Positions 1 through 64,000 of a DNA stretch of 64,000 bases are shown here, piece by piece. Source of the stretch: an uncultured Actinomycetes bacterium (lineage in GTDB: Bacteria > Actinomycetota > UBA4738 > CALAEC01); contig CAZKFH010000004.1 in NCBI GenBank assembly GCA_964551945.1, positions 30,435 to 94,434 of the forward strand, given 5' to 3'. Within the stretch, counting starts at the first letter, position 1. Every line of letters starts with the position of its first letter. A program made the translations under genes and the position numbers. The notes below the pieces were generated by a model. That model was not told the origin of the DNA. It made no database searches and was given only the letters and a program-made list of their open reading frames with translations.

Positions 1-1188
1 CATGTCGTAGACCTCCTCGCGCCGCGCCGACTCCACGTCAATGTCGATGTCGGGGAGGTCCTCGCGCAAGGGGTTCATGAACCGCTCGAACAGCAGGCCG
101 TGGTGGACGGGGTCGACCTCCGAGATGCCGGTCAGGTAGCAGACGAGCGACCCCGCCGCGGAACCGCGTGCGGCCACCCGGATACCCATCCTGCGGATCT
201 CGTCGGTGATGTCGCCGACCGTCAGGAAGAACGCCGAGTACTCCATCTTCCTGATCTCGTCGAGCTCGAAGTCGAGCCGGTCGAGCACCGCGCGCGTGCT
301 CCCCATCCTGCGGCGGTTCAGCCCGCTGTGACATCGCTCGGCGAGCAGCGACGTGGCGCTTCGGCCGGGCGGGGTCGGGAAGTCGGGGAAGTGCGCGCCG
401 CCGAGGGCGAGGTCGAACGTGCACGACTCGGCGATCCGCACCGCGTTGTCGCAGAGGTCGAGACGCTCGGCGAACACCGCGCGCATCTCGGCCGCCGGCT
501 TCAGATAGCCCTCGGCGTTGCGGCGGCTCACGTGGTGCTCGGCGACCGGCGTGATCTCCCGCATGCACTCCACCGCGTCGGCGAGGAACGCATCGTCCCG
601 CACCAGATGGCGCACCGCGTTCGTGGCAACCGCGGGCAGGTCGGCCTCCTCCGCGAGCCGCAGCATCCTCCGCACTTCGCCCGCACTCCCCGGCTCGAGC
701 AGGTCGCGCACCTCGACGAAGCACCATGGCGCGAACGCTTCTTGCCAGGGCCGCGCCAGCTCTCGCGACGCGCCGGGGCGACCGATCCGCGCCGCGGCAC
801 CCGGAGGGGATTCGCCTCCCAGCAGGCACACCAGTCCCCCGGCTCGCTCCATCACCTCGCGCGGCGAGAGCCACGGATCACCCCGCTCCCCGCGGGCATG
901 CGCCGAGCTGATCAGGCGGCAGAGGTTCGCGTACCCCGCTGCGTCTCGCGCGAGCAGGATCACGCGGCCCGCACGATCGGAGCCGAGCGTGAGCTGCGCG
1001 CCGAGGATCGGCCTCACCCCGACCCGCGTGCAGGCGTCGGTGAACCGGACCGCGCCGAGCAGCGTGTCGCGATCGGTCATCGCCACCGCGGACATGCCGA
1101 GCTCCGCGGCCCGCTGGGCGAGCTCCTCGGGCGAGAACGCGCCGTCCTTCAGGGAGAAGTAGGACCGGCAATGCAGATGCGTGAACAC
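1..1188 (-). CDS. dnaE2: Error-prone DNA polymerase, Pol III alpha family (DnaE2/ImuC-like); partial, 3' end runs off the window
   Basis: Reverse-strand frame (not in the ORF track because it is truncated at the edge) reads VFTHLHCRSYFSLKDGAFSPEELAQRAAELGMSAVAMTDRDTLLGAVRF... (PHP-domain N-terminus) and ...DLPDIDIDVESARREEVYD at the window edge (Pol III alpha palm motif). GTG start at 1188..1186 preceded by AGGAGGGG Shine-Dalgarno. LexA box immediately upstream. Confidence 0.8.
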   Translation of the reverse strand, partial: MFTHLHCRSYFSLKDGAFSPEELAQRAAELGMSAVAMTDRDTLLGAVRFTDACTRVGVRPILGAQLTLGSDRAGRVILLARDAAGYANLCRLISSAHARGERGDPWLSPREVMERAGGLVCLLGGESPPGAAARIGRPGASRELARPWQEAFAPWCFVEVRDLLEPGSAGEVRRMLRLAEEADLPAVATNAVRHLVRDDAFLADAVECMREITPVAEHHVSRRNAEGYLKPAAEMRAVFAERLDLCDNAVRIAESCTFDLALGGAHFPDFPTPPGRSATSLLAERCHSGLNRRRMGSTRAVLDRLDFELDEIRKMEYSAFFLTVGDITDEIRRMGIRVAARGSAAGSLVCYLTGISEVDPVHHGLLFERFMNPLREDLPDIDIDVESARREEVYDM

Positions 1189-1199
1189 GGCCCCTCCTC

Positions 1200-1215
1200 T
1201 CGAACATATGTTCGA
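1200..1215. promoter_or_regulatory. LexA (SOS) operator, Gram-positive/actinobacterial Cheo-box type TCGAAC-N4-GTTCGA, upstream of dnaE2
   Basis: Perfect 16-bp palindrome TCGAACATATGTTCGA 12 nt upstream of the dnaE2 GTG start. dnaE2 is a canonical LexA-regulon member in actinobacteria. Confidence 0.7.
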
Positions 1216-1268
1216 TGCCCTGGGGACAGGCTACGCCCGGGGGGTGACACCGCGCAAGGGAGGGTGGC

Positions 1269-1919
1269 TCAGGTGCCGGTGAGGCAGCCGGTCAGCTCAG
1301 GGCCGAGGCCGGGGAAGCTGAAGACCTTCTCCTCGGTCTCCGGGTCGCGGCCGGTCACGAAGTCGTACGGGATGCCCGCCCACTTCCCGGGCAGCTCGGG
1401 GTACCGCACCCGCTTCTCGTCCTCGCCCTCGTACTGGAAGCCGATCCAGTCCGGGGATGTGAACCCCTCACTGTCGTAGGGCGCGACCGCCACGACCGCC
1501 GAGCCGAACGCCCGCTCCTCGATCAGCCACCGACCTCGGAACGAGCGCTGCCCCTGGAGCCCCGCCTTCACGTACCAGCGGTCGACCCGCAGCAGGTAGC
1601 CCTTCGTGGACGGCGGGGACTCCGGCCCCTCGAAGTACCGGATCTCCTCCACGTCGAACTCGCCGTCCACCTTCATCGTGCGGCGGATGACGTGGAACGG
1701 AAGCTCGCGCTGCTCCGGCTCCGTCGGATCGATCCAGCCGCTCACGCAGGCCTCCGTGGCGGTCGGTGCCTCCCCGCCCTCGTCCATGGGCGACGCCTCG
1801 GCGGACGGGGATTGACGTGTCGGCGACGTCTGCGCGTCGGGCTCAGGCGCATCCCCGTTGCACGCCGAGAGGGCGACGAGCAACAGACACGCTGCGACGG
1901 TGGCGGAGGAGGTCATCAT
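1269..1919 (-). CDS. Hypothetical secreted lipoprotein
   Basis: 216-aa ORF; N-terminal signal peptide with lipobox (LVALSAC); acidic, Pro-rich mature N-terminus; no recognised catalytic motif. Confidence 0.5.
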   Translation of the reverse strand: MMTSSATVAACLLLVALSACNGDAPEPDAQTSPTRQSPSAEASPMDEGGEAPTATEACVSGWIDPTEPEQRELPFHVIRRTMKVDGEFDVEEIRYFEGPESPPSTKGYLLRVDRWYVKAGLQGQRSFRGRWLIEERAFGSAVVAVAPYDSEGFTSPDWIGFQYEGEDEKRVRYPELPGKWAGIPYDFVTGRDPETEEKVFSFPGLGPELTGCLTGT

Positions 1920-1962
1920 GCGTAAACGAATCGGGTCAGTATATTGAGCACCTCGACCGCTG

Positions 1963-3393
1963 ATGTATCACCCATCCAGGATCACTCGCCGTGAGTTCAT
2001 GTCACGCTCGGCCGCTGCGGCCGCGGGCGTGTTCCTGAGCGCGTGCACCGGGACGAAGCTCTCGACGACCCCAACGCCCCGTCCGACCTTCGGCATCGAT
2101 CCCACCACGCTCGATACGCAGTGGCCGATCAAGCGGGTCGTCTACCTGATGCTGGAGAACCGGAGCTTCGACAACCTGTTCGGGCGGTTCCCCGGCGCGA
2201 ACGGCATCCCGGGTCCTGACGGGACCGGGCAGGGCATCCGCTGGGGAAACGAGGTAGACATGGTCCCCTGCCCCGAGTGGCTGCCGGGCGATATGCCCCA
2301 CGATCTGACCGCCTGGCTCGACTCCTACAACGGCGGCGCCATGGATGGCTTCGCGCAAGGCGAGTACGGCCCGTACTACGCGTACTCCTCGTTCCCCGAG
2401 CACGAGATCCCCACCTGGTTCCACTGGGCGAAGAACAACGTGCTCTGCGACAACTTCTTCGCGTCGGCGGCCGGTCCCTCGTACGCGAACCATCTGTGGT
2501 GGATCGCGGGTGACGGCGGCGGCGTCATCGACAATCCCGAGAACATCCAGGTGCAGCGGGTGCCCGACCCGAGTGGGAGCGAGGATCCGCTGATCTTCAA
2601 GTCATGGGGCTGCGATGCCTACGGCGACAACGTTTTCGTCCTGGTTAAGGACGAGGTCGGGAACGTGTCCAAGCACACCACCTGCTTCCGACTGCCCACC
2701 GTGGGCGAGCAGCTATCGGAGAAGGACATCGACTGGGCCTCGTACTCCGGCAACCCGTACCAGGCCGGCTACATCTGGCAGGGGTACTCGGCGATCGACC
2801 AGGTCTTCCACGACAAGGACATGTGGGACGAGCACATCTGGCCGGTCGACGATCTCTTCCGCGACATCGAGGCGGGAGCCCTCCCGTCCGTCACCTGGGC
2901 GACGCCACGGTTCCAGCTCTCCGACCACCCACCCTTCTCGACGAAGCACGCGATGAACTGGGTGACCGACATCGTCAACAAGATCATGGAAGGCCCGATG
3001 TGGGAGCACACCGCGATCTTCATCACGTGGGACGAGTGGGGTGGCCTCTACGACCACGTCACGCCGCCGAAGCTCGATGCGTGGGACGTGGGCTTCCGCG
3101 TGCCGATGCTCGTGATCTCGCCGTATGCGAGGAAGGGCTACATCGATGACGCCGTCGGAGAGTTCAGCTCCCCCCTGCGGTTCATCTCCGACAACTGGGG
3201 GCTCCCCCACCTGACGAAGAGGATCGAGCAGTCACACAACTTCGAGCACGTCTTCGACTTCTCCAAGAAGCCGCGGCCCCCCGACCCTCGACCGAAGGTC
3301 AAGGCGACGAACGCGTACCACGATTTCCCCGAGGAGTTCCCCGAGTGGCCGCCCGAGCTGGAGCCCGAGCCGCCGAAGATCCGCTTCCCCTAG
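1963..3393 (+). CDS. Phospholipase C / acid-phosphatase family phosphoesterase (PF04185-like), Tat-exported lipoprotein
   Basis: 476 aa; twin-arginine motif (TRREFM) plus lipobox (FLSAC); hallmark ENRSFDNLFG motif of the non-haemolytic PLC/AcpA phosphoesterase family. Confidence 0.8.
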   Translation: MYHPSRITRREFMSRSAAAAAGVFLSACTGTKLSTTPTPRPTFGIDPTTLDTQWPIKRVVYLMLENRSFDNLFGRFPGANGIPGPDGTGQGIRWGNEVDMVPCPEWLPGDMPHDLTAWLDSYNGGAMDGFAQGEYGPYYAYSSFPEHEIPTWFHWAKNNVLCDNFFASAAGPSYANHLWWIAGDGGGVIDNPENIQVQRVPDPSGSEDPLIFKSWGCDAYGDNVFVLVKDEVGNVSKHTTCFRLPTVGEQLSEKDIDWASYSGNPYQAGYIWQGYSAIDQVFHDKDMWDEHIWPVDDLFRDIEAGALPSVTWATPRFQLSDHPPFSTKHAMNWVTDIVNKIMEGPMWEHTAIFITWDEWGGLYDHVTPPKLDAWDVGFRVPMLVISPYARKGYIDDAVGEFSSPLRFISDNWGLPHLTKRIEQSHNFEHVFDFSKKPRPPDPRPKVKATNAYHDFPEEFPEWPPELEPEPPKIRFP

Positions 3394-4754
3394 ACCGCCA
3401 GCTCCTCCGCGCTGCGCTTGATGATCTCGAGCGCTTCGTCGATACGGTCTCGATGCGTGCGGTGGCTGACGATGCAGGCCCGGATCGCGAACCGCCCCTC
3501 GATCATCGTGCTCGACAGGAACACCCGTCTCGACGCGTTGATCCTCTCGAGCAAACGGCGAGTGGGATCGTCGGCGTCGCCCGACCCGGAGTTGTAGCGG
3601 AACGCCACGACCGTGAGGTCCGGCTCACCGAGGAGCTCGATGTTCGGAGTCTCGAGCAGCCCTTCGTACAGCACCCGGGTGAGGTCGAGCTTCTCGTCCA
3701 GGGCCGTCCGGAACGCGTCGAGCCCGTGCAGCTTGAGCGGGAGCCAGATCCGGAGCCCTCGGAAGTCCCGCGACAGCTCCGGCGAGTAGTCGGAGAAGTT
3801 CGGGATCTCGTCCTCGGCGGCCAGGTCCTGGAGATAGGAGGCCTGCACCTGATGGGCGTGTCGGAGCAGGACGCGGTCGCGCACGAGCAGGCATCCCGTG
3901 CCGTACGGCAGGAACATCGCCTTGTGCGGGTCGAGCGTGATGGAGTCCGCGCGTTCGATCCCGCGGAACGCGACGCGTCCGCGCTCCGTGAGCTGGAAGA
4001 ACCCACCGTAGGCGGCGTCCACGTGGAGCCAGAGCTGCTCCCGCTCCGCAACGTTCGCGAGCTCGTCGATCGGGTCCACGGCTCCGGTGTTCGTCGTGCC
4101 CGCGTTCGCGATCACGCAGAAGGGCTGGTACCCATCGGCCCGGTCTCGCGCGAGCGCGTCTCCCAGTACGGCCGGGCGGATGCGGAGCCGCTCATCCGTC
4201 GGAAGGGCCCGAACGTTCCCGGGAGGGAACCCGGCGAGCATCGCCGCCTTCGCGACCGATGCGTGCGTCTGGTCGCTCGCGTAGATCGTGCCGCGGAGGA
4301 AGTCCTCGGGGAGCTTGGCCCGACGAGCCGTGACGAGTGCCGAGAAGTTCGCCATCGACCCGCCCGACGTCAGGATGCCGCCGGACTCCGGAGGGAGACC
4401 GAACATGCCGCCGATCCACTCGATCACGGTCGCCTCGATCTGCACGAATGCCGGCGCGGGGCTCCAGAGGTTGACGAACCGGTTCACGCAGGTGGCCACG
4501 AAGTCCGCCAGCGCGGCCGAGAAGAGGCCGCCACCGGGGATGTACGCGAGGTACCCGGGACCCGCGGTCTCGAAGCCGTACGTGGCGGCCTCCCGGACGG
4601 TGGCGAGCAGGCCCTCGAAGTCCGTCTCCCCGCGTTCGGGGACCGGCTCACGGAGGGTGCGCGCGAACGGCAGCGCGTTGTCGACGTTCGAGGCGGGCGC
4701 GTCCGGCAGGCCCTCGAGGAACTCGATGAGATAGGAGAGGACCGCCTCCCCCAT
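3390..4754 (-). CDS. PLP-dependent group II amino-acid decarboxylase (aromatic-L-amino-acid / diaminobutyrate / aspartate decarboxylase family)
   Basis: 3' part of the listed 651-aa ORF; true start ATG (MGEAVLSY...) at 4754. Contains the DPHKAMFLPYGTGCLLV PLP-lysine region and the ...SGGSMANFSAL... motif typical of group II decarboxylases. 4-nt overlap with the upstream PLC stop region. Confidence 0.8.
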   Translation of the reverse strand: MGEAVLSYLIEFLEGLPDAPASNVDNALPFARTLREPVPERGETDFEGLLATVREAATYGFETAGPGYLAYIPGGGLFSAALADFVATCVNRFVNLWSPAPAFVQIEATVIEWIGGMFGLPPESGGILTSGGSMANFSALVTARRAKLPEDFLRGTIYASDQTHASVAKAAMLAGFPPGNVRALPTDERLRIRPAVLGDALARDRADGYQPFCVIANAGTTNTGAVDPIDELANVAEREQLWLHVDAAYGGFFQLTERGRVAFRGIERADSITLDPHKAMFLPYGTGCLLVRDRVLLRHAHQVQASYLQDLAAEDEIPNFSDYSPELSRDFRGLRIWLPLKLHGLDAFRTALDEKLDLTRVLYEGLLETPNIELLGEPDLTVVAFRYNSGSGDADDPTRRLLERINASRRVFLSSTMIEGRFAIRACIVSHRTHRDRIDEALEIIKRSAEELAV

Positions 4755-4839
4755 CGCTCGCTTCTCAGTGGCCGTGGGCTCGAGGGCGAACCCGTCGGTC
4801 GAGGGAGGCGTCACGGACGGCGATTCTAGCGGCGGCCGG

Positions 4840-6138
4840 CTAGCCGAAGCGGCCCGGAGAGCCGGCCCACGAGACCCCGGTTGGAACCTCCGCGAGCTCG
4901 TGGAGCTTCTCGAGGTGCGGCAGCGCGAGCTCCACGTCTCCCGCAGTCGGCTGCGCGGTCGCCAGAGCGGTCGCCCAACGCTCCGTCGCCCAGCGGACCG
5001 GGTCCCGCAGCAGTGACAGGGTCGCCTCGATCGCGTTCCGGTACGCATGGGCGGTGAGCTGGTCCGCCTGCAGTCGCTGCGACGCCTCTCGAGCGCGCGC
5101 CCCGATCCGCTCCCGCGCCGACGGATCGGCCCGCAGACGGCTGAGCGCATCCGCGAGCTCGAGGGCATCCGGTTCCCCCGCCGGGATGCGAACGACCGTA
5201 TCCTCGGGCGCGTCGAGGTACGAGCCCACCGCCTGAACGACCGTGGGCTTGCCGGCAGCCATCGCCCGCACCAGCGTGCCACTGACCTCGCCTCGGTGCG
5301 GATGGCGGAGGTTGACGACCACATCCACGGCATGCAGCCACGCATAGAAGTCGCGCTCCGAGGCGTCCCCCAGGACGGTCACTCGGTCCTGGACGCGGCT
5401 GTCCGCGACGAGCGCATCGATGTCGTAGCCGGGGATGCGTCTGCCCACGATCGCGACTCGGACGTCGCCCTCCAGATGAGAGACGGCGTCGAGCACCGCG
5501 TCGATCCCCTTCGAGCTGCCAATGTCCCCGAGTACGCCGATCACGAACGCATCGCCGAGTCCCTCGCTGATCTCTCGCGCTCGCTTGGGGGCGCGGCGCG
5601 CCGAGCGGGGTGGCGCGATGACCGGGTGCGGCACGACGTGGACCGGAGTCCGGGAGCCGATCGCCTCCATGTACTCGGCTCCGAAGGCCGAGTGCACCAT
5701 CACGCCGCGCGATCTGCGGACAAGGTGCGCGCACCAGGGCGTCTCGAGTGGCCCCTGGATCTCCGGCCGGGTCTCGTAGAGGCGAAGCCGGGCGGGCTCT
5801 GCTTCGGCGACCGCTCGCATGCCCAGGGGGTCTCCCGTATCGCGGAACCACCTCACCAGGTCGTCGATCGCCAGGTCGTGGAGCATCAACAGGCCGGGGT
5901 GGCGGATCGCGAGGCGGTAGATCTCGCCGTGGAACTCCGCGTTGTTGCCCACGTGATACACGGCCAGGTCCGCGGACGCGACCGTCTCGTCGACCCGGGG
6001 GTCGAGCGGCCACAGCACATCGATCCGGTGGCGCTTGTGGAATCCGATCTCCTTCAGCGACGCGAGGACCTGTTCGGAGTACGTCGCGATGCCCGAGCGC
6101 GCGGGCGGCATCGGTGAGAGGTAGGCGATGCGCGCCAT
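4840..6138 (-). CDS. Glycosyltransferase family 4 (GT-B, retaining)
   Basis: Start MARIAYLSPMPPARSGIATYS (GT4 N-terminal Gly-rich loop); C-terminal half has the GT4 EX7E-like region (...RGEVSGTLVRAMAAGKPTVV...). Same strand and operon as the decarboxylase. Confidence 0.75.
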   Translation of the reverse strand: MARIAYLSPMPPARSGIATYSEQVLASLKEIGFHKRHRIDVLWPLDPRVDETVASADLAVYHVGNNAEFHGEIYRLAIRHPGLLMLHDLAIDDLVRWFRDTGDPLGMRAVAEAEPARLRLYETRPEIQGPLETPWCAHLVRRSRGVMVHSAFGAEYMEAIGSRTPVHVVPHPVIAPPRSARRAPKRAREISEGLGDAFVIGVLGDIGSSKGIDAVLDAVSHLEGDVRVAIVGRRIPGYDIDALVADSRVQDRVTVLGDASERDFYAWLHAVDVVVNLRHPHRGEVSGTLVRAMAAGKPTVVQAVGSYLDAPEDTVVRIPAGEPDALELADALSRLRADPSARERIGARAREASQRLQADQLTAHAYRNAIEATLSLLRDPVRWATERWATALATAQPTAGDVELALPHLEKLHELAEVPTGVSWAGSPGRFG

Positions 6139-6145
6139 CAGCCCA

Positions 6146-7195
6146 TCAGCCCAGGAGTCGCGCGACGACCTCGGGCCACGGCGGCACGACCTCGCGCAGC
6201 AGCTTGTGCCCCGCTTCGCCCATCGCGCGCGCGACATCGGGATCGTTGGCGAGCGCGTCGATCGAGCCGGCGATCTCGCGAGGCTTCGGCGCCGCGACGA
6301 TGCCGTTCTCCCCGTCGCGGACGAGCTCGAGCGGACCGCCGCTGTCGGTGAGCGTGATCACGGGCTTGTGCGCCGCCATCGCCTCGAGCGTCACGTAGCC
6401 GTAGTCCTCGTCGAACGGTCCGTAGTAGACACCGAGCGCGTTCCGGTAGAGCTCGATCAGCCGCTCGTCAGTGACACCGCCCTCGAGCGTCACACGGTCG
6501 CTCAACCCCCGTTGGTCGATCAGCCTGCGGAGCTTCGGCTCGTCGGAGCCCGAGCCGACGAGCACCAAACGCACGCCGCCGTGCACGTGCCGCATGGACT
6601 CCGCGACCAGCGCCTGTCGCTTGAGCGGCTCGAGGCGGCTCGGGAACAGCACGTAGTCGCCGGTCTCGCCGGGCTCTGTCTCCAGCAACTTCTCGGTAAG
6701 GGGCGAGCGGTGGTAGAGCGCCTCGGCCGACATCCCGAGACTCTCGCGCAGACGGTCCCGCACGTTGACGGAGTTCGTGAAGATGCGCCGCGCCTCGGCG
6801 AGCCCCGCCCGGTCGGCCTTCCAGATGAGCTCGCGGACCCGCTCACCCTCGGGATACATCGCGAGGTCGCCGAAGACCGGGTGGCTCCAGAGCTCGTACG
6901 CCGCGCGGTGCTGATGGATCAGCCACACGACCTTCCGAGGATGGCGAACGAGGTACGCGGGGAACTTCAGCGCGATGACCATGTCGATCGGCATGCCGTT
7001 CGCCTCGGTCAGATCGAGGCTGCGCCAGAGCGCCATCTGATGGACGAGCTCCGGCGGCGGATACCACTTGAATGGGATCGGCAGGATGTCCACGTCGTGA
7101 CCTGCCTCGCGCAGCGCGCCGGCGAGCCCTTCCGTGTGGAACTCGCCGCCCCCGCGCGAGAACGGGGTCTGCGGGTGGCAGATGGCGATCCTCAT
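6146..7195 (-). CDS. Glycosyltransferase family 4
   Basis: 349 aa starting MRIAICHPQTPFSRGGGEFHTEGLAGALREAGHDV (PimA/MshA-like N-terminus); C-terminal ...EDYGYVTLEAMAAHKPVI... GT4 motif. 7-nt gap to the next GT4. Confidence 0.75.
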   Translation of the reverse strand: MRIAICHPQTPFSRGGGEFHTEGLAGALREAGHDVDILPIPFKWYPPPELVHQMALWRSLDLTEANGMPIDMVIALKFPAYLVRHPRKVVWLIHQHRAAYELWSHPVFGDLAMYPEGERVRELIWKADRAGLAEARRIFTNSVNVRDRLRESLGMSAEALYHRSPLTEKLLETEPGETGDYVLFPSRLEPLKRQALVAESMRHVHGGVRLVLVGSGSDEPKLRRLIDQRGLSDRVTLEGGVTDERLIELYRNALGVYYGPFDEDYGYVTLEAMAAHKPVITLTDSGGPLELVRDGENGIVAAPKPREIAGSIDALANDPDVARAMGEAGHKLLREVVPPWPEVVARLLG

Positions 7196-7632
7196 AGGGT
7201 CCGCTCGCGCTCCGACTGCAGCTCCCGGAGGCGGCGCGACATGAGCGCGATCTCCTCCTCCTGGCGGCGAAGATCGTCCTCCGCGCGCGCGAGGCGGTCG
7301 GCGAGGCCCACCCCGATCGACGCGAGCTCCGCCGTGATCCGATCGTACCTGCGGCTGATCGGCCGCAGCATGCGGAACAGCGCGATCTTCAGCCGCCGCT
7401 TGATGCCCGAGCCGCCGGTGAGCAAGGGATCTCCCCACGGGGCGGCCTGTCCCCACTGCCGGTGGAGCGTCTCCGCGATCTCCTCGAGCCGCGCGCGCAG
7501 CTCCGCGGTCGGCGTGAGGGAGGCGGACTCGTCGCCCTGCACCCAGTACAGCTCGCGCTCCAGCGCCTCCTTGGGCTCCTCGCGCTTCTCGTCGCTCACG
7601 TTGCGATGATAGGTCGCCCGAGCCCCGGACAT
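7192..7632 (-). CDS. Hypothetical coiled-coil protein (start uncertain)
   Basis: 146-aa ORF rich in R/E/L heptads (RLRELQSERERTL); ATGA overlap with the downstream GT4 start indicates translational coupling. Real start may be internal, since only 8 nt separate it from the divergent gene. Confidence 0.4.
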   Translation of the reverse strand: MSGARATYHRNVSDEKREEPKEALERELYWVQGDESASLTPTAELRARLEEIAETLHRQWGQAAPWGDPLLTGGSGIKRRLKIALFRMLRPISRRYDRITAELASIGVGLADRLARAEDDLRRQEEEIALMSRRLRELQSERERTL

Positions 7633-7640
7633 GCTGGAAT

Positions 7641-9356
7641 TTGTTGATACGGTTCCGCCGTATGTCCTTCCGAAAATCCCTGCGAGGCCTCGTCGTGCTC
7701 ATGCTGCTGGCTTCGGCTTGCAACGGTGACGATGGTCCCCCGGTCGAGACGCCCACCTCGGCGGCACCCACGACCACGGGCGGCACCACCGCGCCTCCCG
7801 AGGGGTTCGCGGAGGAGGTCGCGTGCGGCCTCCCGCCCCAGTGGCTTGCGCGCATCTGGCGCGGGTACCACCCGGAGCGCAGCGCGGACATCCAGATCCT
7901 GCCGAAGGTCCCGAACTTCATCGGCGCGGCACTGCCTCACGTCGGGCCGTGGGACTTCACCTCGGACGTCCCGATGTTCTGGTACGGCCCCGGCTACATC
8001 AAGCCGATCGGGCCGGTGCAGGAGCCCGTGACGTCGGCCGACATCACCGCGACGTTCGACCATCTGCTCGATTCGTCGTTCGAGCCCGTCGACGGGGAGC
8101 CGATGCTGGACGCGCTCGTCCCCGCCGAGGAGCGTCCGGAACCGCCCCGGCTCATCCTCGAGATGATCTGGGACGGAGCGGGTCGCAACGTGCTGACGCA
8201 GTGGCCCGACGCCTGGCCGAACCTCGCGGAGCTGCGTCCGCAGGGCGCGTGGTACGAGCACGCGACCGTCGGCTCCTCGCCGACCTCGTCCGCGCAGATC
8301 CACGCGACGATCGGGACCGGCGCCTTCCCGCGGAACCACGGCGTCGTCGGGCACAGCATCCGTATCGACGGAGAGATCGTCTCGCCGTGGAAGGACGGAG
8401 CGCGCGAGCTGCTCGTCGAGACGTTCGCCGATCACTTCGACCTCGAGCACGACAACGAGCCGATCGTCGGCGAGTCGGGCACCGTGCCGATCCAGCTGGG
8501 AATGATGAGCCGCGGCGCCCTCGCCGAGGGCGGCGACAAGGACATCGCGGTGCTCCGCACGCCGGGGAACGCCGAGACGCTCGGCGCGGAGGGCGTGGCC
8601 TGGAACCTCCCCGAGGGGTTCGACCAGTGGTACCGGTACGTGCCGTACGCGAACGACCTGCCAGAGCTCCCCACGTACTTCGACGACGTCGAGCTCGACG
8701 CGGGAGACGGCAAGCGCGACGGATTGTGGCACGGGCGAGCGTTCGAACAGTCGGACGAGCTTCTCGACGGGTTCCACACGCCGGCGCGCGTCCCGTATCA
8801 GACGCGGCTGGTCGAGGAGATGATCACGCGCGAGGGGTTCGGTGCGGACGAGACGACCGACCTCTTCTACATCAACTACAAGCTGATCGACGCGCTCGGG
8901 CACCTGTTCGGTATCCAGGACCCGGCGATCGGTGACGCGGTGCGCGCCCAGGACGACTCGCTGTCGCGGCTGATCGCGTTCCTCAACGAGCAGGTCGGCG
9001 AGAACCGCTGGGTGCTCCTGGTCACCGCCGACCACGGGTCGCTGGAGTCCACGCAGACGAGCGGGGCGTTCAATATCTCCGGCGAGGCGGTCAGCTCGGC
9101 GATCCAGGCGCGCTTCGACGAGGACGGGGACGAGGTCCCGGTGATCGAGCAGGTCAAGCAGACGGAGATCTTCATGAATATCTCGGAACTCGAGGAGCAG
9201 GGCCACACGCTGGAGGATGTGTCACGGTTCATCATGGATCTTCGGCAGCAGGATGTGCCGTTCCCCGGCTTCGAGGTGCCGTCACCGAACGAGAAGGTCT
9301 TCCAGGCCGCGTTCCCGGCCGAGGCACTCGAGTCGCTGCCGTGCCTCCAGGCCTAG
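7641..9356 (+). CDS. Type I phosphodiesterase / nucleotide pyrophosphatase-like (alkaline phosphatase superfamily) lipoprotein, paralog 1
   Basis: Signal peptide plus lipobox (LLASAC; alternative ATG start at 7662). Motifs LILEMIWDGAGRNVL (metal-binding Asp), GSSPTSSAQIHATIGTGAFPRNHG (NPP-type Thr nucleophile block, compare PT.T.PNH...TG..P..HGI) and C-terminal TADHGS. Confidence 0.75.
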   Translation: MLIRFRRMSFRKSLRGLVVLMLLASACNGDDGPPVETPTSAAPTTTGGTTAPPEGFAEEVACGLPPQWLARIWRGYHPERSADIQILPKVPNFIGAALPHVGPWDFTSDVPMFWYGPGYIKPIGPVQEPVTSADITATFDHLLDSSFEPVDGEPMLDALVPAEERPEPPRLILEMIWDGAGRNVLTQWPDAWPNLAELRPQGAWYEHATVGSSPTSSAQIHATIGTGAFPRNHGVVGHSIRIDGEIVSPWKDGARELLVETFADHFDLEHDNEPIVGESGTVPIQLGMMSRGALAEGGDKDIAVLRTPGNAETLGAEGVAWNLPEGFDQWYRYVPYANDLPELPTYFDDVELDAGDGKRDGLWHGRAFEQSDELLDGFHTPARVPYQTRLVEEMITREGFGADETTDLFYINYKLIDALGHLFGIQDPAIGDAVRAQDDSLSRLIAFLNEQVGENRWVLLVTADHGSLESTQTSGAFNISGEAVSSAIQARFDEDGDEVPVIEQVKQTEIFMNISELEEQGHTLEDVSRFIMDLRQQDVPFPGFEVPSPNEKVFQAAFPAEALESLPCLQA

Positions 9357-9598
9357 TCCCAGATCCGCTCCAGGTGCCACCGGCCGGAGCGCCGGTCCTG
9401 ATAGATGTCGCAGACCGCGCCGCCCCGCGCCTCCACCCGCCAGTACTCGCGGTCACGGCCGTCCTCCCACCACCGGCCCTCGATCCGCCAGCGGCCGATC
9501 ACGTCCGCGACCTGGTACTGCCGGGAACGCCAGCGGAACGCGGCGGGCATGCCGGCGTCACGCTCGACCTTGACCTCCTCGTCGTACCGGATCCCCAC
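9353..9598 (-). CDS. Small Trp/Arg-rich hypothetical protein, predicted SOS-inducible
   Basis: 3' part of listed ORF 9353..9859; candidate starts GTG 9598 (81 aa) or ATG 9550 (65 aa: MPAAFRWRSRQYQVADVIGRWRIEGRWWEDGRDREYWRVEARGG...). LexA box 10 nt upstream of the GTG. Convergent 4-nt overlap with paralog 1. Confidence 0.45.
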   Translation of the reverse strand: MGIRYDEEVKVERDAGMPAAFRWRSRQYQVADVIGRWRIEGRWWEDGRDREYWRVEARGGAVCDIYQDRRSGRWHLERIWD

Positions 9599-9608
9599 CT
9601 TCGCCCCC

Positions 9609-9624
9609 TCGAACGTATGTTCGA
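9609..9624. promoter_or_regulatory. LexA (SOS) operator TCGAAC-N4-GTTCGA
   Basis: Perfect palindrome TCGAACGTATGTTCGA in the 380-bp gap between two phosphodiesterase paralogs, immediately upstream of the minus-strand small ORF. Confidence 0.65.
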
Positions 9625-9737
9625 CCGGACCTGTGAAGGTACTCCGGAGCCATTTGGGTGTCAAGCCGAGCCTGACGGCCCAACCGCGCCTCGATAGACT
9701 TCCGCGTTCCCATGACCCTTGACCCCACGAGCATTTC

Positions 9738-11387
9738 TTGACCGTTCGAGCGGGCGCGCTCCTCCTGCTGCTGGCGATGGCGGCAGCGTGCACGGAAGAC
9801 GCACCGACGCCGCGGTCGTCACCCTCGCCGACGGCCTCGGCGACCGCGTCCCCCTCCATCGATCCGTCCGAGCCGCCCAGCCGCTACGCGCGCATCGCCT
9901 GCAGCCTGCCGCGCGAGCAGATCCTGCGCGTGTACAACGGCACCAACCCCGATCGCTCCGGCGAGCTGCAGTTCGTTCCCCAGGAGCCGAACTACGTCGG
10001 GAACTTCGCGTCACACTCGGGACCGTGGGATTACCTCCAGGACGTCCCCCTGTTCCTCTACGGGCCCGGCCACGTTCCCGCGACCGGGGAAGTTCCCCGC
10101 AAGGCGACCGTCGCGGATCTCGCTCCGACGTACGCCGAGATGATCGACTTCGAGTTCGACGCTCCCGACGGCCAACCGCTGACGGAGGCGATCGGTCCCG
10201 CAGCGGATCCCCCGAAGCTGATCCTGACGGTCGTCTGGGACGGCGCCGGGATCAACGTGCTGGAGCAGTACCCGCGCGCGTGGCCGGTCGTGAAGGCCCT
10301 GATCCCCAACGGCGCCTGGTACGAGAACGCGACTGTGGGCTCCTCACCCTCGGTGACGCCGGCGATCCACTCGACGATCGGCACCGGCGCGTTCCCCCGC
10401 ACGCACGGGATCGTCGATCTGCGCTTCCGGATCGAGGGCGCCGTGGACCCCTCGGCGTTCCAACGAGCCACGCTGATGGTCGGTCCGAGCCTCGGTGACG
10501 TCTACGACGCCGCGCTCGACAATCAGCCCGTGATCGGGATGGTCGGCGCCGAGGGAACGCTCGGCATGATCGGGCACGGCTCGCTGTGGGAGAACGGTGA
10601 CTTCGACATCGCGGCGGCGTCGCGCGCCGGCGAGTGGGGGCTCGCCGGTAACAACAACGAGTTCTACGAGTTCCCGGCGTACGTCCACGACCTTCCCGGC
10701 TACGACAAGGTACCGGCTGAAGCCGATCGCGACGACGGCACAGTTGACGGCACGTGGTTCGGCGCCGAGCTCGACACGCCGGACAGCTACACATACACCG
10801 AGGCGTACAACCGCTACCAGACCGGAGTGATCGAGGAGGTCATCGAGCGGGAGGAGTTCGGCCGGGACGAGATCACCGACCTCCTGTACGTCAACTACAA
10901 GCAGATCGACAAGGTCGGGCACAAGTTCTCGTTCCCGTCGCAGGCCATGGAGAAGGCGGTGAAGGGAAGCGACAACGCGTTCGAGGCCCTGGTCGAGGTC
11001 CTAGACCGCCAGGTCGGCGAGGGTGAGTGGGTCATGGCGCTCACGGCCGACCACGGCTCCACCCCCTTGCCCGAGACGACCGGGGCGGTCATCATCGATA
11101 ACTTCGAGCTTGCCAGGGACCTCCTTGCCGAGTTCGATGGGGACGACGACGACCGGCCCGTGATCCAGAGCCCGCGCGTGACCCAGACCTGGGTCGACCT
11201 GGAGGAGCTCGAGGAGCACGGCCACACGTTGGAGGACATGGCGGACTACCTGATGGCGTACACGCGGGCCGACAACGCGGTCGACCCCTCGAGCGTTCCG
11301 GCCGACGCTGCAGATGATCGGCTGTTCGCCGCGTCGTTCCCGAGCGCGGAGCTCGACACGCTCCCCTGCCTGGAGCCGGCCTCATGA
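9738..11387 (+). CDS. Type I phosphodiesterase / nucleotide pyrophosphatase-like lipoprotein, paralog 2
   Basis: TTG start; signal peptide with lipobox (LAMAAAC). Motifs LILTVVWDGAGINVL, GSSPSVTPAIHSTIGTGAFPRTHG, LTADHGS. Colinear similarity to paralog 1 over the full length. Confidence 0.75.
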   Translation: MTVRAGALLLLLAMAAACTEDAPTPRSSPSPTASATASPSIDPSEPPSRYARIACSLPREQILRVYNGTNPDRSGELQFVPQEPNYVGNFASHSGPWDYLQDVPLFLYGPGHVPATGEVPRKATVADLAPTYAEMIDFEFDAPDGQPLTEAIGPAADPPKLILTVVWDGAGINVLEQYPRAWPVVKALIPNGAWYENATVGSSPSVTPAIHSTIGTGAFPRTHGIVDLRFRIEGAVDPSAFQRATLMVGPSLGDVYDAALDNQPVIGMVGAEGTLGMIGHGSLWENGDFDIAAASRAGEWGLAGNNNEFYEFPAYVHDLPGYDKVPAEADRDDGTVDGTWFGAELDTPDSYTYTEAYNRYQTGVIEEVIEREEFGRDEITDLLYVNYKQIDKVGHKFSFPSQAMEKAVKGSDNAFEALVEVLDRQVGEGEWVMALTADHGSTPLPETTGAVIIDNFELARDLLAEFDGDDDDRPVIQSPRVTQTWVDLEELEEHGHTLEDMADYLMAYTRADNAVDPSSVPADAADDRLFAASFPSAELDTLPCLEPAS

Positions 11388-14300
11388 CGAAGACCGGCCG
11401 CTCCTGGGCAGCGGTCGCGACCGTCACCGCGATCGTGGCGGTGATGGGGTGGCAGTTCTTCACCGACGCGTCTCGCGCGGTGCCGGCGTTCGACACCGCG
11501 TACTACGAGTGGCGCGTCGAGTACCTCTTGGCCGAGGAGCCCGGCGCGCTGATCGACCTGCGAGGGGCGGACGGCGCGCTCGCCAGCGGGTACCGCGTCG
11601 CTGAGCCGGTGCTGGGAGCGCTCCTGCGAACGGTCGGCGGGGTCGACGACTCCGTTCCGTCGGTCGTGCTCTCGATCCTGTTCCGCGTGCTGTGCGCGCT
11701 GGGGATGGCTGCGTTCGCGTGGCGGCACCGGAGGAACTGGCTCCTCTTCTACCTCACCCTGCTGACGATCCCGGCGCTGTTCCTGCTGCAGCGGTTCTTC
11801 GGCTACATGGACAACTTCATGACGGGGGCTCTGCTCGCGGGAGCGCTCGTGCTGCTCGACCGGATGCGGGAGTCCTGGGGGGCACGGATCGCCGTCACCT
11901 TGTTCTTCTTCCTCTCGGGGCTGAGCCATCCGACAACCCTCGTGATCCTGTTGCTGTCTCTCGGTGCCGTCGCGGTGTACCGGTTCGTACGGGAGCGGTC
12001 GCTCCTCAAGGCCCTGCAGTCGGAGGGCCTCGTCATCGCGACCGGCACGGTCTCGGTGATCATGACCGCGGCGTTCTGGTTGGGAGGCCTGTGGGGTCCG
12101 ACGTCCTCGTTCAGCGACGCGGCCGTCCCACCCCCGGCCGACGTCGACTATTTCGTCAACCGAAGCCTCGGCGTGATGAAGAACCTCCAGCCCTTCGACC
12201 CGGCCACCGCCCCGGACTGGATGGTGCTGCTTGGCGTCGCCGCGCTCGGCGCCCTGATGCTCGCGGGGCTGGTGCACCTTGTTCGGCGCATCGGCAAGGA
12301 CCGCGAGTACTTCGCGGAGATCACAGTCGGCTGGACGCTCCCGCTCCTGGGGATGCTCGGGTTCCTGGTCGGCTTCGCGTACCCGTACTTCCGCTTCTTC
12401 AACGCGACGCTCGCTCCTCTGTCGCTCGCGGCGCTCGGGCTGGCGCTGTTCATCGCGGGCGCACGGAAGATCGGCGGGCAGCGGCTCGCGGTGCTGGCGC
12501 TCGTGGCCGTCGTGGCCCTCCTCGGAGGCTGGTGGTACCGCGGCCTGTCGGCGTGGAACGAGACGGGGACGTGGCTCACGCCCGAGATCCGAACGACCAC
12601 CTCCGCGCTGAACGGCTACCTCGAAGCCGACCCCGACGTTCGGGCACTCATGGTGGTCGACGCCCAGGGCGAGTCGCAGGTCTCCTATGGCGCCTACAAG
12701 GAGTACCTGAACGCGACGTACGCGGGGATCGACGGAGAGAACATCGACCGCGTCACGTTCTTCTTCGGCCGCATCGAGGACCTCGAGGCCGGTCAGGCCA
12801 CGGAACTCCCCGGCAACGACGTCTACAACACGATCGCCACTGAGACCGCGAAGGAGGCACTCGCGGTCCTCGAGGAGGACAACGTCGTCGTGTTCCTGCC
12901 AGCCGAGATGAACACCCCCTCCTCAAACGAGGAATACCTGGGTGAATGCACCGAGGTCATCTTTCGGACCGGGACGTTCTTGAGCGACACCCAACCGTGT
13001 TCAGAGGTCGGGAACAGCGGTCTCTACGCGGTCCCCGGCTTGTCGTCATCTGAGATCGACGAAGCTTCCTTCCGAAGCGCTTTTGAAGCCGGCGCGACGG
13101 CCGCCTCGCAGGCGACCACCTTCGCAACCAATCCACCGGGGCCCTTCGAGAACATCGGTTCGACGCTGCTGGCAACGCTGAGGCTCGCGCTCCTCTTCCT
13201 GCTTCCCGGATGGCTCTTCTACCGGAGGTTCGAGCGGCGCTCGTTCCCCGAGGCACTCGCGCTCGTGCCGTTGTTCTCGATCGCGGCGGTGACCACGATC
13301 GGGGTCTTCGCGATGGCGATCGTCCGCTCGCCGTTCAGCCCGACCATCGGATGGGCATCGTGGGGCATCGCCGTGCTCATCGCGGCATTCTGGAGGCTCC
13401 CCGCAGGCATCCGCCGCCGTCGCGATGCGCTCTTCGCCGGTCCCGCCCGGCTGATCGACTCCACCGCCCTGCTCTTCAAGAAGCGCGACTTCACGGCATT
13501 GATGGGCGCGCAGTGGCTCGCACAGGCCGCGGACGGGCTCGTCGCGGCATCGATCGCGAAGCTCATCACGTTCGGTGGGCAGAGCGGCTTGGACGTCGAG
13601 GCCGCGGGCTCGCCGCGCGACGCGCTGGTGATCGTGCTGCTCACCTTCCTGCCCTACACCCTCTTCAGCCCGTTCCTCGGAGTCGCGATCGACCGCGGCG
13701 ACCGACGGAAGCTGCTGATCTGGGCGAACGCCGTGCGGACCGTGATCCTCGCCGCGATCGTGGTGCTCGGTCTCTCCACGATCGGCGACGCCGCGCTCTA
13801 CGTCTCGCTGCTCCTGGTTCTGGCCGGCACCCGTCTGTTGCTGGCGATCAAGAGCGCCGCGCTCCCGACGATCCTCGGCGGCCGTGACCTCCTGCAGGGC
13901 AACTCGATCTCCCAGGCCGGGAGCGCCCTGTTCCAGCTCTTCGGCGCGGGAGTCGGGCTCGTCGCGTCCGGGCTCCTGAACACGCGCGTGATCCTGATCG
14001 GCGGCGTGCTTCTCTACGCGGGAGCCACCGCTTCCTCGATCGCCGTTCGCAATCTCGCCGGCGACACGGGCAAGGACTCGCTCTCGGGCGAGCTTCGGCG
14101 GGTGTTCGGCAACATGATCGACGGCTTCAAGGAGGTGCGCCGCCGCGCGGCCGCCGGGATCGGCCTGCTCTCTTTCCTTACGGTGCGAAGCATGCTGACG
14201 ATGGTCGTCCTCGCGACCGGCTTCGCGTCCCGCGAGCTGATCGAGGCAGAGGGCCTCACCTCAACCGCGATTCCCGGTCTCGCCGGAGTGCTCGGGGCCG

Positions 14301-14731
14301 GCCTCGGATTCGTCATCGCGCACAACGTTCGTGAGCGCGTCGCGGCGGCTCGGATCGTCAGTGGTGCCCTGATCGTCGGTGCGATCGGCATGCTCGCGTT
14401 CGGCGGGATCGTGTCGATCCTTGGGATCTCGCTGATGGCATTCTCGGTGGGTCTCGCGTTCTTCCTCGGCAAGGTCGGGGTCGACACGATGATGCAGGAG
14501 GCCCTCGACGACCGGTTCCGAGGACGCGGCTTCAGCCTTCAGGACATCGCGTACAACATCTCCTGGCTGCTGCCGGCGTTCGTGCTGTACCTCTTCGTGG
14601 GTGAGAACTTCGACCGTGTACGGATCCTGCTCGTGATCGCGGGCGTCGTGTTCCTGGCGGTGGCGCTGCTGATCGGGTTCGCCGCGCGGCGCCTGCCCGT
14701 TACGGGAAAGGAACCGACGCGGGCGACGTGA
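11384..14731 (+). CDS. Large fusion membrane protein: N-terminal ~650-aa polytopic domain with a big extracytoplasmic loop (GT-C-like glycosyl/lipid transferase architecture, low confidence) fused to a C-terminal 12-TM MFS-type transporter domain
   Basis: 1115 aa; ATGA overlap with paralog 2 stop (translational coupling). N-domain has many hydrophobic helices, a first-loop DTAYYEWRVEY acidic motif and a ~250-aa soluble segment (residues ~400-650). C-domain (from ~FKKRDFTALMGAQWLAQAADGLVAAS...) has MFS-like paired 6+6 TM organisation with basic interhelix loops. Confidence 0.65.
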   Translation: MTKTGRSWAAVATVTAIVAVMGWQFFTDASRAVPAFDTAYYEWRVEYLLAEEPGALIDLRGADGALASGYRVAEPVLGALLRTVGGVDDSVPSVVLSILFRVLCALGMAAFAWRHRRNWLLFYLTLLTIPALFLLQRFFGYMDNFMTGALLAGALVLLDRMRESWGARIAVTLFFFLSGLSHPTTLVILLLSLGAVAVYRFVRERSLLKALQSEGLVIATGTVSVIMTAAFWLGGLWGPTSSFSDAAVPPPADVDYFVNRSLGVMKNLQPFDPATAPDWMVLLGVAALGALMLAGLVHLVRRIGKDREYFAEITVGWTLPLLGMLGFLVGFAYPYFRFFNATLAPLSLAALGLALFIAGARKIGGQRLAVLALVAVVALLGGWWYRGLSAWNETGTWLTPEIRTTTSALNGYLEADPDVRALMVVDAQGESQVSYGAYKEYLNATYAGIDGENIDRVTFFFGRIEDLEAGQATELPGNDVYNTIATETAKEALAVLEEDNVVVFLPAEMNTPSSNEEYLGECTEVIFRTGTFLSDTQPCSEVGNSGLYAVPGLSSSEIDEASFRSAFEAGATAASQATTFATNPPGPFENIGSTLLATLRLALLFLLPGWLFYRRFERRSFPEALALVPLFSIAAVTTIGVFAMAIVRSPFSPTIGWASWGIAVLIAAFWRLPAGIRRRRDALFAGPARLIDSTALLFKKRDFTALMGAQWLAQAADGLVAASIAKLITFGGQSGLDVEAAGSPRDALVIVLLTFLPYTLFSPFLGVAIDRGDRRKLLIWANAVRTVILAAIVVLGLSTIGDAALYVSLLLVLAGTRLLLAIKSAALPTILGGRDLLQGNSISQAGSALFQLFGAGVGLVASGLLNTRVILIGGVLLYAGATASSIAVRNLAGDTGKDSLSGELRRVFGNMIDGFKEVRRRAAAGIGLLSFLTVRSMLTMVVLATGFASRELIEAEGLTSTAIPGLAGVLGAGLGFVIAHNVRERVAAARIVSGALIVGAIGMLAFGGIVSILGISLMAFSVGLAFFLGKVGVDTMMQEALDDRFRGRGFSLQDIAYNISWLLPAFVLYLFVGENFDRVRILLVIAGVVFLAVALLIGFAARRLPVTGKEPTRAT

Positions 14732-16475
14732 GGTCGCCCTCCGGGTACTCGCCCGGACCCGCTGCACCCACTTGCGCGTCTGTCAGCGCGCCCAGGTAGT
14801 CGCCGGGAAACGCGCCGGCGAAGACCAGCCGATCGAGCTCCTCATCGGAGATCTTCGAGCGATCCGCGTCCTTCGGCAGACCGTCGCCGTAGCGGTATTC
14901 GCCCACGAACCGCGCGACGTCCTCGAGCGTGATGCCAGCGACGTCCATGGCCCCCCGATCGAGGAACAGGCCCGACGGGGTCACCTTCTGCACGATCTCG
15001 CGACCGAAGTACGCGTCGACGTCCTGGCCGAGCACGTCGGGGTGGATGCGAAGGCCGCCGGTGGTCTCCGGGAGCGGCGTCTGGCCGTGATCCGCGGTGT
15101 AGGCAAGCACCCACTCCCCCTTGCCGACCTCCCGGTCGAGCGTGTCGACGATCTCTCCGAGCAGCTGATCTTGCGCGCGCAATACCTCCTCCTCCTCGGG
15201 CGCGACCATGTTCCAGAGGTGACCGCCGAAGTCGGTCGGCTTCAGCTCGACGAACAGCAGGTCCGTGACGTCATCGTCGCCGAACGGCTCGCGGCGCATC
15301 ATCTCGAGCAGCGCCTGTCCCTGATGGATGACGAACGCCGGGGTCGCGGGGATGACCTTCGGGTCCTGCAGGTCGTACTCGTTCCACATCCCGTCGAGCT
15401 TGCCGTCCTCGGCGTCCTGCTCGTCGAGCCGCGCGCGCAGATCGTCCTCGCCGGGGAGGTAGTCGGGAACCTCGTACAGCTCCTCGTTCGCGAAGAACTC
15501 GCCGACCCCCTCGTCGGGGTTCCATAGAACCGCGACGTCGCGATCAGCGCCGGTCGGCTGAGCACCGTGACTCATCATCCCCAGGTGCCAGGACTCGTAG
15601 CCGATCATCCCCACCCAGGCCTCGTTGTTCGTGTCGAGATCCCACTGATCGGCCAACGTCGTATCGAGCAGCAGCTGAGGGTCGGCATCGTGCTCGAAGA
15701 AGAGATCGCCGACACTTCCGTCCGGGAGCCGACCGGTGATCTCCGCCATACCGTGACTGCTCGGGTACCGCCCGGTCCCCATGTTCGCGTGGATCGCTGA
15801 GGTGACTGCCGGCGCCGAGCCGATCGTGGCGTTCGTGAACACCGTCCCCTCATCCATCAGCCTGCGTAGCTCGGGCCACGCATCAGGCCAGCGTTCGAGC
15901 AGATTCCAGCCTCCCCCGTCGTACGCGACGAGGACGACGGCTCGCGGCCGCGTGGTGAGCGGCGCGGGCTGAGGCTCGGGAGGGGCAGGTGGGAGTGCCT
16001 CTCGAAGAGGCAGTCCTGCGGGGTCGAAGTAGTGAAGCGGGTGCCCGAACCGGGTCGTCTTCCCCAGCAGCCAGCCGAAGGACGGCGCCAGGTCAGTCAC
16101 ATCAACAGAGCGATCCGAGGGTGGCCCCGGCGTGATGTGCCCAGGCCCGTAGAGGACGATCGGGACGCGCTGGTGATAGCTCCATGGCGTCGGGTGAGTG
16201 GTGCTCGGGTCGGCGTCATCGGTGCCGAGACCTACGCCGCTCCAGCGGACCACCACGTTGTACGGCTCCGGCACGAACGCGATATCGGTCGAGGTCGCCG
16301 GGTAGTACCCCCGCCGCAGGGCCGTGAGGACGTCCCCGCCGACCGCCTCGGCCATCTGGTCGAGTGTGCGGGACTCTTGGGGCGGCCCCGGGACGGGACG
16401 AGGCTCTTCCTCCGTGCAGCCCGCAGCGAGGAGGAGAACCGTCAGGACGAGGGCCGCACGGGGCGCGGGAAGCAT
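14700..16475 (-). CDS. Type I phosphodiesterase / nucleotide pyrophosphatase-like lipoprotein, paralog 3
   Basis: 3' part of listed 811-aa ORF; start ATG 16475 (MLPAPRAALVLTVLLLAAGC lipobox). Motifs VVLVAYDGGGWNLL, GSAPAVTSAIHANMGTGRYPSSHG, YTADHGQ. 32-nt convergent overlap with the fusion gene. Confidence 0.75.
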   Translation of the reverse strand: MLPAPRAALVLTVLLLAAGCTEEEPRPVPGPPQESRTLDQMAEAVGGDVLTALRRGYYPATSTDIAFVPEPYNVVVRWSGVGLGTDDADPSTTHPTPWSYHQRVPIVLYGPGHITPGPPSDRSVDVTDLAPSFGWLLGKTTRFGHPLHYFDPAGLPLREALPPAPPEPQPAPLTTRPRAVVLVAYDGGGWNLLERWPDAWPELRRLMDEGTVFTNATIGSAPAVTSAIHANMGTGRYPSSHGMAEITGRLPDGSVGDLFFEHDADPQLLLDTTLADQWDLDTNNEAWVGMIGYESWHLGMMSHGAQPTGADRDVAVLWNPDEGVGEFFANEELYEVPDYLPGEDDLRARLDEQDAEDGKLDGMWNEYDLQDPKVIPATPAFVIHQGQALLEMMRREPFGDDDVTDLLFVELKPTDFGGHLWNMVAPEEEEVLRAQDQLLGEIVDTLDREVGKGEWVLAYTADHGQTPLPETTGGLRIHPDVLGQDVDAYFGREIVQKVTPSGLFLDRGAMDVAGITLEDVARFVGEYRYGDGLPKDADRSKISDEELDRLVFAGAFPGDYLGALTDAQVGAAGPGEYPEGDLTSPASVPFP

Positions 16476-16526
16476 GGAGCGGGATGATACCCGTCGTTGT
16501 GGAGCCGCTCGCGCGACAATGGCCGC

Positions 16527-17804
16527 ATGCTCTCCCGAAGACGGCTGCTCGTCGCCGTGGGTATCGCTGCCCTGATCACCCTCCCGGCCGGTGTGCTCGC
16601 CGGCCTTTGCGTCGGCAATGCCTGCCGCCGCGAGGAGCGAGCGACGGGACGCGTCCCCTTCTGCTCGCTTCCGCAGGACCTCCGCTCCCTGATCGCGGCC
16701 GGCTTTCGTGACGGACGCTCCCCGCACGTCATGACGGTGACGAGCCGGGAGGCGAATGCCGAGCCGGCCGAGATGCCGGTCGCGTTCGCCGGAACCGGCG
16801 TGACGCCGGGGGCCGAGGTTCCGGCCGGCACGACCCTCGACGCGGTGGCACCGACGCTGGCCGAGATCATCGGGCTCCGCCGGCCCCACCCCGGGGTGCG
16901 CTCGGGCGAACCGGTGAGCGGGGTCGCATCCGGCGAGGCTCCGCGACTCGTCGTGCTCGTCGCGTGGAAGGGAGTGACGAGCCGGCTGCTCGAGAGAAGT
17001 CCTCAGCTGTGGCCCGTTCTCCGGGGGCTGTTCGAGGACGGTGCGGGCACGCTCGAGGCGACGCCGGGCTCCCTTCCGCTCGACCCCGCAGCCCTGCTGG
17101 CAACGGTCGGGACCGGTGGCCTTCCCCGCGATCACGGCATCACGGGCTCGCTGATCCGGAACGATCAGGGTGACGTCGTCGAGCCCTGGTCCGAGGGCGC
17201 GCCGTTCTCGGTGATCGCGACGGTCGCGGACGACCTCGACGAGCTGGGACAGCAGGCGCCGCGGGTCGGCCTGATCGGTACCGAGGAGACGGACCGGGGG
17301 CTAGCCGGAGGGAACTGGTACGTCGAGAACGACACCGACGACGTCGTGATCGAGCCAACCCTCGAGGGGCAGGCCATCGCCGCGGACACTCTATTGAACT
17401 CCGGGTACGGCGCCGACGCGACCACCGACCTGCTCGCGGTCGCGATGGAGGGGCCCATCCCCCGGCTCGACCAAACCTTGGGACGCCTCCTGGTTGCCGC
17501 TGAACGCACGAGCGGAGGATCGCTCGCGGTGGCCGTCTTGGGAGCTCCATCCGTCACGCGCCAAGGAGCGGCGGCGTTGACTCCGGCCGAGCTCGAGACG
17601 GAGCTCCAGAATCGCCTCGAAGCCGACGTGGTCGAGGCTATCGTGGGGAACGGTGTGTTCCTCGACCAGGAAGCGATGACGGTGAGCGGCCTGTCGGACG
17701 ACCGTGTCGTCGTGGCGCTCCGAGGTCTCGAGACCCCGACGGGCGAACGCGTGTTCCTCGACGTCTTTCCCTCCATCGCGGTGACGTTCGCGAGGTATTG
17801 CTGA
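16527..17804 (+). CDS. Degenerate (likely catalytically inactive) paralog of the phosphodiesterase-like family
   Basis: Signal-like N-terminus (MLSRRRLLVAVGIAALITLPAGVLAGLC). Colinear with the paralogs, but the metal-binding Asp is replaced (LVVLVAWKGVTSRLL), the nucleophile block is mutated (GSLPLDPAALLATVGTGGLPRDHG) and the C-terminal ADHG motif is absent. Divergently transcribed from paralog 3 across a 51-bp gap. Confidence 0.6.
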   Translation: MLSRRRLLVAVGIAALITLPAGVLAGLCVGNACRREERATGRVPFCSLPQDLRSLIAAGFRDGRSPHVMTVTSREANAEPAEMPVAFAGTGVTPGAEVPAGTTLDAVAPTLAEIIGLRRPHPGVRSGEPVSGVASGEAPRLVVLVAWKGVTSRLLERSPQLWPVLRGLFEDGAGTLEATPGSLPLDPAALLATVGTGGLPRDHGITGSLIRNDQGDVVEPWSEGAPFSVIATVADDLDELGQQAPRVGLIGTEETDRGLAGGNWYVENDTDDVVIEPTLEGQAIAADTLLNSGYGADATTDLLAVAMEGPIPRLDQTLGRLLVAAERTSGGSLAVAVLGAPSVTRQGAAALTPAELETELQNRLEADVVEAIVGNGVFLDQEAMTVSGLSDDRVVVALRGLETPTGERVFLDVFPSIAVTFARYC

Positions 17805-18814
17805 TGTCGGTCGCGAACGCAACACCGCAGCCGCAGACGGTCGCGAGCCGGAGAACGCTCGTCGCCGTCGGCGCGGGACTGCTCGTCACGGCGGTCGGGC
17901 TTCGCGCCCTCGACGCGCTCGGCGTGGCCTCGCTCAGGAACTTCCTGATCGTCTTCGCGTCGCTCCTCGTGGAGGCGCTCCCGTTCATCGTGCTCGGCGC
18001 GGCGGTCTCGGCGTTGATCGAGGTCTTCGTCCCCGCGAGCGTCTTCGCCAAGCTGGCCCGCCTGCCCCGCGCGCTGCAGCAGCCGGTCGCGGGACTCGGG
18101 GGCTTCGCGTTCCCGGTCTGCGAGTGCGGCTCCGTGCCGGTCGCGCGCCGACTGGTCGCGAAGGGCATGGCACCCGCGGCCGCGATCACGTTCATGCTGG
18201 CCGCGCCCATCCTCAACCCCGTCGTCCTGGCCGCGACCGCCATCGCGTACCGGGGTCGAGACATCCTGTGGCCGATGGTGCTCGGGCGTGCGGGACTCGG
18301 CTTCCTGGTGGCGATCGTCGCGGGTTGGGTGGTCGGGACGGGTCGAGGCCAGGACATCCTTCGAGGTGGGGCATCCCGTGGTGGACTTCACGACCACGGC
18401 GACGTGCCGGAGGCGCGCTGGGCCGAGTACTTCGGCCACCTCGCGAGTGACTTCACGCTCCTTGCCCGTTACCTCGTGATCGGCGCGGCGATCGCAGCCG
18501 CGCTGCAGACGTTCGTTCCCCAGCAGGTGCTTGGCTCTGTCGCCGAGACCCCGATCCTCAATGTCGCGGCGCTCATGGTCCTCGCGTCGCTCCTGTCCCT
18601 ATGCTCCGAGTCGGATGCGTTCGTCGCTGCCTCCTTCGTGCAGTTCGGGCCCTCGGCGCAGCTTGCCTTCCTCGTGGCCGGTCCGATGATCGACGCGAAG
18701 CTGGCCGTGCTCTACGGCGGAACGTTCCGCCGCGGCTTCGTGCTGACGATCACGGCCGCGGTCTTCTCGTTGACGCTCGCCGGTGCCCTGTGGTTCCAGG
18801 TGGCGTTCGGATGA
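17798..18814 (+). CDS. Permease, DUF318/ArsP-like family (CxC motif) - first component of a two-gene permease
   Basis: 338 aa, ~8 TM; conserved ...FAFPVCECGSVPVARRL... motif characteristic of the DUF318 predicted-permease family. Confidence 0.7.
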   Translation: MLMSVANATPQPQTVASRRTLVAVGAGLLVTAVGLRALDALGVASLRNFLIVFASLLVEALPFIVLGAAVSALIEVFVPASVFAKLARLPRALQQPVAGLGGFAFPVCECGSVPVARRLVAKGMAPAAAITFMLAAPILNPVVLAATAIAYRGRDILWPMVLGRAGLGFLVAIVAGWVVGTGRGQDILRGGASRGGLHDHGDVPEARWAEYFGHLASDFTLLARYLVIGAAIAAALQTFVPQQVLGSVAETPILNVAALMVLASLLSLCSESDAFVAASFVQFGPSAQLAFLVAGPMIDAKLAVLYGGTFRRGFVLTITAAVFSLTLAGALWFQVAFG

Positions 18815-19512
18815 GGCGCTGGAGCGGCTCCCGGCTCGCGCAGACCCTGGCGCTCGCGGCGTGGGGCGGCCTCTTTTGGTTCCTGCTCTTCGCCGACCGG
18901 ACCTCCCTCTATCTTTCCTCCCGGACGGCGTGGGTCGTGCCGGTCGGGGCGATCGGCCTCACCATCGCGGCGCTCGGTCGCCTCGCCACGGCACGCACGC
19001 CGAGCCCCGGTCCGCTGGGTCGAGGCACCGTCTGGGCCGTCGGATTCGTGCTGCTTCCCGTCGTCGCGATCCTGGTGCTACCCCCGGCGGCGCTCGGCTC
19101 GTATGCCGCATCCCGCCGCTCGCTTTCCTCTGGACTTGTCGCGAGCGCTCCTGCGCTCGAGGCCGGCGGCACCGTCACACTCGCCGCCGTTGCCGCTGCG
19201 GGCTGGTCGGAGGACGCGAGACGTTCGCTCGTGTCACGCGCGGGCAGCCGTGTGTCCTTCGAGGGCATCGTGACGAAGCGAGCCGGCCAGGCCGCGGACG
19301 AGTTCATGCTCACGAGGTTCATCGTCTCCTGCTGCGTCGCGGACGCGCTCAGCGTGCAGGTGCGCGTGGTCGGAGCGCCCCCTGGAGAGTTCGAGGAAGA
19401 CGACTGGGTGCGGGTCAGCGGCGCCTTCTACCCGGTGGGTCAGGAGGTCGTGGTCGATGCGTCCGAGATCCAGCCGATCCCCCAGCCGGACGATCCGTAC
19501 CTGAACGTCTAG
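18811..19512 (+). CDS. TIGR03943/DUF1980-family membrane protein (partner of DUF318 permeases)
   Basis: 3' part of listed ORF 18601..19512; ATG 18811 overlaps the upstream stop (ATGA). N-terminal 2-3 TM then a soluble domain with a CC pair (FIVSCCVADA); this family is canonically adjacent to DUF318. Confidence 0.6.
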   Translation: MRRWSGSRLAQTLALAAWGGLFWFLLFADRTSLYLSSRTAWVVPVGAIGLTIAALGRLATARTPSPGPLGRGTVWAVGFVLLPVVAILVLPPAALGSYAASRRSLSSGLVASAPALEAGGTVTLAAVAAAGWSEDARRSLVSRAGSRVSFEGIVTKRAGQAADEFMLTRFIVSCCVADALSVQVRVVGAPPGEFEEDDWVRVSGAFYPVGQEVVVDASEIQPIPQPDDPYLNV

Positions 19513-21233
19513 ACGGGCACGTCCGGCGGCGAGGTCAGGTCGGACTCGGGATACATCCCCGGGCCGAGCGCCTCGATCTCCGCGTTGCTGAGCGACTCGA
19601 GGAACGGACCGGGAAGCGCGGCGGCGAAGACGCGCTCGTTCAGCATCGCCGCCGGGATATCGTCGGCGTCGAAGCCAGTTGGGAGCCCCTCCACGTAGCG
19701 GTAGTCCCCGATCCAGCGCGCGATCTCCTCCAGCGTGAGCCCCTCCTCCTCCATCTCCTCAAGGTCCACGTACATGTCGGAGGGCTGGGCTGCCTCCACG
19801 ACACCGAATCGGTCGTCGACATCCTCTGCGAGCTCGTATCGGTCGATGCGCAGGCCGTCGTAGTTCTCCGCGACCGGCGTCTGACCGTGGTCGGCGGTCA
19901 CCGCGAGCACGTACCGTCCCTCCCCGATCCGCCGGTCGAGGGTCTCAACCAGCTCCCCCAGGATCCGGTCCTGCTCCTGCCAGACGGTCTCGAACTGCGT
20001 GCTCTCCATCCCCCAGAAATGGCCCGCGAGATCCCCGGTCTTGAACTCGAAGAACGCCATGTCGGTGATGTCGTCCAGGCCGATCGGCTCCCGTCGAGCC
20101 ATCCGCAGGATGACCTGTCCCGAGTACCACGCGAACGCCGGGTTCGCGGTGAACTGATACGTGTCGGCCTCCAGTGGGCTGTCGCCCCACCGGTCGTCGC
20201 GCGCGCCATCGGAAGCATCTAGCTCCGAGAGCCGAGACTCGAACCTCGATCGCTCGGGGAGGTAGTAAGGGAGCTCGTACGCCTCCGTGTTCGTCCAGAA
20301 CGTGGTCTCCTCCCGGTCCCACATCACGGCCGGATCGGCGTCTCCCCCGCCGGGCGCGCTGGCGCCGCGCCCCATCATCGCGAGGTGCCACGTCTCGTAG
20401 CCCGCGACGCCCACCCAGGCGCGGTTGCCGGTCGAGCGGTCCCACGCGTCGGCCAGGGTCTCGGCGTTCATCAGACGGAAGTCGGCGCGCTCGAAGCTGA
20501 TGTCGCCGATCGTCCCGTCGGGAAGGCGGCTCGCGTTCTCCGCGATCCCGTGGGTGCGGGGGAACGTGCCGGTTCCCAGAGTGGCGTGCACCGGCGCGGT
20601 CACGCTCGGTGCCGACCCGTTGGTGGCGTTCGTGAACGTCGTTCCGTCTGCCATGAGATCGGCCTGGGCGGGCCAGGCGTCGGGCCACTCCTCGAGGACG
20701 TTCCAGCCCCCGCCGTCGAAGACCGCGGTGACGATCGCCCGGGGAGGCTCGGGCCGCTGGGCCTTTGGAACGAGCGCCTCGCGCAGGACGCGACCGGCGG
20801 GAGCATCGAACTCAAAGTCCATCAGCTCCGCGAACGTGGGCGCCAGATCTGCCATGGTCACCGCGCGCTCCGCGACGATGTGCGAACGAATGTATCCGGG
20901 CCCGTAGAGAGTGATCGGCACGCGCTGGTGGTAGGACCAGGGCGTGGCGTGGGTCGTCCGGGGGTCCCGCACCCCGGCGCGCCCGCCCTCCCAGTTGCCC
21001 AGCACGTTCCACGGCTTGGGGATGAGCGCGATATCGCCCGATCGTCCCGGCACGTAGCCGCGCACGATGGACCGCATCACGTCGGTCCCGAGCGCCCGGG
21101 CCATCTGCATGAGCGTCGGTCCGAAACGCGGCTCACCGTCGTCCGAACATCCCGTGCTCACGAGCATGACGGCCGTCACGAGGGCTATCAGAAGGAAGTG
21201 GGCATGCTTCACACGCCGTCGGAGAGGGGTCAC
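19509..21233 (-). CDS. Type I phosphodiesterase / nucleotide pyrophosphatase-like lipoprotein, paralog 4
   Basis: GTG start 21233; signal peptide plus lipobox (LVSTGC). Motifs IVTAVFDGGGWNVL, GSAPSVTAPVHATLGTGTFPRTHG, VTADHGQ. Most similar to paralog 3. 4-nt convergent overlap with the TIGR03943 gene. Confidence 0.75.
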   Translation of the reverse strand: MTPLRRRVKHAHFLLIALVTAVMLVSTGCSDDGEPRFGPTLMQMARALGTDVMRSIVRGYVPGRSGDIALIPKPWNVLGNWEGGRAGVRDPRTTHATPWSYHQRVPITLYGPGYIRSHIVAERAVTMADLAPTFAELMDFEFDAPAGRVLREALVPKAQRPEPPRAIVTAVFDGGGWNVLEEWPDAWPAQADLMADGTTFTNATNGSAPSVTAPVHATLGTGTFPRTHGIAENASRLPDGTIGDISFERADFRLMNAETLADAWDRSTGNRAWVGVAGYETWHLAMMGRGASAPGGGDADPAVMWDREETTFWTNTEAYELPYYLPERSRFESRLSELDASDGARDDRWGDSPLEADTYQFTANPAFAWYSGQVILRMARREPIGLDDITDMAFFEFKTGDLAGHFWGMESTQFETVWQEQDRILGELVETLDRRIGEGRYVLAVTADHGQTPVAENYDGLRIDRYELAEDVDDRFGVVEAAQPSDMYVDLEEMEEEGLTLEEIARWIGDYRYVEGLPTGFDADDIPAAMLNERVFAAALPGPFLESLSNAEIEALGPGMYPESDLTSPPDVPV

Positions 21234-21280
21234 GGGATGGGTAGAATATGCGCTCCCGGCCCACTGGAGAGACGATCCCT

Positions 21281-22468
21281 ATGCGTGTTCTGATCCTTGG
21301 CGGCGACGGCTATCTCGGCTGGCCGACCGCCATGCACTTCTCGCAGCGGGGCCACGACGTCTGCGTCGTCGACAACTACCTCCGCAGGCGCGCGCACCAG
21401 GAGAACGGCACCGACTCGCTCACGCCGATCCCGGACGACCTCCAGGCCCGCGTGAGCGCATGGCGAGACGTCAGCGGCCGTGAGATCGATCTGGTCGAGG
21501 GCGATCTCTGCGACGCAGGCTTCGTCGACCAGCTCTTCCGAGCGTTCGAGCCCGAAGCGATCGTCCATTACGGCGAGATGCCGTCCGCGCCGTACTCGAT
21601 GGTGTCGCAGAGGCATGCGGTATTCACCCAGTACAACAACGTGATCGGAACCCTCAACGTGCTGTTCGCGATGCGAGACCTGGCTCCTGATTCCCACATG
21701 GTGAAGCTCGGCACGATGGGCGAGTACGGCACGCCGAATATCGATATCGAGGAGGGCTTCCTGGAGGTCGAGCACAAGGGCCGCAAGGACGTGCTTCCGT
21801 TCCCGAAGCAGCCGGGCTCCTTCTATCACGCGTCCAAGGTGCATGACTCCGTCAACATCCACCTGGCCTGCAAGATCTGGGGGCTTCGAGCCACCGACCT
21901 GAACCAGGGCATCGTCTACGGGATCCAGACCGAGGAGACGAAGCTCGATCCGCGCCTGCTCACCCGCTTCGACTACGACGAGATCTTCGGAACCACACTG
22001 AATCGCTTCTGTCTCCAGTCCGTGATCGGTCACCCACTGACGGTGTACGGCACCGGCGGACAGACCCGCGGCTTCCTCAACATCGTCGACACCCTGCGGT
22101 GCGTCGAGCTCGCCGCGTCTAACCCGCCGCCCGGCGGCGAGTACCGGGTGTTCAACCAGTTCACGGAGAGCTTCACGGTGCTGGAACTCGCCGAGCTCGT
22201 CGCGAAGTCGGCCAAGGAGATTGGCGTTACCGCAACGATCGAGCACGTCGAGAACCCTCGCATCGAAGCGGAGGCTCACTACTACCGAGCGACCAACACG
22301 CGTCTCATGGATCTCGGCCTGCAGCCCCACTACTTGTCGGAGACGCTGATCGAATCGATGTTCGACATCATCGGTCGGTACCGCGATCGCGTCGACGAGA
22401 AGCACATCATGCCGCGCACGCGCTGGCGCCCTCGCGAGTCGACGCCCGCCGACGCCTCACACCTCTAA
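21281..22468 (+). CDS. sqdB: UDP-sulfoquinovose synthase
   Basis: Near-colinear identity blocks with plant/cyanobacterial SQD1/SqdB: LILGGDGYLGW, VDN..RR, LTPI, HYGE..SAPYSM, TQYNNVIGTLNVLFA, HMVKLGTMGEYGTPNIDIEEGF, YHASKVHDS, ATDLNQG.VYG, RFDYDEIFGT.LNRFC, GHPLTVYG.GGQTRG, PRIEAE.HYY, HYLS. ATG 21281 with GGAGAG upstream. Confidence 0.85.
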   Translation: MRVLILGGDGYLGWPTAMHFSQRGHDVCVVDNYLRRRAHQENGTDSLTPIPDDLQARVSAWRDVSGREIDLVEGDLCDAGFVDQLFRAFEPEAIVHYGEMPSAPYSMVSQRHAVFTQYNNVIGTLNVLFAMRDLAPDSHMVKLGTMGEYGTPNIDIEEGFLEVEHKGRKDVLPFPKQPGSFYHASKVHDSVNIHLACKIWGLRATDLNQGIVYGIQTEETKLDPRLLTRFDYDEIFGTTLNRFCLQSVIGHPLTVYGTGGQTRGFLNIVDTLRCVELAASNPPPGGEYRVFNQFTESFTVLELAELVAKSAKEIGVTATIEHVENPRIEAEAHYYRATNTRLMDLGLQPHYLSETLIESMFDIIGRYRDRVDEKHIMPRTRWRPRESTPADASHL

Positions 22469-23524
22469 GTGCAGGAACTGGTCGCACTCAGGATCGTCGG
22501 CGGCCTTTTCGCCGCGATCCTCCTCCTCTCCGCAATCTTTCGATATCGCGGGCGGCGGATCACCCGCCTCAACCTGCTGATCTCCTGCACGCTTGCCGTC
22601 GCCGGCCTCTTGCTCGCAGCGTTCCCCGGGTTCTTCGACCCGCTGTTCGACCTGTTCAACTTCCGCCGCGGTGGGGGGCGCCGCCTCCTGGCAGTGCTCG
22701 TCTTTGGCAACATCGTGCTGCTCCTGCTCCTGCTCCGGAACCAGACCGAGACTGACGTGGTGCGCCGCGATTTCCAGCTGTTGATGGAGTGGATGGGCGT
22801 GAATTCCCTCGAGAAGGAGGACCTGGACGGGCTCCCGGCCGGAGGGCGTGTCGTCGTTGTTCTTCCGGCGCACAACGAGGCGTCGAACGTCGGGGCGGTG
22901 CTGAACCAGATGCCGGAGAAGGTTGACGGCCATCCGGTGGTCTCCCTGGTGGTCGACGACGCGTCGGAGGACGAGACCGCCGACGTCGCGAGGAAGGCCG
23001 GAGCCCTCGTCGCCCGCCTGCCGATCCGTCGCGGTGGTGGACAGGCGGTTCGCGTCGGATACGAGCTCGCGCTCAAGCTCGACGCCGAGGTGGTGGCGTC
23101 TCTCGACGCCGATGGGCAGCACGATCCGAGCGAGCTGAAGCTCCTGGTCGAGCCGATCCTCCGTGGCGAGTTCGACATGGTGCAGGGCTCGCGCGTGCTC
23201 GGGCGCTACGAGAAGGAGAGCCACATCCGCCATCTCGGCGTGCTGGTCCTGTCACGACTGGTCTCGCTCATGACCGGGACGCGGGTCACCGACGTCTCCA
23301 ACGGCTACAGGGCGCTTCGCAAGGAGACCCTCCAACGTCTGATCCTGCAGCAGGATCAGTTCTGGACGAGCGAGATCATCATCGAGGCTCTCCGTCAGCG
23401 CGCGAGGATCAAGGAGGTCCCGATCAGCGTCCGCGCTCGCGCGAGCGGCGTGACGAAGAAGCCGAAACCGTTCAAGTACGGCTGGAGCTTCCTCAAGGTG
23501 ATCGTCAAGACCTGGCTCCGCTGA
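22469..23524 (+). CDS. Membrane-anchored family-2 glycosyltransferase (DPM1/Ppm1-like polyprenyl-phosphate sugar synthase type)
   Basis: GTG start immediately after the sqdB stop. N-terminal 2-3 TM helices, then a GT2 catalytic domain (VVVLPAHNEASNVGAVL..., DADGQHDP DxD region, VSNGYRALRK). Architecture resembles polyprenyl-P-mannose/glucose synthases. Confidence 0.7.
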   Translation: MQELVALRIVGGLFAAILLLSAIFRYRGRRITRLNLLISCTLAVAGLLLAAFPGFFDPLFDLFNFRRGGGRRLLAVLVFGNIVLLLLLLRNQTETDVVRRDFQLLMEWMGVNSLEKEDLDGLPAGGRVVVVLPAHNEASNVGAVLNQMPEKVDGHPVVSLVVDDASEDETADVARKAGALVARLPIRRGGGQAVRVGYELALKLDAEVVASLDADGQHDPSELKLLVEPILRGEFDMVQGSRVLGRYEKESHIRHLGVLVLSRLVSLMTGTRVTDVSNGYRALRKETLQRLILQQDQFWTSEIIIEALRQRARIKEVPISVRARASGVTKKPKPFKYGWSFLKVIVKTWLR

Positions 23525-23545
23525 CGCGCCGCTAGACTCTGGTCG

Positions 23546-23734
23546 ATGGCTCGTAAATCTCGGCTCAATCCGGGAGGTTTCGCCTCCGGAGGCGTCCCGC
23601 CGAACGCGCAAGGCGGCTGGAACCACAGAGATGCGCCGCTCAACCATCGTGGGACGACGATCTGGATCGCCGTGATCGGCCTGCTCGTCGTTGTCGGCAT
23701 CGCCCTCTTCGCCTACGGCTTCGCGACCGACTGA
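23546..23734 (+). CDS. Possible small membrane protein (very uncertain)
   Basis: 62-aa ORF with a single C-terminal hydrophobic helix (TTIWIAVIGLLVVVGIALFAYGF); no clear Shine-Dalgarno; lies in the 250-bp gap between the GT2 and thiE. Confidence 0.2.
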   Translation: MARKSRLNPGGFASGGVPPNAQGGWNHRDAPLNHRGTTIWIAVIGLLVVVGIALFAYGFATD

Positions 23735-23773
23735 CCGCCGGCAGGGCCTCCCGCCCGGGTCTCGCACAAATGA

Positions 23774-24430
23774 TCAGATCCGTTCATTTCTGCGAGTGAG
23801 GCTGCGAACCAGGGCCGCAACTGCAGATCTCGGATCGGATGCTTCGGTGACGGCGCGGACGACCACGATCCGCCTCACCCCCGCCTCTTGGATCTGCTGC
23901 AGGTTGCCTTCGTTGATGCCGCCGATCGCGAACCAGGGCCTCGTCTCGCCGCTCTTCGCTGCGTAACGCACGTACTCGAGACCCGCGGCCGGTCGGCCGG
24001 GCTTCGTCGGCGTCTCCCAGACGGGCCCCGCGCACAGGTAGTCGGCTTCGGGCACCGCCGCGTCCCACTGGTCTGGCGTGTGGGTGGAGAGGCCGAGGAT
24101 GGCATTCCCGCCGAGGATCGCGCGGGCCTCGTCGAGCGGCGCGTCCTCCTGGCCCAGGTGGACTCCGTCGGCATCGAGCGCCAAGGCGACCTCCGGGCGG
24201 TCGTTGAGGATGAACAAGGCGCCGTTGCGCGCGGCTGCTTCACGGAAGATCTCGCCCCACCGCAGGAGGTCGGCGACCTCCGCATCCTTCTCCCGGAGCT
24301 GGATGATGTCGACGCCGGCATCGAGGATCTCGGCGAGGAACTCCGCCAGGTCACCCTGTTGCTCTCGGGCGCCCGTAACGACGTACAGGCTCGAGCGGGC
24401 GAGACGCTCCCGCCGATCCGCCGGCTTCAT
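23774..24430 (-). CDS. thiE: Thiamine-phosphate synthase
   Basis: 218 aa; TMP-synthase motifs (LYVVTG, IIQLREKD, GADGVHLGQED, GLSTH, DYLCAGPVWETPTKPG, FAIGGI). Confidence 0.85.
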   Translation of the reverse strand: MKPADRRERLARSSLYVVTGAREQQGDLAEFLAEILDAGVDIIQLREKDAEVADLLRWGEIFREAAARNGALFILNDRPEVALALDADGVHLGQEDAPLDEARAILGGNAILGLSTHTPDQWDAAVPEADYLCAGPVWETPTKPGRPAAGLEYVRYAAKSGETRPWFAIGGINEGNLQQIQEAGVRRIVVVRAVTEASDPRSAVAALVRSLTRRNERI

Positions 24431-24627
24431 CCGCCGGCGACCGCGCGGACGAGCTCGATGCGATCTCCGTCCTCGAGGCTGACGTCGTCGTACCGAGCCC
24501 GCTGCAAGGGCTCGCCATTGCGCTCGACGATCACGAATCGAGGATCGAGCCCTCGATCGCGGATGAACTCGGCGATGGTTCTGGTGGCGGGGAGCTGGTA
24601 CGTCTCGCCGTTCGCGGTGACGTTCAC
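24427..24627 (-). CDS. thiS: Thiamine biosynthesis sulfur-carrier protein ThiS
   Basis: 66 aa (VNVTANGETYQL...DGDRIELVRAVAGG) ending in the diglycine typical of ThiS/MoaD; ATGA overlap with thiE. Confidence 0.75.
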   Translation of the reverse strand: MNVTANGETYQLPATRTIAEFIRDRGLDPRFVIVERNGEPLQRARYDDVSLEDGDRIELVRAVAGG

Positions 24628-24628
24628 G

Positions 24629-25846
24629 TCAGGAGGCGCGGAGCCCGCGCGCCACGCCGCTTGGAAGTGAGGGGTCTTCCCACACGGGCTCGTATCCGAG
24701 CGCCCGGAGCGACGCGGCAACCTCCGCGGGCAACCGCGTGTCCGCGACCTCGAACTGCTCCTCGGCCTCGCCTGGGTGCTCGTACCCGCCCGGCTCCGTG
24801 TGCGAGCCCGCGCTCGTGTGCGTGATGCCGATCCGGTGCAAGCCGTCGCGCAGCTCGGCGGGCTCGCGACTCGACAGGACCAGTCCCACATCCGGCAGCA
24901 AGAGCCGAAGCGCACAGATGTATTGGGCCAGATCGCGATCCTGAACCTCGATGCGCGGCTGGAACCCACTCGCGGAGGGACGGATGCGTGGTGCCGAGAC
25001 GGTCACCTGCGTTCGCCAGTACCGCTTCATCAGGAACCGAGCGTGCGCCGCCGTGACGATCGCCTCGGCCCGCCAGTCGTCGTACAGGCCGAGCAGTGCG
25101 CCCACACCCACACGACGTGCCCCGGCTCGTGCGGCGCGCTCCGGCCCGAGCAGCCGCCAGCGATAGTTGCGCTTGCGTCCCGCCAGATGCACCTCCGCGT
25201 ACCGCTGCGGGTCGTACGTCTCCTGGTAGATGACGACGCCCTCGCATCCCGCCGCGAGCAGGCGCCGGTAGTCGGCCTCGCCCCAGACCTGCACCTCGAT
25301 CGACAGGGAGGGAACGACCGCGGCGAGGGAACGAAGGTGCCGCTCGAGGAACTCGATGCCGGTCAGCCGCTCGTGCTCGCCGGTGAGCAGCAGGATCGAA
25401 CGGAACCCCTGCCCGGTCAGGTACCGTGCCTCCTCCAGAGCGTCGGCGTGCCCGAGCGTCTTGCGCGCGACCGGCAGGTTCTTCGCGAAGCCACAGTACC
25501 CGCACGTCGTCAGGCACTCGTTCGACAGATACAGCGGCGCGTACATGTGCATCGTTCGCCCGAATCGCGCAAGGGTCAGGCTGCGCGATGCCGATGCGAG
25601 ATCCTCGAGCCGCTCCCCCGCCATCGGGGAGAGCAGCGCCGCATAGTCCTCCAGCGTTCGGTCGAGCGGGCTCGTCGCGAGCGCCCGATCGACTCGCAAG
25701 GGATCGGCCGAAGATGAGACTTCGAGCAACGCGTCGAGCGGCAACCGGGCGAGCTCCCACGCGAACGTCGACGCCGGCCAGGGGGCCTCGAACCCATCGC
25801 GCTCGTCGATGGGAGCGGCCAGATCTTGGAGCGACTCGATCCTCAC
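24629..25846 (-). CDS. thiH: 2-iminoacetate synthase (tyrosine lyase) ThiH, radical SAM
   Basis: 3' part of listed ORF 24629..26071. CxxxCxxC cluster ([13 protein letters not shown]), ThiH/HydG/BioB-like body; GTG start 25846 overlaps the thiG stop (GTGA). Confidence 0.75.
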
Positions 25847-26673
25847 GGCTCGGTTACCCCCGGGTCCGCCTGCGAGGTGACGAGCTTGTCGAGGAACCCC
25901 GTTAACGGGCTTGACGCCTCGGCGGATGACCGCTCGAGTGGCTGCCCGGCCAGGAACGCCCCTCGTCCGGCCTCGACGCCGAGGCGGAACGCATCCGCCA
26001 TCCCCACAGGATCGCTCGCCACGGCGATCGCGGTATTGACGAGCACCGCGTCGCAGCCCATCTCCAGGCACTCGGCCGCGTGCGAGGGGGCGCCGAGGCC
26101 GGCATCCACGACCACCGGAACGTTCGCTTGCTCGAGGATGATCTGCACCGCGTCGCGTGTGCGCAGGCCCTTGTTCGAGCCGATCCAGGAACCGAGGGGC
26201 ATGACCGTCGCACAGCCCGCCTCCTCCAAGCGCTTCGCAAGGACCGGGTCGGCGCCGATGTACGGCAGGACGGTGAACCCGTCGGCGACAAGGAGCTCGG
26301 CCGCCTTCAGCGTCTCGATCGGGTCCGGCAGGAGGTAGCGCGGCTCCGGCGTGACCTCGAGCTTGACCCAGTCGGGCATCCCCGCGGCGCGTGCAAGACG
26401 GGCGAGCCGCACGGCCTCCCCCGCGTCCATCGCACCGGAGGTGTTCGGAAGGAGGAGATACCGCTCCGGGTCGATGAACTCGAGGATGTCCGGTCCCCCA
26501 GTGGCGTCGAGATCCACGCGGCGCAGCGCGACCGTGACCATCTCCGTCCCCGACGCCGCCAGCGCGTCGCGCATGACTTCATGGGAACCGAACTTGCCGG
26601 TCCCGAGGATCAGCCGGGACGAGAACGTCCGTCCGCCGATCTCGAGGGGGTCGGTGCCTGTCTGGGTGATCAT
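25843..26673 (-). CDS. thiG: Thiazole synthase
   Basis: 276 aa with ThiG signature regions ([49 protein letters not shown]). Confidence 0.9.
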
Positions 26674-26676
26674 GTT

Positions 26677-26765
26677 CCCTCCGCCCGCATTACCGGGGTC
26701 AGGTTCGCGGGTCGCCGGCGCTCCATCCGGCCTCTCAGCCCGGTTGCCCGAGCTCCCCGTCCGAA
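26677..26765 (-). promoter_or_regulatory. TPP (THI-box) riboswitch in the 5' leader of thiG-thiH-thiS-thiE
   Basis: Minus-strand RNA reads GGGGAGCUCGGGCAACCGGGCUGAGAGGCCGGAUGGAGCGCCGGCGACCCGCGAACCUGACCCCGGUAAUGCGGGCGGAGGGAAC followed by the thiG AUG. It contains the invariant CUGAGA, ACCUGA, GGUAAU-GC and GGGAA elements of the TPP aptamer. Confidence 0.8.
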
Positions 26766-26773
26766 GACTCAGT

Positions 26774-27526
26774 CTATCGCCGGGGGATCGATTCCATCGA
26801 TCGAGCCACCCGCCGCTCCCGCCGGAACCTCTTCCAGTCGCTCTTCTTCGTCGAGAAGAGGATGTCGGTCAGGATCTGCACGACGCCGATCGCGAGGATC
26901 GCCCACAACGACCACGAGGGGAACAGGTCGTACCCCGCCGCCCGATGCGGCAGGTAAACGGCAACGAAGACCGCGAAGGGCGCGATCTTCGAGACGATCG
27001 CTCCGCTCGCATGCATCCAGGCTCGGGCGCCCGGCGTGGTTCGCAGGTAGCTCGCGTAGTCGATCTTCAGCCCCGGGGTGAGCAGGGGTTTCTTCAGGAA
27101 GTACGCGGTGAACCTGATCCCGACCATCCTGCCCACAACCCAGTGAGCGAGGTCGTGCGCGGTGACCGAGAGGCCTCCGGCAGCCGCCACCGCTATGAGA
27201 CCGGGCAGGAGCTGCTCGCCGGCACCAGACGCATCACGCCCAAGCCCGATCGCCACAAAAAGCAGCGCCTTTAGGATCGCCGACCCGAGCAACAGGATGG
27301 AGTTCCCCAGCCAGACGGGGAACAGGGGGCGGACGCGGGCCCGGAGGGCCTTCTGGTCGATCCGGCCCACCACGTCGGCCCAGTGCTCGGCCAGGCGAGG
27401 CTCGAGCTTCACCTGGCGGACCAGCCGCCAGAACCCCAGGGCAGAAAGGTCCGTGTTCCCCTTGTCGATCTCGGCCTCGATGCGGGAGAAGGCTGCCTGG
27501 TACTCCTCCTCGGGCTGTGAGCTCAC
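26774..27526 (-). CDS. Hypothetical integral membrane protein
   Basis: 250 aa; soluble N-terminal ~70 aa then 5-6 hydrophobic helices; no recognised motif. Confidence 0.5.
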
Positions 27527-27603
27527 CCGGATATTCTCGCCGGTTCCGTGTTCCTATGGAGGACCGCACCTAGAATGGATTTCGGGCCCAGTTCCCCCCA
27601 AAG

Positions 27604-29430
27604 ATGATCGAAACGAGTATCGACGGTCGCTACCAGATCATCGCCCGGATCGCCGCAGGCGGTATGGGCGAGGTCTTCCGCGCGCACGACCCCGTGCTGG
27701 ATCGCGAGGTCGCGCTGAAGATGCTGCACACCTCCCTCGCCGACGACCCTTCGTTCATCGATCGGTTCCGTCGAGAGGCCCGCTCGGCGGCCACGCTCAG
27801 CCACCCCAACATCGTGGGCGTGCACGACTGGGGCGAGACCCAGGGGACCTACTTCATGGTCATGGAGTTCGTGCGCGGGGTGAACCTGCGCGCGATCCTG
27901 ATGCGCCACGGCGCCCTGCAGCCGGGGAACGCGGTCCAGGTCGTCTCCGATGTGCTCAGCGCGCTGGAGCACGCGCACGCGCAGGGCATCGTCCACCGAG
28001 ACATCAAGCCCGAGAACATCATGGTTCGCGCGTCCGACGGCGCCATCAAGGTCGCCGACTTCGGCCTCGCGCGGGCGTTCGCCGACTCCCGCGTCAGCCA
28101 GGCACCGGGGACCGTGACCGGGACCGTTCAGTACCTGGCCCCCGAGCAGATCGAGGGCATGCCCGCCGACCCGCGGACCGACCTGTATGCGACGGGCATC
28201 GTGCTTTACGAGCTCCTCACCGGCGAGGTGCCGTTCACCGGCGAGACGTCGATGGCGATCGCGTGGCGTCATCTCCGAGAGCGCGTGGGTCCGCCGTCAC
28301 GCTCGAACCCGATCGTTCCCGTCTCGCTCGATCGCGTCGTGTTGAACGCGACCGAGCGGGACCGAGACCGCCGGACGAAGGAAGCGGGGTCGATGCGAGC
28401 CGATCTCGCCCGCGCGGATGCCGAGCTCCCCCCCGCCCCCCCGATGTCCGAGCTGGCCTCGGGCGTCACTCCCGCGGACGAGGTGCCGGCGGACCGGCTC
28501 GCCACCGTCACGATCCCGCGCACGCTCTCGCCGAAGGAGCGGAGGCGCCAGCGCTTCGCGAAGGCGTTCCGGTGGATCTCGCTCCTGACGGTGCTTGCGG
28601 TCGTGGGCTGGGCCGTGTGGACCTTCGTGATCCCCCACCCGACCACCGTTCCCGACCTCGTCGGCGATCCCCTTGCCCGCGCGGAGCTCGAGGCGGGTGA
28701 GGCGGACCTGGAGCTGGTGCGCCGGCAGGAGTTCAACTCCGACGTCCCGAGCGGCCAGGTGATCAGCCAGAGTCTGCAGCCCGGGAGCGAGGCGGAGAAG
28801 GGCGACAACCTGACCGTGGTCCTCTCCCTCGGCCCCGAGCTCGCGGCAGTGCCTTCCGTGAGCGGCCTGATGCTCGATGAGGCGACCAAGAGGATCGAGA
28901 ATGCTCGGTTCCAGGTGAGGGTGGAGCGTCAGTATCACGACGCGATCGCGGAGGATCACGTCATCTCGCAGAGCCCCGACGGCGCGAGCGACCTCGAGGT
29001 CGGCAAGACGGTCCGGCTGACGGTGAGCAAGGGACCCGAGCCGTTCCCGGTGCCGAACCTCGCGGGCCAGACCGAGCAGCAGGCCAAGGACGCCCTCATT
29101 GGCCTGGGGCTGAGGGTCGTCGGCGTCGTCCGCGATTACTCGACCGTGCCCCTGGGTGAGGTCATCAGAACCGAACCGGCCGCGGGAGCGAGCGTCGAGC
29201 CGAAAACATCAGTCACGATCCACGTCTCGAAGGGGCCCCGAACGTTCGCCATGCCGAGCCTGATTGGTAAACCCAGCGCAGAGGCCATCGCCCAGCTCGA
29301 GGCACTGGATCTGGTCGTCGACGCGCAGCAGGTGCCTGGCTCCGATGGAGACGCCGTCGTGGGACAGGACCCCAAGGCGGGCGAGACCGTCCAGCAAGGC
29401 GAGACGGTCGAGATCTACATCGGCGGCTGA
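27604..29430 (+). CDS. pknB: Ser/Thr protein kinase with C-terminal PASTA repeats (PknB-like)
   Basis: Hanks kinase motifs (GGMGEVF, VALKM, HRDIKPENIM, DFGLA, APE), one TM segment, then 3-4 PASTA repeats. Confidence 0.85.
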   Translation: MIETSIDGRYQIIARIAAGGMGEVFRAHDPVLDREVALKMLHTSLADDPSFIDRFRREARSAATLSHPNIVGVHDWGETQGTYFMVMEFVRGVNLRAILMRHGALQPGNAVQVVSDVLSALEHAHAQGIVHRDIKPENIMVRASDGAIKVADFGLARAFADSRVSQAPGTVTGTVQYLAPEQIEGMPADPRTDLYATGIVLYELLTGEVPFTGETSMAIAWRHLRERVGPPSRSNPIVPVSLDRVVLNATERDRDRRTKEAGSMRADLARADAELPPAPPMSELASGVTPADEVPADRLATVTIPRTLSPKERRRQRFAKAFRWISLLTVLAVVGWAVWTFVIPHPTTVPDLVGDPLARAELEAGEADLELVRRQEFNSDVPSGQVISQSLQPGSEAEKGDNLTVVLSLGPELAAVPSVSGLMLDEATKRIENARFQVRVERQYHDAIAEDHVISQSPDGASDLEVGKTVRLTVSKGPEPFPVPNLAGQTEQQAKDALIGLGLRVVGVVRDYSTVPLGEVIRTEPAAGASVEPKTSVTIHVSKGPRTFAMPSLIGKPSAEAIAQLEALDLVVDAQQVPGSDGDAVVGQDPKAGETVQQGETVEIYIGG

Positions 29431-29936
29431 TGGCCCAGTCGCGGGGCGGCGGGGGCCAAAAGGACGAGTCGAAGGACGAGCAGCTCGACCGCGAGCTGAT
29501 CGAGCTCCTCAACGAGCTTCGGGTCGCGCTCCCCGGCGTGCAGGTACTGTTCGCATTCCTGCTGACGGTGCCCTTCAGCCAGGGCTTCACCACCCTGACG
29601 GAGTTCCAGCGGAACGCCTATTTCACGACGTTCATATGCGCTGCGTTCGCGCCGGTATTCCTGATCGCACCGACCGCGTACCATCGCCTGCGGTTCCGCG
29701 ACAAGGACAAGGAGCGGCTGATCACCACCGCCACGAAGCTATCGATCACCGGCACGATCTTCCTTGCACTGGCCATCACCGGCACGGTCTTCGTGATCAC
29801 CCACGTGCTGTTCAACAGCGGCGCGGCGGCGCTGACGGCGGGGATCCTGTTCGGAGCGCTGGCGTGGTTCTGGTACGGCCTCCCGCTCACGCGAAAGATG
29901 CGGGACGAGCGGTCCGGACGAAGCTCGAAGCGCTAA
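29430..29936 (+). CDS. Conserved hypothetical membrane protein (DUF6328-like)
   Basis: 168 aa; charged N-terminus then 3 TM helices; ATGA overlap with the kinase gene. Confidence 0.45.
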   Translation: MAQSRGGGGQKDESKDEQLDRELIELLNELRVALPGVQVLFAFLLTVPFSQGFTTLTEFQRNAYFTTFICAAFAPVFLIAPTAYHRLRFRDKDKERLITTATKLSITGTIFLALAITGTVFVITHVLFNSGAAALTAGILFGALAWFWYGLPLTRKMRDERSGRSSKR

Positions 29937-30958
29937 GCGGCAGCGATCCGCTTCCAGGCCGCGATCGCTTGGTCGATGTCCGCGGTCGAGACGTCCTTGT
30001 GGGTCAGCATCCGCACCTTGCCTGCGACGAGCGTCGCCAGAATGCCCTCGGCATGGAGCCGCTCGACCATCTCGACCGCCGACAGGCCGAGCGGTGACGG
30101 ATCCGCGAAGACGATGTTCGTCTCGATCTGCGAGGGATCGAGGGCGCCCGGGACGGCTTCCGCCACTCCCTCCGCCAGCCGCCGCGCGTTCGCGTGGTCC
30201 TCGTGCAGACGGCCGGGTCCCTCATCGAGCGCTACGTGCGCGGCGGCGGCGATCACGCCGGCCTGACGCCAGCCACCCGTGAGCTGCACACGCACGCGCC
30301 TCGCCTCCTCGATGAAATCGGCGGGCCCGCACAGGATCGAACCGATCGGTGCGCCGAGACCCTTCGAGAAGCAGAACATCATCGCGTCGACCTCGGACGC
30401 GTACTCGCTCACATCGACTCCCGAGGCGGCGCACGCGTTGAAGATTCGGGCCCCATCCATGTACAGGGGCAGACCGGCATCCGCGGCAACCTTGTGGATC
30501 TCGCGCAGGGTCTCGAGCGGAAGCACGGTCCCGCCTCCGACCTGGTGCGTGTTCTCGACCGCGACCAGGTCCACGACCCGCAGGCCCAGCGCGTCCGGCT
30601 CGATCGCCTCCTCAACCTGGTCGGCAGTCACGCGGCCGCGGTCACCGACGATCGGACGGTAGGTGACGCCGGAGAGCGTCGCCGCGCTGATCTTCTCGAC
30701 GGTGATGACGTGGGCCGTCGCTTCCGCGACCACCTCGTGCCCCTGATGGCAGAGCACGCGGAGCGCCGTCTGGTTCGCCATGGTGCCGGTCACTGTGTAC
30801 AGGGCCGCTCCCTTGCCCGTCAGCTCCGCGACCCGCTCCTGGAGGCTGTTGACGGTCGGGTCGTCGCCGAAGATGTCGTCGCCGACCTCCGCGTCGGCCA
30901 TCGCCTTGCGCATTGCGGGGCTGGGCCTGGTGACGGTGTCCGAGCGAAGATCGATCAC
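29933..30958 (-). CDS. ltaE: Low-specificity L-threonine aldolase
   Basis: 341 aa beginning [11 protein letters not shown]; PLP fold-type I with [13 protein letters not shown] lysine region typical of threonine aldolases. Confidence 0.8.
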
Positions 30959-30980
30959 GAGGCGAGTGTAGCGGTCGACG

Positions 30981-33773
30981 CTAGGGGCGTTCGCCGGGCA
31001 GGAGCGGGATGTCCTCGGTCCACTCGACGCCGGGGTAGACCGGCACGAAGTCGGAGTCCGCTCCCAATGCGCGCATCCGCCGCGCCGCTGCCCGAGGAGC
31101 GTCGTCGGTCAGGTTCGACCACAGCACCGACTGGGCTATCAGCACCCACTCGCGCTCCGCGTCCTGCCGCGAGAACGGGTTCGTCGCGAAGCCGAGGTAG
31201 CGGCTATCGACGGTCGTCATCCCGTGCACGATCACCGGGGCGTTGTTCGCCGCAGCCCCCCTGTCCCTCCACAGACCCGCGACGAACCCGGGCGAAGGCC
31301 CGTGCGGAGGGGGACCGACCATGTTGTCGTGGTAACGCCCGTCGATCACGGAACCCTCCGGAGTCGCGGTGAAGTACGTAACGTTCTGCGGCAGATAGAG
31401 GAAGTCGGACATCGGGTAGCCGCCGGTCACGGGGCTGCCGGCACCGCCGACGTTGTTCCACACGGCGATGCCTCCGTACGCGGTCTGACTCCCCTGGGTG
31501 AAGCTCCCTCCCACAAGACCGCCGCCGGTCAGGAAGGCGAAGTTGGCCGCATTCTGACTCGTGGCGATGTAGCCGCCGCCGCGCTGGAAGAACGCGCGCA
31601 ACCGATCCTGGGCGGTGCTGTTCGTCGGCCAGGCCTGGCCGGTGTTGTAGATGACGTCATAGCTCAGGAGCGGGTCCGTCGGCGCGTTCTGGAGCGACTG
31701 ATCCCCGGTCGAGACCGAGACGAACCCGACGTCCGGACCGAAGATCGCCCTCAGGGACTCCGACGTATCGGTCCGTCCGGGGGTCGCGCTGTTGACGAGG
31801 ATGGCGACCTTCGGGGCCTCCTTGAGAGCCGTGGTCCGCGGCTTCTTGCGGACGTGCCTCGAGATCCTCAACCCCGCCTGGGCCGATGCTCTCTTCAGGA
31901 CCTTCACCGTCTTCCGGTTGCCACGGAAGATGACGGTGCCCGCCGGCATGATCTTCTTCTTCTTCCTGAAGCTCTCCTCGGCGATCCTCGCTTTGACTCC
32001 CTTCCGAAGCGCGTCCAGGATCGCGCGGAACTCGGAGACGCCGCGGAGGGTGACCGCGTACCACGCACGCCGTGCGCCCGGCTGGCGCCGGCGCAGCTTG
32101 CTCCCCTTGAGCCGGTTCGTCGCATCGATCTGGCTCGTCTTGGGCCTGAACGTCCCGTCGCCGCGAGGGATCTCGACGACGTCGGCGCCCCAGAGGAGGC
32201 CGTGGCTCCAGGCTGCGGGCGGAGCGTAGAGCTGGGTGATCCTGGTCGAGATGTCCTGGCCCGCGCTCAGCGCGGTCAGCGCGAGCCCGCGCAGAGCCTG
32301 ATCCATCCAGACGACGTAAGAGCTCTTGGAGAACGTCCTGCCCTGCCACTTCAGCTTCCGGGTCATGCTCGTGACCTCGATGCCGTTGTCCAGGAGCCAC
32401 TGGGCCATGCGATTGGCTTCGGCATCGCTGCGCTGCCCGCCTCCCTGCGGGATGACGTATGCGGTGGGGTACTCGATCATCCAGTTGTGCTGGTCCTCCG
32501 TGAACCCCCGTGACGCGATCTCACTGTCCGTACAGCAGTTCGTGCGCGCCTCATCCTCGACGCCGCGGCGGAACGTCTCGAGCTGCGCGTTCATCATGTC
32601 GCTCTTGTTCGCCAGCCAGAAGTCCGCCGAGGAGTAGAAGCCGACATACTGCGCGATCTTGCTCCCGAGGCGGCCCGCGCACGTCATGCACATCTCGAGC
32701 GTGGAGCTGTCCACGCCGTAGAACGCCATGAACGTCTGGGTGTAGAACGGCCCCCAGTCGTCCCATCCCTCCGCGGTGGAGGGGTCTCCCGGCGGAGTGC
32801 CGGTCTCGCCCCACTGGTTCACGGGTCGCGTGATCCCCATTCCGACATCGAGGTACGCCTGCTCGTTCGCGTCGAGACGTCGCTGGTTCCAGTAGAGGAA
32901 CGTGTCGTACTCGAGCCCCGGGTTGTGCGGCTTCGTTGTCCCGTCGACGAGGGTCGGCTCGACGTAGCCGTGCATGTCGAGCCCGGCTGTGGCGAGCCAC
33001 TCCAGCTGGAACCTCGCTGAGACCCGGACCTCCGCCTGTGACTGCACGAGCCAGTCGCGGTTCATGTCGAAGCCGTTCCCGTTCGCGCGCGTGCCGGCAA
33101 GCCGACCGTCCGGATTCTCCATGGGGACCACGATGAGGAACGCGTTGTCGAGGAATCGGTCGACGAGAGCGTCCTGGCCGCGCGGGAGCGTGACGAGGTC
33201 GCGGATCACCTGCATGATCGCGTCGGTCCCCTCCTCCTCGTTCCCGTGGATGTTGGCCTGGATGAAGATGGGCATCTTCACGTCGTCGCCGAACGATGCG
33301 AGAAGCGTCTGGGCCCTCGCGGGATCGGTGAGCTCGATCTCGCGGATCTGCTGCCAGCGCTCGTAGTCGCGCCGCTGCTCGGCCGTCTCGAGGGCGTTCA
33401 CGATCACCCCATAGACGTCAAGGCCTCCGGCCGACTTTCCGAGCACGAAGTGGTCCATGCGATCCGGCACGCCGGCGGCCACGGCCTCCGCCTCGAACTT
33501 CTCGAGAGTGCAGCCAACCGCTTCCTGGGGGATCAGTGCCAGCGGCGCGGTCTGCTGGGTCGCGATGCTCGTACCGGCGGCCGGCGGAGCGCACCACGCC
33601 TCGCCGTAGGTCGGCCCGAGACCGGGGGAGATCGGCTCACCGTTCCAGGGCGCTGCGAGGAGTGGGTTCGGGATCTGCGCGGGGGCCGGCGATGCCAGGA
33701 GAGACGCTGCGATCGACAGCGACACCGCGATCCCCACGAATGCCTTGGTCGGGGTACCGAGTACGGGCTTCAA
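30981..33773 (-). CDS. Secreted M14-family zinc carboxypeptidase with a large C-terminal extension
   Basis: 3' part of listed 983-aa ORF; TTG start 33773 inside an in-frame AGGAGG. Signal peptide (AFVGIAVSLSIAASLLASPAPA); M14 zinc-binding motifs (IQANIHGNEEEGTDA, PMENPDG, NGNGFDMNRDW). Confidence 0.7.
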   Translation of the reverse strand: MKPVLGTPTKAFVGIAVSLSIAASLLASPAPAQIPNPLLAAPWNGEPISPGLGPTYGEAWCAPPAAGTSIATQQTAPLALIPQEAVGCTLEKFEAEAVAAGVPDRMDHFVLGKSAGGLDVYGVIVNALETAEQRRDYERWQQIREIELTDPARAQTLLASFGDDVKMPIFIQANIHGNEEEGTDAIMQVIRDLVTLPRGQDALVDRFLDNAFLIVVPMENPDGRLAGTRANGNGFDMNRDWLVQSQAEVRVSARFQLEWLATAGLDMHGYVEPTLVDGTTKPHNPGLEYDTFLYWNQRRLDANEQAYLDVGMGITRPVNQWGETGTPPGDPSTAEGWDDWGPFYTQTFMAFYGVDSSTLEMCMTCAGRLGSKIAQYVGFYSSADFWLANKSDMMNAQLETFRRGVEDEARTNCCTDSEIASRGFTEDQHNWMIEYPTAYVIPQGGGQRSDAEANRMAQWLLDNGIEVTSMTRKLKWQGRTFSKSSYVVWMDQALRGLALTALSAGQDISTRITQLYAPPAAWSHGLLWGADVVEIPRGDGTFRPKTSQIDATNRLKGSKLRRRQPGARRAWYAVTLRGVSEFRAILDALRKGVKARIAEESFRKKKKIMPAGTVIFRGNRKTVKVLKRASAQAGLRISRHVRKKPRTTALKEAPKVAILVNSATPGRTDTSESLRAIFGPDVGFVSVSTGDQSLQNAPTDPLLSYDVIYNTGQAWPTNSTAQDRLRAFFQRGGGYIATSQNAANFAFLTGGGLVGGSFTQGSQTAYGGIAVWNNVGGAGSPVTGGYPMSDFLYLPQNVTYFTATPEGSVIDGRYHDNMVGPPPHGPSPGFVAGLWRDRGAAANNAPVIVHGMTTVDSRYLGFATNPFSRQDAEREWVLIAQSVLWSNLTDDAPRAAARRMRALGADSDFVPVYPGVEWTEDIPLLPGERP

Positions 33774-33834
33774 GGAGTTCTGCCTCCTGCGTGGACCCTC
33801 GGGCAGGGCCTCACAAAAAGTATAGCGACGCTCG

Positions 33835-35121
33835 CTATCCGGCGAGGTACGCGTAGCGGTCGCGGAACTGGTCGGGGGTGATCCCGGCGGCCTCGGCGAT
33901 CGGCGCGAGCTTTTCGGGATCCCGCAGATCATCCGGATCCAGACGGATCATGTACTCGCGAGCCGTCCGGTACGACATGCTGCTCGTGTCGACCTCCCGC
34001 GTGCGGACACGACCGGTTTCGGGATCCGAGAACGCCCCGAACGGCAGGGGCTCGAGGTGTCCCTCCTGGATCGTGATCATCGCGCCGGGCTCATCGGACT
34101 TCGTCTCGAACAGCCCGCGGAGGTAGTCCACGGCTCCGTAGCCGAGGTCCCGCGTGTACTCGATGTCGAACGGGATCGGTGGTGCGCACCGGAGCTCGTA
34201 GCCGATGCTTTTGCCCTCGATCGTCACCTTCTGGCCGCGTGACTTGAAGCGATCTTTCACCAGCTTGGCCAGGACGCGGTGCAGCTCGAGCTCCGCGAGA
34301 CGGATGTGCCCGTGCTCGTCGCGTTCGACGTCCGGCATCGCCTTCGCCAGGTCGTCCTGCGTGAGACGAAGCGCGATCCCTTCCGACAGGATCGCGACAC
34401 CGAACGGCCTACCGTGCGCGATGCGCTTGAGCATCGAGGTCTCCAGGATGTCCACGAGGTGATCGAGGCGAACGGGCCGGTCGTGCGGGAACTCCTCGCC
34501 GATGATCGTGACGGTGGCCCCCGCGGCCTTGCCGATCCCCAGCGCGAGATGTCCCGCCTCGCGCCCCATCGCCACGACGAAATACCACCGGTGGGTCGTG
34601 ATCGCGTCGGTCATCAGGTTGATGACGAGCCCCACCCCGACGTGACGCGCCGTCTGAAAGCCGAACGTGGGCATACCTCCGGGCAGGGGAAGGTCGTTGT
34701 CGATCGTCTTGGGGACGTGGGCGACGCGGATCGCCCCGCGTGCAGCCTTCGCCACCTGTGACGCGGAGAACGCCGTGTCGTCGCCACCGATCGTCACCAG
34801 CGCCTGAACACCAAGATCCGTCAGGGCTTTCACCGTGTTCGTCATGCGCCAGTCGGGATCGGCAGCATCATCATCTCGGACGGTGGGGTTGGCGCGAGAC
34901 GTCCGGATGATCGAGCCACCCTGGACGTGGATCCGGGATACGTCCGTGATCGCGAGCGGCTCGACGCGATCGGTGGCGCCCTTGATGAGGTGCTCGAACC
35001 CATCGAGGATCCCGAGCACCTCCCAGCCAGAGTTGACGGCCTCGATCGTGGCCGCCGAGATGACCGAGTTCATACCCGGGGCCGGTCCGCCCCCGCACAG
35101 GATCGCGATCCGTCGCCCCAC
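33835..35121 (-). CDS. pfkA: 6-phosphofructokinase (PPi- or ATP-dependent, group III Pfk)
   Basis: 428 aa; PFK motifs (ILCGGGPAPGMN, GGDDT, VPKTIDNDL, MGR.AG). Confidence 0.85.
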   Translation of the reverse strand: MGRRIAILCGGGPAPGMNSVISAATIEAVNSGWEVLGILDGFEHLIKGATDRVEPLAITDVSRIHVQGGSIIRTSRANPTVRDDDAADPDWRMTNTVKALTDLGVQALVTIGGDDTAFSASQVAKAARGAIRVAHVPKTIDNDLPLPGGMPTFGFQTARHVGVGLVINLMTDAITTHRWYFVVAMGREAGHLALGIGKAAGATVTIIGEEFPHDRPVRLDHLVDILETSMLKRIAHGRPFGVAILSEGIALRLTQDDLAKAMPDVERDEHGHIRLAELELHRVLAKLVKDRFKSRGQKVTIEGKSIGYELRCAPPIPFDIEYTRDLGYGAVDYLRGLFETKSDEPGAMITIQEGHLEPLPFGAFSDPETGRVRTREVDTSSMSYRTAREYMIRLDPDDLRDPEKLAPIAEAAGITPDQFRDRYAYLAG

Positions 35122-35213
35122 GCGGCCATTCTAGGTTGCCCCCCCAAAGTCCAGAAATAGGCGCTCAAGACCGATAGAAAGGGGCGACCCCCCGTTCCCG
35201 AGAAAGGCGGAGC

Positions 35214-36239
35214 GTGCGCTCGAGACTGATCGTGGTTGTTGTGCTGCTGCTGGTCGCGGCGCCCGCCGGCGCCCAGATGTCCTCGGACGACCTCGATCAG
35301 GCTCAAGAGGACCGCTCCTGGGCACAGGCGGAGATCCAGGCCATCTCCCAGGACTTCGACGCGCTCGCCAGTCGGTACGCGAAAGTCCAGGCGGAAGCCG
35401 ATCTCGCCGCCGCTCGGCTGGTCGACGCCCTGCTGACGGAGAGCGAGCTCCAGGCCGCGGCGGTCCAGGCCAGGGCGCTGCTCGACGGTCGCGCCAACGC
35501 CATCTACCGAGCCGGCCCCGCCGCCTTCATGGACGTGCTGCTGGGCTCCTCGAGCCCCGGCGACATGCTCGCCAGGCAGGAGATGATCGAGCGGGCGCTG
35601 GATCAAGGCATCGACGAAGCTATCGCGGCCGTGGACGCGCGGAGAGAGGCCGGCGATCTGATCCGCGAGATGGAAGAGGCTCGTACTGAGCTGGTCCGGC
35701 ACCAAACACGGTTGTCGGAGATCCGGTACGTGATGGAGATCCGCCTCGCGGAGGCGGAGTCCACGCTCGAGACCGCGGACCGTCGGATCGCTGAGCTCGA
35801 ACGCCAGCGCCGAGAGCTGAGCGACGCGGTCGCGCTCGAGGATCATTACCTCAGTCTGATCGAGGTCGACGGCGAGCTCGCCGAGCTGCTCGAGATGCTC
35901 GGCCCTACCGGTGGCCAGGGGTGCGAGATCCCACCGGCGCTCGAGACGACCGGTCAGGTCTTCGCCGGGGAGTCGTCCTTCTACGGCGAGGAGTTCGCGG
36001 GCAACCCGACCGCGATCGGCCACATCTTCAATCCGGCCCTGTTCACGGCGGCCCACCGCACGCTGCCACTCCCCTCGTTCCTTCATGTTCGCTACGGCGA
36101 CCGCTGTGCGACGGTGCTCGTCAACGACCGCGGCCCCTACGTGGATGGCCGGATCCTCGACCTGTCCGAGGGGGCAGCGATGTACCTCGGCCTGCCGGGC
36201 GTCGGCGACGTTCGCTGCGAGATCCTGAAGCCCGCGTAG
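35214..36239 (+). CDS. Secreted coiled-coil protein with C-terminal RlpA-like double-psi beta-barrel domain
   Basis: GTG start after AAAGGCGGAG; signal peptide; long coiled coil; C-terminal GESSFYGEEFAGNPTAIGHIFNP...HRTLPLPS...V.NDRGPYVDGRILDLS (DPBB/RlpA signature). Confidence 0.7.
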   Translation: MRSRLIVVVVLLLVAAPAGAQMSSDDLDQAQEDRSWAQAEIQAISQDFDALASRYAKVQAEADLAAARLVDALLTESELQAAAVQARALLDGRANAIYRAGPAAFMDVLLGSSSPGDMLARQEMIERALDQGIDEAIAAVDARREAGDLIREMEEARTELVRHQTRLSEIRYVMEIRLAEAESTLETADRRIAELERQRRELSDAVALEDHYLSLIEVDGELAELLEMLGPTGGQGCEIPPALETTGQVFAGESSFYGEEFAGNPTAIGHIFNPALFTAAHRTLPLPSFLHVRYGDRCATVLVNDRGPYVDGRILDLSEGAAMYLGLPGVGDVRCEILKPA

Positions 36240-36271
36240 CGCCACGGCGTTCCGGTCGGTAGCCTCGTCAC

Positions 36272-37759
36272 ATGGCGATCCTGTCGATCGACGCGGGCAC
36301 GACCGGCATCAAGGTCCTGCTCGTGGATCGGCGGGGTGAGGTTCTCGGCAATGGCTACCGAGAGTTCCCGCAGCATTTCCCCCAGCCAGGATGGGTCGAG
36401 CACGACCCCGAGGACTGGTGGAGGGCCACGCTCGACGCTGCGACCACCGCCCTCGGTGCTGCGGGGCTGGAGCCACAGGACGTGTCCGCGGTGGGGATCA
36501 CGAACCAACGCGAGACCACCGTGATCTGGGATCGAGAGACGCTCCGGCCGGTTCATCGCGCGATCGTCTGGCAGGATCGGCGGACGGCACCGCTGTGCGA
36601 GACGCTGAAAGAGGAGGGCTGGGAGGAGCGGATCGGCGAACGGACCGGACTGGTGATCGATCCCTACTTCTCCGGGACGAAGATCGCCTGGCTGCTGGAC
36701 AACGTGGAGGGGCTCCGTGCCGACGCCGAAGCGGGATCGATCGCCTTCGGGACCGTGGACTCCTACCTGGTCGCTCGGCTCACGGCCGGGAAGGTGCATT
36801 CGACCGACCATACGAACGCATCCCGGACACTGCTCTTCGACATCCACAAGCTCGATTGGGATCAGGAACTCATGCTGCGGCTGGGCGTGCCGCCGGCGCT
36901 GCTTCCCGACGTACGGCCGTCGAGCGGCGACTTCGGCACGACCGACCCAGAGGCGTTCCTGGGGATCCGCGCCCCCATCGCCGGGATCGCCGGGGACCAA
37001 CAGGCAGCGCTCGTCGGGCAGGCCTGCTTCGAGCCCGGTGACGCGAAGAACACGTACGGCACCGGGTCGTTCGTCTTATTGAACACGGGGACCGAAGCCG
37101 CTGCGGCCCCCGGGCTGTTGACCACGATCGCGTACTCAGACGCCGAAGGCGTCCGGTACGCGCTGGAGGGGGCGATCTTCGTCACGGGCGCCGCGATCCA
37201 GTGGCTCCGCGACGGACTGGGCATCATCGAGCAGGCCGGGGAGGCCGGGCCGCTCGCGGAGTCGGTGCCCGACACGGGTGGCGTCTACTTTGTGCCGGCG
37301 CTGACCGGCCTCGGCGCTCCGTGGTGGGACCCGTATGCGCGAGGGACCATCGTGGGGATCACGCGCGGAACGACCCGCGCACACCTGGTTCGTGCGGCAG
37401 TAGAGGCGATGGCGTTCCAGACGCGCGACGTCGTCGATGCGATGGTTCAGGCGGGCGGTGTGCCGCTCTCGGCTCTCAAGGTGGATGGGGGCGCCAGCGC
37501 CATGGACGCCATGCTGCAGCTCCAGGCCGATCTGCTGGGCGTGCCGGTCCAACGCCCCGTGATCCAGGAGACGACCGCGCTTGGCGCGGCGTTCCTCGCG
37601 GGCCTGCACACCGGTATCTGGAGCACGAAAGAGGAGGCGGCCTCCGCCTGGACCCTCGATCGAGAGTTCGTCCCCATCGACCAAGAAGGGGCCGCGGGTC
37701 GCTATGCCGACTGGCTCCGTGCGGTCGATCGGGCCCGAACATGGGACAGCGCCCGCTGA
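36272..37759 (+). CDS. glpK: Glycerol kinase
   Basis: 495 aa FGGY kinase; AIDAGTTGIK, NQRETTV.WD, GTGSFVLLNTG, and a C-terminal region typical of GlpK. Confidence 0.9.
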   Translation: MAILSIDAGTTGIKVLLVDRRGEVLGNGYREFPQHFPQPGWVEHDPEDWWRATLDAATTALGAAGLEPQDVSAVGITNQRETTVIWDRETLRPVHRAIVWQDRRTAPLCETLKEEGWEERIGERTGLVIDPYFSGTKIAWLLDNVEGLRADAEAGSIAFGTVDSYLVARLTAGKVHSTDHTNASRTLLFDIHKLDWDQELMLRLGVPPALLPDVRPSSGDFGTTDPEAFLGIRAPIAGIAGDQQAALVGQACFEPGDAKNTYGTGSFVLLNTGTEAAAAPGLLTTIAYSDAEGVRYALEGAIFVTGAAIQWLRDGLGIIEQAGEAGPLAESVPDTGGVYFVPALTGLGAPWWDPYARGTIVGITRGTTRAHLVRAAVEAMAFQTRDVVDAMVQAGGVPLSALKVDGGASAMDAMLQLQADLLGVPVQRPVIQETTALGAAFLAGLHTGIWSTKEEAASAWTLDREFVPIDQEGAAGRYADWLRAVDRARTWDSAR

Positions 37760-37860
37760 GGGGTCGCCCCCTGGGCATCTCGCGCTTTGTGCAGGTGCAC
37801 AAAGGGCACTCTCCAAGGAAGGGCGAATATCTCAGTGAACCCCAACACGGAGGGAGCAAT

Positions 37861-38577
37861 ATGCACAAGCGATCGGGTGTAGTTGCAACGGCAGTGATCC
37901 TCGTCCTGGCTTTCGCCGGCTCTGCCTCGGCGACGCACGGAGGAATCCATCCCACGTTCAAGGCGGAGAGGACCTATGTGCACTGTGTCGGGGCGAACAA
38001 GCTCCAGAACAACGACTTCCCCGCGCCATTCGACACCACCGCTCCTGCAGGCTCCTTCCAGGGAGGCGCGGGGTGTGGATTTGCGGACCCCGGTGCTCTC
38101 ATCAACACGGGCCCTGGTGGCGGCCAGGCCGACCTGGCGACACGAGGGACGTCGGTCGGCAACCTGAAGAACATGACCGTCGAGCTCTACATGCTGGGCA
38201 ACTACAACTACGGCCCCGTCTTCGGCAACGTCGACCTCGATGTGTGGCTTACGATCGACGGCGAGACGTACCTCGACCCCGCCACCGCGTGGGTGATTCC
38301 CCCGCTCGTAGAGACCAACGGCGGTGCGACCCAGAAGGTCGAGTTCACGATCACGAACCTCGGCAAGGTGACCACGTTCCCCGATGGGAACGTCGCGACC
38401 GAGGGCCTCGCCACGGAAGATGGCGACGGTGTCCAGGAGCGGGAGATCCTTCTCACGGTCGGGATGCACTACGGCGATGCCGCCGCCGTCTGGGCCTTCG
38501 ACGCCACCGAGGTGCCCACCGGCATCACGTTCAACGACCCGACGCCGGCCGGTACCAAGATCGCGGTCGAGGTCTGA
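37861..38577 (+). CDS. Secreted hypothetical protein
   Basis: 3' part of listed ORF 37201..38577; ATG 37861 after GGAGGGAGCAAT; cleavable signal peptide (AFAGSASA); Gly/Thr/Asn-rich beta-type composition. Confidence 0.55.
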   Translation: MHKRSGVVATAVILVLAFAGSASATHGGIHPTFKAERTYVHCVGANKLQNNDFPAPFDTTAPAGSFQGGAGCGFADPGALINTGPGGGQADLATRGTSVGNLKNMTVELYMLGNYNYGPVFGNVDLDVWLTIDGETYLDPATAWVIPPLVETNGGATQKVEFTITNLGKVTTFPDGNVATEGLATEDGDGVQEREILLTVGMHYGDAAAVWAFDATEVPTGITFNDPTPAGTKIAVEV

Positions 38578-38594
38578 GGAAACGAGTCAACGAT

Positions 38595-38618
38595 GAGCCC
38601 GCCCTTCGGGGCGGGCTC
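38595..38618. terminator. Bidirectional intrinsic-terminator-like hairpin between convergent genes
   Basis: Perfect 10-bp GC stem with tetraloop (GAGCCCGCCC TTCG GGGCGGGCTC) 18 nt after the + gene stop and 9 nt after the - gene stop; no U-tract, as is common in high-GC actinobacteria. Confidence 0.5.
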
Positions 38619-38626
38619 ATTCATGT

Positions 38627-39370
38627 TCAGCTTCGGGTGTGCTCCTGTGGCTGAGGACTTGATGCCGTCGTGGGAGCCACGACCGGCGGACGATCCTTTG
38701 CGGCGAGCTGCTTCTTCACCTTCGCCGCGTACTCGTCGACGTACTCCTGACCGGTGATCATCATGATCTCGTACATGATCTCGTCCGTGACGGAGCGAAG
38801 GACGAATCGGTCGGTCGGTCGGTCGTAGTAGCGATCAAACGACAGGGGCTTCCCGAACTCGACCCGAGGTTTGCCCTTGAGCCGGAGCATCTTCGCGTCG
38901 AGCGGCATGATGTCGGGGGTCCCGAAGATCCCGACGGGGATCACCGGCACCTGCGCCTCGAGCGCCATCCGCGCCACACCAGTCTTCCCCCTGTACAGCC
39001 GCTCGTCGGGGCTGCGCGTGCCCTCGGGGTAGATCCCGGCCACCCTGCCCTCACGAAGCGCCCTGATTCCGGCCAGGATCGCGGCCTCGCCGGCGGAGCC
39101 CCCCTCCCGGCGAACCGGGATGACATTCACGGCTTTGAAGAACCATGCGGTGCGCCAGGAGTCGAAGTAGTCCGCCTTCCCGAGGAACACGACGTCACGG
39201 GGGCACATCAGCGGCATGAACAAGCTGTCGACGAACGAGAGGTGGTTCGCGGCCAGGATGACACCGCCGGTTTCGGGGATGTTCTCGACGCCCTTCGCCC
39301 TCGGGCGGTAGATCCCGCGCAGGGGGGGTCCCAGGACGACGTGCTTCATCGTCTTGTAGAACGCTCCCAC
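38627..39370 (-). CDS. plsC: 1-acyl-sn-glycerol-3-phosphate acyltransferase
   Basis: 247 aa; HX4D motif (ANHLSFVDS), FLGKAD, IYPEGTRS, IPVGIFG blocks of lysophospholipid acyltransferases. Start may be the internal MKHVVLG. Confidence 0.8.
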   Translation of the reverse strand: MGAFYKTMKHVVLGPPLRGIYRPRAKGVENIPETGGVILAANHLSFVDSLFMPLMCPRDVVFLGKADYFDSWRTAWFFKAVNVIPVRREGGSAGEAAILAGIRALREGRVAGIYPEGTRSPDERLYRGKTGVARMALEAQVPVIPVGIFGTPDIMPLDAKMLRLKGKPRVEFGKPLSFDRYYDRPTDRFVLRSVTDEIMYEIMMITGQEYVDEYAAKVKKQLAAKDRPPVVAPTTASSPQPQEHTRS

Positions 39371-39452
39371 GCATTCACCTCCCAGGCGCTGTGCGGACGA
39401 CTCCTACCCTATTAGACTCCGGAAGACCCGAGCAAGGGTACGGAGGGTGGCA

Positions 39453-39578
39453 ATGATCGCAGCGCTCAGCGGCTTGGAATGGGGTTTCATCGCCCTGGTG
39501 GGCACGATGTCCGCCCTGGCCGGCCTCTTCGCGCTGTATGCGCTGATCCAGATATTCAGGAACCCCTCGCGCAGGTAA
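39453..39578 (+). CDS. Unlisted 41-aa hydrophobic small ORF (candidate small membrane protein)
   Basis: ATG 7 nt after GGAGGG; translation MIAALSGLEWGFIALVGTMSALAGLFALYALIQIFRNPSRR*; immediately upstream of the orphan response regulator. Below the 60-aa ORF-track cutoff. Confidence 0.3.
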   Translation: MIAALSGLEWGFIALVGTMSALAGLFALYALIQIFRNPSRR

Positions 39579-39608
39579 GACGGGGGCTGACGTCGAAAGA
39601 AGGTTTCC

Positions 39609-39977
39609 ATGGCCAACAAGAAGCGGGTCCTTCTGGTGGAAGACGACGAGTCCGTGCGCCGCATGGTGCGCGTCTCGCTCGAGATGAACGAATACGAAGT
39701 GATCGAGGCGAAGGACGGGCTCGAGGGACTGCTCCTGCTGGAGATGGAGAAGCCCGACGCGGTCGTCCTGGACCTGATGATGCCGGACGTGGGCGGTGAG
39801 CGGATGCTCGCTCAGCTCCGCAGCGCCCCCGAGACCAAGCGCACCCCCGTCGTCATCATCACCGGCAAGCCGGAGGTGGCCCCCGAGGTGATCGGGCTGG
39901 TCGGTCGCGAGAACTTCTTCCCCAAGCCGTTCGATCCCGACGCCGTGATCGGGCGGATCAACTCGATCCTCGAGTGA
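39609..39977 (+). CDS. Single-domain (CheY-like) response regulator
   Basis: 122 aa; receiver motifs (LLVEDDESV, VVLDLMMPDVGG with phospho-acceptor Asp, VVIITGK, KPFD). No output domain and no cognate histidine kinase in the window. Confidence 0.8.
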   Translation: MANKKRVLLVEDDESVRRMVRVSLEMNEYEVIEAKDGLEGLLLLEMEKPDAVVLDLMMPDVGGERMLAQLRSAPETKRTPVVIITGKPEVAPEVIGLVGRENFFPKPFDPDAVIGRINSILE

Positions 39978-40741
39978 CCGCCTCCGAGCGGGTCGTTCCC
40001 GGCGCGGAGCCCTTCTCGTTCGACGGCGGTCCAGCCGGCATCCTTCTCCTGCACGGCTTCACGGGGAACCCGTCAAGCATGCGGCCGCTGGGCGAGTGGC
40101 TCGCGGCTCGGGGTCATGCGGTCGAGGGCCCCCGCTACCCCGGTCACGGAACCCAGTGGCAGGATCTCGCCAGGCACCGCTGGCAGGAATGGGCCGCGGA
40201 GGCCGAGGGAGCCCTGGACCGGTTGGTACCGAAGACGAACGGCATCGTCGCGTGCGGGTTGTCGATGGGTGGCGCAATGGCACTGCATCTGGCCGCGAAG
40301 CGACCGGCTGTCATCAAGGCCGTCGTCGTCGTGAACGCCTTCCTGCGTGACCGACGCATCCCGCTCCTGCCGTACATCTGGCCCGTCGTGCCCACCCAGA
40401 AAGGCGTGGGCAACGACATCCGGAAGGAGGGCCAGACCGAGCTCCCATACGAGCGCGTCCCCGCGCGCGGGATCGCCGAGCTCGCGAAGTTCCTTCGCAC
40501 CGTCCGAAAGGAGCTGGCCTCGGTTCGTCAGCCCGTCGTGGTCCTCAACTCTCCCGACGACCACGTGGTGCCGAAGGGAACCGCGCAGTGGCTGATGGGT
40601 AAGCTCGGCTCACAGGAGAAGGAGCTCGTCGAGCTACCTAACTCGTACCACGTCGCGACCCTCGACCACGACGCCGAGCTGATCTTCGAGCGCACCCACG
40701 AGCTGGCCGAACGGGTGACCGCGGGCTCCGCTCCTCGCTGA
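39974..40741 (+). CDS. Alpha/beta-hydrolase (carboxylesterase / lysophospholipase-like)
   Basis: 255 aa; HGFTGNP oxyanion region, GLSMGG nucleophile elbow, C-terminal His region; GTGA overlap with the response regulator. Confidence 0.7.
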   Translation: MTASERVVPGAEPFSFDGGPAGILLLHGFTGNPSSMRPLGEWLAARGHAVEGPRYPGHGTQWQDLARHRWQEWAAEAEGALDRLVPKTNGIVACGLSMGGAMALHLAAKRPAVIKAVVVVNAFLRDRRIPLLPYIWPVVPTQKGVGNDIRKEGQTELPYERVPARGIAELAKFLRTVRKELASVRQPVVVLNSPDDHVVPKGTAQWLMGKLGSQEKELVELPNSYHVATLDHDAELIFERTHELAERVTAGSAPR

Positions 40742-40743
40742 CC

Positions 40744-41406
40744 TCAACCCAGCCGCAGGTCGGCGAGCACGGGCAGGTGATCTGATAGCTGCGCGTACCG
40801 TTTGTCGCCCGTCCAGACGCGTTCGACGCGGATGCCCTCCGACACGAACAGGTAGTCGATCCGGGCGCGCGACTCGCGAGCGGGAAATGTCGCGCCGTCG
40901 TCGAGCGGGGACGCCGCGTCCCAGTACCGGCTCGCGATCCAGGTGGCAGCGCCGCTACTCGGATCCTCGTTGAGGTCGCCGCCGACTATGGCCGGATCGC
41001 GTCCGGCGAGCAGATCGGTCAGGACCCTCGCGTGCGCGATGCGCTCCTTGCCGACCAGGCCGAGGTGCACGCTGACCACCCATACGCGCTGTCCCGTGCG
41101 ACCGAGCTGCGCCATGACCGCGCCTCGCCGGAGCCCTCTCCCTTTCCGTGGCAACACGGCGACCTGGCCGCGGACGACCCGCCACGGTGGTCGGACGACC
41201 ACGGCGTTCGGGATCCGCCACCGGAGCGTCGCCCCCGTCGAGCCCTCCATCCCAAGCCGGCGAGAGAAACGACGCAGGCGGAAGCCCAGGTACCCGGTCT
41301 CATTGAGGATGACGACGTCTGGTTCCTCGCCGCGCACGGCGTCCGCGATGGCCTTCGTGCCCGCGCGAAAGCCGTGCACGTTCCACGTCATCACCCGCAG
41401 CTGCAT
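40744..41406 (-). CDS. Endonuclease/exonuclease/phosphatase (EEP) family protein
   Basis: 220 aa; N-terminal MTWNVHG, GDLNE and C-terminal SDHLPV motifs of the EEP fold. Confidence 0.7.
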   Translation of the reverse strand: MQLRVMTWNVHGFRAGTKAIADAVRGEEPDVVILNETGYLGFRLRRFSRRLGMEGSTGATLRWRIPNAVVVRPPWRVVRGQVAVLPRKGRGLRRGAVMAQLGRTGQRVWVVSVHLGLVGKERIAHARVLTDLLAGRDPAIVGGDLNEDPSSGAATWIASRYWDAASPLDDGATFPARESRARIDYLFVSEGIRVERVWTGDKRYAQLSDHLPVLADLRLG

Positions 41407-41428
41407 CGCGCGAGCCTAGCTGAGGTCG

Positions 41429-42364
41429 CTACCGCTCGATGGCGGTGCCTGCGTCGCCCTCCAACGCCTTCGGTGCATCGTCTAGGGAGCAGACGATCGC
41501 CCGCTCGCCGCCGTGCTCCAGGAACTCGATCGCCGCCTCGACCTTCGGCCCCATCGACCCGGCCGGCAACGATCCATCCACGACCATGCGCTTGGCGTCC
41601 GTGACCGAGAGACGGTCGAGGAGACGCTGCTCGGGCGAGCCGTATGCCTCGTAGACACCCTCCACGTCCGTGCAGATCAGGAACGTCTGCGCCTCGACGT
41701 CGCGCGCGAGGATCGCTCCGGCAAGGTCCTTGTCGACGACCGCCTCCACGCCGACGAGACGCGGCCCCTCCTCGATAACCGGCACGCCACCCCCGCCGCC
41801 CGCGATCACGATCGCGCCCGACTCTGCCAGCTGGCGGATCACCGGCGCCTCCACGATCGAGTACGGCCGCGGCGAGGGCACCACGCGCCGCCACTTGCCC
41901 TCCGACTCCGCCGCGACCACCCAGCCGCGCTCCTCGGCGAGCCGCTTCGCCTGCGCTTCCTCGTAGTGCGGCCCGATCGGCTTCGTGGGGTTCTCGAATG
42001 CCGGGTCGTCGGGGCGAACGCGAGCGAACGTGATCACCGTCGCGACGGGGCGCTCCATGCCTCGCTCGTAGAACACGTCTCCGATCGTGACCTGCAGCAG
42101 GTAGCCGATCTGTCCCTGGCTCTCCGCGCCGCAGACGTCGAGCGGCATGGGATGAACCCACTCGCTCGCGGCCTCGTTCTGGAGCAGGATCCGACCGACC
42201 TGGGGTCCGTTCCCGTGCGTGACGACGATCTCCCAGCCGCGCTCCGCGACCGCGGCCACCCGCTCCGCAGCCCGGCGAGCATTGGCTCGCATGACGTCCG
42301 CCGAGTCCTCGTCACCTCGGCGCAGCAGCGCGTTGCCGCCGAGCGCGACGACAACGCGGGGCAT
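41429..42364 (-). CDS. arcC: Carbamate kinase
   Basis: 311 aa; VVALGGNAL, VTHGNGPQVG, GGGGVPV carbamate-kinase blocks. Confidence 0.85.
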   Translation of the reverse strand: MPRVVVALGGNALLRRGDEDSADVMRANARRAAERVAAVAERGWEIVVTHGNGPQVGRILLQNEAASEWVHPMPLDVCGAESQGQIGYLLQVTIGDVFYERGMERPVATVITFARVRPDDPAFENPTKPIGPHYEEAQAKRLAEERGWVVAAESEGKWRRVVPSPRPYSIVEAPVIRQLAESGAIVIAGGGGGVPVIEEGPRLVGVEAVVDKDLAGAILARDVEAQTFLICTDVEGVYEAYGSPEQRLLDRLSVTDAKRMVVDGSLPAGSMGPKVEAAIEFLEHGGERAIVCSLDDAPKALEGDAGTAIER

Positions 42365-42365
42365 C

Positions 42366-43679
42366 TCAGCCCCCGAGCCGCTCGCGCAGGATCTCGGCGA
42401 TCGTCGGTTGTCCCGGCTGCTCCTCGAGCTCGTACATCACGCGGACCGAGGGCTTGCGGATGTCGGCGATCTTCGCGAGATCGACCGGCGTCGCGATGAC
42501 GACGAGATCGACGGGGGCGGCGTCGATGGTCCGCTCAAGCTCGTCGATCTGCTCGGCCGAGTAGCCCATCGCGGGCAGGACCGGTCCCACGGGATATTTC
42601 TCGTACACGCCCTTCAGCGAACCGATCGCATAGGGGCGAGGATCGACGATGTCGGCAGCGCCGTTGTTCCGCGCGGCAACCACGCCCGCCCCGTAGGTCA
42701 TCTCGCCATGGCTGAGCGTCGGGCCATCCTCGATCACGAGCACGCGGGCGCCCTGAACCGCGGACGGGTCATCCACCGTGACGGGGCTGTTCGCTCGGAT
42801 GAGGGTTGCGGTCGGGTTCAGCTCCGCGGCCGCCGCCGCGACACTCTCGACATCCTCCGGCTCTGCGGTGTCGCACTTGTTGATCACGATCACGTCGGCG
42901 CGCCGGAAGTTCGCCTCGCCCGGGTGGTAGGTCGTCTCGTGGCCGGCACGGTGCGGGTCCGCGACCACGATGTGCACGTTTGGCCGGAAGAACGGGAGGT
43001 CGTTGTTGCCGCCGTCCCAGAGGACGACGTCGGCCTCCGCCTGCGCCGCCTTCAGGATCTCCTCGTAATCAACGCCCGCATACACGATGGTGCCGGCGGC
43101 CAGGTGCGCCTCGTACTCCTCGCGCTCCTCAACGGTCGCCTCCGCCTCCAGAAGGTCCTCGTACGAGGCGAAACGCTGCACGCGCTGCGCGACCAGATCG
43201 CCGTAGGGCATGGGGTGGCGCACGACAACGGTGGTGCGATCCTGATCCTTGAGGGCGCGGACCACCGCGCGCGTGGTTTGGCTCTTGCCCGCACCCGTCC
43301 TGACCGCACAGATGGCGACCACGGGCTTGGTCGACTCGATCATGGTGGCGTCGGGACCCAGCAGCGTGAAGTCCGGGCCGGCAGCGAGTACGAGCGATGC
43401 GCGGTGCATGACGGTCTCGTGGGAGACGTCGGAGTACGCGAAGACGACCTCGTCAACGTCCGTCTCGCGAAGGAGGCGTTGCAGGTCGCCCTCGGGATGG
43501 ATGGGGATGCCCTCCGGGTAGCGAGACCCGGCGAGCTCCGGCGGATAGCGCCTGCTCTCGATGCCGGGGATCTGCGTGGCGGTGAACGCGACGACGTTGA
43601 CCTCCGGATCGTCGCGATAGGTGACGTTGAAGTTGTGGAAGTCGCGCCCTGCAGCGCCCATGATCAGCACGTTCCTCAC
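42366..43679 (-). CDS. COG2403-like P-loop protein (cyclic 2,3-diphosphoglycerate synthetase family fold)
   Basis: 3' part of listed 815-aa ORF; GTG start 43679 5 nt after GAGGAGGA. Walker-A-like VAICAVRTGAGKSQTT; 2-nt gap to arcC (same operon). Confidence 0.55.
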   Translation of the reverse strand: MRNVLIMGAAGRDFHNFNVTYRDDPEVNVVAFTATQIPGIESRRYPPELAGSRYPEGIPIHPEGDLQRLLRETDVDEVVFAYSDVSHETVMHRASLVLAAGPDFTLLGPDATMIESTKPVVAICAVRTGAGKSQTTRAVVRALKDQDRTTVVVRHPMPYGDLVAQRVQRFASYEDLLEAEATVEEREEYEAHLAAGTIVYAGVDYEEILKAAQAEADVVLWDGGNNDLPFFRPNVHIVVADPHRAGHETTYHPGEANFRRADVIVINKCDTAEPEDVESVAAAAAELNPTATLIRANSPVTVDDPSAVQGARVLVIEDGPTLSHGEMTYGAGVVAARNNGAADIVDPRPYAIGSLKGVYEKYPVGPVLPAMGYSAEQIDELERTIDAAPVDLVVIATPVDLAKIADIRKPSVRVMYELEEQPGQPTIAEILRERLGG

Positions 43680-43750
43680 GTTTCCTCCTCGTCGTTGAGG
43701 CTCCGAGCGTGGGCCCGGAATCTCGAAGGATAGCGGGTGCGACCGTACGC

Positions 43751-44641
43751 TCAGGAGCGGAGGGCGGGGAGGACGCGCTCGGCGAGCAGCGCCCGGCGGT
43801 CGGCGGGGCCGGCCAGGACCATCACTGCCCACCCCGCCCCCGTCTCGGCGATCTCCCGCAGGAACGCCGTCAGCTCGTCGGTGGTGCCGACCCAGGCGTC
43901 GTCGTCGATGCCTCGCTCCTTTCGCTTCTGAAGCAGCTCCCGGGTTTCCTTCTCGTCGGAGCCGGCCAACGCGATCCCCGCCCACGTGGGTGTCACCGTC
44001 CGACCCTCCGAAGCATCGCGGAGCACCTCGACCTTCGCGGCGAAGCGGGCCGCATCGAGCCCCCAGCCGTTCCAGCCGTCGGCGATCCGGCCGGCCATGC
44101 GCACGACCGTGTCGGCCTGTGCTCCGATCCAGATAGGAGGCCCGCCCGGTCGGGGCGGCGGGAGCAGCGGACCCTCGAGCGGCGGCACGCGCGACCCTCC
44201 GGCGTACCGCTCGCCGTGGAACAAAGCCTTCAGCGCCCTTACCGTCTGCTCGAGGTGCTCGCGACGAGCCGGCTTGTCGAGCTCGGGGATGCCGTACGCG
44301 ATGTGCTCGGGTCGGTCGATCGGATCGCCGGTCCCGATGCCCAGCACGAAACGTCCCCCTGAAGCTGTGTCGAGCCACGCCGCCTGCTTCGCGAGGAGCC
44401 CCGGAGGCCGAAGCGAGGCACGAGTCACCATCGTGCCGATCTGGACGCGCTCCGTGACGGCGGCCACCGCCGCCAGGGTCGTGAACGCTTCCAGCGCGGC
44501 TCGGTCGCGAGGGGCGCCCGGCGGGAAGAAATGGTCGAACGCGAACACGCCGTCGAACCCCAACTCCTCCGCATCGCGAGCGGCAGCCAGGACCTTCGCC
44601 GGGTCCCCGGAGAACAGCGGCAGGATCAGCCCGATCTTCAC
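43751..44641 (-). CDS. LLM-class F420-dependent oxidoreductase (luciferase-like monooxygenase family)
   Basis: 296 aa TIM-barrel LLM protein (GFDGVFAFDH, LGIGTG); family typical of F420-utilising actinobacteria. Confidence 0.75.
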   Translation of the reverse strand: MKIGLILPLFSGDPAKVLAAARDAEELGFDGVFAFDHFFPPGAPRDRAALEAFTTLAAVAAVTERVQIGTMVTRASLRPPGLLAKQAAWLDTASGGRFVLGIGTGDPIDRPEHIAYGIPELDKPARREHLEQTVRALKALFHGERYAGGSRVPPLEGPLLPPPRPGGPPIWIGAQADTVVRMAGRIADGWNGWGLDAARFAAKVEVLRDASEGRTVTPTWAGIALAGSDEKETRELLQKRKERGIDDDAWVGTTDELTAFLREIAETGAGWAVMVLAGPADRRALLAERVLPALRS

Positions 44642-45570
44642 GTCGCCAGATCGAGCGCGAGGGCCGCCGCTCCCATCGCGCCGGCCTCCTTGCCGAGCTC
44701 GGCAACCACGATGGGCACCTCGGGCCGACGATCGAAAGCCTCGACGGTCTCTCGGAACGCTCGCCTCGCCGGGTCAAGCAGTAGCTCGCCCTCTTCGGCG
44801 ACCCCGCCCCCAACGACGACGATCTCGGGATCCAGCACGTTCACCAGACCCGCCAGCCCCTCGCCGAGGCGGCGCCCAACCTCGTCGAAGATGCCGCGGG
44901 CGGCTCTGTCTCCCTGTCGGGCCGCTTCAGCGGCGTGTCGCCCCTCGACGACTCCGCCCTCGGCAACGCGCGCGATCTCACCGGCAGGATCGCGCTCGGC
45001 CTCGTCCCTGGCCAGCCGGTCCAACGCCCGGCCGCTCGCGACCTGCTCCCAGCACCCACGGTTGCCGCACCCACACTCGGGGCCGTTCGGCTCCACGATG
45101 ATGTGGCCGATCTCGGCCGCGAACCCGTGCGCACCCCGGTACACCTGTCCGCCCGCCACGAGCGCACCCCCAATCCCGGTGCCGACGGTGACCAGAAGAA
45201 CGTGATCGTGCCCGCGGGCGGCACCGAACTGATGCTCGCCCCAGCCCGCAGCGTTCGCGTCGTTATCCACGACACATGGCAGTCCCGAGCGCTGCTGAAG
45301 CATGTCGCGGATCGGGACGTCTCGAAGGGGCAAGTTGGGCGCGAACCGCAAAGCGCCTGCCTCGAAGTCGACCATCCCCGCGGCGCCGATGCCGACCGCC
45401 GAGGTGTCCGCATCCGTGAGGCTCCCGACCAGACGAATGAGCTCCTCGAGGATCGCGGAGGCGTCCGTGGGAGTTGGCGTCTCGTCCCTCGCCAAGATCT
45501 CACCACGCTGGTCCATGCGGACCCCGGCGATCTTCGTCCCGCCCAGGTCGATGCCGACGACGACCGGCAC
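44638..45570 (-). CDS. ROK-family sugar kinase (glucokinase-like)
   Basis: 310 aa; GIDLGGTK, ROK Zn motif GHIIVEPNGPECGCGNRGCWE; ATGA overlap with the LLM gene. Confidence 0.8.
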   Translation of the reverse strand: MPVVVGIDLGGTKIAGVRMDQRGEILARDETPTPTDASAILEELIRLVGSLTDADTSAVGIGAAGMVDFEAGALRFAPNLPLRDVPIRDMLQQRSGLPCVVDNDANAAGWGEHQFGAARGHDHVLLVTVGTGIGGALVAGGQVYRGAHGFAAEIGHIIVEPNGPECGCGNRGCWEQVASGRALDRLARDEAERDPAGEIARVAEGGVVEGRHAAEAARQGDRAARGIFDEVGRRLGEGLAGLVNVLDPEIVVVGGGVAEEGELLLDPARRAFRETVEAFDRRPEVPIVVAELGKEAGAMGAAALALDLAT

Positions 45571-45587
45571 GGGCTAGACGCGCGTCG

Positions 45588-45848
45588 TCAATCGAGCTCG
45601 ATCTTCTCGATCTGGGAGGGCCGGCCGAGGTCGTCGGCGCGCGCGTTCATCACCGCGGTCAGCGCCAGCACGAACTCGCGCCCCGCGGCCACGAGATGCT
45701 CGATCGCCTCGGGCTTGGCACTGCCCGTCACGGTCAGGAACATGCCGACGGGACAGAACCCGACGGGGCACACGTGATCGGCCTTCGGTTCATCCGTTCG
45801 CGGTGCTTTCTTCTGGGCCATCTCTCCTCCGTCATCCGCGGCCGGCAC
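45588..45848 (-). CDS. Small Cys-containing hypothetical protein
   Basis: 86 aa with CPVGFCPVG motif; 17-nt overlap with the ArsA-like gene stop. Coding status uncertain (a competing 65-aa ORF lies in another frame). Confidence 0.3.
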   Translation of the reverse strand: MPAADDGGEMAQKKAPRTDEPKADHVCPVGFCPVGMFLTVTGSAKPEAIEHLVAAGREFVLALTAVMNARADDLGRPSQIEKIELD

Positions 45849-47034
45849 TCACGCGCTTGCCGGGCCGCTCCTTCTCGGCGAATCTGACCTCCAACCCGTC
45901 GTCCACGAACCGCGCCTGCTTCACCTCGAGGCGCTGAAGGGCTTGCGGCAGGATGAGGTTCCGCTTGTACGAGCCCACCCGGATGTAGAGCTCCTCCCCC
46001 TTGCGATGGATGTCGAGGTTCCCGCGCTCCGCGAACGGCAGATGCATCGAGAGCACGTAGAACGACCCTCGCTTCTTCACGACGATGGGGTTGTCCACGT
46101 ACATGATCGCCGTCCCGTCCTGGTCGCCGTAGACCTCCTCGCCCATGCGCTCGAGGAGCTCGAAGCCCACCATCTCCTGCTCGAAGAGCTTCGCGCGCAG
46201 GATGGGCACGGGCGCGAATGACTCCTCGATCGTCTCGAGGTGCTCGGCATGGATCTCCTTCCACTTCCGGAAGTACGAGTCCGTGACCTCGTCCGGGATG
46301 ATGCGGTTGGCGATGACCGCGTCCACGCGGTAGCCGAACAGGGAGAGGTAGGTGTACGTGCGCCGTGCCTCCGCGATCACCATCTTCTCGGGGTTGACCA
46401 CGAGGCGGACCGAGGCGTTCTTCTCGTCGGTCAGCAGTTTCCGGACGGACTCCAGGTTGCGGTGCAGGCGTCCGACGGCCGCGAAGATCCGGTCGTCCGG
46501 GATCGGCATCGACGTCATCTTCGTGAGCATCGGCCGGATCGTTTTCGTCACGCTGCGTTGGATCGGGAAGATCCGCTCGATGTACCAGTTCATGACCTCG
46601 GGCAGCGAGAGGAGCCGAAGCGTCTCCGCCGTCGGCGCGCAGTCCACGATCAGCACGTCGTACTTGCCGCTCGCGGCGTGGAGCCGCATGTCCGTGAGAC
46701 TGAAGATCTCGTCGAGCCCCGGGATGACCGACAGCTCCTCGGCCTCGACGCTGTCCACGCCCATCCAGTTGAGGAGCGAGACAACGTGCTCCTGGATGTC
46801 GCGGTAGTTCGCCTCCAACCTGGCCTGGGCGTCGATCTGCTCCGCCCAGAGGTTCGGTGTGATCTCGGTGGATTCGTCCGCGAGCGGCACCCCGAAGGAG
46901 TCGGCCAGCGAGTGCGCCGGATCGGTGCTGGTGACCAGGGTGCGGAGCCCCTTGCGGGCGGCCCGCAGGGCAGTGGCCGCGGCGACGGTCGTCTTGCCGA
47001 CACCCCCCTTCCCCGTGAACAGCATGATCCGCAC
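45832..47034 (-). CDS. ArsA/GET3-family anion-transporting-type ATPase
   Basis: 3' part of listed 642-aa ORF; start GTG 47034 or ATG 47025. Deviant Walker A FTGKGGVGKTT plus DTAPTGHT-like (DCAPTAETLRL) switch region. Confidence 0.7.
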   Translation of the reverse strand: MRIMLFTGKGGVGKTTVAAATALRAARKGLRTLVTSTDPAHSLADSFGVPLADESTEITPNLWAEQIDAQARLEANYRDIQEHVVSLLNWMGVDSVEAEELSVIPGLDEIFSLTDMRLHAASGKYDVLIVDCAPTAETLRLLSLPEVMNWYIERIFPIQRSVTKTIRPMLTKMTSMPIPDDRIFAAVGRLHRNLESVRKLLTDEKNASVRLVVNPEKMVIAEARRTYTYLSLFGYRVDAVIANRIIPDEVTDSYFRKWKEIHAEHLETIEESFAPVPILRAKLFEQEMVGFELLERMGEEVYGDQDGTAIMYVDNPIVVKKRGSFYVLSMHLPFAERGNLDIHRKGEELYIRVGSYKRNLILPQALQRLEVKQARFVDDGLEVRFAEKERPGKRVSAGRG

Positions 47035-47060
47035 AGCCCCATCGTACCGGCGACGAGCCT

Positions 47061-47501
47061 TCAGCCCAGCTCGACTCGCTTCTTCAGTCCCTCCAAGGCG
47101 GTCTTGATCGCCCGCTTGTCTGCCTGACGCTTGAGGAATCCCGGGACGGGCACCCCGAGCTCGACCGTGAGCCGGTAGGTGACCTCGGTGTCGCCGTTGA
47201 GCGGGTCCAGGACGTATTCGCCCTGCACATCCTTGACGGCTCCGCTGGCCTCGAGCGTCGTCCACTTCACGCCGCGGTCGTCGGGCTCGTATTCGTAGCG
47301 CAGTGTGTAGGAGGCAGTGAATCCCATCGCGGAGAACTCGAACCCCACCTCGACTGGTCGGTCCCCGTCCCCGCGCGTGCGGACCTCGGCGCTCTTGATC
47401 CCATCCACCCAATCCGGGTACGCGTCGAAGTCCGCAATGATCGCCATGATCTCCGAGGCGCTCGCGTCGATCTCCGTCGTGCCCTGCGTCTGCTCGGCCA
47501 T
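47061..47501 (-). CDS. SRPBCC (polyketide cyclase/dehydrase-like) domain protein
   Basis: 146 aa; helix-grip fold signature (ASEIMAIIADFDAYPDW). Confidence 0.65.
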   Translation of the reverse strand: MAEQTQGTTEIDASASEIMAIIADFDAYPDWVDGIKSAEVRTRGDGDRPVEVGFEFSAMGFTASYTLRYEYEPDDRGVKWTTLEASGAVKDVQGEYVLDPLNGDTEVTYRLTVELGVPVPGFLKRQADKRAIKTALEGLKKRVELG

Positions 47502-47522
47502 GTATGTGCTCCTCTCTCTGCG

Positions 47523-48290
47523 CTAACCGCCGGTATCGTGCACCCACGGACGTCCGGTCGCTCGGAAGTGGCCCACGTTGATGAGCTCGGTCCGTCCCAT
47601 CGTCATGCGGTTGACGAGCGGCTGGTGGACGTGACCGAAGTAGGACCGGCGCGGCCCGTGGCGCTGGATGTAGCCGATGAGACCCGTCGAGCCCGGCTCG
47701 AAACGCTTCCCGAGCACGTCGTAGACGAGCCACGGGATCCGCGGAGGCTGATGCGTGCACACGACGTCGACCGAGCCGAGGGCCTCCAGCTTCGCGTCGT
47801 AGACGTCCTCCTCCACCTCGCCCGCGGTGTGCAGCGGCGTCCGCATCCCGCCGCCGACGATGCCGATGCGCTCCCCGTCCAGCTCGAGGACCTCGCCGTC
47901 CACGAAGCGCACACCCGGGCGCTCGAACGATCGGAGGAGATCGGGGATATCGACGTTACCGAACGTCACGAACGACTGGTCGGGAAGAGCATCGAAGACC
48001 GCCGCGTATTCCTTGTTCGCCTTCTCCACGAACGCGGCCCGGACGTCGCCCTCATCGAGCTGTCTGCTCCGGATGACGGAGCGAGCTTCCTCGTACCGTC
48101 CGCGCGCCCGCAGGCCGGCGGCTTCCGCGACACTCTCCTTGCCGAAGATCTCCACAAGGATCCCGTCCATCGTGTGGTAGTCGAGGACGTTGATGAGGTC
48201 GCCGAGCACCAGGAGAGCGTCGCATCCCCGCCCAGCTTCCTCGAGGTGCCAGGTTGCCCCATGCAGGTCCGAGATGATGTGAAGGCGCAC
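47523..48290 (-). CDS. Calcineurin-like metallophosphoesterase
   Basis: 255 aa; LHIISDLHG, LVLGDL, GNVD, GHVH metal-ligand motifs. Confidence 0.7.
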   Translation of the reverse strand: MRLHIISDLHGATWHLEEAGRGCDALLVLGDLINVLDYHTMDGILVEIFGKESVAEAAGLRARGRYEEARSVIRSRQLDEGDVRAAFVEKANKEYAAVFDALPDQSFVTFGNVDIPDLLRSFERPGVRFVDGEVLELDGERIGIVGGGMRTPLHTAGEVEEDVYDAKLEALGSVDVVCTHQPPRIPWLVYDVLGKRFEPGSTGLIGYIQRHGPRRSYFGHVHQPLVNRMTMGRTELINVGHFRATGRPWVHDTGG

Positions 48291-48322
48291 AGACGTTCCA
48301 TAGCACGCCGAACGTCAGTCGC

Positions 48323-49075
48323 TCAACCGCGCGCTCCCATGGCACCGATCACGACCACCGCGAGCGACGCCAGCATCAGCCCGATCCCTCCATACATCAG
48401 CACTCGCGACGGCAGCAGCGGCGGCTCGCCGTTCGCCGCGCGACCCGCGTCGAGCGTGGACACGACGTAGATCGCCGCAGCGGCGCCAAGGGACAGGAGC
48501 ATCAACATGAGGTAGAGCCCGCCGGACCCGCGCGTGACGGCACCGAGGGAGACCAGACCCGTCAGCATGGCGAATGTGAACACGACACCGCGGGCGATCC
48601 CCTCGCCCCGGCGGCCGACGAGGAAGTGACCGACACCCGGGAAGAACAGCGAGAACATCGCCGCTCGACCGGGATCCACCTCGATCTTGTCTTCTGGCTC
48701 CTGCAGGACCTGACGGAACGGTGTCCCACACGCCGAGCAGATCGGGTTGTCGATCGGGTTCTCCGTGGCGCACGTGGGGCAGGCCCACACGATGCGGTCG
48801 CCACGGGAGAGGATCATCCGCTCCCCCAGCCCCTGCGCAGGCTTGGTGGGCGAGGCCGGCCGAGTCTCCCGCTCAGACAGCGGCTCTGCTACACGTCCGA
48901 CCCCCATCCCTCCGTCGGTCCCCTTGCTAGTCCGCTGGGGAGCCGAACTCGCTGTCGACTCGGCCGGCCCCACCTCCCCTTCTTCGCCCTGGTCGAGGCG
49001 GGTGAAGCATTGAGTGCACCATTCGGCGTCGGCGCCGACAAGTCCCCCGCAGTTCGGGCAGCGGAGAGCGCTCAC
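48323..49075 (-). CDS. Membrane protein with N-terminal double zinc ribbon
   Basis: CPNCGG...C.QC and CPTCATENP...CSACG ribbons followed by 3-4 TM helices. Confidence 0.5.
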   Translation of the reverse strand: MSALRCPNCGGLVGADAEWCTQCFTRLDQGEEGEVGPAESTASSAPQRTSKGTDGGMGVGRVAEPLSERETRPASPTKPAQGLGERMILSRGDRIVWACPTCATENPIDNPICSACGTPFRQVLQEPEDKIEVDPGRAAMFSLFFPGVGHFLVGRRGEGIARGVVFTFAMLTGLVSLGAVTRGSGGLYLMLMLLSLGAAAAIYVVSTLDAGRAANGEPPLLPSRVLMYGGIGLMLASLAVVVIGAMGARG

Positions 49076-49452
49076 GAGTTGCCCTCGAGGCGTCGCTTCA
49101 GCCCCACGAGCCCGCGACGTATGGCGCCTCGCATCGCGAGCAGGCGACGCGGCGCCCGACGGCGGTGGGCATCGATCTCGAGGAACGCGTTCACGATGGT
49201 TCCGTCATCGAAAGGCTCCAAGTACCACTCCAGTACCTCATCCCTCGATACGAGATGGAGGCCAACATGGTTACGGTGCCGATCCGCCGCCATACGTGCC
49301 GGACTTCGTCGCAGCGGGATCCCGATCCCCTCGGCACTCTCCTCCGTCCCCGGCCACCACGCTGGGTAGGAATGGAGGTCCGCGAGTACCTCGTATACCT
49401 GGGCCGGAGGCGCACCGACGAAACCTTGGTCGTGCGAGCGGATACGCGGCAT
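49072..49452 (-). CDS. SRPBCC-family protein
   Basis: 3' 126 aa of listed ORF 49072..49653 (MPRIRSHDQGFVGAPPAQVYEVLADLHSYPAWWPG...); ATG 49452. Confidence 0.55.
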   Translation of the reverse strand: MPRIRSHDQGFVGAPPAQVYEVLADLHSYPAWWPGTEESAEGIGIPLRRSPARMAADRHRNHVGLHLVSRDEVLEWYLEPFDDGTIVNAFLEIDAHRRRAPRRLLAMRGAIRRGLVGLKRRLEGNS

Positions 49453-49608
49453 CAGGTGACCCGCCGAAGCGCCGTCATCACGACGAGCGCGACCGTGCCG
49501 AGGATCAGCAGGGCAAGGATGACTTGTGCTGGAGAGACACGGCGCACGTCCAGCGATTCTCGCACGCTCGCACACTCCTCTCTCCTGTTTGGCGGATACC
49601 CTCGCCGG

Positions 49609-50178
49609 GTGTCGCTTCGAGACCGGGAGATCGGCGGACGGATCCTTCCGCATCTGCGCCCGGGCTGGGACGTGCTCGACCTCGGCTCCGGAACGGGCCG
49701 GCTGATGCGCTGGCTCATGTCCAGGGTGGACATCCGTCCGACGCTCACCGACGTCGTCGAGTTCGAGAACCGGGTTGGAGGGTTTCCATACGTCCGCATG
49801 GATGATCCCCTTTCAACCCCGTTCGAGGATCGCTCGTTCGACGCGGTCCTGATGCTGTTCGTCCTCCATCACGTCGCTCGATGGGAGGACCAGGAGGAGC
49901 TCCTCAGGGAAGCGGTCCGGATCGCACGCACTCGGGTGATCCTGATCGAGGACACACCACTGTCGGGAGTGGACCGCGTCTTCAACACGGCGTGGGACTG
50001 GGCCCTGAACCTGCGCCACGGCGTGCCGAAGCCGTTCTCTTTCCGAACCGTCGAGGGATGGCGCCAGGTCTTCCCCCGGGTGGGCCTCACCGAGACGGCG
50101 GCGGAGACGTACCGCCCTCTGTGGCCGACGCTCGGGACGTATCGTCACACCCTCTTCGTCCTCGACCGCTCCGGCTGA
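49609..50178 (+). CDS. Class I SAM-dependent methyltransferase
   Basis: 3' part of listed ORF 49165..50178; GTG 49609; motif I VLDLGSGTG, post-I acidic residue, motif II FDAVLM. Confidence 0.6.
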   Translation: MSLRDREIGGRILPHLRPGWDVLDLGSGTGRLMRWLMSRVDIRPTLTDVVEFENRVGGFPYVRMDDPLSTPFEDRSFDAVLMLFVLHHVARWEDQEELLREAVRIARTRVILIEDTPLSGVDRVFNTAWDWALNLRHGVPKPFSFRTVEGWRQVFPRVGLTETAAETYRPLWPTLGTYRHTLFVLDRSG

Positions 50179-50200
50179 CGGAATCACCCTGTTCGGGTGC

Positions 50201-51208
50201 TTGTTAGCCTGGATGATGGCCGTCGACTGGTACGAGGATCCCGCCGCCTTCGCGGCGCAAGACTGGACAGCGCTCGCTCTTGCCGATCCCGACGGCACCG
50301 CCTTCCACACGCCTGCCTTCCTGAAGCTCTACTGGGAGGAGTTCGGCTCGTCTGGCCTGCAGATCGCGGTCGTCAAGCGCGACGACGGCGAGCCGGTGGC
50401 GGCAGCGACCTTCGAGCTCAAGGATCGGCTGCTGACGTGGCTCGGCGGATTCGACGTCACCGACTACATGGGGCCGGTGGGCGGGCCCGAGCACCGCGGC
50501 TGGTCGGCGATCGAGCTGATGCGCGCCGTGGCGAGCCGAGATGACTGGTCGAAAGCGGACCTGGCGGGCATGCCAACACACGGAAAGTGGCTGGCGCCCC
50601 TCGCGGATGCGGCCGAGGAGACAGGCATGGCCGTGAGGGTGGAGCCGGTCGACGTCGCGCCGTTCATCCAGCTCCCCGACTCCTTTGACCTGTACCTCTC
50701 GAAGCTCGACGCGAAGCTGCGGCACGAGATCCGCCGGAAGGACCGCCGGCTGCGCCAGGCCCACCCTGACGTTCGGCTCGTCGACTCGACCCCCGAGACG
50801 ATCGCGCGAGACCTCGACCGGTTCATGGAGATGCACCGATCGAGCCGTGGCGAGAAGGGCCGGTTCATGGTGCCGGGGATGGAACTGTTCTTCCGCCGGA
50901 TCGGCTCGACGTTCATCGCCGACGGCACGTTTCGCCTCTCGTTCCTCGAGACGGAAGGCGTGAAGATCGCCGCGGCCGCGGGGTTCCGCTGGCGCGACCG
51001 CTTCCTCTTGTACAACTCGGCCTACGACCACGCGTACGCCCACGACGGCCCCGGGATGGTGCTCATCGCCGAGCTGATCAGATCCACGATCGAGGAGGGC
51101 TACCGTGGGTTCGACATGCTGAAGGGCGACCTGGCCTACAAGTACCGCTTCGGCGCACACGCACGAGGACTGGCACGGCTGCGCGCGCGCCCGCGGGGTG
51201 GCGAATGA
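50201..51208 (+). CDS. GNAT-fold protein of the FemAB/CelD-like (Acetyltransf_6) type
   Basis: 335 aa; two-lobed GNAT-like organisation with C-terminal ...GYRGFDMLKGD.AYKYRFGA... typical of PF13480. Confidence 0.55.
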   Translation: MLAWMMAVDWYEDPAAFAAQDWTALALADPDGTAFHTPAFLKLYWEEFGSSGLQIAVVKRDDGEPVAAATFELKDRLLTWLGGFDVTDYMGPVGGPEHRGWSAIELMRAVASRDDWSKADLAGMPTHGKWLAPLADAAEETGMAVRVEPVDVAPFIQLPDSFDLYLSKLDAKLRHEIRRKDRRLRQAHPDVRLVDSTPETIARDLDRFMEMHRSSRGEKGRFMVPGMELFFRRIGSTFIADGTFRLSFLETEGVKIAAAAGFRWRDRFLLYNSAYDHAYAHDGPGMVLIAELIRSTIEEGYRGFDMLKGDLAYKYRFGAHARGLARLRARPRGGE

Positions 51209-52062
51209 GCGGGATGGCGGACGAGATCACCGCCCTCGAGCAGGGCACCGCATTCGTCAACCTGTCCTCGTGGTGGAAGGTCGGCGTCGAGGGCACGGAT
51301 GCCGGTGGGTGGCTGAACGACCTCCTGTCCGCGGAGCTCTCCGAGATCGCGAGTGGGGAAAGCCGTGGGTCACTGCTGCTCACCCCGACCGGGAGGATCC
51401 GCGCCGTGGTGACCGTGACCCTGTTCGAGGACGGCTACCTCCTGGTCCAGGATCCGGCGCAGCCCTCGCGGATCGACCGCCTCCTCGACCCCTACGTCCT
51501 GTCGTCCGACGTCACCCTGCGAGACCGGACCGAGGAGCTCGGCCTGTTCGCCTTCCCCAACCACGCGGCGCCGCCGGTCGCGGGTGCGGCCTCGTATGCC
51601 CCCTCCGCGTTGGGACCGGGCACCGATGTGCTCACCCGTCCTGGTGCCGCTCCCTCGGACCTCGTCGAGGCGGGCCCCGAGTCCGTGGAGCAGTGGCGGA
51701 TCGGCGGCGGGATCGCGAGGTTCGCGGTCGACCTCCGAACCGACTCCCTGCCGCACGAGGCGGATGTCGGAGAGATGATCGCCTACGGAAAGGGTTGCTT
51801 CCTCGGGCAAGAAGCGGTTGCTCGGGTGCGGAACCTCGGCCATCCGCCGTTCGTGCTCCTTGCAGCGGACGCGGCTGCACCCGTAACGGTCGGCGAGGCC
51901 ATCGTGGCCGATGGGCGGGAAGCCGGGACCGTGACGAGCGCCGGCGGTGACGACTCGCGCACCGCGCTGATCGCTCGTGTCAGATGGGCGTTGAAGGACT
52001 CGCCCCTGAAGACCTCTGCGGGGGTCGGGCTGGTGACTCGAGGACCGGCGTCAGCCGCGTGA
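51205..52062 (+). CDS. ygfZ: Folate-binding YgfZ/GcvT-like protein
   Basis: 285 aa; conserved KGCFLGQE motif of the YgfZ family; ATGA overlap with the upstream gene. Confidence 0.7.
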   Translation: MSGMADEITALEQGTAFVNLSSWWKVGVEGTDAGGWLNDLLSAELSEIASGESRGSLLLTPTGRIRAVVTVTLFEDGYLLVQDPAQPSRIDRLLDPYVLSSDVTLRDRTEELGLFAFPNHAAPPVAGAASYAPSALGPGTDVLTRPGAAPSDLVEAGPESVEQWRIGGGIARFAVDLRTDSLPHEADVGEMIAYGKGCFLGQEAVARVRNLGHPPFVLLAADAAAPVTVGEAIVADGREAGTVTSAGGDDSRTALIARVRWALKDSPLKTSAGVGLVTRGPASAA

Positions 52063-53154
52063 GCGACGTCGCGGTCTGCTCGCCGACGACTTGCGGACGG
52101 GGCGCCTCGTGGTGCGCTTTCGGCTCGCCTTCTTGACCGTCTTGGCCCTGCCTCTCCTTGGAGCCGCACGCTTGGCCCTCGGCGTCGTGGTCTCGCCGTC
52201 CGCGTCCCGTCCCGGGTCTGGTCGCCAACCGAGGTTGGTAGCGAGGGAGTTTAGTGGGGTCACCTGCCGGGTCTGCACGTCGAAGCTCCAGTTCGCCGTC
52301 TGACGCCGCCCCCGGTGATCGAACACGAGACGCACCCGCCACTCGCGGCCGTTGGGACGGAACGCCGTGAACCCGTCCTCCATCACATCTTCCGGCGAGC
52401 GGATGCCGCGCGCTCGCAGGTTCTCCAGGAGGGCCTCGCCGATCGTGACCCCGGACATCCCCAGCCGAGCGCGCTCTTGGCGACGCGTCAACATCTGCCG
52501 CACGATGCCCCGCCGCTCTTCCTGGATCGGCTCGGCGAGATAGCGGACCCAGTCGAGGGGGGTCCCGGCGGTGTTCGCGACCGAACGGATGCCCCGGCCC
52601 GAGCGGATGAGCGCCTGGATCTCCGCGGGCGACAGCTTGGATCGAGCCGGGATCTCCGGCTTCTCGGTCCTCGGACGGATCCGCTCGATGTTCGCGACGG
52701 TCGCTTCCGAAAGCTCGACCTCCGGCTCGGTCAGGCCCACGGAGGGATGGCCTTGCTGCTGCGTCCCGATGCCGGGGAGCCGCTGTGGCTCGGCCTCCTG
52801 ACCGGGAGGGATCGGGATGTCGATCTGGTCGGACGCGACGACGCCGATCTGCGCGGGAGCGCCGAGGTCAGCAGCATCCGGCTCGCCCGCGTCCGGGTCC
52901 GGCGCGGGAGCCAGCAAACGCGCGGGCGGCTCCTCGGTGGGCACCGAAGCCAGGACCGGTGCCGACGGCGTGGCCAGCTTCCGCTTCGCGTCACGAGTCT
53001 GCTGGAACTCGTCGATCAGCTTGAGGAGCTTGGCGCTGATCGGCACCTCCAGGCTACCGAACTTCGCGCCCTTCTTCTGCGCGAAGACGAGGCGCTTGCC
53101 GTCCTTGCTCGTGCCGACGAGATGGAGTCTCTTCACGGGCACGTATCCTGCCAC
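52051..53154 (-). CDS. sepH: SepH-like septation protein (DUF3071)
   Basis: 367 aa; N-terminal ...VKRLHLVGTSKDGKRLVFAQKKGAKFGSLEVPIS..., low-complexity middle, conserved C-terminal block, Arg/Lys-rich tail. Resembles actinobacterial SepH architecture; low-moderate confidence. Confidence 0.5.
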   Translation of the reverse strand: MAGYVPVKRLHLVGTSKDGKRLVFAQKKGAKFGSLEVPISAKLLKLIDEFQQTRDAKRKLATPSAPVLASVPTEEPPARLLAPAPDPDAGEPDAADLGAPAQIGVVASDQIDIPIPPGQEAEPQRLPGIGTQQQGHPSVGLTEPEVELSEATVANIERIRPRTEKPEIPARSKLSPAEIQALIRSGRGIRSVANTAGTPLDWVRYLAEPIQEERRGIVRQMLTRRQERARLGMSGVTIGEALLENLRARGIRSPEDVMEDGFTAFRPNGREWRVRLVFDHRGRRQTANWSFDVQTRQVTPLNSLATNLGWRPDPGRDADGETTTPRAKRAAPRRGRAKTVKKASRKRTTRRPVRKSSASRPRRRSRG

Positions 53155-53204
53155 GCGAACAGCTCGGCCATCATCGGTTCGGGCGTTTTCATCGGCCCCC
53201 GACG

Positions 53205-54365
53205 TTACAGGACGCCTGCCGCTCGAAGGGCCAAGACCTCCTCGGGGCCGAGCCCCAGGTCCTCGAGTACCTCATCGGTGTGCTGTCCGAGCCCCGGGGC
53301 GGAACGCAGCGTCCCGGCCTCGTGGCCCGAGACCTTGATCGCGGGCCCCGGACCCACGCGGGAGCCTCCCACCATGGCGACCAGCTCCCGGTGGATGGCG
53401 TGCGGGTCGGTAAGCGCCTCCGAGATGTCGTTCACGGGACCGACGCACGTGTCGAGATCGGCGAGCTCCTCAACCCATTCGTCGCGCGAGCGCGACGAGA
53501 ACGCCTCCGTCAGGCGCGTCGCGATCTCCTCCTGACGCGAGGGATCCAGGTGCAGCTCGATCAGCTCCGGGACCCCGAGCCGCTCGCACAGCGCGCGCCA
53601 GAACTGCGGCTCGAGGGCACCGACCGTCAGGAACTTGTGATCCCCGGCCGGGTACACGCGGTAGCAGGCCAGGCCACCGGACAGGGGCATCCGCCCGCGC
53701 TCGGGAACGGCTCCGGTCGCGAGGAACCAGGAGGAGAGCACCGCTCCCCACGACGTCACCACATCGAACATCGAGACGTCCACGAGCCGGCCTCGACCCG
53801 TCGCGGTGGCTTCGCGCAGCGCCGCGAGGATCCCGACCGCCGCCGCCATGGCCCCGCCGAAGTCGCCGACCTGTACAGAGGGCAGGATCGGCGGACCCTG
53901 CGCATCGCCGGTTGCATGCAGGACGCCCGCGTAGCCGGTGTAGTTGATGTCGTGGCCCGCACGGTCGCGGTAGGGGCCGTCCTGGCCGTAGCCCGTGAGG
54001 GCGCAATAGACGAGGCGGGGGTTCGCCTCCGCCAGCGCCTCGTACCCGACGCCGAGTCGCTCCATCACGCCGGGCCGGAAGGATTCGACGACTACGTCGG
54101 CGTTGCCGGCGAGCCGCTTCAGGATCGACACCCCTTCGGCCTCCTTCAGGTTGAGCGTCACGGACCGTTTTCCGCGGTTCAGCGCTCGATGCGCTGCGCC
54201 TTCGCCGTCAACGAGGGGAACGACCCAGCGGATGTAGTCGCCGCGGCCCGGCTCCTCGATCTTGACCACGTCGGCGCCGAGATCCACGAGAAGGAGCGTG
54301 CAGTAGTTGCCCGGGAGCAGTCTCGTGAGGTCGAGGACCCGAACGCCCTCGAGCGGTCCGCTCAC
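53205..54365 (-). CDS. CoA-transferase family III (CaiB/BaiF) protein
   Basis: 3' part of listed 531-aa ORF; GTG 54365 after GGAGGGGGA. LEGVRVLDLTRLLPG, catalytic-Asp region ...GDFGGAM..., SGHEAGTL C-terminus. Confidence 0.8.
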   Translation of the reverse strand: MSGPLEGVRVLDLTRLLPGNYCTLLLVDLGADVVKIEEPGRGDYIRWVVPLVDGEGAAHRALNRGKRSVTLNLKEAEGVSILKRLAGNADVVVESFRPGVMERLGVGYEALAEANPRLVYCALTGYGQDGPYRDRAGHDINYTGYAGVLHATGDAQGPPILPSVQVGDFGGAMAAAVGILAALREATATGRGRLVDVSMFDVVTSWGAVLSSWFLATGAVPERGRMPLSGGLACYRVYPAGDHKFLTVGALEPQFWRALCERLGVPELIELHLDPSRQEEIATRLTEAFSSRSRDEWVEELADLDTCVGPVNDISEALTDPHAIHRELVAMVGGSRVGPGPAIKVSGHEAGTLRSAPGLGQHTDEVLEDLGLGPEEVLALRAAGVL

Positions 54366-54616
54366 TCCCCCTCCAACGGGATCTCCTCGATCCGGTCCGA
54401 GGAGCCACACCAGCGACACGTCACGCGCTCGCGCTCCGCGTCCAGGACCTCCTCCTCCTCGATGCGGAGCTCTCCCGCCACCGTGTAGTGGTGATACGCG
54501 CGGGTGCGCCTGGATTCGATGACGTCGAAACGAGTCAGGTTGCCGCAGCTCGCACAGCGGAGCCGGGTGGTGGGGTCCATCCGCGAATTCTGCCACAGAC
54601 AGTTGTTCTCGAACAT
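54362..54616 (-). CDS. Small zinc-ribbon protein, predicted SOS-regulated
   Basis: Listed 54362..54640; start probably ATG 54616 (inside the LexA box) or 54580 (MDPTTRLRCASCGN...). Two CxxC pairs (CASCGN ... CRWCGS). Confidence 0.45.
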   Translation of the reverse strand: MFENNCLWQNSRMDPTTRLRCASCGNLTRFDVIESRRTRAYHHYTVAGELRIEEEEVLDAERERVTCRWCGSSDRIEEIPLEGE

Positions 54617-54624
54617 GTGTTCGA
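54609..54624. promoter_or_regulatory. LexA (SOS) operator TCGAAC-N4-GTTCGA in a divergent promoter region
   Basis: Perfect palindrome TCGAACATGTGTTCGA between the minus-strand Zn-ribbon ORF and the plus-strand DnaQ-GIY-YIG nuclease (start 54652). Confidence 0.65.
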
Positions 54625-54651
54625 GTATCCTCCCCGACACCGCCAGGGTTC

Positions 54652-56325
54652 GTGTCAGCGGTGGTGCCTACCGTGGAGACCATGGCGACTTCGGCGACGC
54701 AGGGGACATTCGACGACCTGGGTATCCCCCTATCCGAGGTCGAGTTTGTCTGCGTCGACCTGGAGACCACGGGCGGGTCGCCACGCGATTCGCGCATCAC
54801 CGAGGTCGGCGCGGTGCGCTACGTCGGCGGCCGACGCACGGGCGAGTTCCAGACGCTGGTCGATCCCGGCCTCCCGATCCCCCGGTTCATCACGTACCTC
54901 ACCGGCATCGACGACGCGATGGTGCGGACGGCACCGCCCATCGAGTCGGTGATCCCCTCGCTCGTCGAGTTCATGCGCGGTGCCGTGTTCGTTGCGCATA
55001 ACGCATCCTTCGACCACCGGTTCCTGAACCACGAGCTCGAGCGGCTCGGGTATGAACCGATCCCGAGCCCGGTGGTCTGCACGGCGCGGCTCGCGCGTCG
55101 CGTCCTCGGGGCCGACGACGTGCCTAACCTGAAGCTGGCAACGCTGGCGCAGTTCTTCCACACCCCGTCGCAGCCCTGTCACCGGGCTCTCGCGGACGCG
55201 GAGGCGTGCGCGGACGTTCTGCACGGGTTGCTCGACCTCGGCGGGCGCCTCGGGATCATCACGCTTCCGGATCTGCACGAGGCGGTGCGCGCCAGAGGGT
55301 CACCGCACTACGCGAAGATCCGTCTCGCCGACGATCTGCCGAACGCACCCGGCGTATACGTTTTCCGCCGAGCCGCCACCGAAAGCGGTCCGGGCGAGAT
55401 CCTCTACGTGGGCAAGTCGAAGGACATCCGCAGCCGTGTTCGCTCGTACTTCTACGGCGACACCCGGAAGAAGATCGCAAGCCTCCTCGCGGAGACGGGG
55501 AGCGTCGAGGCACACCCATGTCGCGGCGAGGTCGAGGCGCTCGTTCTGGAGGCACGCCTCATCCGTCGCCAAGCGCCCCGGTACAACCGTCGCGGCAAGG
55601 GCTGGCGGCGGTACGTCTACCTCAAGCTCGACCTGGACGAGGCATGGCCGCGCCTGAAGGTCGTCCGCACCACACGCGGGCGAGGCGCCTATCTGGGGCC
55701 CTTCAACAGCAGGCGGACCGCCGCACTGGCCAAGGAGGCGCTGGAGGAGGTCTTCCCGATCCGGCGCTGCACCCGCTCGATGGGCAAAGCGACCAGGTTC
55801 GCGCCGTGCGCGCTGGCCGATCTCGGTCGGTGCATCGCGCCCTGTGACGACCGCTCCACCCCGGAGCGCTACGAGGGGCTCGTCCGGTCCCTCCAGCAAG
55901 CCCTCTCTTCACCGGGCGGGCTCCTCGCAGCGCTCGAGGTTCGGATGGACCGGCTGGCGACCGAGGAGCGGTTCGAGGAAGCCGCGGACGCTCGCGACCG
56001 GCTGCAGGCCCTCGTCGGCGTGCTCGCCCGAGCCCGGCAGGAGCGGTGGCTGCTCGGAGCGGGCCGCTTCGAGATCGAGGCGGACGGCGCGCGGCTCGCG
56101 TTCCGCTCCGGCGCGCTGGAGCGCAAGGGGGACGAGGCCGGCTACGAGATCCCGATCCCGATCGAGGTCTGGGACGAGGTCCGCGCCGTGGTCGGATGGC
56201 TGCGCGGAGCCCGAGTGCGAGTGCTGGCCGCCGACGCGCCCCCGTCCGAGCCGGTTGACGGCGGTGCGGCCCTCGCTCGTCTCCGCCGGCGCTTCGATCT
56301 CCAACGAGAGGGAGCGGGACGTTGA
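54652..56325 (+). CDS. DnaQ-like 3'-5' exonuclease fused to a GIY-YIG (UvrC/Cho-like) nuclease domain; Rv2191-type SOS nuclease
   Basis: N-terminal DEDDh motifs (FVCVDLETTG, FVAHNASFDHRFL, HRALADAEA); C-terminal GIY-YIG (PGVYVFRR, ILYVGKSKDIRSRVRSYF, E...EARLIRR.APRYN). LexA box upstream. Confidence 0.75.
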   Translation: MSAVVPTVETMATSATQGTFDDLGIPLSEVEFVCVDLETTGGSPRDSRITEVGAVRYVGGRRTGEFQTLVDPGLPIPRFITYLTGIDDAMVRTAPPIESVIPSLVEFMRGAVFVAHNASFDHRFLNHELERLGYEPIPSPVVCTARLARRVLGADDVPNLKLATLAQFFHTPSQPCHRALADAEACADVLHGLLDLGGRLGIITLPDLHEAVRARGSPHYAKIRLADDLPNAPGVYVFRRAATESGPGEILYVGKSKDIRSRVRSYFYGDTRKKIASLLAETGSVEAHPCRGEVEALVLEARLIRRQAPRYNRRGKGWRRYVYLKLDLDEAWPRLKVVRTTRGRGAYLGPFNSRRTAALAKEALEEVFPIRRCTRSMGKATRFAPCALADLGRCIAPCDDRSTPERYEGLVRSLQQALSSPGGLLAALEVRMDRLATEERFEEAADARDRLQALVGVLARARQERWLLGAGRFEIEADGARLAFRSGALERKGDEAGYEIPIPIEVWDEVRAVVGWLRGARVRVLAADAPPSEPVDGGAALARLRRRFDLQREGAGR

Positions 56326-56341
56326 ACGTACAATCCTGGTC

Positions 56342-57514
56342 ATGGAGCGAGCGGTGATCGTCGAGGGTGCCCGGACGCCGATCGCCACGTTCATCGGATC
56401 GTTCGCCGATGTCACTGCAGTAGACCTCGGCGTTCACGCCACCGTCGAGGCGCTGCGCCGGTCCGGCGTGGCGCCGGAGGAGGTACAGCTCGGCGTCTTC
56501 GGTCACGCGCGCCAGGCGGGGAACGGCCCGAACACCGCGCGACAGGTCACCTACAACTCGCGCATCCCGGAAGAGGTGCCGGCCTTCACCGTCAACATGG
56601 CGTGCGGCTCGGGCATCAAGGCCATCGAGGTCGCGGCGCAGCAAGTGATGCTCGGCGAGGCCGAGCTGGTGGTCGCCGGCGGGTACGAGAACATGACGCG
56701 CACCCCGGCGATCCTCGACCGCATGCGGACGGGCTATCGGATGGGCAACGCTCCGGTCTACGACGGTATGTATCGAGATGGGCTCCTCGACCCTCTCTGC
56801 GGGCTCCTCATGGGCGAGACGGCCGAGAACCTGGCCCGGAAGTACGAGATCTCGCGCGAGGAGCAGGACGAGTTCGCGCTCCGCAGCCAGCAGAAAGCCG
56901 ACGAAAGCGTAGGGCGTCTCGAGAAGGAGATCGTCACCGTCATGGTGGACGATGGCAAGGGCCGCGACATCCCCGTGTACCGGGACGAGCATCCCAGGGA
57001 TACCACGATGGAGTCACTGGCGAAGCTTCGGCCGGTGTTCTCGAAGGACGGCACGGTGACACCGGGGAACGCGTGCGGCGTGACGGACGGAGCGGCGGCC
57101 GTGATCGTGACGAGCGAGGCCCGAGCGAAAGCCGACGGACGTGAGCCACTGGTGCGCATCCTCTCCGCGGCGTCCGCGGGAGTGGATCCGGCCTACATGG
57201 GCATCGGCGTCGTGCCCGCGGTGCAGAAGGTGCTCGACAAGACCGGGCTATCGATGAGCGACTTCGACGTCGTGGAGATCAACGAGGCGTTCGCGGCACA
57301 GGTCCTGGCCGTCGACCGGGAGCTGAAGCTCGACCACGACCGACTCAACCCGAACGGCGGTGCCATCGCGCTCGGCCACCCCATCGGGATGACCGGCGCC
57401 AGGATCGTGTTGAGCGCCGCCTACGAGCTCAGGGAGACGGGCGGCTCGCTCGCCCTCGCGGCGCTATGCATCTCCGGGGGCCAGGGCATGGCGATGGTCC
57501 TCGAGCGCGCCTGA
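56342..57514 (+). CDS. Acetyl-CoA C-acetyltransferase (thiolase II)
   Basis: 3' part of listed ORF 55844..57514; ATG 56342. Thiolase active-site blocks (VNMACGSG with Cys nucleophile, NPNGGAIALGHP, C-terminal CISGGQGMAMVLE). Confidence 0.9.
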   Translation: MERAVIVEGARTPIATFIGSFADVTAVDLGVHATVEALRRSGVAPEEVQLGVFGHARQAGNGPNTARQVTYNSRIPEEVPAFTVNMACGSGIKAIEVAAQQVMLGEAELVVAGGYENMTRTPAILDRMRTGYRMGNAPVYDGMYRDGLLDPLCGLLMGETAENLARKYEISREEQDEFALRSQQKADESVGRLEKEIVTVMVDDGKGRDIPVYRDEHPRDTTMESLAKLRPVFSKDGTVTPGNACGVTDGAAAVIVTSEARAKADGREPLVRILSAASAGVDPAYMGIGVVPAVQKVLDKTGLSMSDFDVVEINEAFAAQVLAVDRELKLDHDRLNPNGGAIALGHPIGMTGARIVLSAAYELRETGGSLALAALCISGGQGMAMVLERA

Positions 57515-57716
57515 GGGCTACAGCACCGCCCAGAGCACCAGCGCGACGACCACCGCAAGCGCCCCGAGGAATAGCAGCAGGTCCGCGGTCTTGACTCGGC
57601 CGGGTCGGTACGCGTTGAAGCCCATCGAGCTCAGGCTACCAGGGGTGCTGGTCCTGCCAGGTAAGGATCCTTTCCATGCTGGTACGGATCCCTACCACCC
57701 TCGTCGAAGATTCCTC

Positions 57717-58808
57717 TTACAGCGGGGGCCGTGCTGGGTCTCGGACTCGCTTGACCGCGAAGAAGGGCCTGAGTCGACGAGGATGCTCGAAAGCCAAGCC
57801 GTCGACATGCCGGCGACTCATCACGACAACCTCTCCCTGAACCAGCCTGCGAGGCACGATGTCGATGTCCACCTGGACGTCGAAGCCCTTATCGAACAGC
57901 AGACGGCGGCCTTCCTCTGTTGGGCGAGACCCGTAGGGATAGACCAACATGTCGGTGGGGCCCATGAGATCCCCCGTGAGGGCTTTCCACCGTGAGGTAT
58001 CGCGGGCGATCGTTTCCAATGAAGCGCCGCCGAGGTCGATATGACCGAACGTGTGGCTGGCCAGGGTCCAGCCCGTCTCTCGCAGCCGCCTGGCCAGTGC
58101 GCCAACACGGGCTCGGGCAGCTGGGCTGTTGAGGTTGTGCTCGCCGAACAGGCCCTCATAGCCGGTGAGCGCCAGGACGCCTTTGGCCCCGCCCGCTGAG
58201 AACTCCGGATGCTTCTCAACGAACGCATCAACAAGAGGAACCAGGTCATCGGTCGTGAGGTGTCTGTGACCCGCGCCATCCACATACTCGGCGAGCACCC
58301 GTCCGGCCGGATCGAGAACCAGCCGTGACGCGAGTCCCCGTCCGGCGAAGTACGCATAGTAGCTGGGGTCGTCCTCGTAGAGCACAAGCGGCTTTCGGCC
58401 GGGGGGTACTCGCACACGCCCGGCCGCCACACGGCGCGCATCGACGAGGGTCCAACCGTTCCGCCACAGCTGGTCCAGGATCGCTTGAAACTCACGAGCG
58501 GTGACGAAGAAGTCCTCAAACCCCTCGCCGAGGAGATCGTTCCCGAACGCCAGCTTCGGCCGCAGGACCAGGGGGTGGAAGAACACCTGCTCGACCGGGC
58601 CCCGCCACGGCACGAGGCGCATGCCCTGGCTCCCGACCGAGCGTCCCGGACGTGTGTCGGCCGACCCGGCACCACCGAGATCAGAACCAACGCGCGGACG
58701 CGGCGATGAGCCGGTCCTCTGAGCGCTGACGAGAAGCGCCAGAAGCAGAACGCTCGAGATCAAGAGACCCAGCGGCAGCGGACCCGGGGTCAGCCTGCGC
58801 TCGGTCAA
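57717..58808 (-). CDS. Secreted polysaccharide-deacetylase (NodB-like) family protein
   Basis: 363 aa; signal/TM N-terminus; LYEDDPS (motif 1 Asp pair) and LASHTFGH (His motif) resembling NodB domains; moderate confidence. Confidence 0.5.
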   Translation of the reverse strand: MTERRLTPGPLPLGLLISSVLLLALLVSAQRTGSSPRPRVGSDLGGAGSADTRPGRSVGSQGMRLVPWRGPVEQVFFHPLVLRPKLAFGNDLLGEGFEDFFVTAREFQAILDQLWRNGWTLVDARRVAAGRVRVPPGRKPLVLYEDDPSYYAYFAGRGLASRLVLDPAGRVLAEYVDGAGHRHLTTDDLVPLVDAFVEKHPEFSAGGAKGVLALTGYEGLFGEHNLNSPAARARVGALARRLRETGWTLASHTFGHIDLGGASLETIARDTSRWKALTGDLMGPTDMLVYPYGSRPTEEGRRLLFDKGFDVQVDIDIVPRRLVQGEVVVMSRRHVDGLAFEHPRRLRPFFAVKRVRDPARPPL

Positions 58809-58815
58809 TCAGGGT

Positions 58816-59715
58816 TCACTCGTCGGCGAGGACCATCTGCCCGAACGTCTTCGCGTTACGAACCGCCTGGTCCCGGTAGCAGTTGTTGAACAGCGCGTGT
58901 GTTTCCTTGACCTGCTCGGTGAGGTCGCGGATCTTCGGCACCCACTCCTGCAGCTCGGCCTCCGAGTAGTCGTATCGGAACCGCTCCGTCGGGCCGACGT
59001 TTTTCTTGTGCCACGTCTCCTCGCGGCGGCCGTGGAAACGGATGAGACCGTACCGGTCCGACGTCGCGGCCGCGATCGGAGGAACGCTCGAGGCGAAGCC
59101 CTGCGGCATGTCCACGCTCACGAACGGGATCCGCTCCGCGGTCAAGAAGTCGATCGTCTTCCTCGAGTACTCCTCGTTCTTGAACCATGCGCCCTGGCGG
59201 AACTCCACCGCGATGTCGTAGTCCGGCAGCCGCTCGCGCGCCCGGAGGATCTCCTCGCGGTTCGCCCGGCTCGGCATGAACCATTGGGGGTACTGGAACA
59301 TGATCAGCCCGAGCTTCCCCGAGGAGTGCAGGGGCATCAGGGCACTCCGGAACATCTCCCACACCTTCTCGACTGCATCGGGGGGAACGTCCTTCGCGGA
59401 CACGCGGGGTCCACTGTCGGCCGGTAGGGACTCGCGGACGTCCTTCGGGAGCCCTCGGAGCGGTGCCGGGTGCCCCGTCATCAAGGAGAAAGCCTTGACG
59501 TCGAAGGTGAAGTCCTTCGGGGTTCGCTCGACCCACAGGATCGCGTTCCGCTCGCTCGGCAGGCCGTAGTAGGTGGAGTCGACCTCGACGACCGGGAACT
59601 GGGAAGCGTAGAACTTCAGGCGCTCCTCAGGAGTGCTCGCTTCCGGCGGGTACCAACCGGACTCCAGGAGCGTCTTATCGGTCCAGGAGGCGGTACCGAC
59701 GCGAAACTCACCCAC
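58816..59715 (-). CDS. DUF72 (UPF0759) family protein
   Basis: 3' part of listed ORF 58816..59976; GTG 59715 (VGEFRVGTASWTD...), canonical DUF72 N-terminus (G.SGW) and TIM-barrel-like body. Confidence 0.7.
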   Translation of the reverse strand: MGEFRVGTASWTDKTLLESGWYPPEASTPEERLKFYASQFPVVEVDSTYYGLPSERNAILWVERTPKDFTFDVKAFSLMTGHPAPLRGLPKDVRESLPADSGPRVSAKDVPPDAVEKVWEMFRSALMPLHSSGKLGLIMFQYPQWFMPSRANREEILRARERLPDYDIAVEFRQGAWFKNEEYSRKTIDFLTAERIPFVSVDMPQGFASSVPPIAAATSDRYGLIRFHGRREETWHKKNVGPTERFRYDYSEAELQEWVPKIRDLTEQVKETHALFNNCYRDQAVRNAKTFGQMVLADE

Positions 59716-59716
59716 G

Positions 59717-60004
59717 TCAGACGCGGACGCGGTGCTTGTGCATGGCGCGTAGCGCTTCGCGCAGGGGCGCGACGACGCTCTCCGTGTCCAGTGCCAGCCC
59801 CAGACCCTCGAGGCCCCCGACCAGCTCGAGCGCGTCCTGGAAACGGTTCCCCGACTCCTCGGCTTCCACCAGCCCCTTGACGAGCATCGAGGTGTAGTCG
59901 CGGTTGAACGCTTTGCCGCACCAGGGACAGTGGCCCCCGGCATCGACGATCTGCTGCACGAGAACCTCTCGCCCACAGTGCAGGCACGTCCCCTTGATCT
60001 TCAC
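59717..60004 (-). CDS. Small zinc-ribbon protein
   Basis: 3' 95 aa of listed ORF 59717..60256; GTG 60004 after GGAAGGAGACCGC; CLHCG...CPWCG ribbon. Confidence 0.5.
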   Translation of the reverse strand: MKIKGTCLHCGREVLVQQIVDAGGHCPWCGKAFNRDYTSMLVKGLVEAEESGNRFQDALELVGGLEGLGLALDTESVVAPLREALRAMHKHRVRV

Positions 60005-60393
60005 GCGGTCTCCTTCCGTGGGCGGTTCGTCACCTCGAGCACCTTGTCGGCCAGCAGGAACGGATCCACCGGCTTCGTCACCCAAGCATCGGCGCCCGAC
60101 CATCGCGCGAGCCAATCGTCCTGCGCCCTGGCGAGAACCAGGATCACGCCTGCCGGATGTGGCTGCGCGGCGCCCTTCAGGTCCTTGGCAACCGCGAACG
60201 CGCCGGCACCCGAGGTGATCTCGTCCGCGACCACCAGGTCGGGAAGCTCTCGCCACGCGATCTTGAGGCCGTCGACCCCGTTGGTTGCCTGGAACGTGCG
60301 CCAGGGCTCGCCGCTCCGCCGCTCCGCGGTCCGGATGGCGACGCGGAGCTGCTCTCGCAGGTCCGGGTCCGCCGAGATCACCAGGGCGTTCAC
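60001..60393 (-). CDS. Receiver-domain (response-regulator-like) protein, atypical
   Basis: 130 aa; acidic pocket (ISADPD), phospho-acceptor-position Asp (LVVADE), Lys (VTKPVDP), but the conserved Thr/Ser position reads Ala. ATGA overlap with the downstream Zn-ribbon gene. Confidence 0.55.
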   Translation of the reverse strand: MNALVISADPDLREQLRVAIRTAERRSGEPWRTFQATNGVDGLKIAWRELPDLVVADEITSGAGAFAVAKDLKGAAQPHPAGVILVLARAQDDWLARWSGADAWVTKPVDPFLLADKVLEVTNRPRKETA

Positions 60394-60397
60394 GAGG

Positions 60398-60805
60398 TCA
60401 TTCTACCGGCGAGCTCGACCACCCCAGCCACTCGACAACCTGGATGGCGACGATCACGTCTTCTTCGGGAGGGTCCTTCCGGTACTGCTCGTACTTCTCG
60501 GCAAGAAGGCGAATGCCGAGGTGCCGATCTTCCTCGCCCTCCAGGACCCGAGCCTCACCTCGCAGCCGGACCCACCAAGCTCGCGTCCAGTCCTCCTCGT
60601 AGTGATCGATGAGGACCGTCACGCGAGGATCTCGTCTGATGTTCTCGAGCCGCTTCAGTCGCGTAGTGGTCTTGGGCTTCTGGTCGACACCGGAGTACAG
60701 ACGGTCACCGTCGAGAGCGAAGCAGAAGGGAACCACGTTGGGACGGCCGTCGGGGTCGATCGTGGCGAGCCGGCCGACACGAGCCTCGCCCACGAGGCGA
60801 CGCAT
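60398..60805 (-). CDS. PPOX-class (pyridoxamine-5'-phosphate-oxidase-like, probably F420/FMN-binding) protein
   Basis: 3' 135 aa of listed ORF 60398..60949 (MRRLVGEARVGRLATIDPDGRPNVVPFCFALDGDRLY...); split-barrel family signature. Confidence 0.65.
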   Translation of the reverse strand: MRRLVGEARVGRLATIDPDGRPNVVPFCFALDGDRLYSGVDQKPKTTTRLKRLENIRRDPRVTVLIDHYEEDWTRAWWVRLRGEARVLEGEEDRHLGIRLLAEKYEQYRKDPPEEDVIVAIQVVEWLGWSSSPVE

Positions 60806-60848
60806 GGACTCTGCGCTCAGCCGCACGAGTTGGAAGGGTGGGGCGGGG

Positions 60849-61028
60849 TCAGTCGTACCGCGGCTTCGCGGACGGGCCTCGCCAGGGGAACCCGATCGTG
60901 TGCTGCCAACAGTTGGGACCGGGGTTGTAGCTTGAGAGCTTCGTTCCACATACGGAACAGGAGGTCTCGCCCTTCTCGGTTACTTCTTCTTCTACTTCCT
61001 GGGGAACCTCTCGCGCTTCCTTCGCCAT
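60849..61028 (-). CDS. Small hypothetical protein with CxxC...C motif
   Basis: Likely start MAKEAREV... (ATG 61028 after GGGAGA); acidic N-terminus, CSVCGTKLSSYNPGPNC. Coding status uncertain. Confidence 0.3.
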   Translation of the reverse strand: MAKEAREVPQEVEEEVTEKGETSCSVCGTKLSSYNPGPNCWQHTIGFPWRGPSAKPRYD

Positions 61029-61110
61029 CTCATCTCCCGTCAGCGGTCGAAAGGGAGCAGAAGCATAGCGATTTTCCATAACGCGAGCAATCCCGCGCCC
61101 GAAACGCCGT

Positions 61111-62178
61111 TTATGAGACGGTCCAGGTCTCCCCGGAGTTCAGCAGCTTCGTGAGGTCGCCCTCCCCCAGCTGCTCGGTGGCCTGCTGGAGCTGCCGCTC
61201 CATCTCGTCCCCGTACACGGGACGACTGACGTCTCGGAAGATGCCGATCGGAGTCGGGCCGGTCGGCTGGTGCGCGAGCTGGGCGAGCGAGAAGGCCAGG
61301 GCAGGGTTCTCACGATGGGCATCGTGCACGAGCAGGGCATCCTCTCCCGCCGCCTCGACATCCACGATCTCGAGGCTGCCGTCTGACTTCTGCACCACCC
61401 CTCGCTCGTCGTGTTCGCCGAAGCGGATCGGCTGGCCGTGCTCGAGACGGATCTGGTTCTTCCCCGCACCATGCTGCTTGTCCCGAACGGCGGCGAACGC
61501 TCCGTCGTTGAACACGTTGCAGTTCTGGTAGATCTCGATGAAGGCGGTCCCCTTGTGCGCCGCAGCGGCGCGCAGGACGCTCGTGAAGTGCTGCCGGTCG
61601 TTGTCGATCGTTCGGGCAACGAACGCGCCCTCCGCCCCGATCGCGAGCGCGACGGGGTTGAACGGGTGATCGAGTGAGCCGAACGGCGTCGACTTGGTGA
61701 TCTTCCCCTCCTCCGACGTCGGCGAGTACTGGCCCTTCGTCAGCCCATAGATCTGGTTGTTGAACAGCAGGATCTTGATGTTCACGTTGCGGCGCAGCGT
61801 GTGGATCAGGTGGTTGCCACCGATCGAGAGCGCATCGCCGTCGCCGGTAGCAACCCAGACCGACAGATCGGGTCGCGCCGTGGCGATCCCGGTCGCGATC
61901 GCGGGCGCGCGACCGTGGATGCCGTGCACCCCGTACGAGTCCACGTAGTACGTGAACCGTCCGGCGCAGCCGATGCCCGCCACCCACACCATGTTGTGCG
62001 GCGCGACTCCGAGCTCGGGGAGGAATCCCTGGATCGTCGAGAGGATCGCGTAGTCGCCACATCCCGGACACCAGCGCGGTTCCTGGTCGCTGATGAAGTC
62101 TTTCTTCGTGAGCTCGAGAGGGATTGCCTGCTTGCCGTTGCCCTGCCCGTTCCCCCCGTGGCCATTGCCCTCGGTCAT
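61111..62178 (-). CDS. korB: 2-oxoacid:ferredoxin oxidoreductase, beta (TPP-binding) subunit
   Basis: 355 aa; WCPGCGD Cys motif and TPP-binding GDGD...N region typical of KorB/OorB. Confidence 0.85.
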   Translation of the reverse strand: MTEGNGHGGNGQGNGKQAIPLELTKKDFISDQEPRWCPGCGDYAILSTIQGFLPELGVAPHNMVWVAGIGCAGRFTYYVDSYGVHGIHGRAPAIATGIATARPDLSVWVATGDGDALSIGGNHLIHTLRRNVNIKILLFNNQIYGLTKGQYSPTSEEGKITKSTPFGSLDHPFNPVALAIGAEGAFVARTIDNDRQHFTSVLRAAAAHKGTAFIEIYQNCNVFNDGAFAAVRDKQHGAGKNQIRLEHGQPIRFGEHDERGVVQKSDGSLEIVDVEAAGEDALLVHDAHRENPALAFSLAQLAHQPTGPTPIGIFRDVSRPVYGDEMERQLQQATEQLGEGDLTKLLNSGETWTVS

Positions 62179-64000
62179 GTCGCGAACCTCCGGATGATTT
62201 CCTCTTCAAGCTCTTCCGCGAAGATCGGATGGCCCTGCACCTTGCTGTACACCTCGGCGGGCACCAGGTACTGCGCGCGGATGAGCGCGGTGAGCTGCCC
62301 GGTGTTCGTCTCGGGTACCAGGATCCGCTTGTACGAGCGCAGCACCTCACCCGTGTTCGTCGGGAACGGATTCATGTGGTACAGGTGCGCACGGGCGATC
62401 TTCTTGCCGCGCTCACGTGCTCGCTCGACGGCCACGCGGATCGCGCCGTACGTGGAACCCCAGCCAAGCACGAGCATCTCGGCATCCCCATCGGGATCGT
62501 CGACCTCGAGCTGCGGGATGTCGTCTGCGATCTTCAGGACCTTCGACGCGCGAAGGTCCGTCGCCCACTGATGGTTCTGCGCGTCGTACGAGATGTTCCC
62601 CGTCGAGTCGGCCTCCTTCTCGAGCCCGCCGATCCGGTGCTCGAGCCCCTCGGTGCCAGGGACCGCCCACGGCCGCGCGAGGTTCTCGTCACGCAGGTAC
62701 GGCCAGTACTCGTCGCCCATGTTGGCCGCGGTCGTGAATGCCGGGTCAATCTTTGGCAGGGACTCCACGTCCGGGAGCTTCCACGGCTCCGAGGAGTTCG
62801 CCAGAAACGTGTCGGTCAGAAGGATCACCGGTGTGCGGTACTTCACCGCGATCCGGCACGCCTCGATCGCGGCGTCGAAGCAATTCGCACACGTGTACGC
62901 GGCGATGATCGGCATCGGCGACTCACCGTGGCGCCCGTACATCGCCAGCATGAGGTCGGCGGCCTCGGTCTTCGTCGGCATCCCCGTTGAGGGTCCCGCG
63001 CGCTGTACGTCGACGATCACCATCGGGAGCTCGAGGATCACCGCAAGTCCGAGCGTCTCGGCCTTGAGGTCGAGCCCCGGTCCGCTCGTTCCCGTGACGC
63101 CCAGATGCCCGGAGAAGGCCGCGCCAAGCGCCATGTTCGCGGCGGCGATCTCGTCCTCCGACTGGAACGTCCGCACGCCGAAGTTCTTGTAGCGAGACAG
63201 AATGTGCAGCAGCTCCGAGGCGGGCGTGATCGGGTACGACGCGTAGAACATCGGAAGCCCGCTCCGCACACTCGCCGCCAGCAGGCCGAGCGCCGTGGCG
63301 TGCGCCCCGCTGACGTTGCGGTACGTGCCGGGCTCCGCGGGCGCAGGCTTGACCTCGTAGTGGACCGCGATGATCTCCGTGGTCTCACCGAAGTTGTAGC
63401 CGGCATGGAACGCGGCGAGGTTCGCGTCCCTGATCGATTCCTTCGTCGCGAACTTCTTCGCGATCCAACGCTCGGTGACGTCCAGGGGGCGCCCGTACAT
63501 CCATGAGACGAGTCCGAGCGCGAAAAAGTTCTTGGAGCGCTCGGCCTCCTTCTTCGTCAGCTTGCCCACGCCCTCGAGCGCACGAATCGTCAGCGTCGTC
63601 ATCGGGACCTTGTAGAGCTGGTACTCGTCGAGGGACCCGTCCTCGAGCGGGTTCGAGTCGTAGCCGGCCTTCTCGAGGTTGCGGTCGATGAACGCGTCCT
63701 CGTTCGCGAGGACGATCCCGCCCTTCTGCACGTCGCCGAGGTTCGTCTTCATTGCCGCGGGATTCATCGCGACCAGCACGTTCGGCTGATCGCCGGGCGT
63801 GAGAATCTCGTCGGAGGAGAAGTGGATCTGGAACGCGGAGACCCCGTGCAGCGTTCCCGCCGGCGCGCGGATCTCGGCCGGGAAATCCGGCAGGGTGGCC
63901 AGGTCGTTGCCGACGACGGCAGTGGCGTTCGAGAACCGGTCGCCGGTCAGCTGCATCCCATCGCCGGAGTCCCCGGCGAACCGGATGACGACGCGCTTGC
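62175..64000 (-). CDS. korA: 2-oxoacid:ferredoxin oxidoreductase, alpha subunit (partial; 5' end beyond window)
   Basis: Frame continues past 64000 (...VVIRFAGDSGDGMQLTG... KorA N-terminus). ATGA-type overlap with korB. Confidence 0.85.
   Translation of the reverse strand, partial: KRVVIRFAGDSGDGMQLTGDRFSNATAVVGNDLATLPDFPAEIRAPAGTLHGVSAFQIHFSSDEILTPGDQPNVLVAMNPAAMKTNLGDVQKGGIVLANEDAFIDRNLEKAGYDSNPLEDGSLDEYQLYKVPMTTLTIRALEGVGKLTKKEAERSKNFFALGLVSWMYGRPLDVTERWIAKKFATKESIRDANLAAFHAGYNFGETTEIIAVHYEVKPAPAEPGTYRNVSGAHATALGLLAASVRSGLPMFYASYPITPASELLHILSRYKNFGVRTFQSEDEIAAANMALGAAFSGHLGVTGTSGPGLDLKAETLGLAVILELPMVIVDVQRAGPSTGMPTKTEAADLMLAMYGRHGESPMPIIAAYTCANCFDAAIEACRIAVKYRTPVILLTDTFLANSSEPWKLPDVESLPKIDPAFTTAANMGDEYWPYLRDENLARPWAVPGTEGLEHRIGGLEKEADSTGNISYDAQNHQWATDLRASKVLKIADDIPQLEVDDPDGDAEMLVLGWGSTYGAIRVAVERARERGKKIARAHLYHMNPFPTNTGEVLRSYKRILVPETNTGQLTALIRAQYLVPAEVYSKVQGHPIFAEELEEEIIRRFAT

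Follow-up and report, generated by a model that had tools for sequence, protein, structure and literature searches.

The gene and its neighbours in the window

The window analysed here, a stretch of 64,000 nucleotides from an uncultured Actinomycetes bacterium, contains exactly four full-length PF01663 paralogs of the alkaline phosphatase superfamily (profile scores of 78-100 bits), all of which carry at their start a lipoprotein-type signal ending in Cys (Table 1). Between the third and fourth of them lies pseudo-AP, a stripped paralog of 425 aa whose ORF, running from an ATG at 16527 to a TGA at 17802-17804, is a real gene, with codon-position GC (0.74/0.53/0.85) typical for real genes of this 68% GC window. 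Paralog 3 begins on the minus strand at 16475, so that the spacer between the two head-to-head genes is exactly 51 bp; a recount thus agreed with the coordinates, content and spacer given in the first-pass annotation, which had singled the gene out as a dead member of a phosphodiesterase cluster. The main context that this annotation overlooked lies on the other side, where pseudo-AP overlaps the first of two permease genes. The ArsP_1 permease keeps a C-x-C motif and matches the SO_0444 Cu/Zn efflux family model weakly (58.6 bits vs a cut-off of 300), while the second gene scores 108 bits against TIGR03943, above the cut-off for that model, and also matches DUF1980_C.

Table 1. Positions of the genes and sequence features discussed in the text, numbered from the first nucleotide of the window.
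Feature	Position	Strand	Evidence or remark
Paralog 1, active-looking lipoprotein, PF01663	7662..9356	+	closest to pseudo-AP by BLASTP
Paralog 2, active-looking lipoprotein, PF01663	9738..11387	+	profile match, alignment
Paralog 3, active-looking lipoprotein, PF01663, divergent neighbour of pseudo-AP	14700..16475	-	
Divergent spacer, paralog 3 / pseudo-AP gene, 51 bp	16476..16526	.	without Zur-like palindrome
Pseudo-AP gene (425 aa, stripped alkaline-phosphatase-superfamily paralog)	16527..17804	+	GC3 0.85, paralog alignment, AF2 model, ortholog family
Arg-Arg and transmembrane helix, residues 3-27, probable signal anchor	16533..16607	+	AF2 helix 3-27
C28-x4-C33 motif, outer end of helix	16608..16625	+	conserved in alignment A2
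RPHPGVRSG, residues 119-127, most conserved family block	16881..16907	+	mean column conservation 0.96
Lys148 codon, position of first metal-ligand Asp (PafA D38)	16968..16970	+	Lys in 102/120 homologs, never Asp
Ex-nucleophile loop and helix GSLPLDPAA...LPRDHGITG, residues 181-207	17067..17147	+	second and third most conserved blocks
ArsP_1 (PF03773) permease gene	17804..18814	+	Pfam E = 8e-53; start overlaps pseudo-AP stop (TGATG)
TIGR03943 / DUF1980 putative permease subunit gene	18811..19512	+	start overlaps permease stop (ATGA)
Paralog 4, active-looking lipoprotein, PF01663, convergent with operon end	19509..21233	-	

The relationship of pseudo-AP to its neighbours is far beyond chance, as BLASTP gives E = 8e-22 to paralog 1 and 2e-15 to paralog 3. 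Against PF01663 itself, pseudo-AP scores 19.9 bits over residues 142-222 only and does not reach the gathering score of 23, a threshold that some of its orthologs do reach; in the databases, its homologs go only by "hypothetical" or by the generic name "alkaline phosphatase family protein". The AF2 model (pLDDT 89.9, pTM 0.85) indicates that the PafA-like alpha/beta core fold of alkaline phosphatases is kept: the top PDB match in Foldseek is PafA (5tj3, E = 3e-6, probability 1.0), followed by SPAP and NPPs. The TM-score to PafA is only 0.45, to which a circular permutation may contribute.

Lost active site and conserved family features

A MAFFT alignment with the four paralogs (A1) locates the losses. 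The WDG/YDG/FDG of the paralogs has become WKG (K148), and their SSPTSS/SSPSVT/SAPAVT/SAPSVT has become SLPLDP, with P187 where the nucleophile would stand. Pseudo-AP has no K-x-x-D-x-x-G-H block, shows L-G-A and a 5-residue gap in place of T-A-D-H-G, and lacks an insert of about 70 residues found in the paralogs. HMM mapping onto PafA, in which the roles of T79, N100, D38, D352 and H353 have been described (bioRxiv 10.1101/2020.11.24.383182), places Lys148 at D38, Pro187 at T79 and Ser208 at N100. The blocks holding D305/H309 and D352/H353 are deleted. The C-terminal His ligand of PafA, which we take to be H486, is Asn in the pseudo-AP of the window and a variable position across its family. 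All seven mappable positions of the zinc site and nucleophile are lost, and pseudo-AP is left without any catalytic or metal-binding residue, from which we infer that it is catalytically dead. That the catalytic residues have merely shifted was considered and rejected, as the ligand positions are occupied by Lys or Pro or fall in gaps in two independent alignments, one with the paralogs and one with PafA, and none of 82 distant representatives has regained Asp148.

The family to which pseudo-AP belongs is broad: intact orthologs, all of them from uncultured Actinomycetota MAGs, are carried by 143 GTDB species representatives and form about 100 clusters at 50% identity. A match at E <= 1e-30 is found in 210 representatives, and 120 full-length homologs share 47-76% identity with pseudo-AP. 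Among these 120 close homologs K148 is present in 102, D186 in 119 and P187 in 113, and in the distant set Pro187 is still found in 66/82. The dN/dS of pseudo-AP against its closest ortholog is 0.27, higher than that of the active paralogs, at 0.12-0.22, or of the permease genes, at 0.05 (Nei-Gojobori method, with values near saturation except for the closest pair), and the five orthologs aligned for this purpose contain no stop codons. The losses are old and shared across the family, and purifying selection, not decay, acts on the gene. Homology to an enzyme, loss of the catalytic residues and purifying selection, which together make up the operational definition of a pseudoenzyme, all apply to pseudo-AP.

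These results bear out much of the first-pass annotation. It had reported the loss of the metal-binding Asp, of the Thr/Ser nucleophile block and of ADHG, which the alignments with the paralogs and PafA reproduce, and it had argued for retention rather than decay from the intact ORF, which is upheld by the spread of the orthologs, by the conservation of the substitutions themselves and by the ortholog dN/dS that it had proposed as a check. The structure prediction that it had also called for gives an alkaline-phosphatase fold with PafA as the best match.

Its description of the N-terminus as signal-like needs refinement. Two arginines and a hydrophobic stretch are indeed present, as they are in nearly all pseudo-AP orthologs examined. 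Of the two cysteines that follow, C33 occupies the lipobox Cys position of the paralogs and is invariant in alignment A2, where C28 reaches at least 90% conservation; each of them is found in 77/82 distant representatives. Since the helix is followed by C-x4-C in place of the canonical lipobox that the paralogs carry, a signal anchor is more likely than a cleaved lipoprotein signal. A pair of N- and C-terminal Cys residues is common to pseudo-AP and paralogs 1 and 2.

Conservation elsewhere in the protein is concentrated in the blocks listed in Table 1. RPHPGVRSG is specific to the dead paralog, the active paralogs having an unrelated segment there that is 3 residues shorter. Asp186 and His203 hardly vary across the family in the former nucleophile region, where Pro187 stands in for Thr/Ser. 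His203 is also common to the active paralogs, as is Asp301, and we therefore regard both as ancestral structural residues and not as new ones.

Gene order and metal-homeostasis context in related loci

The order of the three genes, with their stop/start overlaps, hardly changes from locus to locus amid rearranged flanks: the ArsP_1 permease gene is next after pseudo-AP in 70/71 related loci, and the TIGR03943 gene is the second gene downstream in 65/66. The immediate upstream neighbour is paralog-1-like in 26 loci, paralog-3-like in 21 and a second permease pair in 12, where that pair is co-directional with active paralogs; in 7 loci no homolog of a cluster gene was detected less than 700 bp upstream. 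The head-to-head position in the window had been taken to point to paralog 3 as the partner of pseudo-AP, a reading that does not hold across loci, since the upstream neighbour varies and the constant link is with the downstream permease genes.

In about 17 related loci a Fur-family regulator, an ABC-3 permease and an ATPase lie convergent to the trio and directly after it; in all, some 17-20 related loci have such genes nearby. The permease and ATPase have AztB/AztA and ZnuB/ZnuC as their best matches; all NCBIfam matches of the regulator are below cut-off, such that zinc is not separable from iron or manganese. The same operon directly adjoins the pseudo-AP gene in the one locus that has no permease pair (L056) and lies about 1.2 kb upstream in another (L032). 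This adjacency occurs within a single clade of arrangements, where common descent may account for part of it, and the window itself contains neither a Fur-family regulator nor Znu/Azt-like ABC genes. A Zur-like palindrome, TGAGAATGATTCTCA, precedes the Znu/Azt-like operons of related loci. No copy of it is found ahead of the pseudo-AP gene, the 51-bp spacer included, and co-regulation by Zur is thus not supported. A search for enriched k-mers upstream of pseudo-AP genes returned only strings resembling promoter or Shine-Dalgarno sequences. No arsenic genes were found near the pseudo-AP operon, and an arsenic role for the ArsP_1 permease was set aside on that ground.

In two proteins (P0213 and P0227), from just two contigs and without the permease pair, the pseudo-AP domain is fused to a Ferric_reduct membrane domain. 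A metagenome scan with P0213 gave only ordinary ferric-reductase genes, and, limited to these two contigs, the fusions offer no more than a weak hint of a metal or redox function.

Proposed role and comparison with known systems

In light of the near-invariant gene order, what might a dead phosphatase contribute? Here, we propose that pseudo-AP is a non-catalytic, extracytoplasmic accessory subunit of a permease of the ArsP_1/TIGR03943 type (ScfAB/YcgRQ/SMU.746-747), a role that we hold, from sequence and gene order, to be somewhat more probable than the contrary. The N-terminal transmembrane helix would tether the alkaline-phosphatase-fold domain to the external membrane surface, where pseudo-AP would serve as a third, extracytoplasmic component beside the two-part permease encoded by the overlapping downstream genes. 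A binding surface may be formed by the new RPHPGVRSG motif together with what was once the active-site loop (GSLPLDPAA, LPRDHGITG). The system would handle a metal, most likely zinc, and either import it into the cell or deliver it to the secreted zinc-dependent phosphatase paralogs encoded nearby, for their metallation. Within the permease-subunit reading, zinc as the cargo is a tentative suggestion that falls short of an even chance; as a whole, the proposal is our best explanation and we give it slightly better than an even chance. A much more specific version, in which pseudo-AP is a dedicated metallation chaperone that, with the permease, exports cytoplasmic zinc to newly secreted zinc-dependent alkaline-phosphatase lipoproteins and docks the apo-enzymes by mimicry, is improbable, as are the alternatives that follow.

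The first of these would make the dead paralog a partner, regulator or decoy of paralog 3, or of the active phosphatases generally, independent of the permease, by forming heterodimers with them or competing for their substrate. Pseudoenzymes commonly regulate active paralogs, and proximity is on the side of such a role: besides the 51 bp that separate pseudo-AP from paralog 3, an active paralog is directly upstream in 49/68 loci, and a paralog is found within the locus in 48/51 of those with at least 9 kb upstream. However, the upstream neighbour is inconstant, with no paralog detected within 10 kb of pseudo-AP in three loci (L027, L070 and L079), and the permease genes, joined by overlapping codons, are its only constant neighbours. 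Having lost the nucleophile and both metals, a decoy would moreover be unlikely to bind substrate phosphate, and we judge this explanation as a whole to be unlikely.

About equally unlikely is that pseudo-AP has become a new enzyme or a ligand receptor, in which Asp186, His203, Lys148 and Arg119/His121/Arg125 would make up a new site for catalysis or anion binding without metal, and the protein would process or bind an organic phosphate or sulfate that enters through the permease. The most conserved blocks are precisely the former active-site loop and the family-specific RPHPGVRSG; Asp186 stands beside the old nucleophile position in nearly every homolog, several basic residues are conserved, and migrated catalytic residues are described in some pseudoenzymes (PMC10211241). 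Against this, His203 and Asp301 are the ancestral residues noted above, and a metal-related role fits the neighbouring metal-homeostasis genes better. We also know of no alkaline-phosphatase-superfamily member that works without the bimetal site. Lastly, that the ORF is a decaying pseudogene, or is kept only as a spacer for the translational coupling of the permease genes, can be dismissed as next to impossible despite a dN/dS that is the highest of the cluster and the large deletions relative to the paralogs, for decay is ruled out by intact full-length orthologs that extend down to 39-47% identity across more than 140 species, by 31 invariant and about 100 near-invariant columns in the family alignment and by the dN/dS value itself, besides which no stops interrupt the five aligned orthologs, the AF2 model is confident and GC3 is typical of expressed genes.

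Pseudo-AP has several relatives and analogues. It shares its fold with PafA (Elizabethkingia, 5TJ3), SPAP (Sphingomonas, 5XWK) and the NPP/PF01663 proteins, with sequence homology recognisable at the first strand, around the nucleophile helix and in the C-terminal module, and like many of these members it would be extracytoplasmic. Unlike PafA, it lacks every catalytic element, is probably anchored by a transmembrane helix and falls below the Pfam cut-off. It is also circularly permuted relative to PafA, with the C-terminal module of the latter at the N-terminus, as in the active paralogs here. PbgA/YejM is likewise a membrane-anchored member of the superfamily with an extracytoplasmic alkaline-phosphatase-fold domain and a seemingly non-enzymatic role; it differs in belonging to the sulfatase/LtaS branch, in having five transmembrane helices, in keeping part of the metal site and in acting in LPS regulation, and the two have no sequence relationship beyond the superfamily. 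To our knowledge, bacterial pseudoenzymes have rarely been characterised, and our literature search found no account of an alkaline-phosphatase-superfamily member without the whole bimetal site that is kept as a transporter operon partner. The family also warns against the automatic annotation of pseudo-AP genes as "alkaline phosphatase family protein".

In eukaryotes, ZnT5/6/7 metallate the secreted alkaline phosphatase TNAP. There, as here, zinc-dependent alkaline phosphatases whose folding takes place beyond the cytoplasm are associated with a membrane transporter; the families are unrelated to pseudo-AP and its permease, and the analogy is a functional one, drawn from gene neighbourhood only. 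If the metallation-chaperone version were true, pseudo-AP would be part of a prokaryotic counterpart of ZnT-dependent alkaline phosphatase activation in the eukaryotic secretory pathway and would assign, for the first time, a substrate and a mechanism to the orphan ScfAB/YcgRQ permeases, with relevance to streptococcal virulence.

Among permeases of the PF03773 family to which the ArsP_1 protein belongs, BAS1632 of Bacillus anthracis has Zur boxes and is bound by Zur in EMSA (PMC6336718), and Shewanella needs SO_0444 to grow when stressed by Zn or Cu (PMC3219624). Both share the family of our permease, which in some loci related to the window has metal-homeostasis genes as neighbours, and they differ from the operon described here in that no Zur-like box was found upstream of it (BAS1632) and in that the family-model match is weak (SO_0444). 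The closest parallel in gene content is offered by ScfA/ScfB of group A Streptococcus, SMU.746/747 of S. mutans and YcgR/YcgQ of B. subtilis, in which the same two families as in our downstream genes are linked as a pair. Such pairs are widespread in Gram-positive bacteria, and ScfAB is needed for group A Streptococcus infection, although its substrate is unknown (PMC5584981). As described, they are bicistronic, with no mention of an alkaline-phosphatase-like third gene, whereas here a third gene precedes and overlaps the pair. A third component that descends from a zinc enzyme and is situated among zinc enzymes and, in related loci, near putative zinc-uptake genes yields a concrete and testable hypothesis for the cargo of the ScfAB family.

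Catalytic residues and fold of pseudo-AP

Judged by its sequence, pseudo-AP, the dead phosphatase paralog, is without a catalytic apparatus and passes none of the tests for an active PF01663 enzyme. The first-pass annotation had described a stripped paralog, and this is borne out by BLASTP homology (E = 8e-22 to paralog 1 and 2e-15 to paralog 3), by a five-way alignment with the paralogs, and by residue mapping onto PafA, the solved Elizabethkingia alkaline phosphatase that was the sole match in PDB profile and sequence searches. Pfam gave pseudo-AP 19.9 bits, over the first 80 positions of PF01663 only and below the 23-bit cut-off; paralogs 1-4, which carry a lipoprotein-type signal with a Cys at its end, score 78-100 bits and retain every mapped PafA active-site position. 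The alignment of the five proteins, proposed earlier as a check, finds the metal and nucleophile ligands of pseudo-AP replaced or in gaps: the W/Y/F-D-G of the paralogs is W-K-G (Lys148), the nucleophile segment S-[SA]-P-x-x-[TS] is S-L-P-L-D-P (Pro187), the K-x-x-D-x-x-G-H block falls in a 17-residue gap, T-A-D-H-G becomes L-G-A plus a gap, and an insert of ~70 residues is absent. In the PafA mapping (chain offset 11), the Zn ligands D305 and H309 are deleted, and H486, also a Zn ligand, is Asn in the window protein and variable among the family. Of the residues with roles from an HT-MEK study of PafA (bioRxiv 10.1101/2020.11.24.383182), the Zn ligand D38 corresponds to Lys148, the nucleophile T79 to Pro187 and the active-site residue N100 to Ser208, and the Zn ligands D352 and H353 are deleted.

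The AlphaFold2 model (117 homologs as input; pLDDT 89.9, pTM 0.85), whose best PDB matches are PafA (5tj3), SPAP (5xwk) and then NPPs, predicts an alkaline-phosphatase fold retained with its chemistry lost, and by fold and descent pseudo-AP belongs to the alkaline phosphatase superfamily. It is predicted to be extracytoplasmic and held by a transmembrane helix (residues 3-27 in the same model); RR, a hydrophobic stretch and C-x4-C are found in nearly all orthologs examined. Compared with PafA, all five superfamily genes of the window appear to carry a circular permutation: their first ~100 residues align to PafA ~435-533, a C-terminal stretch that includes the last His ligand, and what precedes the first core strand derives from the PafA C-terminus. 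The Pfam Sulfatase match of paralog 4 (residues 87-139, model positions 249-300) agrees with this permutation. Four cysteines of pseudo-AP are near-invariant (C28, C33, C46 and C425). Since C46 and C425, the very last residue, are common to pseudo-AP and paralogs 1 and 2, they may form a disulfide joining the permuted termini; only the dead paralog has C28-x4-C33, which lies at the membrane surface and is a potential metal-binding site.

Features of the window and of related loci from other genomes (L-numbers)
Feature	Sequence	Position	Strand	Remarks
Pseudo-AP gene	window	16527-17804	+	ATG at 16527; 425 aa; end TGC-TGA, stop 17802-17804
Paralog 1	window	7662-9356	+	PF01663
Paralog 2	window	9738-11387	+	PF01663
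Paralog 3	window	14700-16475	-	PF01663
Paralog 4	window	19509-21233	-	PF01663
ArsP_1 permease gene	window	17804-18814	+	PF03773
TIGR03943/DUF1980 gene	window	18811-19512	+	
DUF6504 gene	window	9353-9859	-	small; antisense between paralogs 1 and 2; kept in L001, L003
Membrane protein gene	window	11384-14731		1115 aa; C-terminal ~400 residues an MFS transporter
UDP-sulfoquinovose-synthase-like gene	window	21281-22468		483 bits against cut-off 575
GT2 polyprenyl-phosphate glycosyltransferase-like gene	window	22469-23524		N-terminal membrane domain; follows the synthase-like gene
Second permease pair	L020, L028, L030, L031, L038, L039, L048, L050, L053, L074, L080, L082	~6-10 kb in each		
Fur/ABC-3/ATPase operon	L056	3810-5949		
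Fur/ABC-3/ATPase operon	L045	13066-15274	-	
Fur/ABC-3/ATPase operon	L032	6849-8811		upstream of pseudo-AP gene
Equivalent Fur/ABC operons	L035, L040, L049, L052, L055, L058, L066, L068, L072, L078, L081, L083, L036, L043, L017			
Fusion P0213	L128	1506-3491		Ferric_reduct (PF01794) membrane domain plus pseudo-AP domain; rare
Fusion P0227	L129	5213-7144		as P0213

The permease operon

The pseudo-AP gene occupies a stop-to-stop frame (16488-17804, plus strand) whose GC by codon position (0.74/0.53/0.85) is that of real genes in the window (GC ~68%); the 64-kb window holds no further paralog copies. Its stop overlaps the ATG of the ArsP_1 permease gene (TGATG), whose own stop overlaps the ATG of the TIGR03943/DUF1980 gene (ATGA), an arrangement that predicts translational coupling of pseudo-AP to a two-part permease. 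When the window proteins were mapped onto 84 related loci, the permease gene directly followed the pseudo-AP gene in 70 of the 71 with enough downstream DNA, and TIGR03943 came next in 65/66. The upstream neighbour is variable: paralog-1-like in 26 loci (same-strand in 2 more), paralog-3-like in 21, a second, divergent permease pair in 12, and other or none in 7. Hence the stable unit is the three-gene operon (the trio) and not the pairing with paralog 3, which the first-pass annotation had read as meaningful; the 51-bp head-to-head spacer that it gave is exact, since 16475 is the minus-strand start of paralog 3. We therefore consider it unlikely that pseudo-AP regulates the active paralogs or acts as their decoy, and propose instead that it would serve as an accessory subunit (receptor, dock or chaperone) of the permease. 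In the 12 loci with a second ArsP_1/TIGR03943 pair, that pair is co-directional with active paralogs and membrane/MFS genes, so superfamily genes and this permease type are repeatedly linked in the lineage.

As for the phosphatase cluster itself, the UDP-sulfoquinovose-synthase-like and GT2-like genes are syntenic with it in many loci, and it may thus act in the chemistry of envelope glycoconjugates or sulfolipids instead of simply scavenging phosphate. The 1115-aa membrane protein gene adjoins paralogs across loci and is two separate genes in some; its N-terminal ~670 residues have no Pfam match in the window copy and a weak DUF6541 match in an ortholog.

Conservation and selection

Among 5.8 billion proteins searched, pseudo-AP has 832 matches. 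The best 120 are 47-76% identical and come without exception from uncultured Actinomycetota MAGs; for the most part they are full-length, with 420-480 aa in most and fewer in three. A relative is encoded by 143 GTDB species representatives, and 210 of 1.84 billion 50%-identity representatives match at E <= 1e-30. No Pfam or NCBIfam family covers pseudo-AP above threshold, and source annotations of its homologs are mostly "hypothetical". Among the 120 close homologs the substitutions are themselves conserved (Lys148 in 102, Asp186 in 119, Pro187 in 113, His203 in all), and 82 distant full-length representatives have Asp at position 148 in none and Thr at 187 in only one. Of the columns in the family alignment, 31 are invariant and about 100 near-invariant; the family-specific RPHPGVRSG (119-127) ranks highest, followed by the ex-nucleophile loop GSLPLDPAA and LPRDHGITG. 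We suggest that RPHPGVRSG and the conserved ex-active-site surface would be used for the accessory role; that they instead mark a neo-functionalised enzyme or a ligand receptor seems improbable to us.

The dN/dS comparison suggested earlier, run on five orthologs (Nei-Gojobori), gave 0.27 against the closest (75% identity), the one pair for which dS is not near saturation, with no stop codon in any of the five; active paralogs gave 0.12-0.22 and the permease genes 0.05. Its evolution is faster than that of its neighbours, yet the constraint on it is clear. With intact orthologs, conserved substitutions and this ratio, the earlier view of a gene retained rather than decaying holds, and a degenerating pseudogene is extremely improbable.

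Metal-homeostasis neighbours and known permease systems

What might the permease carry? In L056, the sole exception to the pseudo-AP-permease order, a convergent Fur-family regulator, ABC-3 permease and ABC ATPase follow instead. About 17 other loci have the same operon directly after TIGR03943, convergent to the trio, and L027 and L079 have it nearby. Pfam confirmed FUR, ABC-3 and ABC_tran; in NCBIfam the transporter best matches the zinc systems AztB/AztA and ZnuB/ZnuC, without reaching cut-off, and NCBIfam comparison of the regulator gave no metal assignment. Upstream of these operons each locus has one copy of a palindrome, TGAGAATGATTCTCA (e.g. L055 6059, L045 15168); it was not found upstream of the pseudo-AP gene, which gives no support to the trio being directly controlled by Zur. 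Elsewhere, BAS1632, an ArsP_1 permease of B. anthracis, has Zur boxes and binds Zur (PMC6336718), and under Zn or Cu stress Shewanella requires SO_0444, another member of that Pfam family (PMC3219624). The window permease retains a P-V-C-E-C-G motif and matches the SO_0444 family model weakly (58.6 bits; the cut-off is 300). From the gene neighbours present in some of the related loci and from this sparse literature, we infer that the trio may traffic zinc, or a metal akin to it, in a process connected with the zinc-dependent lipoprotein phosphatases encoded nearby, by export for metallation or by uptake.

At the two fusion loci, ApbE lies ahead, YHS, CsoR-like (Trns_repr_metal), cytochrome b and cupredoxin genes are near, and the permease pair was not found.

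In the literature we found no permease partner described that is a dead paralog of an alkaline phosphatase. The permease genes of the trio are the same ArsP_1/TIGR03943 pair as ScfAB of group A Streptococcus (SMU.746/747, YcgRQ), which is needed in vivo (PMC5584981), and the main value of pseudo-AP is as a testable handle on this orphan ScfAB-type permease.

What the first reader, a model, noticed from the sequence alone, without database searches (positions are those of the whole stretch)
21281..23524. sqdB (UDP-sulfoquinovose synthase) paired with a membrane-anchored DPM1-like GT2 instead of a canonical SQDG synthase
The SqdB assignment is very strong (near-colinear SQD1 motif blocks). Its immediate partner (GTG start directly after the sqdB stop) is not SqdX (GT4) or SqdD (GT8) but a GT2 with N-terminal TM helices and a DPM1/Ppm1-like catalytic domain (DADGQHDP). 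In archaea (Agl3 system) and mycobacteria (Ppm1), such enzymes make lipid-phosphate-linked sugars used by GT-C transferases on the outer face of the membrane. This suggests a polyprenyl-phospho-sulfoquinovose (or analogous) donor feeding an extracytoplasmic sulfoglycosylation step. The upstream GT-C-like/MFS fusion and the two GT4s at 4.8-7.2 kb are candidate downstream or alternative transferases. Sulfoquinovose glycoconjugates are essentially undescribed in Actinomycetota.
Basis: partly seen in the sequence, partly recalled or inferred. Interest (0 to 1): 0.75.

Follow-up and report, generated by a model that had tools for sequence, protein, structure and literature searches.

The report
Sulfo-sugar lipid carrier for envelope glycosylation
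An uncultured actinobacterium pairs the enzyme that makes the sulfonated sugar of plant sulfolipid with a lipid-phosphate sugar carrier enzyme rather than a sulfolipid synthase, and this pairing recurs across soil Actinomycetota and other phyla next to outer-face glycosyltransferases, so bacteria probably put sulfoquinovose on cell-envelope glycans, which has not been described.

Summary
Window 21281-22468 encodes a UDP-sulfoquinovose synthase: 57% identical to Arabidopsis SQD1 over the full length, with T145/Y182/H183/K186 conserved. Its stop codon abuts the GTG start of a 351-aa GT2 at 22469-23524.

The GT2 has three N-terminal TM helices resembling GacJ/Rv3632 (DUF2304), fused to a DPM1-like GT-A domain. 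It carries the DADGQH motif and the conserved counterparts of the P. furiosus DPMS dolichol-phosphate-binding arginines.

The pairing is not chance:
- 58 of the 80 GTDB species loci whose SqdB is closest to this one carry this GT2 beside sqdB, in three different gene arrangements.
- In the reverse search, 26 of 33 metagenome loci with a GT2 at least 41% identical carry SqdB, and 5 more are truncated on the sqdB side.
- The pair also occurs in a Magnetococcus and a Thermodesulfobacteriota locus.

Best reading: SqdB, then polyprenyl-P-sulfoquinovose, then GT-C transfer to an unknown envelope acceptor. This is a known mechanism with a new sugar, and it rests on computation alone.

The parts
21281..22468 (+). 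sqdB: UDP-sulfoquinovose synthase (395 aa), making UDP-SQ from UDP-glucose and sulfite
   Evidence: NF041015 E 5e-145 over the full length. SQD1 crystal structure sequence E 3e-160. 57% identity, with T145/Y182/H183/K186 and the GGDGYxG NAD motif invariant.
22469..23524 (+). Fused GacJ-like/GacI-like GT2 (351 aa): predicted polyprenyl-phosphate sulfoquinovosyltransferase. The GTG start abuts the sqdB stop codon.
   Evidence: PF00535 plus DUF2304. Best NCBIfam matches are AglJ, PpgS and Dol-P hexose transferase. PfDPMS and ArnC are the best PDB matches by sequence and by fold. Model pLDDT 86.9. Linked to sqdB in 58 of 80 genome loci.
22469..22801 (+). N-terminal membrane domain of the GT2 (aa 1-111): three helices, of the DUF2304/GacJ/Rv3632 type
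   Evidence: DUF2304 at aa 7-106, E 1.4e-4 and 22.6 bits, below the 25.5-bit cut-off. PF10066 is precomputed on many homologs. Model helices at 2-27, 33-51 and 71-111. GacJ is a three-TM partner of GacI and is sometimes fused to it.
22847..23524 (+). GT-A catalytic domain (aa 127-321) and C-terminal amphipathic helix (aa 334-350). Contains DADGQH (aa 213-218), R242, R254, R324 and K330.
   Evidence: The alignment to PfDPMS, read with the residue roles in PMC5526996, gives E12->E137, D89/D91/Q93->D213/D215/Q217, R117->R242, R131->R254, R202->R324 and K208->K330. All are invariant in A2 and A5.
11384..13303 (+). GT-C-fold glycosyltransferase domain (aa 1-640 of the 1115-aa protein), from a family with no Pfam model. 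Candidate extracytoplasmic sulfoquinovosyltransferase.
13490..14731 (+). MFS transporter domain fused to the GT-C domain. Candidate flippase for the lipid-linked sugar (inference).
   Evidence: PF07690 at aa 730-1063. TIGR00900 at aa 703-1064, and a weak match to the MFS part of PRK08633. Homologs of the GT-C domain occur both fused to MFS and alone.
21234..21280 (.). Short divergent intergenic region with a TAGAAT -10-like hexamer (21242-21247) upstream of sqdB
   Evidence: Read from the sequence. A TAnnnT-type -10-like hexamer recurs at a similar position in the other upstream regions printed. No canonical PHO-box repeat was found. Promoter function is inferred.
9738..11387 (+). PafA-like alkaline-phosphatase-superfamily gene whose stop overlaps the GT-C/MFS start by 4 nt, so probably the same operon (context)
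   Evidence: PF01663 E 2e-28. alk_phos_PafA E 1e-29. Coordinates.
19509..21233 (-). PafA-like phosphodiesterase with a lipoprotein-like N-terminus, divergent from sqdB (context)
   Evidence: PF01663 E 1.9e-28. alk_phos_PafA. The same synteny is present in L001.
23546..23734 (+). 62-aa ORF with one C-terminal TM helix downstream of the GT2. Uncertain gene, role unknown.
   Evidence: Called as a gene in L001 and L002. Only 55% identity to those two, and absent from more distant loci. No Pfam match.

Best explanation
sqdB and the downstream GT2 form a two-gene unit that loads sulfoquinovose onto a polyprenyl-phosphate carrier.

Step 1 (well supported): SqdB converts UDP-glucose and sulfite into UDP-sulfoquinovose in the cytoplasm.

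Step 2 (inferred): the GT2 transfers sulfoquinovose, with inversion, from UDP-SQ to undecaprenyl or decaprenyl phosphate. The product is polyprenyl-P-beta-sulfoquinovose. The GT2 is a single-chain version of the GacJ/GacI or Rv3632/PpgS pair, with a DPM1-type active site.

Step 3 (inferred): the lipid-linked sugar is flipped to the outer face. The MFS domain fused to the GT-C protein at 11384-14731 may do this.

Step 4 (inferred): a GT-C glycosyltransferase transfers sulfoquinovose to an extracytoplasmic acceptor. In this window the candidate is the N-domain of the 1115-aa protein. In Solirubrobacterales the candidates are PMT_2 enzymes encoded between GT2 and sqdB.

The acceptor is unknown. 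It could be a wall glycopolymer, a lipoglycan or a protein. The result would be a permanently anionic, phosphate-free decoration of the cell envelope.
For: SqdB identity.

GT2 class:
- The best NCBIfam hits are AglJ (2.8e-33), PpgS (8.8e-26) and Dol-P hexose transferase (7.5e-22).
- The best PDB sequence hits are PfDPMS and ArnC, and these are also the best fold hits.
- The DADxQH motif and the counterparts of the Dol-P phosphate-binding R117/R131 and the A-loop R202/K208 are invariant.
- A DUF2304/GacJ-like N-domain is present. That family is known to bind and stimulate Und-P GT2s and to occur fused to them.

Linkage to sqdB:
- 58 of 80 SqdB loci carry the GT2. It is immediately downstream in 27, divergent and adjacent in 14, and divergent with PMT_2 genes in between in 17.
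- In the reverse search, 26 of 33 metagenome loci with a GT2 at least 41% identical have SqdB, and 5 are truncated on that side.
- The pair also occurs in Magnetococcus, in Thermodesulfobacteriota and in 33-54% GC contigs inside polysaccharide clusters.

GT-C partners:
- PMT_2 scores above the Pfam cut-off and is present in 22 loci.
- The Pfam-less GT-C family is found in the window and 14 other loci, and its fold is confirmed.

No SqdX ortholog is in the window.
Against: - No biochemical data exist for any member, so donor and acceptor specificity are inferred from neighbourhood and homology only.
- The GT2 scores below the curated cut-offs of every named NCBIfam equivalog, so it is an ortholog of none of them.
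- By fold alone, soluble GpgS (GT81) matches almost as well as ArnC and DPMS.
- The PfDPMS Ser135 counterpart falls in an alignment gap, and K178 is not conserved.
- In the window the GT-C/MFS gene lies about 6.5 kb from sqdB, in another operon. Their link rests on homologs being adjacent elsewhere.
- No GtrA or Wzx flippase was identified.
- An SQDG synthase elsewhere in the genome cannot be excluded.
- Some related DUF2304-GT2 proteins have no SqdB nearby (L106, L118, L163), so the wider family is not dedicated to sulfoquinovose.
Confidence: 0.65

Rival explanations
1. The GT2 is itself a terminal sulfoglycolipid synthase. It would transfer sulfoquinovose to diacylglycerol or another membrane lipid, giving a beta-linked, non-canonical sulfolipid, or polyprenyl-P-SQ would be an end product. 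The lipid would replace phospholipid when phosphate is scarce.
For: sqdB is classically a sulfolipid gene. From general knowledge, some GT2 enzymes glycosylate diacylglycerol (cyanobacterial MgdA). The window is packed with phosphatases and a PLC/acid-phosphatase-family gene, which fits phosphate-sparing lipid remodelling. No SqdX ortholog is in the window.
Against: All the closest relatives use polyprenyl phosphate as acceptor. The phosphate-binding arginines of DPMS are conserved. The GacJ-like domain is specific to Und-P GT2 systems. GT-C genes, which need lipid-phosphate sugar donors, recur beside the pair. The phosphatase neighbourhood is limited to the window's closest relatives.
Confidence: 0.13
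2. The GT2 loads a different sugar onto the polyprenyl phosphate, for example glucose from UDP-glucose, which is the SqdB substrate. UDP-SQ would then be used by another transferase encoded elsewhere, such as a GT4.
For: The wider DUF2304-GT2 family includes members with no SqdB nearby (L106, L118, L163). No residue specific for sulfonate binding could be identified. Two GT4 genes lie in the window.
Against: GT2 orthologs at 41% identity or more are almost always beside sqdB, in three different gene orders and with translational coupling in this window. That pattern is typical of consecutive pathway steps. The GT4 genes are 13 kb or more away, show only generic GT4 similarity to an SqdX-like protein, and are not conserved beside sqdB in other loci.
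Confidence: 0.1
3. The SqdB homolog makes something other than UDP-sulfoquinovose, such as another 6-modified UDP-hexose, so the system carries a different sugar.
For: The NCBIfam score of 483 bits is below the 575-bit equivalog cut-off.
Against: It is 57% identical to SQD1 over the full length, with every catalytic residue conserved. It is 61-64% identical to the SqdB of a cyanobacterium and of a Caldilineaceae locus that has an SqdX-like GT4.
Confidence: 0.03

Closest known systems
GacI/GacJ-GacK-GacL system of Streptococcus pyogenes (GlcNAc side chain of the group A carbohydrate)
   Same: A GT2 makes a sugar-P-undecaprenol. A DUF2304 membrane partner (GacJ) stimulates it and is fused to it in some species. 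A GT-C enzyme (GacL) then transfers the sugar outside the membrane.
   Different: The sugar there is GlcNAc from UDP-GlcNAc. GacI and GacJ are separate proteins. The flippase is Wzx-like (GacK). Here the predicted sugar is sulfoquinovose, the two parts are one polypeptide with the GacJ-like part at the N-terminus, and the GT-C belongs to a different family and is fused to an MFS domain.
PpgS (Rv3631)/Rv3632 with the GT-C Rv3779 of Mycobacterium tuberculosis (galactosamine on arabinogalactan)
   Same: An actinobacterial polyprenyl-P-sugar synthase with a DUF2304 helper. The second-best NCBIfam match is PpgS. Rv3632 is a GacJ homolog that stimulates PpgS. Use by a GT-C is general knowledge and was not tested here.
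   Different: The score is far below the PpgS equivalog cut-off (90.7 against 370 bits). The donor there is UDP-GalNAc. The proteins are separate, and there is no sqdB.
Canonical sulfolipid (SQDG) pathway: SqdB/SQD1 with SqdX/SQD2 (GT4) or SqdD (GT8)
   Same: The first enzyme is the same and is highly conserved: 57% identity to plant SQD1.
   Different: The partner transferase here is an inverting GT-A GT2 of the lipid-phosphate class. It is not a retaining GT4 or GT8 acting on diacylglycerol. No SqdX ortholog is in the window.
Sulfolobus acidocaldarius Agl3 pathway (sulfoquinovose in N-glycans)
   Same: It is the only described use of UDP-sulfoquinovose for a non-lipid glycoconjugate. The sulfoquinovose there is beta-linked.
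   Different: It is archaeal. The sugar is thought to be added to the dolichol-linked glycan by the membrane GT Agl1 directly from UDP-SQ. No Dol-P-SQ intermediate or GT-C step has been described.
Gtr (GtrA/GtrB/GtrV), ArnC/ArnT and other three-component transmembrane glycosylation systems
   Same: The logic is the same: a GT2 polyprenyl-P-sugar synthase, a flippase, and a GT-C. ArnC and GtrB are among the best structural matches. Such systems are reviewed in PMC8035078 and PMC11127046 (listed).
   Different: In those enzymes the TM helices follow the GT-A domain; here they precede it. The sugars are glucose, Ara4FN or pentofuranoses. No sulfonated sugar is known in any such system.

Membership tests
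UDP-sulfoquinovose synthase (SQD1/SqdB/Agl3) | Full-length colinear similarity to SQD1 | tested here: met
   E 3e-160 over residues 2-383 against 1qrr. 57% identity.
UDP-sulfoquinovose synthase (SQD1/SqdB/Agl3) | Catalytic Thr145, Tyr182 and Lys186, plus the family-specific His183, and the N-terminal NAD-binding glycine motif | tested here: met
   T145, Y182, H183, K186 and GGDGYxG are all invariant in alignment A1. The residue roles come from general knowledge of SQD1.
UDP-sulfoquinovose synthase (SQD1/SqdB/Agl3) | Score above the NCBIfam NF041015 equivalog cut-off | tested here: not met
   483.2 bits against a 575-bit cut-off, although the whole model (1-384 of 384) is aligned. The protein scores higher (537 bits) against plant SQD1.
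UDP-sulfoquinovose synthase (SQD1/SqdB/Agl3) | Forms UDP-SQ from UDP-glucose and sulfite | not testable with these tools
   Needs an enzyme assay.
Polyprenyl-phosphate glycosyltransferase, DPM1-like GT2 (DPMS, GtrB, ArnC, PpgS, GacI, AglJ) | GT-A fold of GT2 with the DAD-x-Q-H/D metal and diphosphate motif | tested here: met
   PF00535 E 7.5e-18. DADGQH at aa 213-218 aligns to the 89-DADLQH-94 motif of PfDPMS. Fold hits are ArnC at 2e-13 and PfDPMS at 4e-13.
Polyprenyl-phosphate glycosyltransferase, DPM1-like GT2 (DPMS, GtrB, ArnC, PpgS, GacI, AglJ) | Residues that bind the acceptor lipid phosphate (PfDPMS R117, R131, S135) and the gating A-loop (R202, K208) | tested here: inconclusive
   R242, R254, R324 and K330 align to R117, R131, R202 and K208 and are invariant. 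S135 falls in an alignment gap, and K178 aligns to W299.
Polyprenyl-phosphate glycosyltransferase, DPM1-like GT2 (DPMS, GtrB, ArnC, PpgS, GacI, AglJ) | Membrane anchoring next to the active site, and association with a DUF2304 (GacJ/Rv3632) helper | tested here: met
   Three N-terminal helices and a C-terminal amphipathic helix in the model. DUF2304 E 1.4e-4, below the Pfam cut-off for this protein, but PF10066 is precomputed on many homologs.
Polyprenyl-phosphate glycosyltransferase, DPM1-like GT2 (DPMS, GtrB, ArnC, PpgS, GacI, AglJ) | Orthology to a characterised member (score above an equivalog cut-off) | tested here: not met
   AglJ 115.6 against 325 bits, PpgS 90.7 against 370, Dol-P hexose transferase 77.4 against 375, ArnC 34.5 against 529. 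It is a separate subfamily.
Polyprenyl-phosphate glycosyltransferase, DPM1-like GT2 (DPMS, GtrB, ArnC, PpgS, GacI, AglJ) | Transfers a sugar from a nucleotide sugar to polyprenyl phosphate | not testable with these tools
   Needs a membrane assay or lipid LC-MS.
Canonical SQDG synthase (SqdX/SQD2 GT4, or SqdD GT8) | A GT-B GT4 (or GT8) retaining transferase orthologous to SqdX/SQD2, encoded with sqdB | tested here: not met
   The partner is a GT-A GT2. An SqdX-like protein from L069 finds only 29% identity over 143 aa, to the GT4 at 6146-7921.
GT-C glycosyltransferase superfamily (N-domain of 11384-14731) | GT-C membrane fold | tested here: met
GT-C glycosyltransferase superfamily (N-domain of 11384-14731) | Conserved acidic residue in the first loop after TM1 | tested here: met
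   D37 in the FDTAYYEW segment is invariant in 37 sequences. The equivalent Asp is at least 90% conserved in the sister group A4. The outside-facing location is inferred from the fold.
GT-C glycosyltransferase superfamily (N-domain of 11384-14731) | Membership of a described GT-C sequence family (PMT, PMT_2, STT3, ArnT and others) | tested here: not met
   No Pfam hit at E<=0.1, and no NCBIfam hit outside the MFS part. The family is small: 475 representatives among 1.84 billion proteins.
Three-component transmembrane glycosylation system | GT2 lipid-phosphate sugar synthase, dedicated flippase, and GT-C transferase encoded together | tested here: inconclusive
   A GT2 and a GT-C are present in the window and co-localise in many loci. 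No GtrA or Wzx was found. The fused MFS domain and the LPG_synthase_TM genes in L164 and L165 are only candidate flippases.

The most novel reading that the evidence does not exclude
The sqdB-GT2-GT-C module is a widespread but undescribed bacterial pathway that decorates wall glycopolymers, lipoglycans or surface proteins with sulfoquinovose through a polyprenyl-phospho-sulfoquinovose intermediate.

In this lineage it sits among, and is partly co-transcribed with, secreted phosphatases. It would then act as a phosphate-free way to keep the envelope negatively charged when phosphate is scarce, which would make it a sulfonate counterpart of the teichoic-to-teichuronic acid switch. It would use a previously unrecognised GT-C family fused to an MFS lipid-sugar flippase.

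If true, abundant non-photosynthetic soil Actinomycetota (Thermoleophilia) would be a source of environmental sulfoquinovose.
Probability: 0.25. Interest if true: 0.85.

Novelty: new variant of a known kind. Interest (0 to 1): 0.68.

Why it matters
Sulfoquinovose is one of the most abundant organosulfur compounds. It is attributed almost entirely to the thylakoid lipid SQDG of phototrophs; the only other described use is the Sulfolobus N-glycan.

A polyprenyl-phosphate-linked sulfoquinovose donor feeding GT-C enzymes would be new in three ways:
- It would be a new lipid-linked sugar.
- It would be the first route for a C-sulfonated sugar into bacterial envelope glycoconjugates.
- It would be a new source of sulfoquinovose for the sulfoglycolytic food web, coming from heterotrophic soil bacteria. 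The module is present in most of the SqdB loci retrieved from Thermoleophilia and related MAGs.

The work also assigns a function to a Pfam-less GT-C family and to a large set of proteins annotated only as 'glycosyltransferase family 2' or 'MFS transporter'. The prediction can be tested directly by co-expressing two genes and running lipid LC-MS.

Tried and rejected
1. PhoP/PHO-box regulation of sqdB. No G[GT]TCA[CT] direct repeat at 11-nt spacing occurs anywhere in the window. The conserved bases upstream of sqdB largely encode the N-terminus of the divergent phosphatase gene. I make no regulatory claim.

2. The two GT4 genes as SQDG synthases. They show only generic GT4 similarity to an SqdX-like protein and are not conserved beside sqdB in other loci.

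3. BLAST between the window's GT-C N-domain and the 'c20' proteins found nothing. Profile-profile comparison was needed to show homology.

4. The fold search for the GT2 did not separate lipid-phosphate GT2s from soluble GpgS. The argument therefore rests on sequence families, conserved residues, the GacJ-like domain and gene context.

5. The 62-aa ORF after the GT2 is conserved only in the nearest relatives and has no family. I do not treat it as part of the system.

6. The MFS domain has no sequence match among solved structures.

7. Literature searches found no report of polyprenyl-, undecaprenyl- or dolichyl-phosphate sulfoquinovose, and none of sulfoquinovose in bacterial wall polymers. 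The library is incomplete, so this is absence of evidence.

8. The conserved neighbours in Solirubrobacterales (gatCAB, ndh, ilvBN, menFDCA) are housekeeping synteny and are not part of the system.


Full report
**Observation.** The window has about 68% GC. Third-position GC analysis gives a clean gene map. Two co-directional genes fill the reported interval.

The first runs 21281-22468. Its ATG start matches the start called in the 97%-identical ortholog of locus L001. The second starts with GTG at 22469, directly after the TAA stop of the first, and ends at 23524.

**The first gene is a UDP-sulfoquinovose synthase.**
- It matches the NCBIfam UDP-sulfoquinovose synthase model end to end, E 5e-145.
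- It matches the crystal-structure sequence of Arabidopsis SQD1 with E 3e-160.
- It is 57% identical to SQD1. T145, Y182, H183, K186 and the NAD-binding glycine motif are invariant.
- The one blemish is a score below the NCBIfam equivalog cut-off: 483 against 575 bits.
- It is also 61-64% identical to the SqdB of a cyanobacterium and of a Caldilineaceae locus that carries an SqdX-like GT4.

I therefore treat UDP-sulfoquinovose as its product.

**The second gene is a lipid-phosphate-type GT2.** It has a GT2 domain at aa 130-290 and a weak DUF2304 match at aa 7-106.

Its best curated-family matches are all enzymes that glycosylate polyprenyl or dolichyl phosphate: AglJ, PpgS and the haloarchaeal Dol-P hexose transferase. 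HpnB, ArnC and the processive synthases score far lower. It is below every equivalog cut-off, so it is a subfamily of its own.

Among solved structures the best sequence hit is Pyrococcus furiosus dolichyl-phosphate mannose synthase (DPMS), followed by ArnC.

I mapped the residue roles described for that enzyme (PMC5526996) through the alignment:

| PfDPMS residue | Role | Counterpart here |
|---|---|---|
| E12 | A-loop network | E137 |
| D89/D91/Q93 | DADLQH metal and diphosphate site | D213/D215/Q217 |
| R117, R131 | bind the dolichol phosphate | R242, R254 |
| R202, K208 | gating A-loop | R324, K330 |

All of these are invariant in a 15-sequence alignment reaching down to 40% identity and in a 48-sequence alignment reaching down to 33%. 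Two residues do not map: Ser135 falls in an alignment gap and K178 is not conserved.

An AlphaFold model (pLDDT 86.9) shows three N-terminal helices, a GT-A domain and a C-terminal amphipathic helix. Its best fold matches are ArnC and DPMS. Soluble GpgS is nearly as good, so fold alone does not discriminate.

**The N-terminal domain.** The DUF2304 match is informative. That family contains GacJ of Streptococcus pyogenes and Rv3632 of M. tuberculosis. These are small three-helix membrane proteins that bind and stimulate the Und-P GT2s GacI and PpgS, and in some bacteria they are fused to them (bioRxiv 10.1101/180810). The protein here is such a fusion.

**Is the pairing meaningful?** I scanned one genome per GTDB species with an SqdB alignment and kept the 80 closest loci. 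Most are uncultured Actinomycetota, mainly Thermoleophilia, with a few Chloroflexota, Acidobacteriota and cyanobacteria.

A full-length ortholog of the GT2, including its membrane domain, lies beside sqdB in 58 of the 80:
- 27 have it immediately downstream on the same strand, as in the window.
- 14 have it divergent and adjacent.
- 17 have it divergent with about 2.7-3.2 kb in between (1.2 kb in one locus, L043).

Five further loci end inside the intervening genes.

I then ran the reverse test, scanning metagenome contigs with a GT2 alignment. Of the 33 loci whose GT2 is at least 41% identical, 26 carry SqdB. Five are cut on the side where sqdB would lie. Only one or two lack it. Hits that match the catalytic domain alone, at 30-39% identity, have no SqdB.

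More distant full-length relatives (34-38% identity) are again near a 51-52%-identical SqdB in other settings:
- 33-54% GC contigs inside polysaccharide clusters;
- a Magnetococcus genome;
- a Thermodesulfobacteriota contig.

Other members of the broad DUF2304-GT2 family have no SqdB nearby (L163, L106, L118). Several of those are still next to PMT_2 genes. The wider family therefore looks like lipid-phosphate sugar synthases in general, with the sqdB-linked members forming a subset.

**Downstream transferases.** In Solirubrobacterales-type loci, the one or two genes between the GT2 and sqdB encode proteins of about 450 aa. They pass the Pfam threshold for PMT_2, a GT-C family (46.8 and 41.3 bits against a 26.1-bit cut-off). 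They occur in 22 of the genome-set loci (L001-L082) and in several metagenome loci. The other conserved neighbours there are housekeeping genes.

In the clade nearer to the window, a different polytopic protein of about 650-720 aa with no Pfam domain sits beside the pair, sometimes in several copies.

The window's only large polytopic protein is the 1115-aa product of 11384-14731. It is an N-terminal 640-aa domain fused to an MFS domain.
- Profile-profile comparison shows the N-domain is homologous to the pair-adjacent proteins: probability 99.9%, E 9.7e-33 over 599 columns.
- Its model is confident, with pLDDT 87.9 and pTM 0.90.
- An invariant Asp (D37) lies at the start of the first loop helix, where GT-C enzymes carry their catalytic acid.

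The family is small: 475 representatives among 1.84 billion proteins. Homologs occur with or without the MFS fusion.

**Mechanism.**
1. SqdB makes UDP-SQ.
2. The GT2 transfers sulfoquinovose to polyprenyl phosphate, with inversion.
3. The product is flipped. The fused MFS domain is a candidate, because MFS proteins are known to flip glycolipids and lysolipids (general knowledge). LPG_synthase_TM genes occupy the equivalent place in L164 and L165.
4. A GT-C enzyme transfers the sugar to an unknown extracytoplasmic acceptor.

Only step 1 rests on near-orthology to characterised enzymes. Steps 2-4 are inferences from family membership, conserved residues and gene context.

**Rivals.** The GT2 could itself be a terminal sulfoglycolipid synthase. 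It could load a different sugar. SqdB could make a different product. The report sections give the evidence for and against each, and none explains the GT-C association as well.

**Context.** The 20 kb upstream of sqdB holds a PLC/acid-phosphatase-family gene, five alkaline-phosphatase-superfamily genes, two GT4 genes and a PLP decarboxylase. One phosphatase gene overlaps the GT-C/MFS start by 4 nt. Another is divergent from sqdB, with only 47 bp between them.

This hints at a phosphate-scarcity role. However, I found no PHO box, and the phosphatase neighbourhood is limited to the closest relatives. It remains a hypothesis. Downstream lie thiE-thiS-thiH-thiG and housekeeping genes.

**Novelty.** The mechanism class, multi-component transmembrane glycosylation, is well known. 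Three things are new: the sugar, the tight and widespread sqdB linkage, and the Pfam-less GT-C family fused to MFS.

I found no paper describing a lipid-phosphate-linked sulfoquinovose, or sulfoquinovose in bacterial envelope polymers. sqdB homologs in actinobacteria had been noted before, for example SACE_5690.

I rate this a new variant of a known kind. It is of good interest but wholly computational.

Noticed in passing
window 1963-21233: An unusually dense set of phosphoesterase genes. It comprises a PF04185 PLC/acid-phosphatase-family gene (1963-3393), five alkaline-phosphatase-superfamily/PafA-like genes (7641-9356, 9738-11387, 14700-~16400 minus strand, 16497-17804 weak, 19509-21233 minus strand), two GT4 genes and a PLP-dependent decarboxylase (3390-5345 minus strand). 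It looks like a phosphate-scavenging and lipid-remodelling island. No PHO box was found.
   Followed up: partly
L063 6090-10289 and L080 6039-10287: A third sqdB context in Solirubrobacterales MAGs. Here sqdB lies between a PgaC-like processive GT2 (about 640 aa, multi-TM, with a Q-x-x-RW-type motif seen by eye) and a polysaccharide-deacetylase-like gene. No DUF2304-GT2 is present. This may be a sulfoquinovose-containing exopolysaccharide.
   Followed up: no
L165 4627-8842 and L122 5738-7742: In a Thermodesulfobacteriota contig (L165) and in L122, a metagenome contig of unknown taxonomy, the DUF2304-GT2 homolog is followed by a sulfotransferase gene. In L165 it is also flanked by PMT_2, LPG_synthase_TM and Wzm/Wzt genes, with SqdB 5 kb away. 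These clusters seem dedicated to sulfated or sulfonated surface glycans.
   Followed up: partly
L164 (Magnetococcus sp. DMHC-6, GCA_039908535.1) 236-8003: An operon-like run of a Polysacc_synt_2 dehydratase, SqdB (52% identical), a 640-aa protein with no Pfam domain, a B12-binding radical SAM enzyme, the DUF2304-type GT2 and an LPG_synthase_TM gene. The 640-aa protein could be another unrecognised GT-C. I did not model it.
   Followed up: no
window 17798-19512: An ArsP_1-family permease and a TIGR03943/DUF1980_C 'putative permease subunit' form a two-gene pair embedded among the phosphatase genes. The pair is conserved in L001. The substrate is unknown.
   Followed up: no
L027 6562-6864 and 21 other Solirubrobacterales-type loci: A protein of about 100 aa, with two TM helices and a C-terminal zinc ribbon, is encoded next to the GT2, convergent with it, in 22 loci. 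I could not tell whether this is only conserved synteny or a real partner.
   Followed up: no
window 23774-26673 (minus strand): A thiE-thiS-thiH-thiG cluster lies directly downstream of the GT2. It uses the radical-SAM ThiH route (TIGR02351, E 2e-124). From general knowledge, ThiH-type thiazole synthesis is typical of anaerobes.
   Followed up: no
L106 5860-12474: A full-length GT2 homolog (43% identical) without SqdB is followed by a second GT2 and two alkaline-phosphatase-superfamily (PF01663) genes. This echoes the phosphodiesterase neighbourhood of the window. These 'phosphatases' might in some cases belong to envelope-polymer chemistry rather than phosphate scavenging.
   Followed up: no
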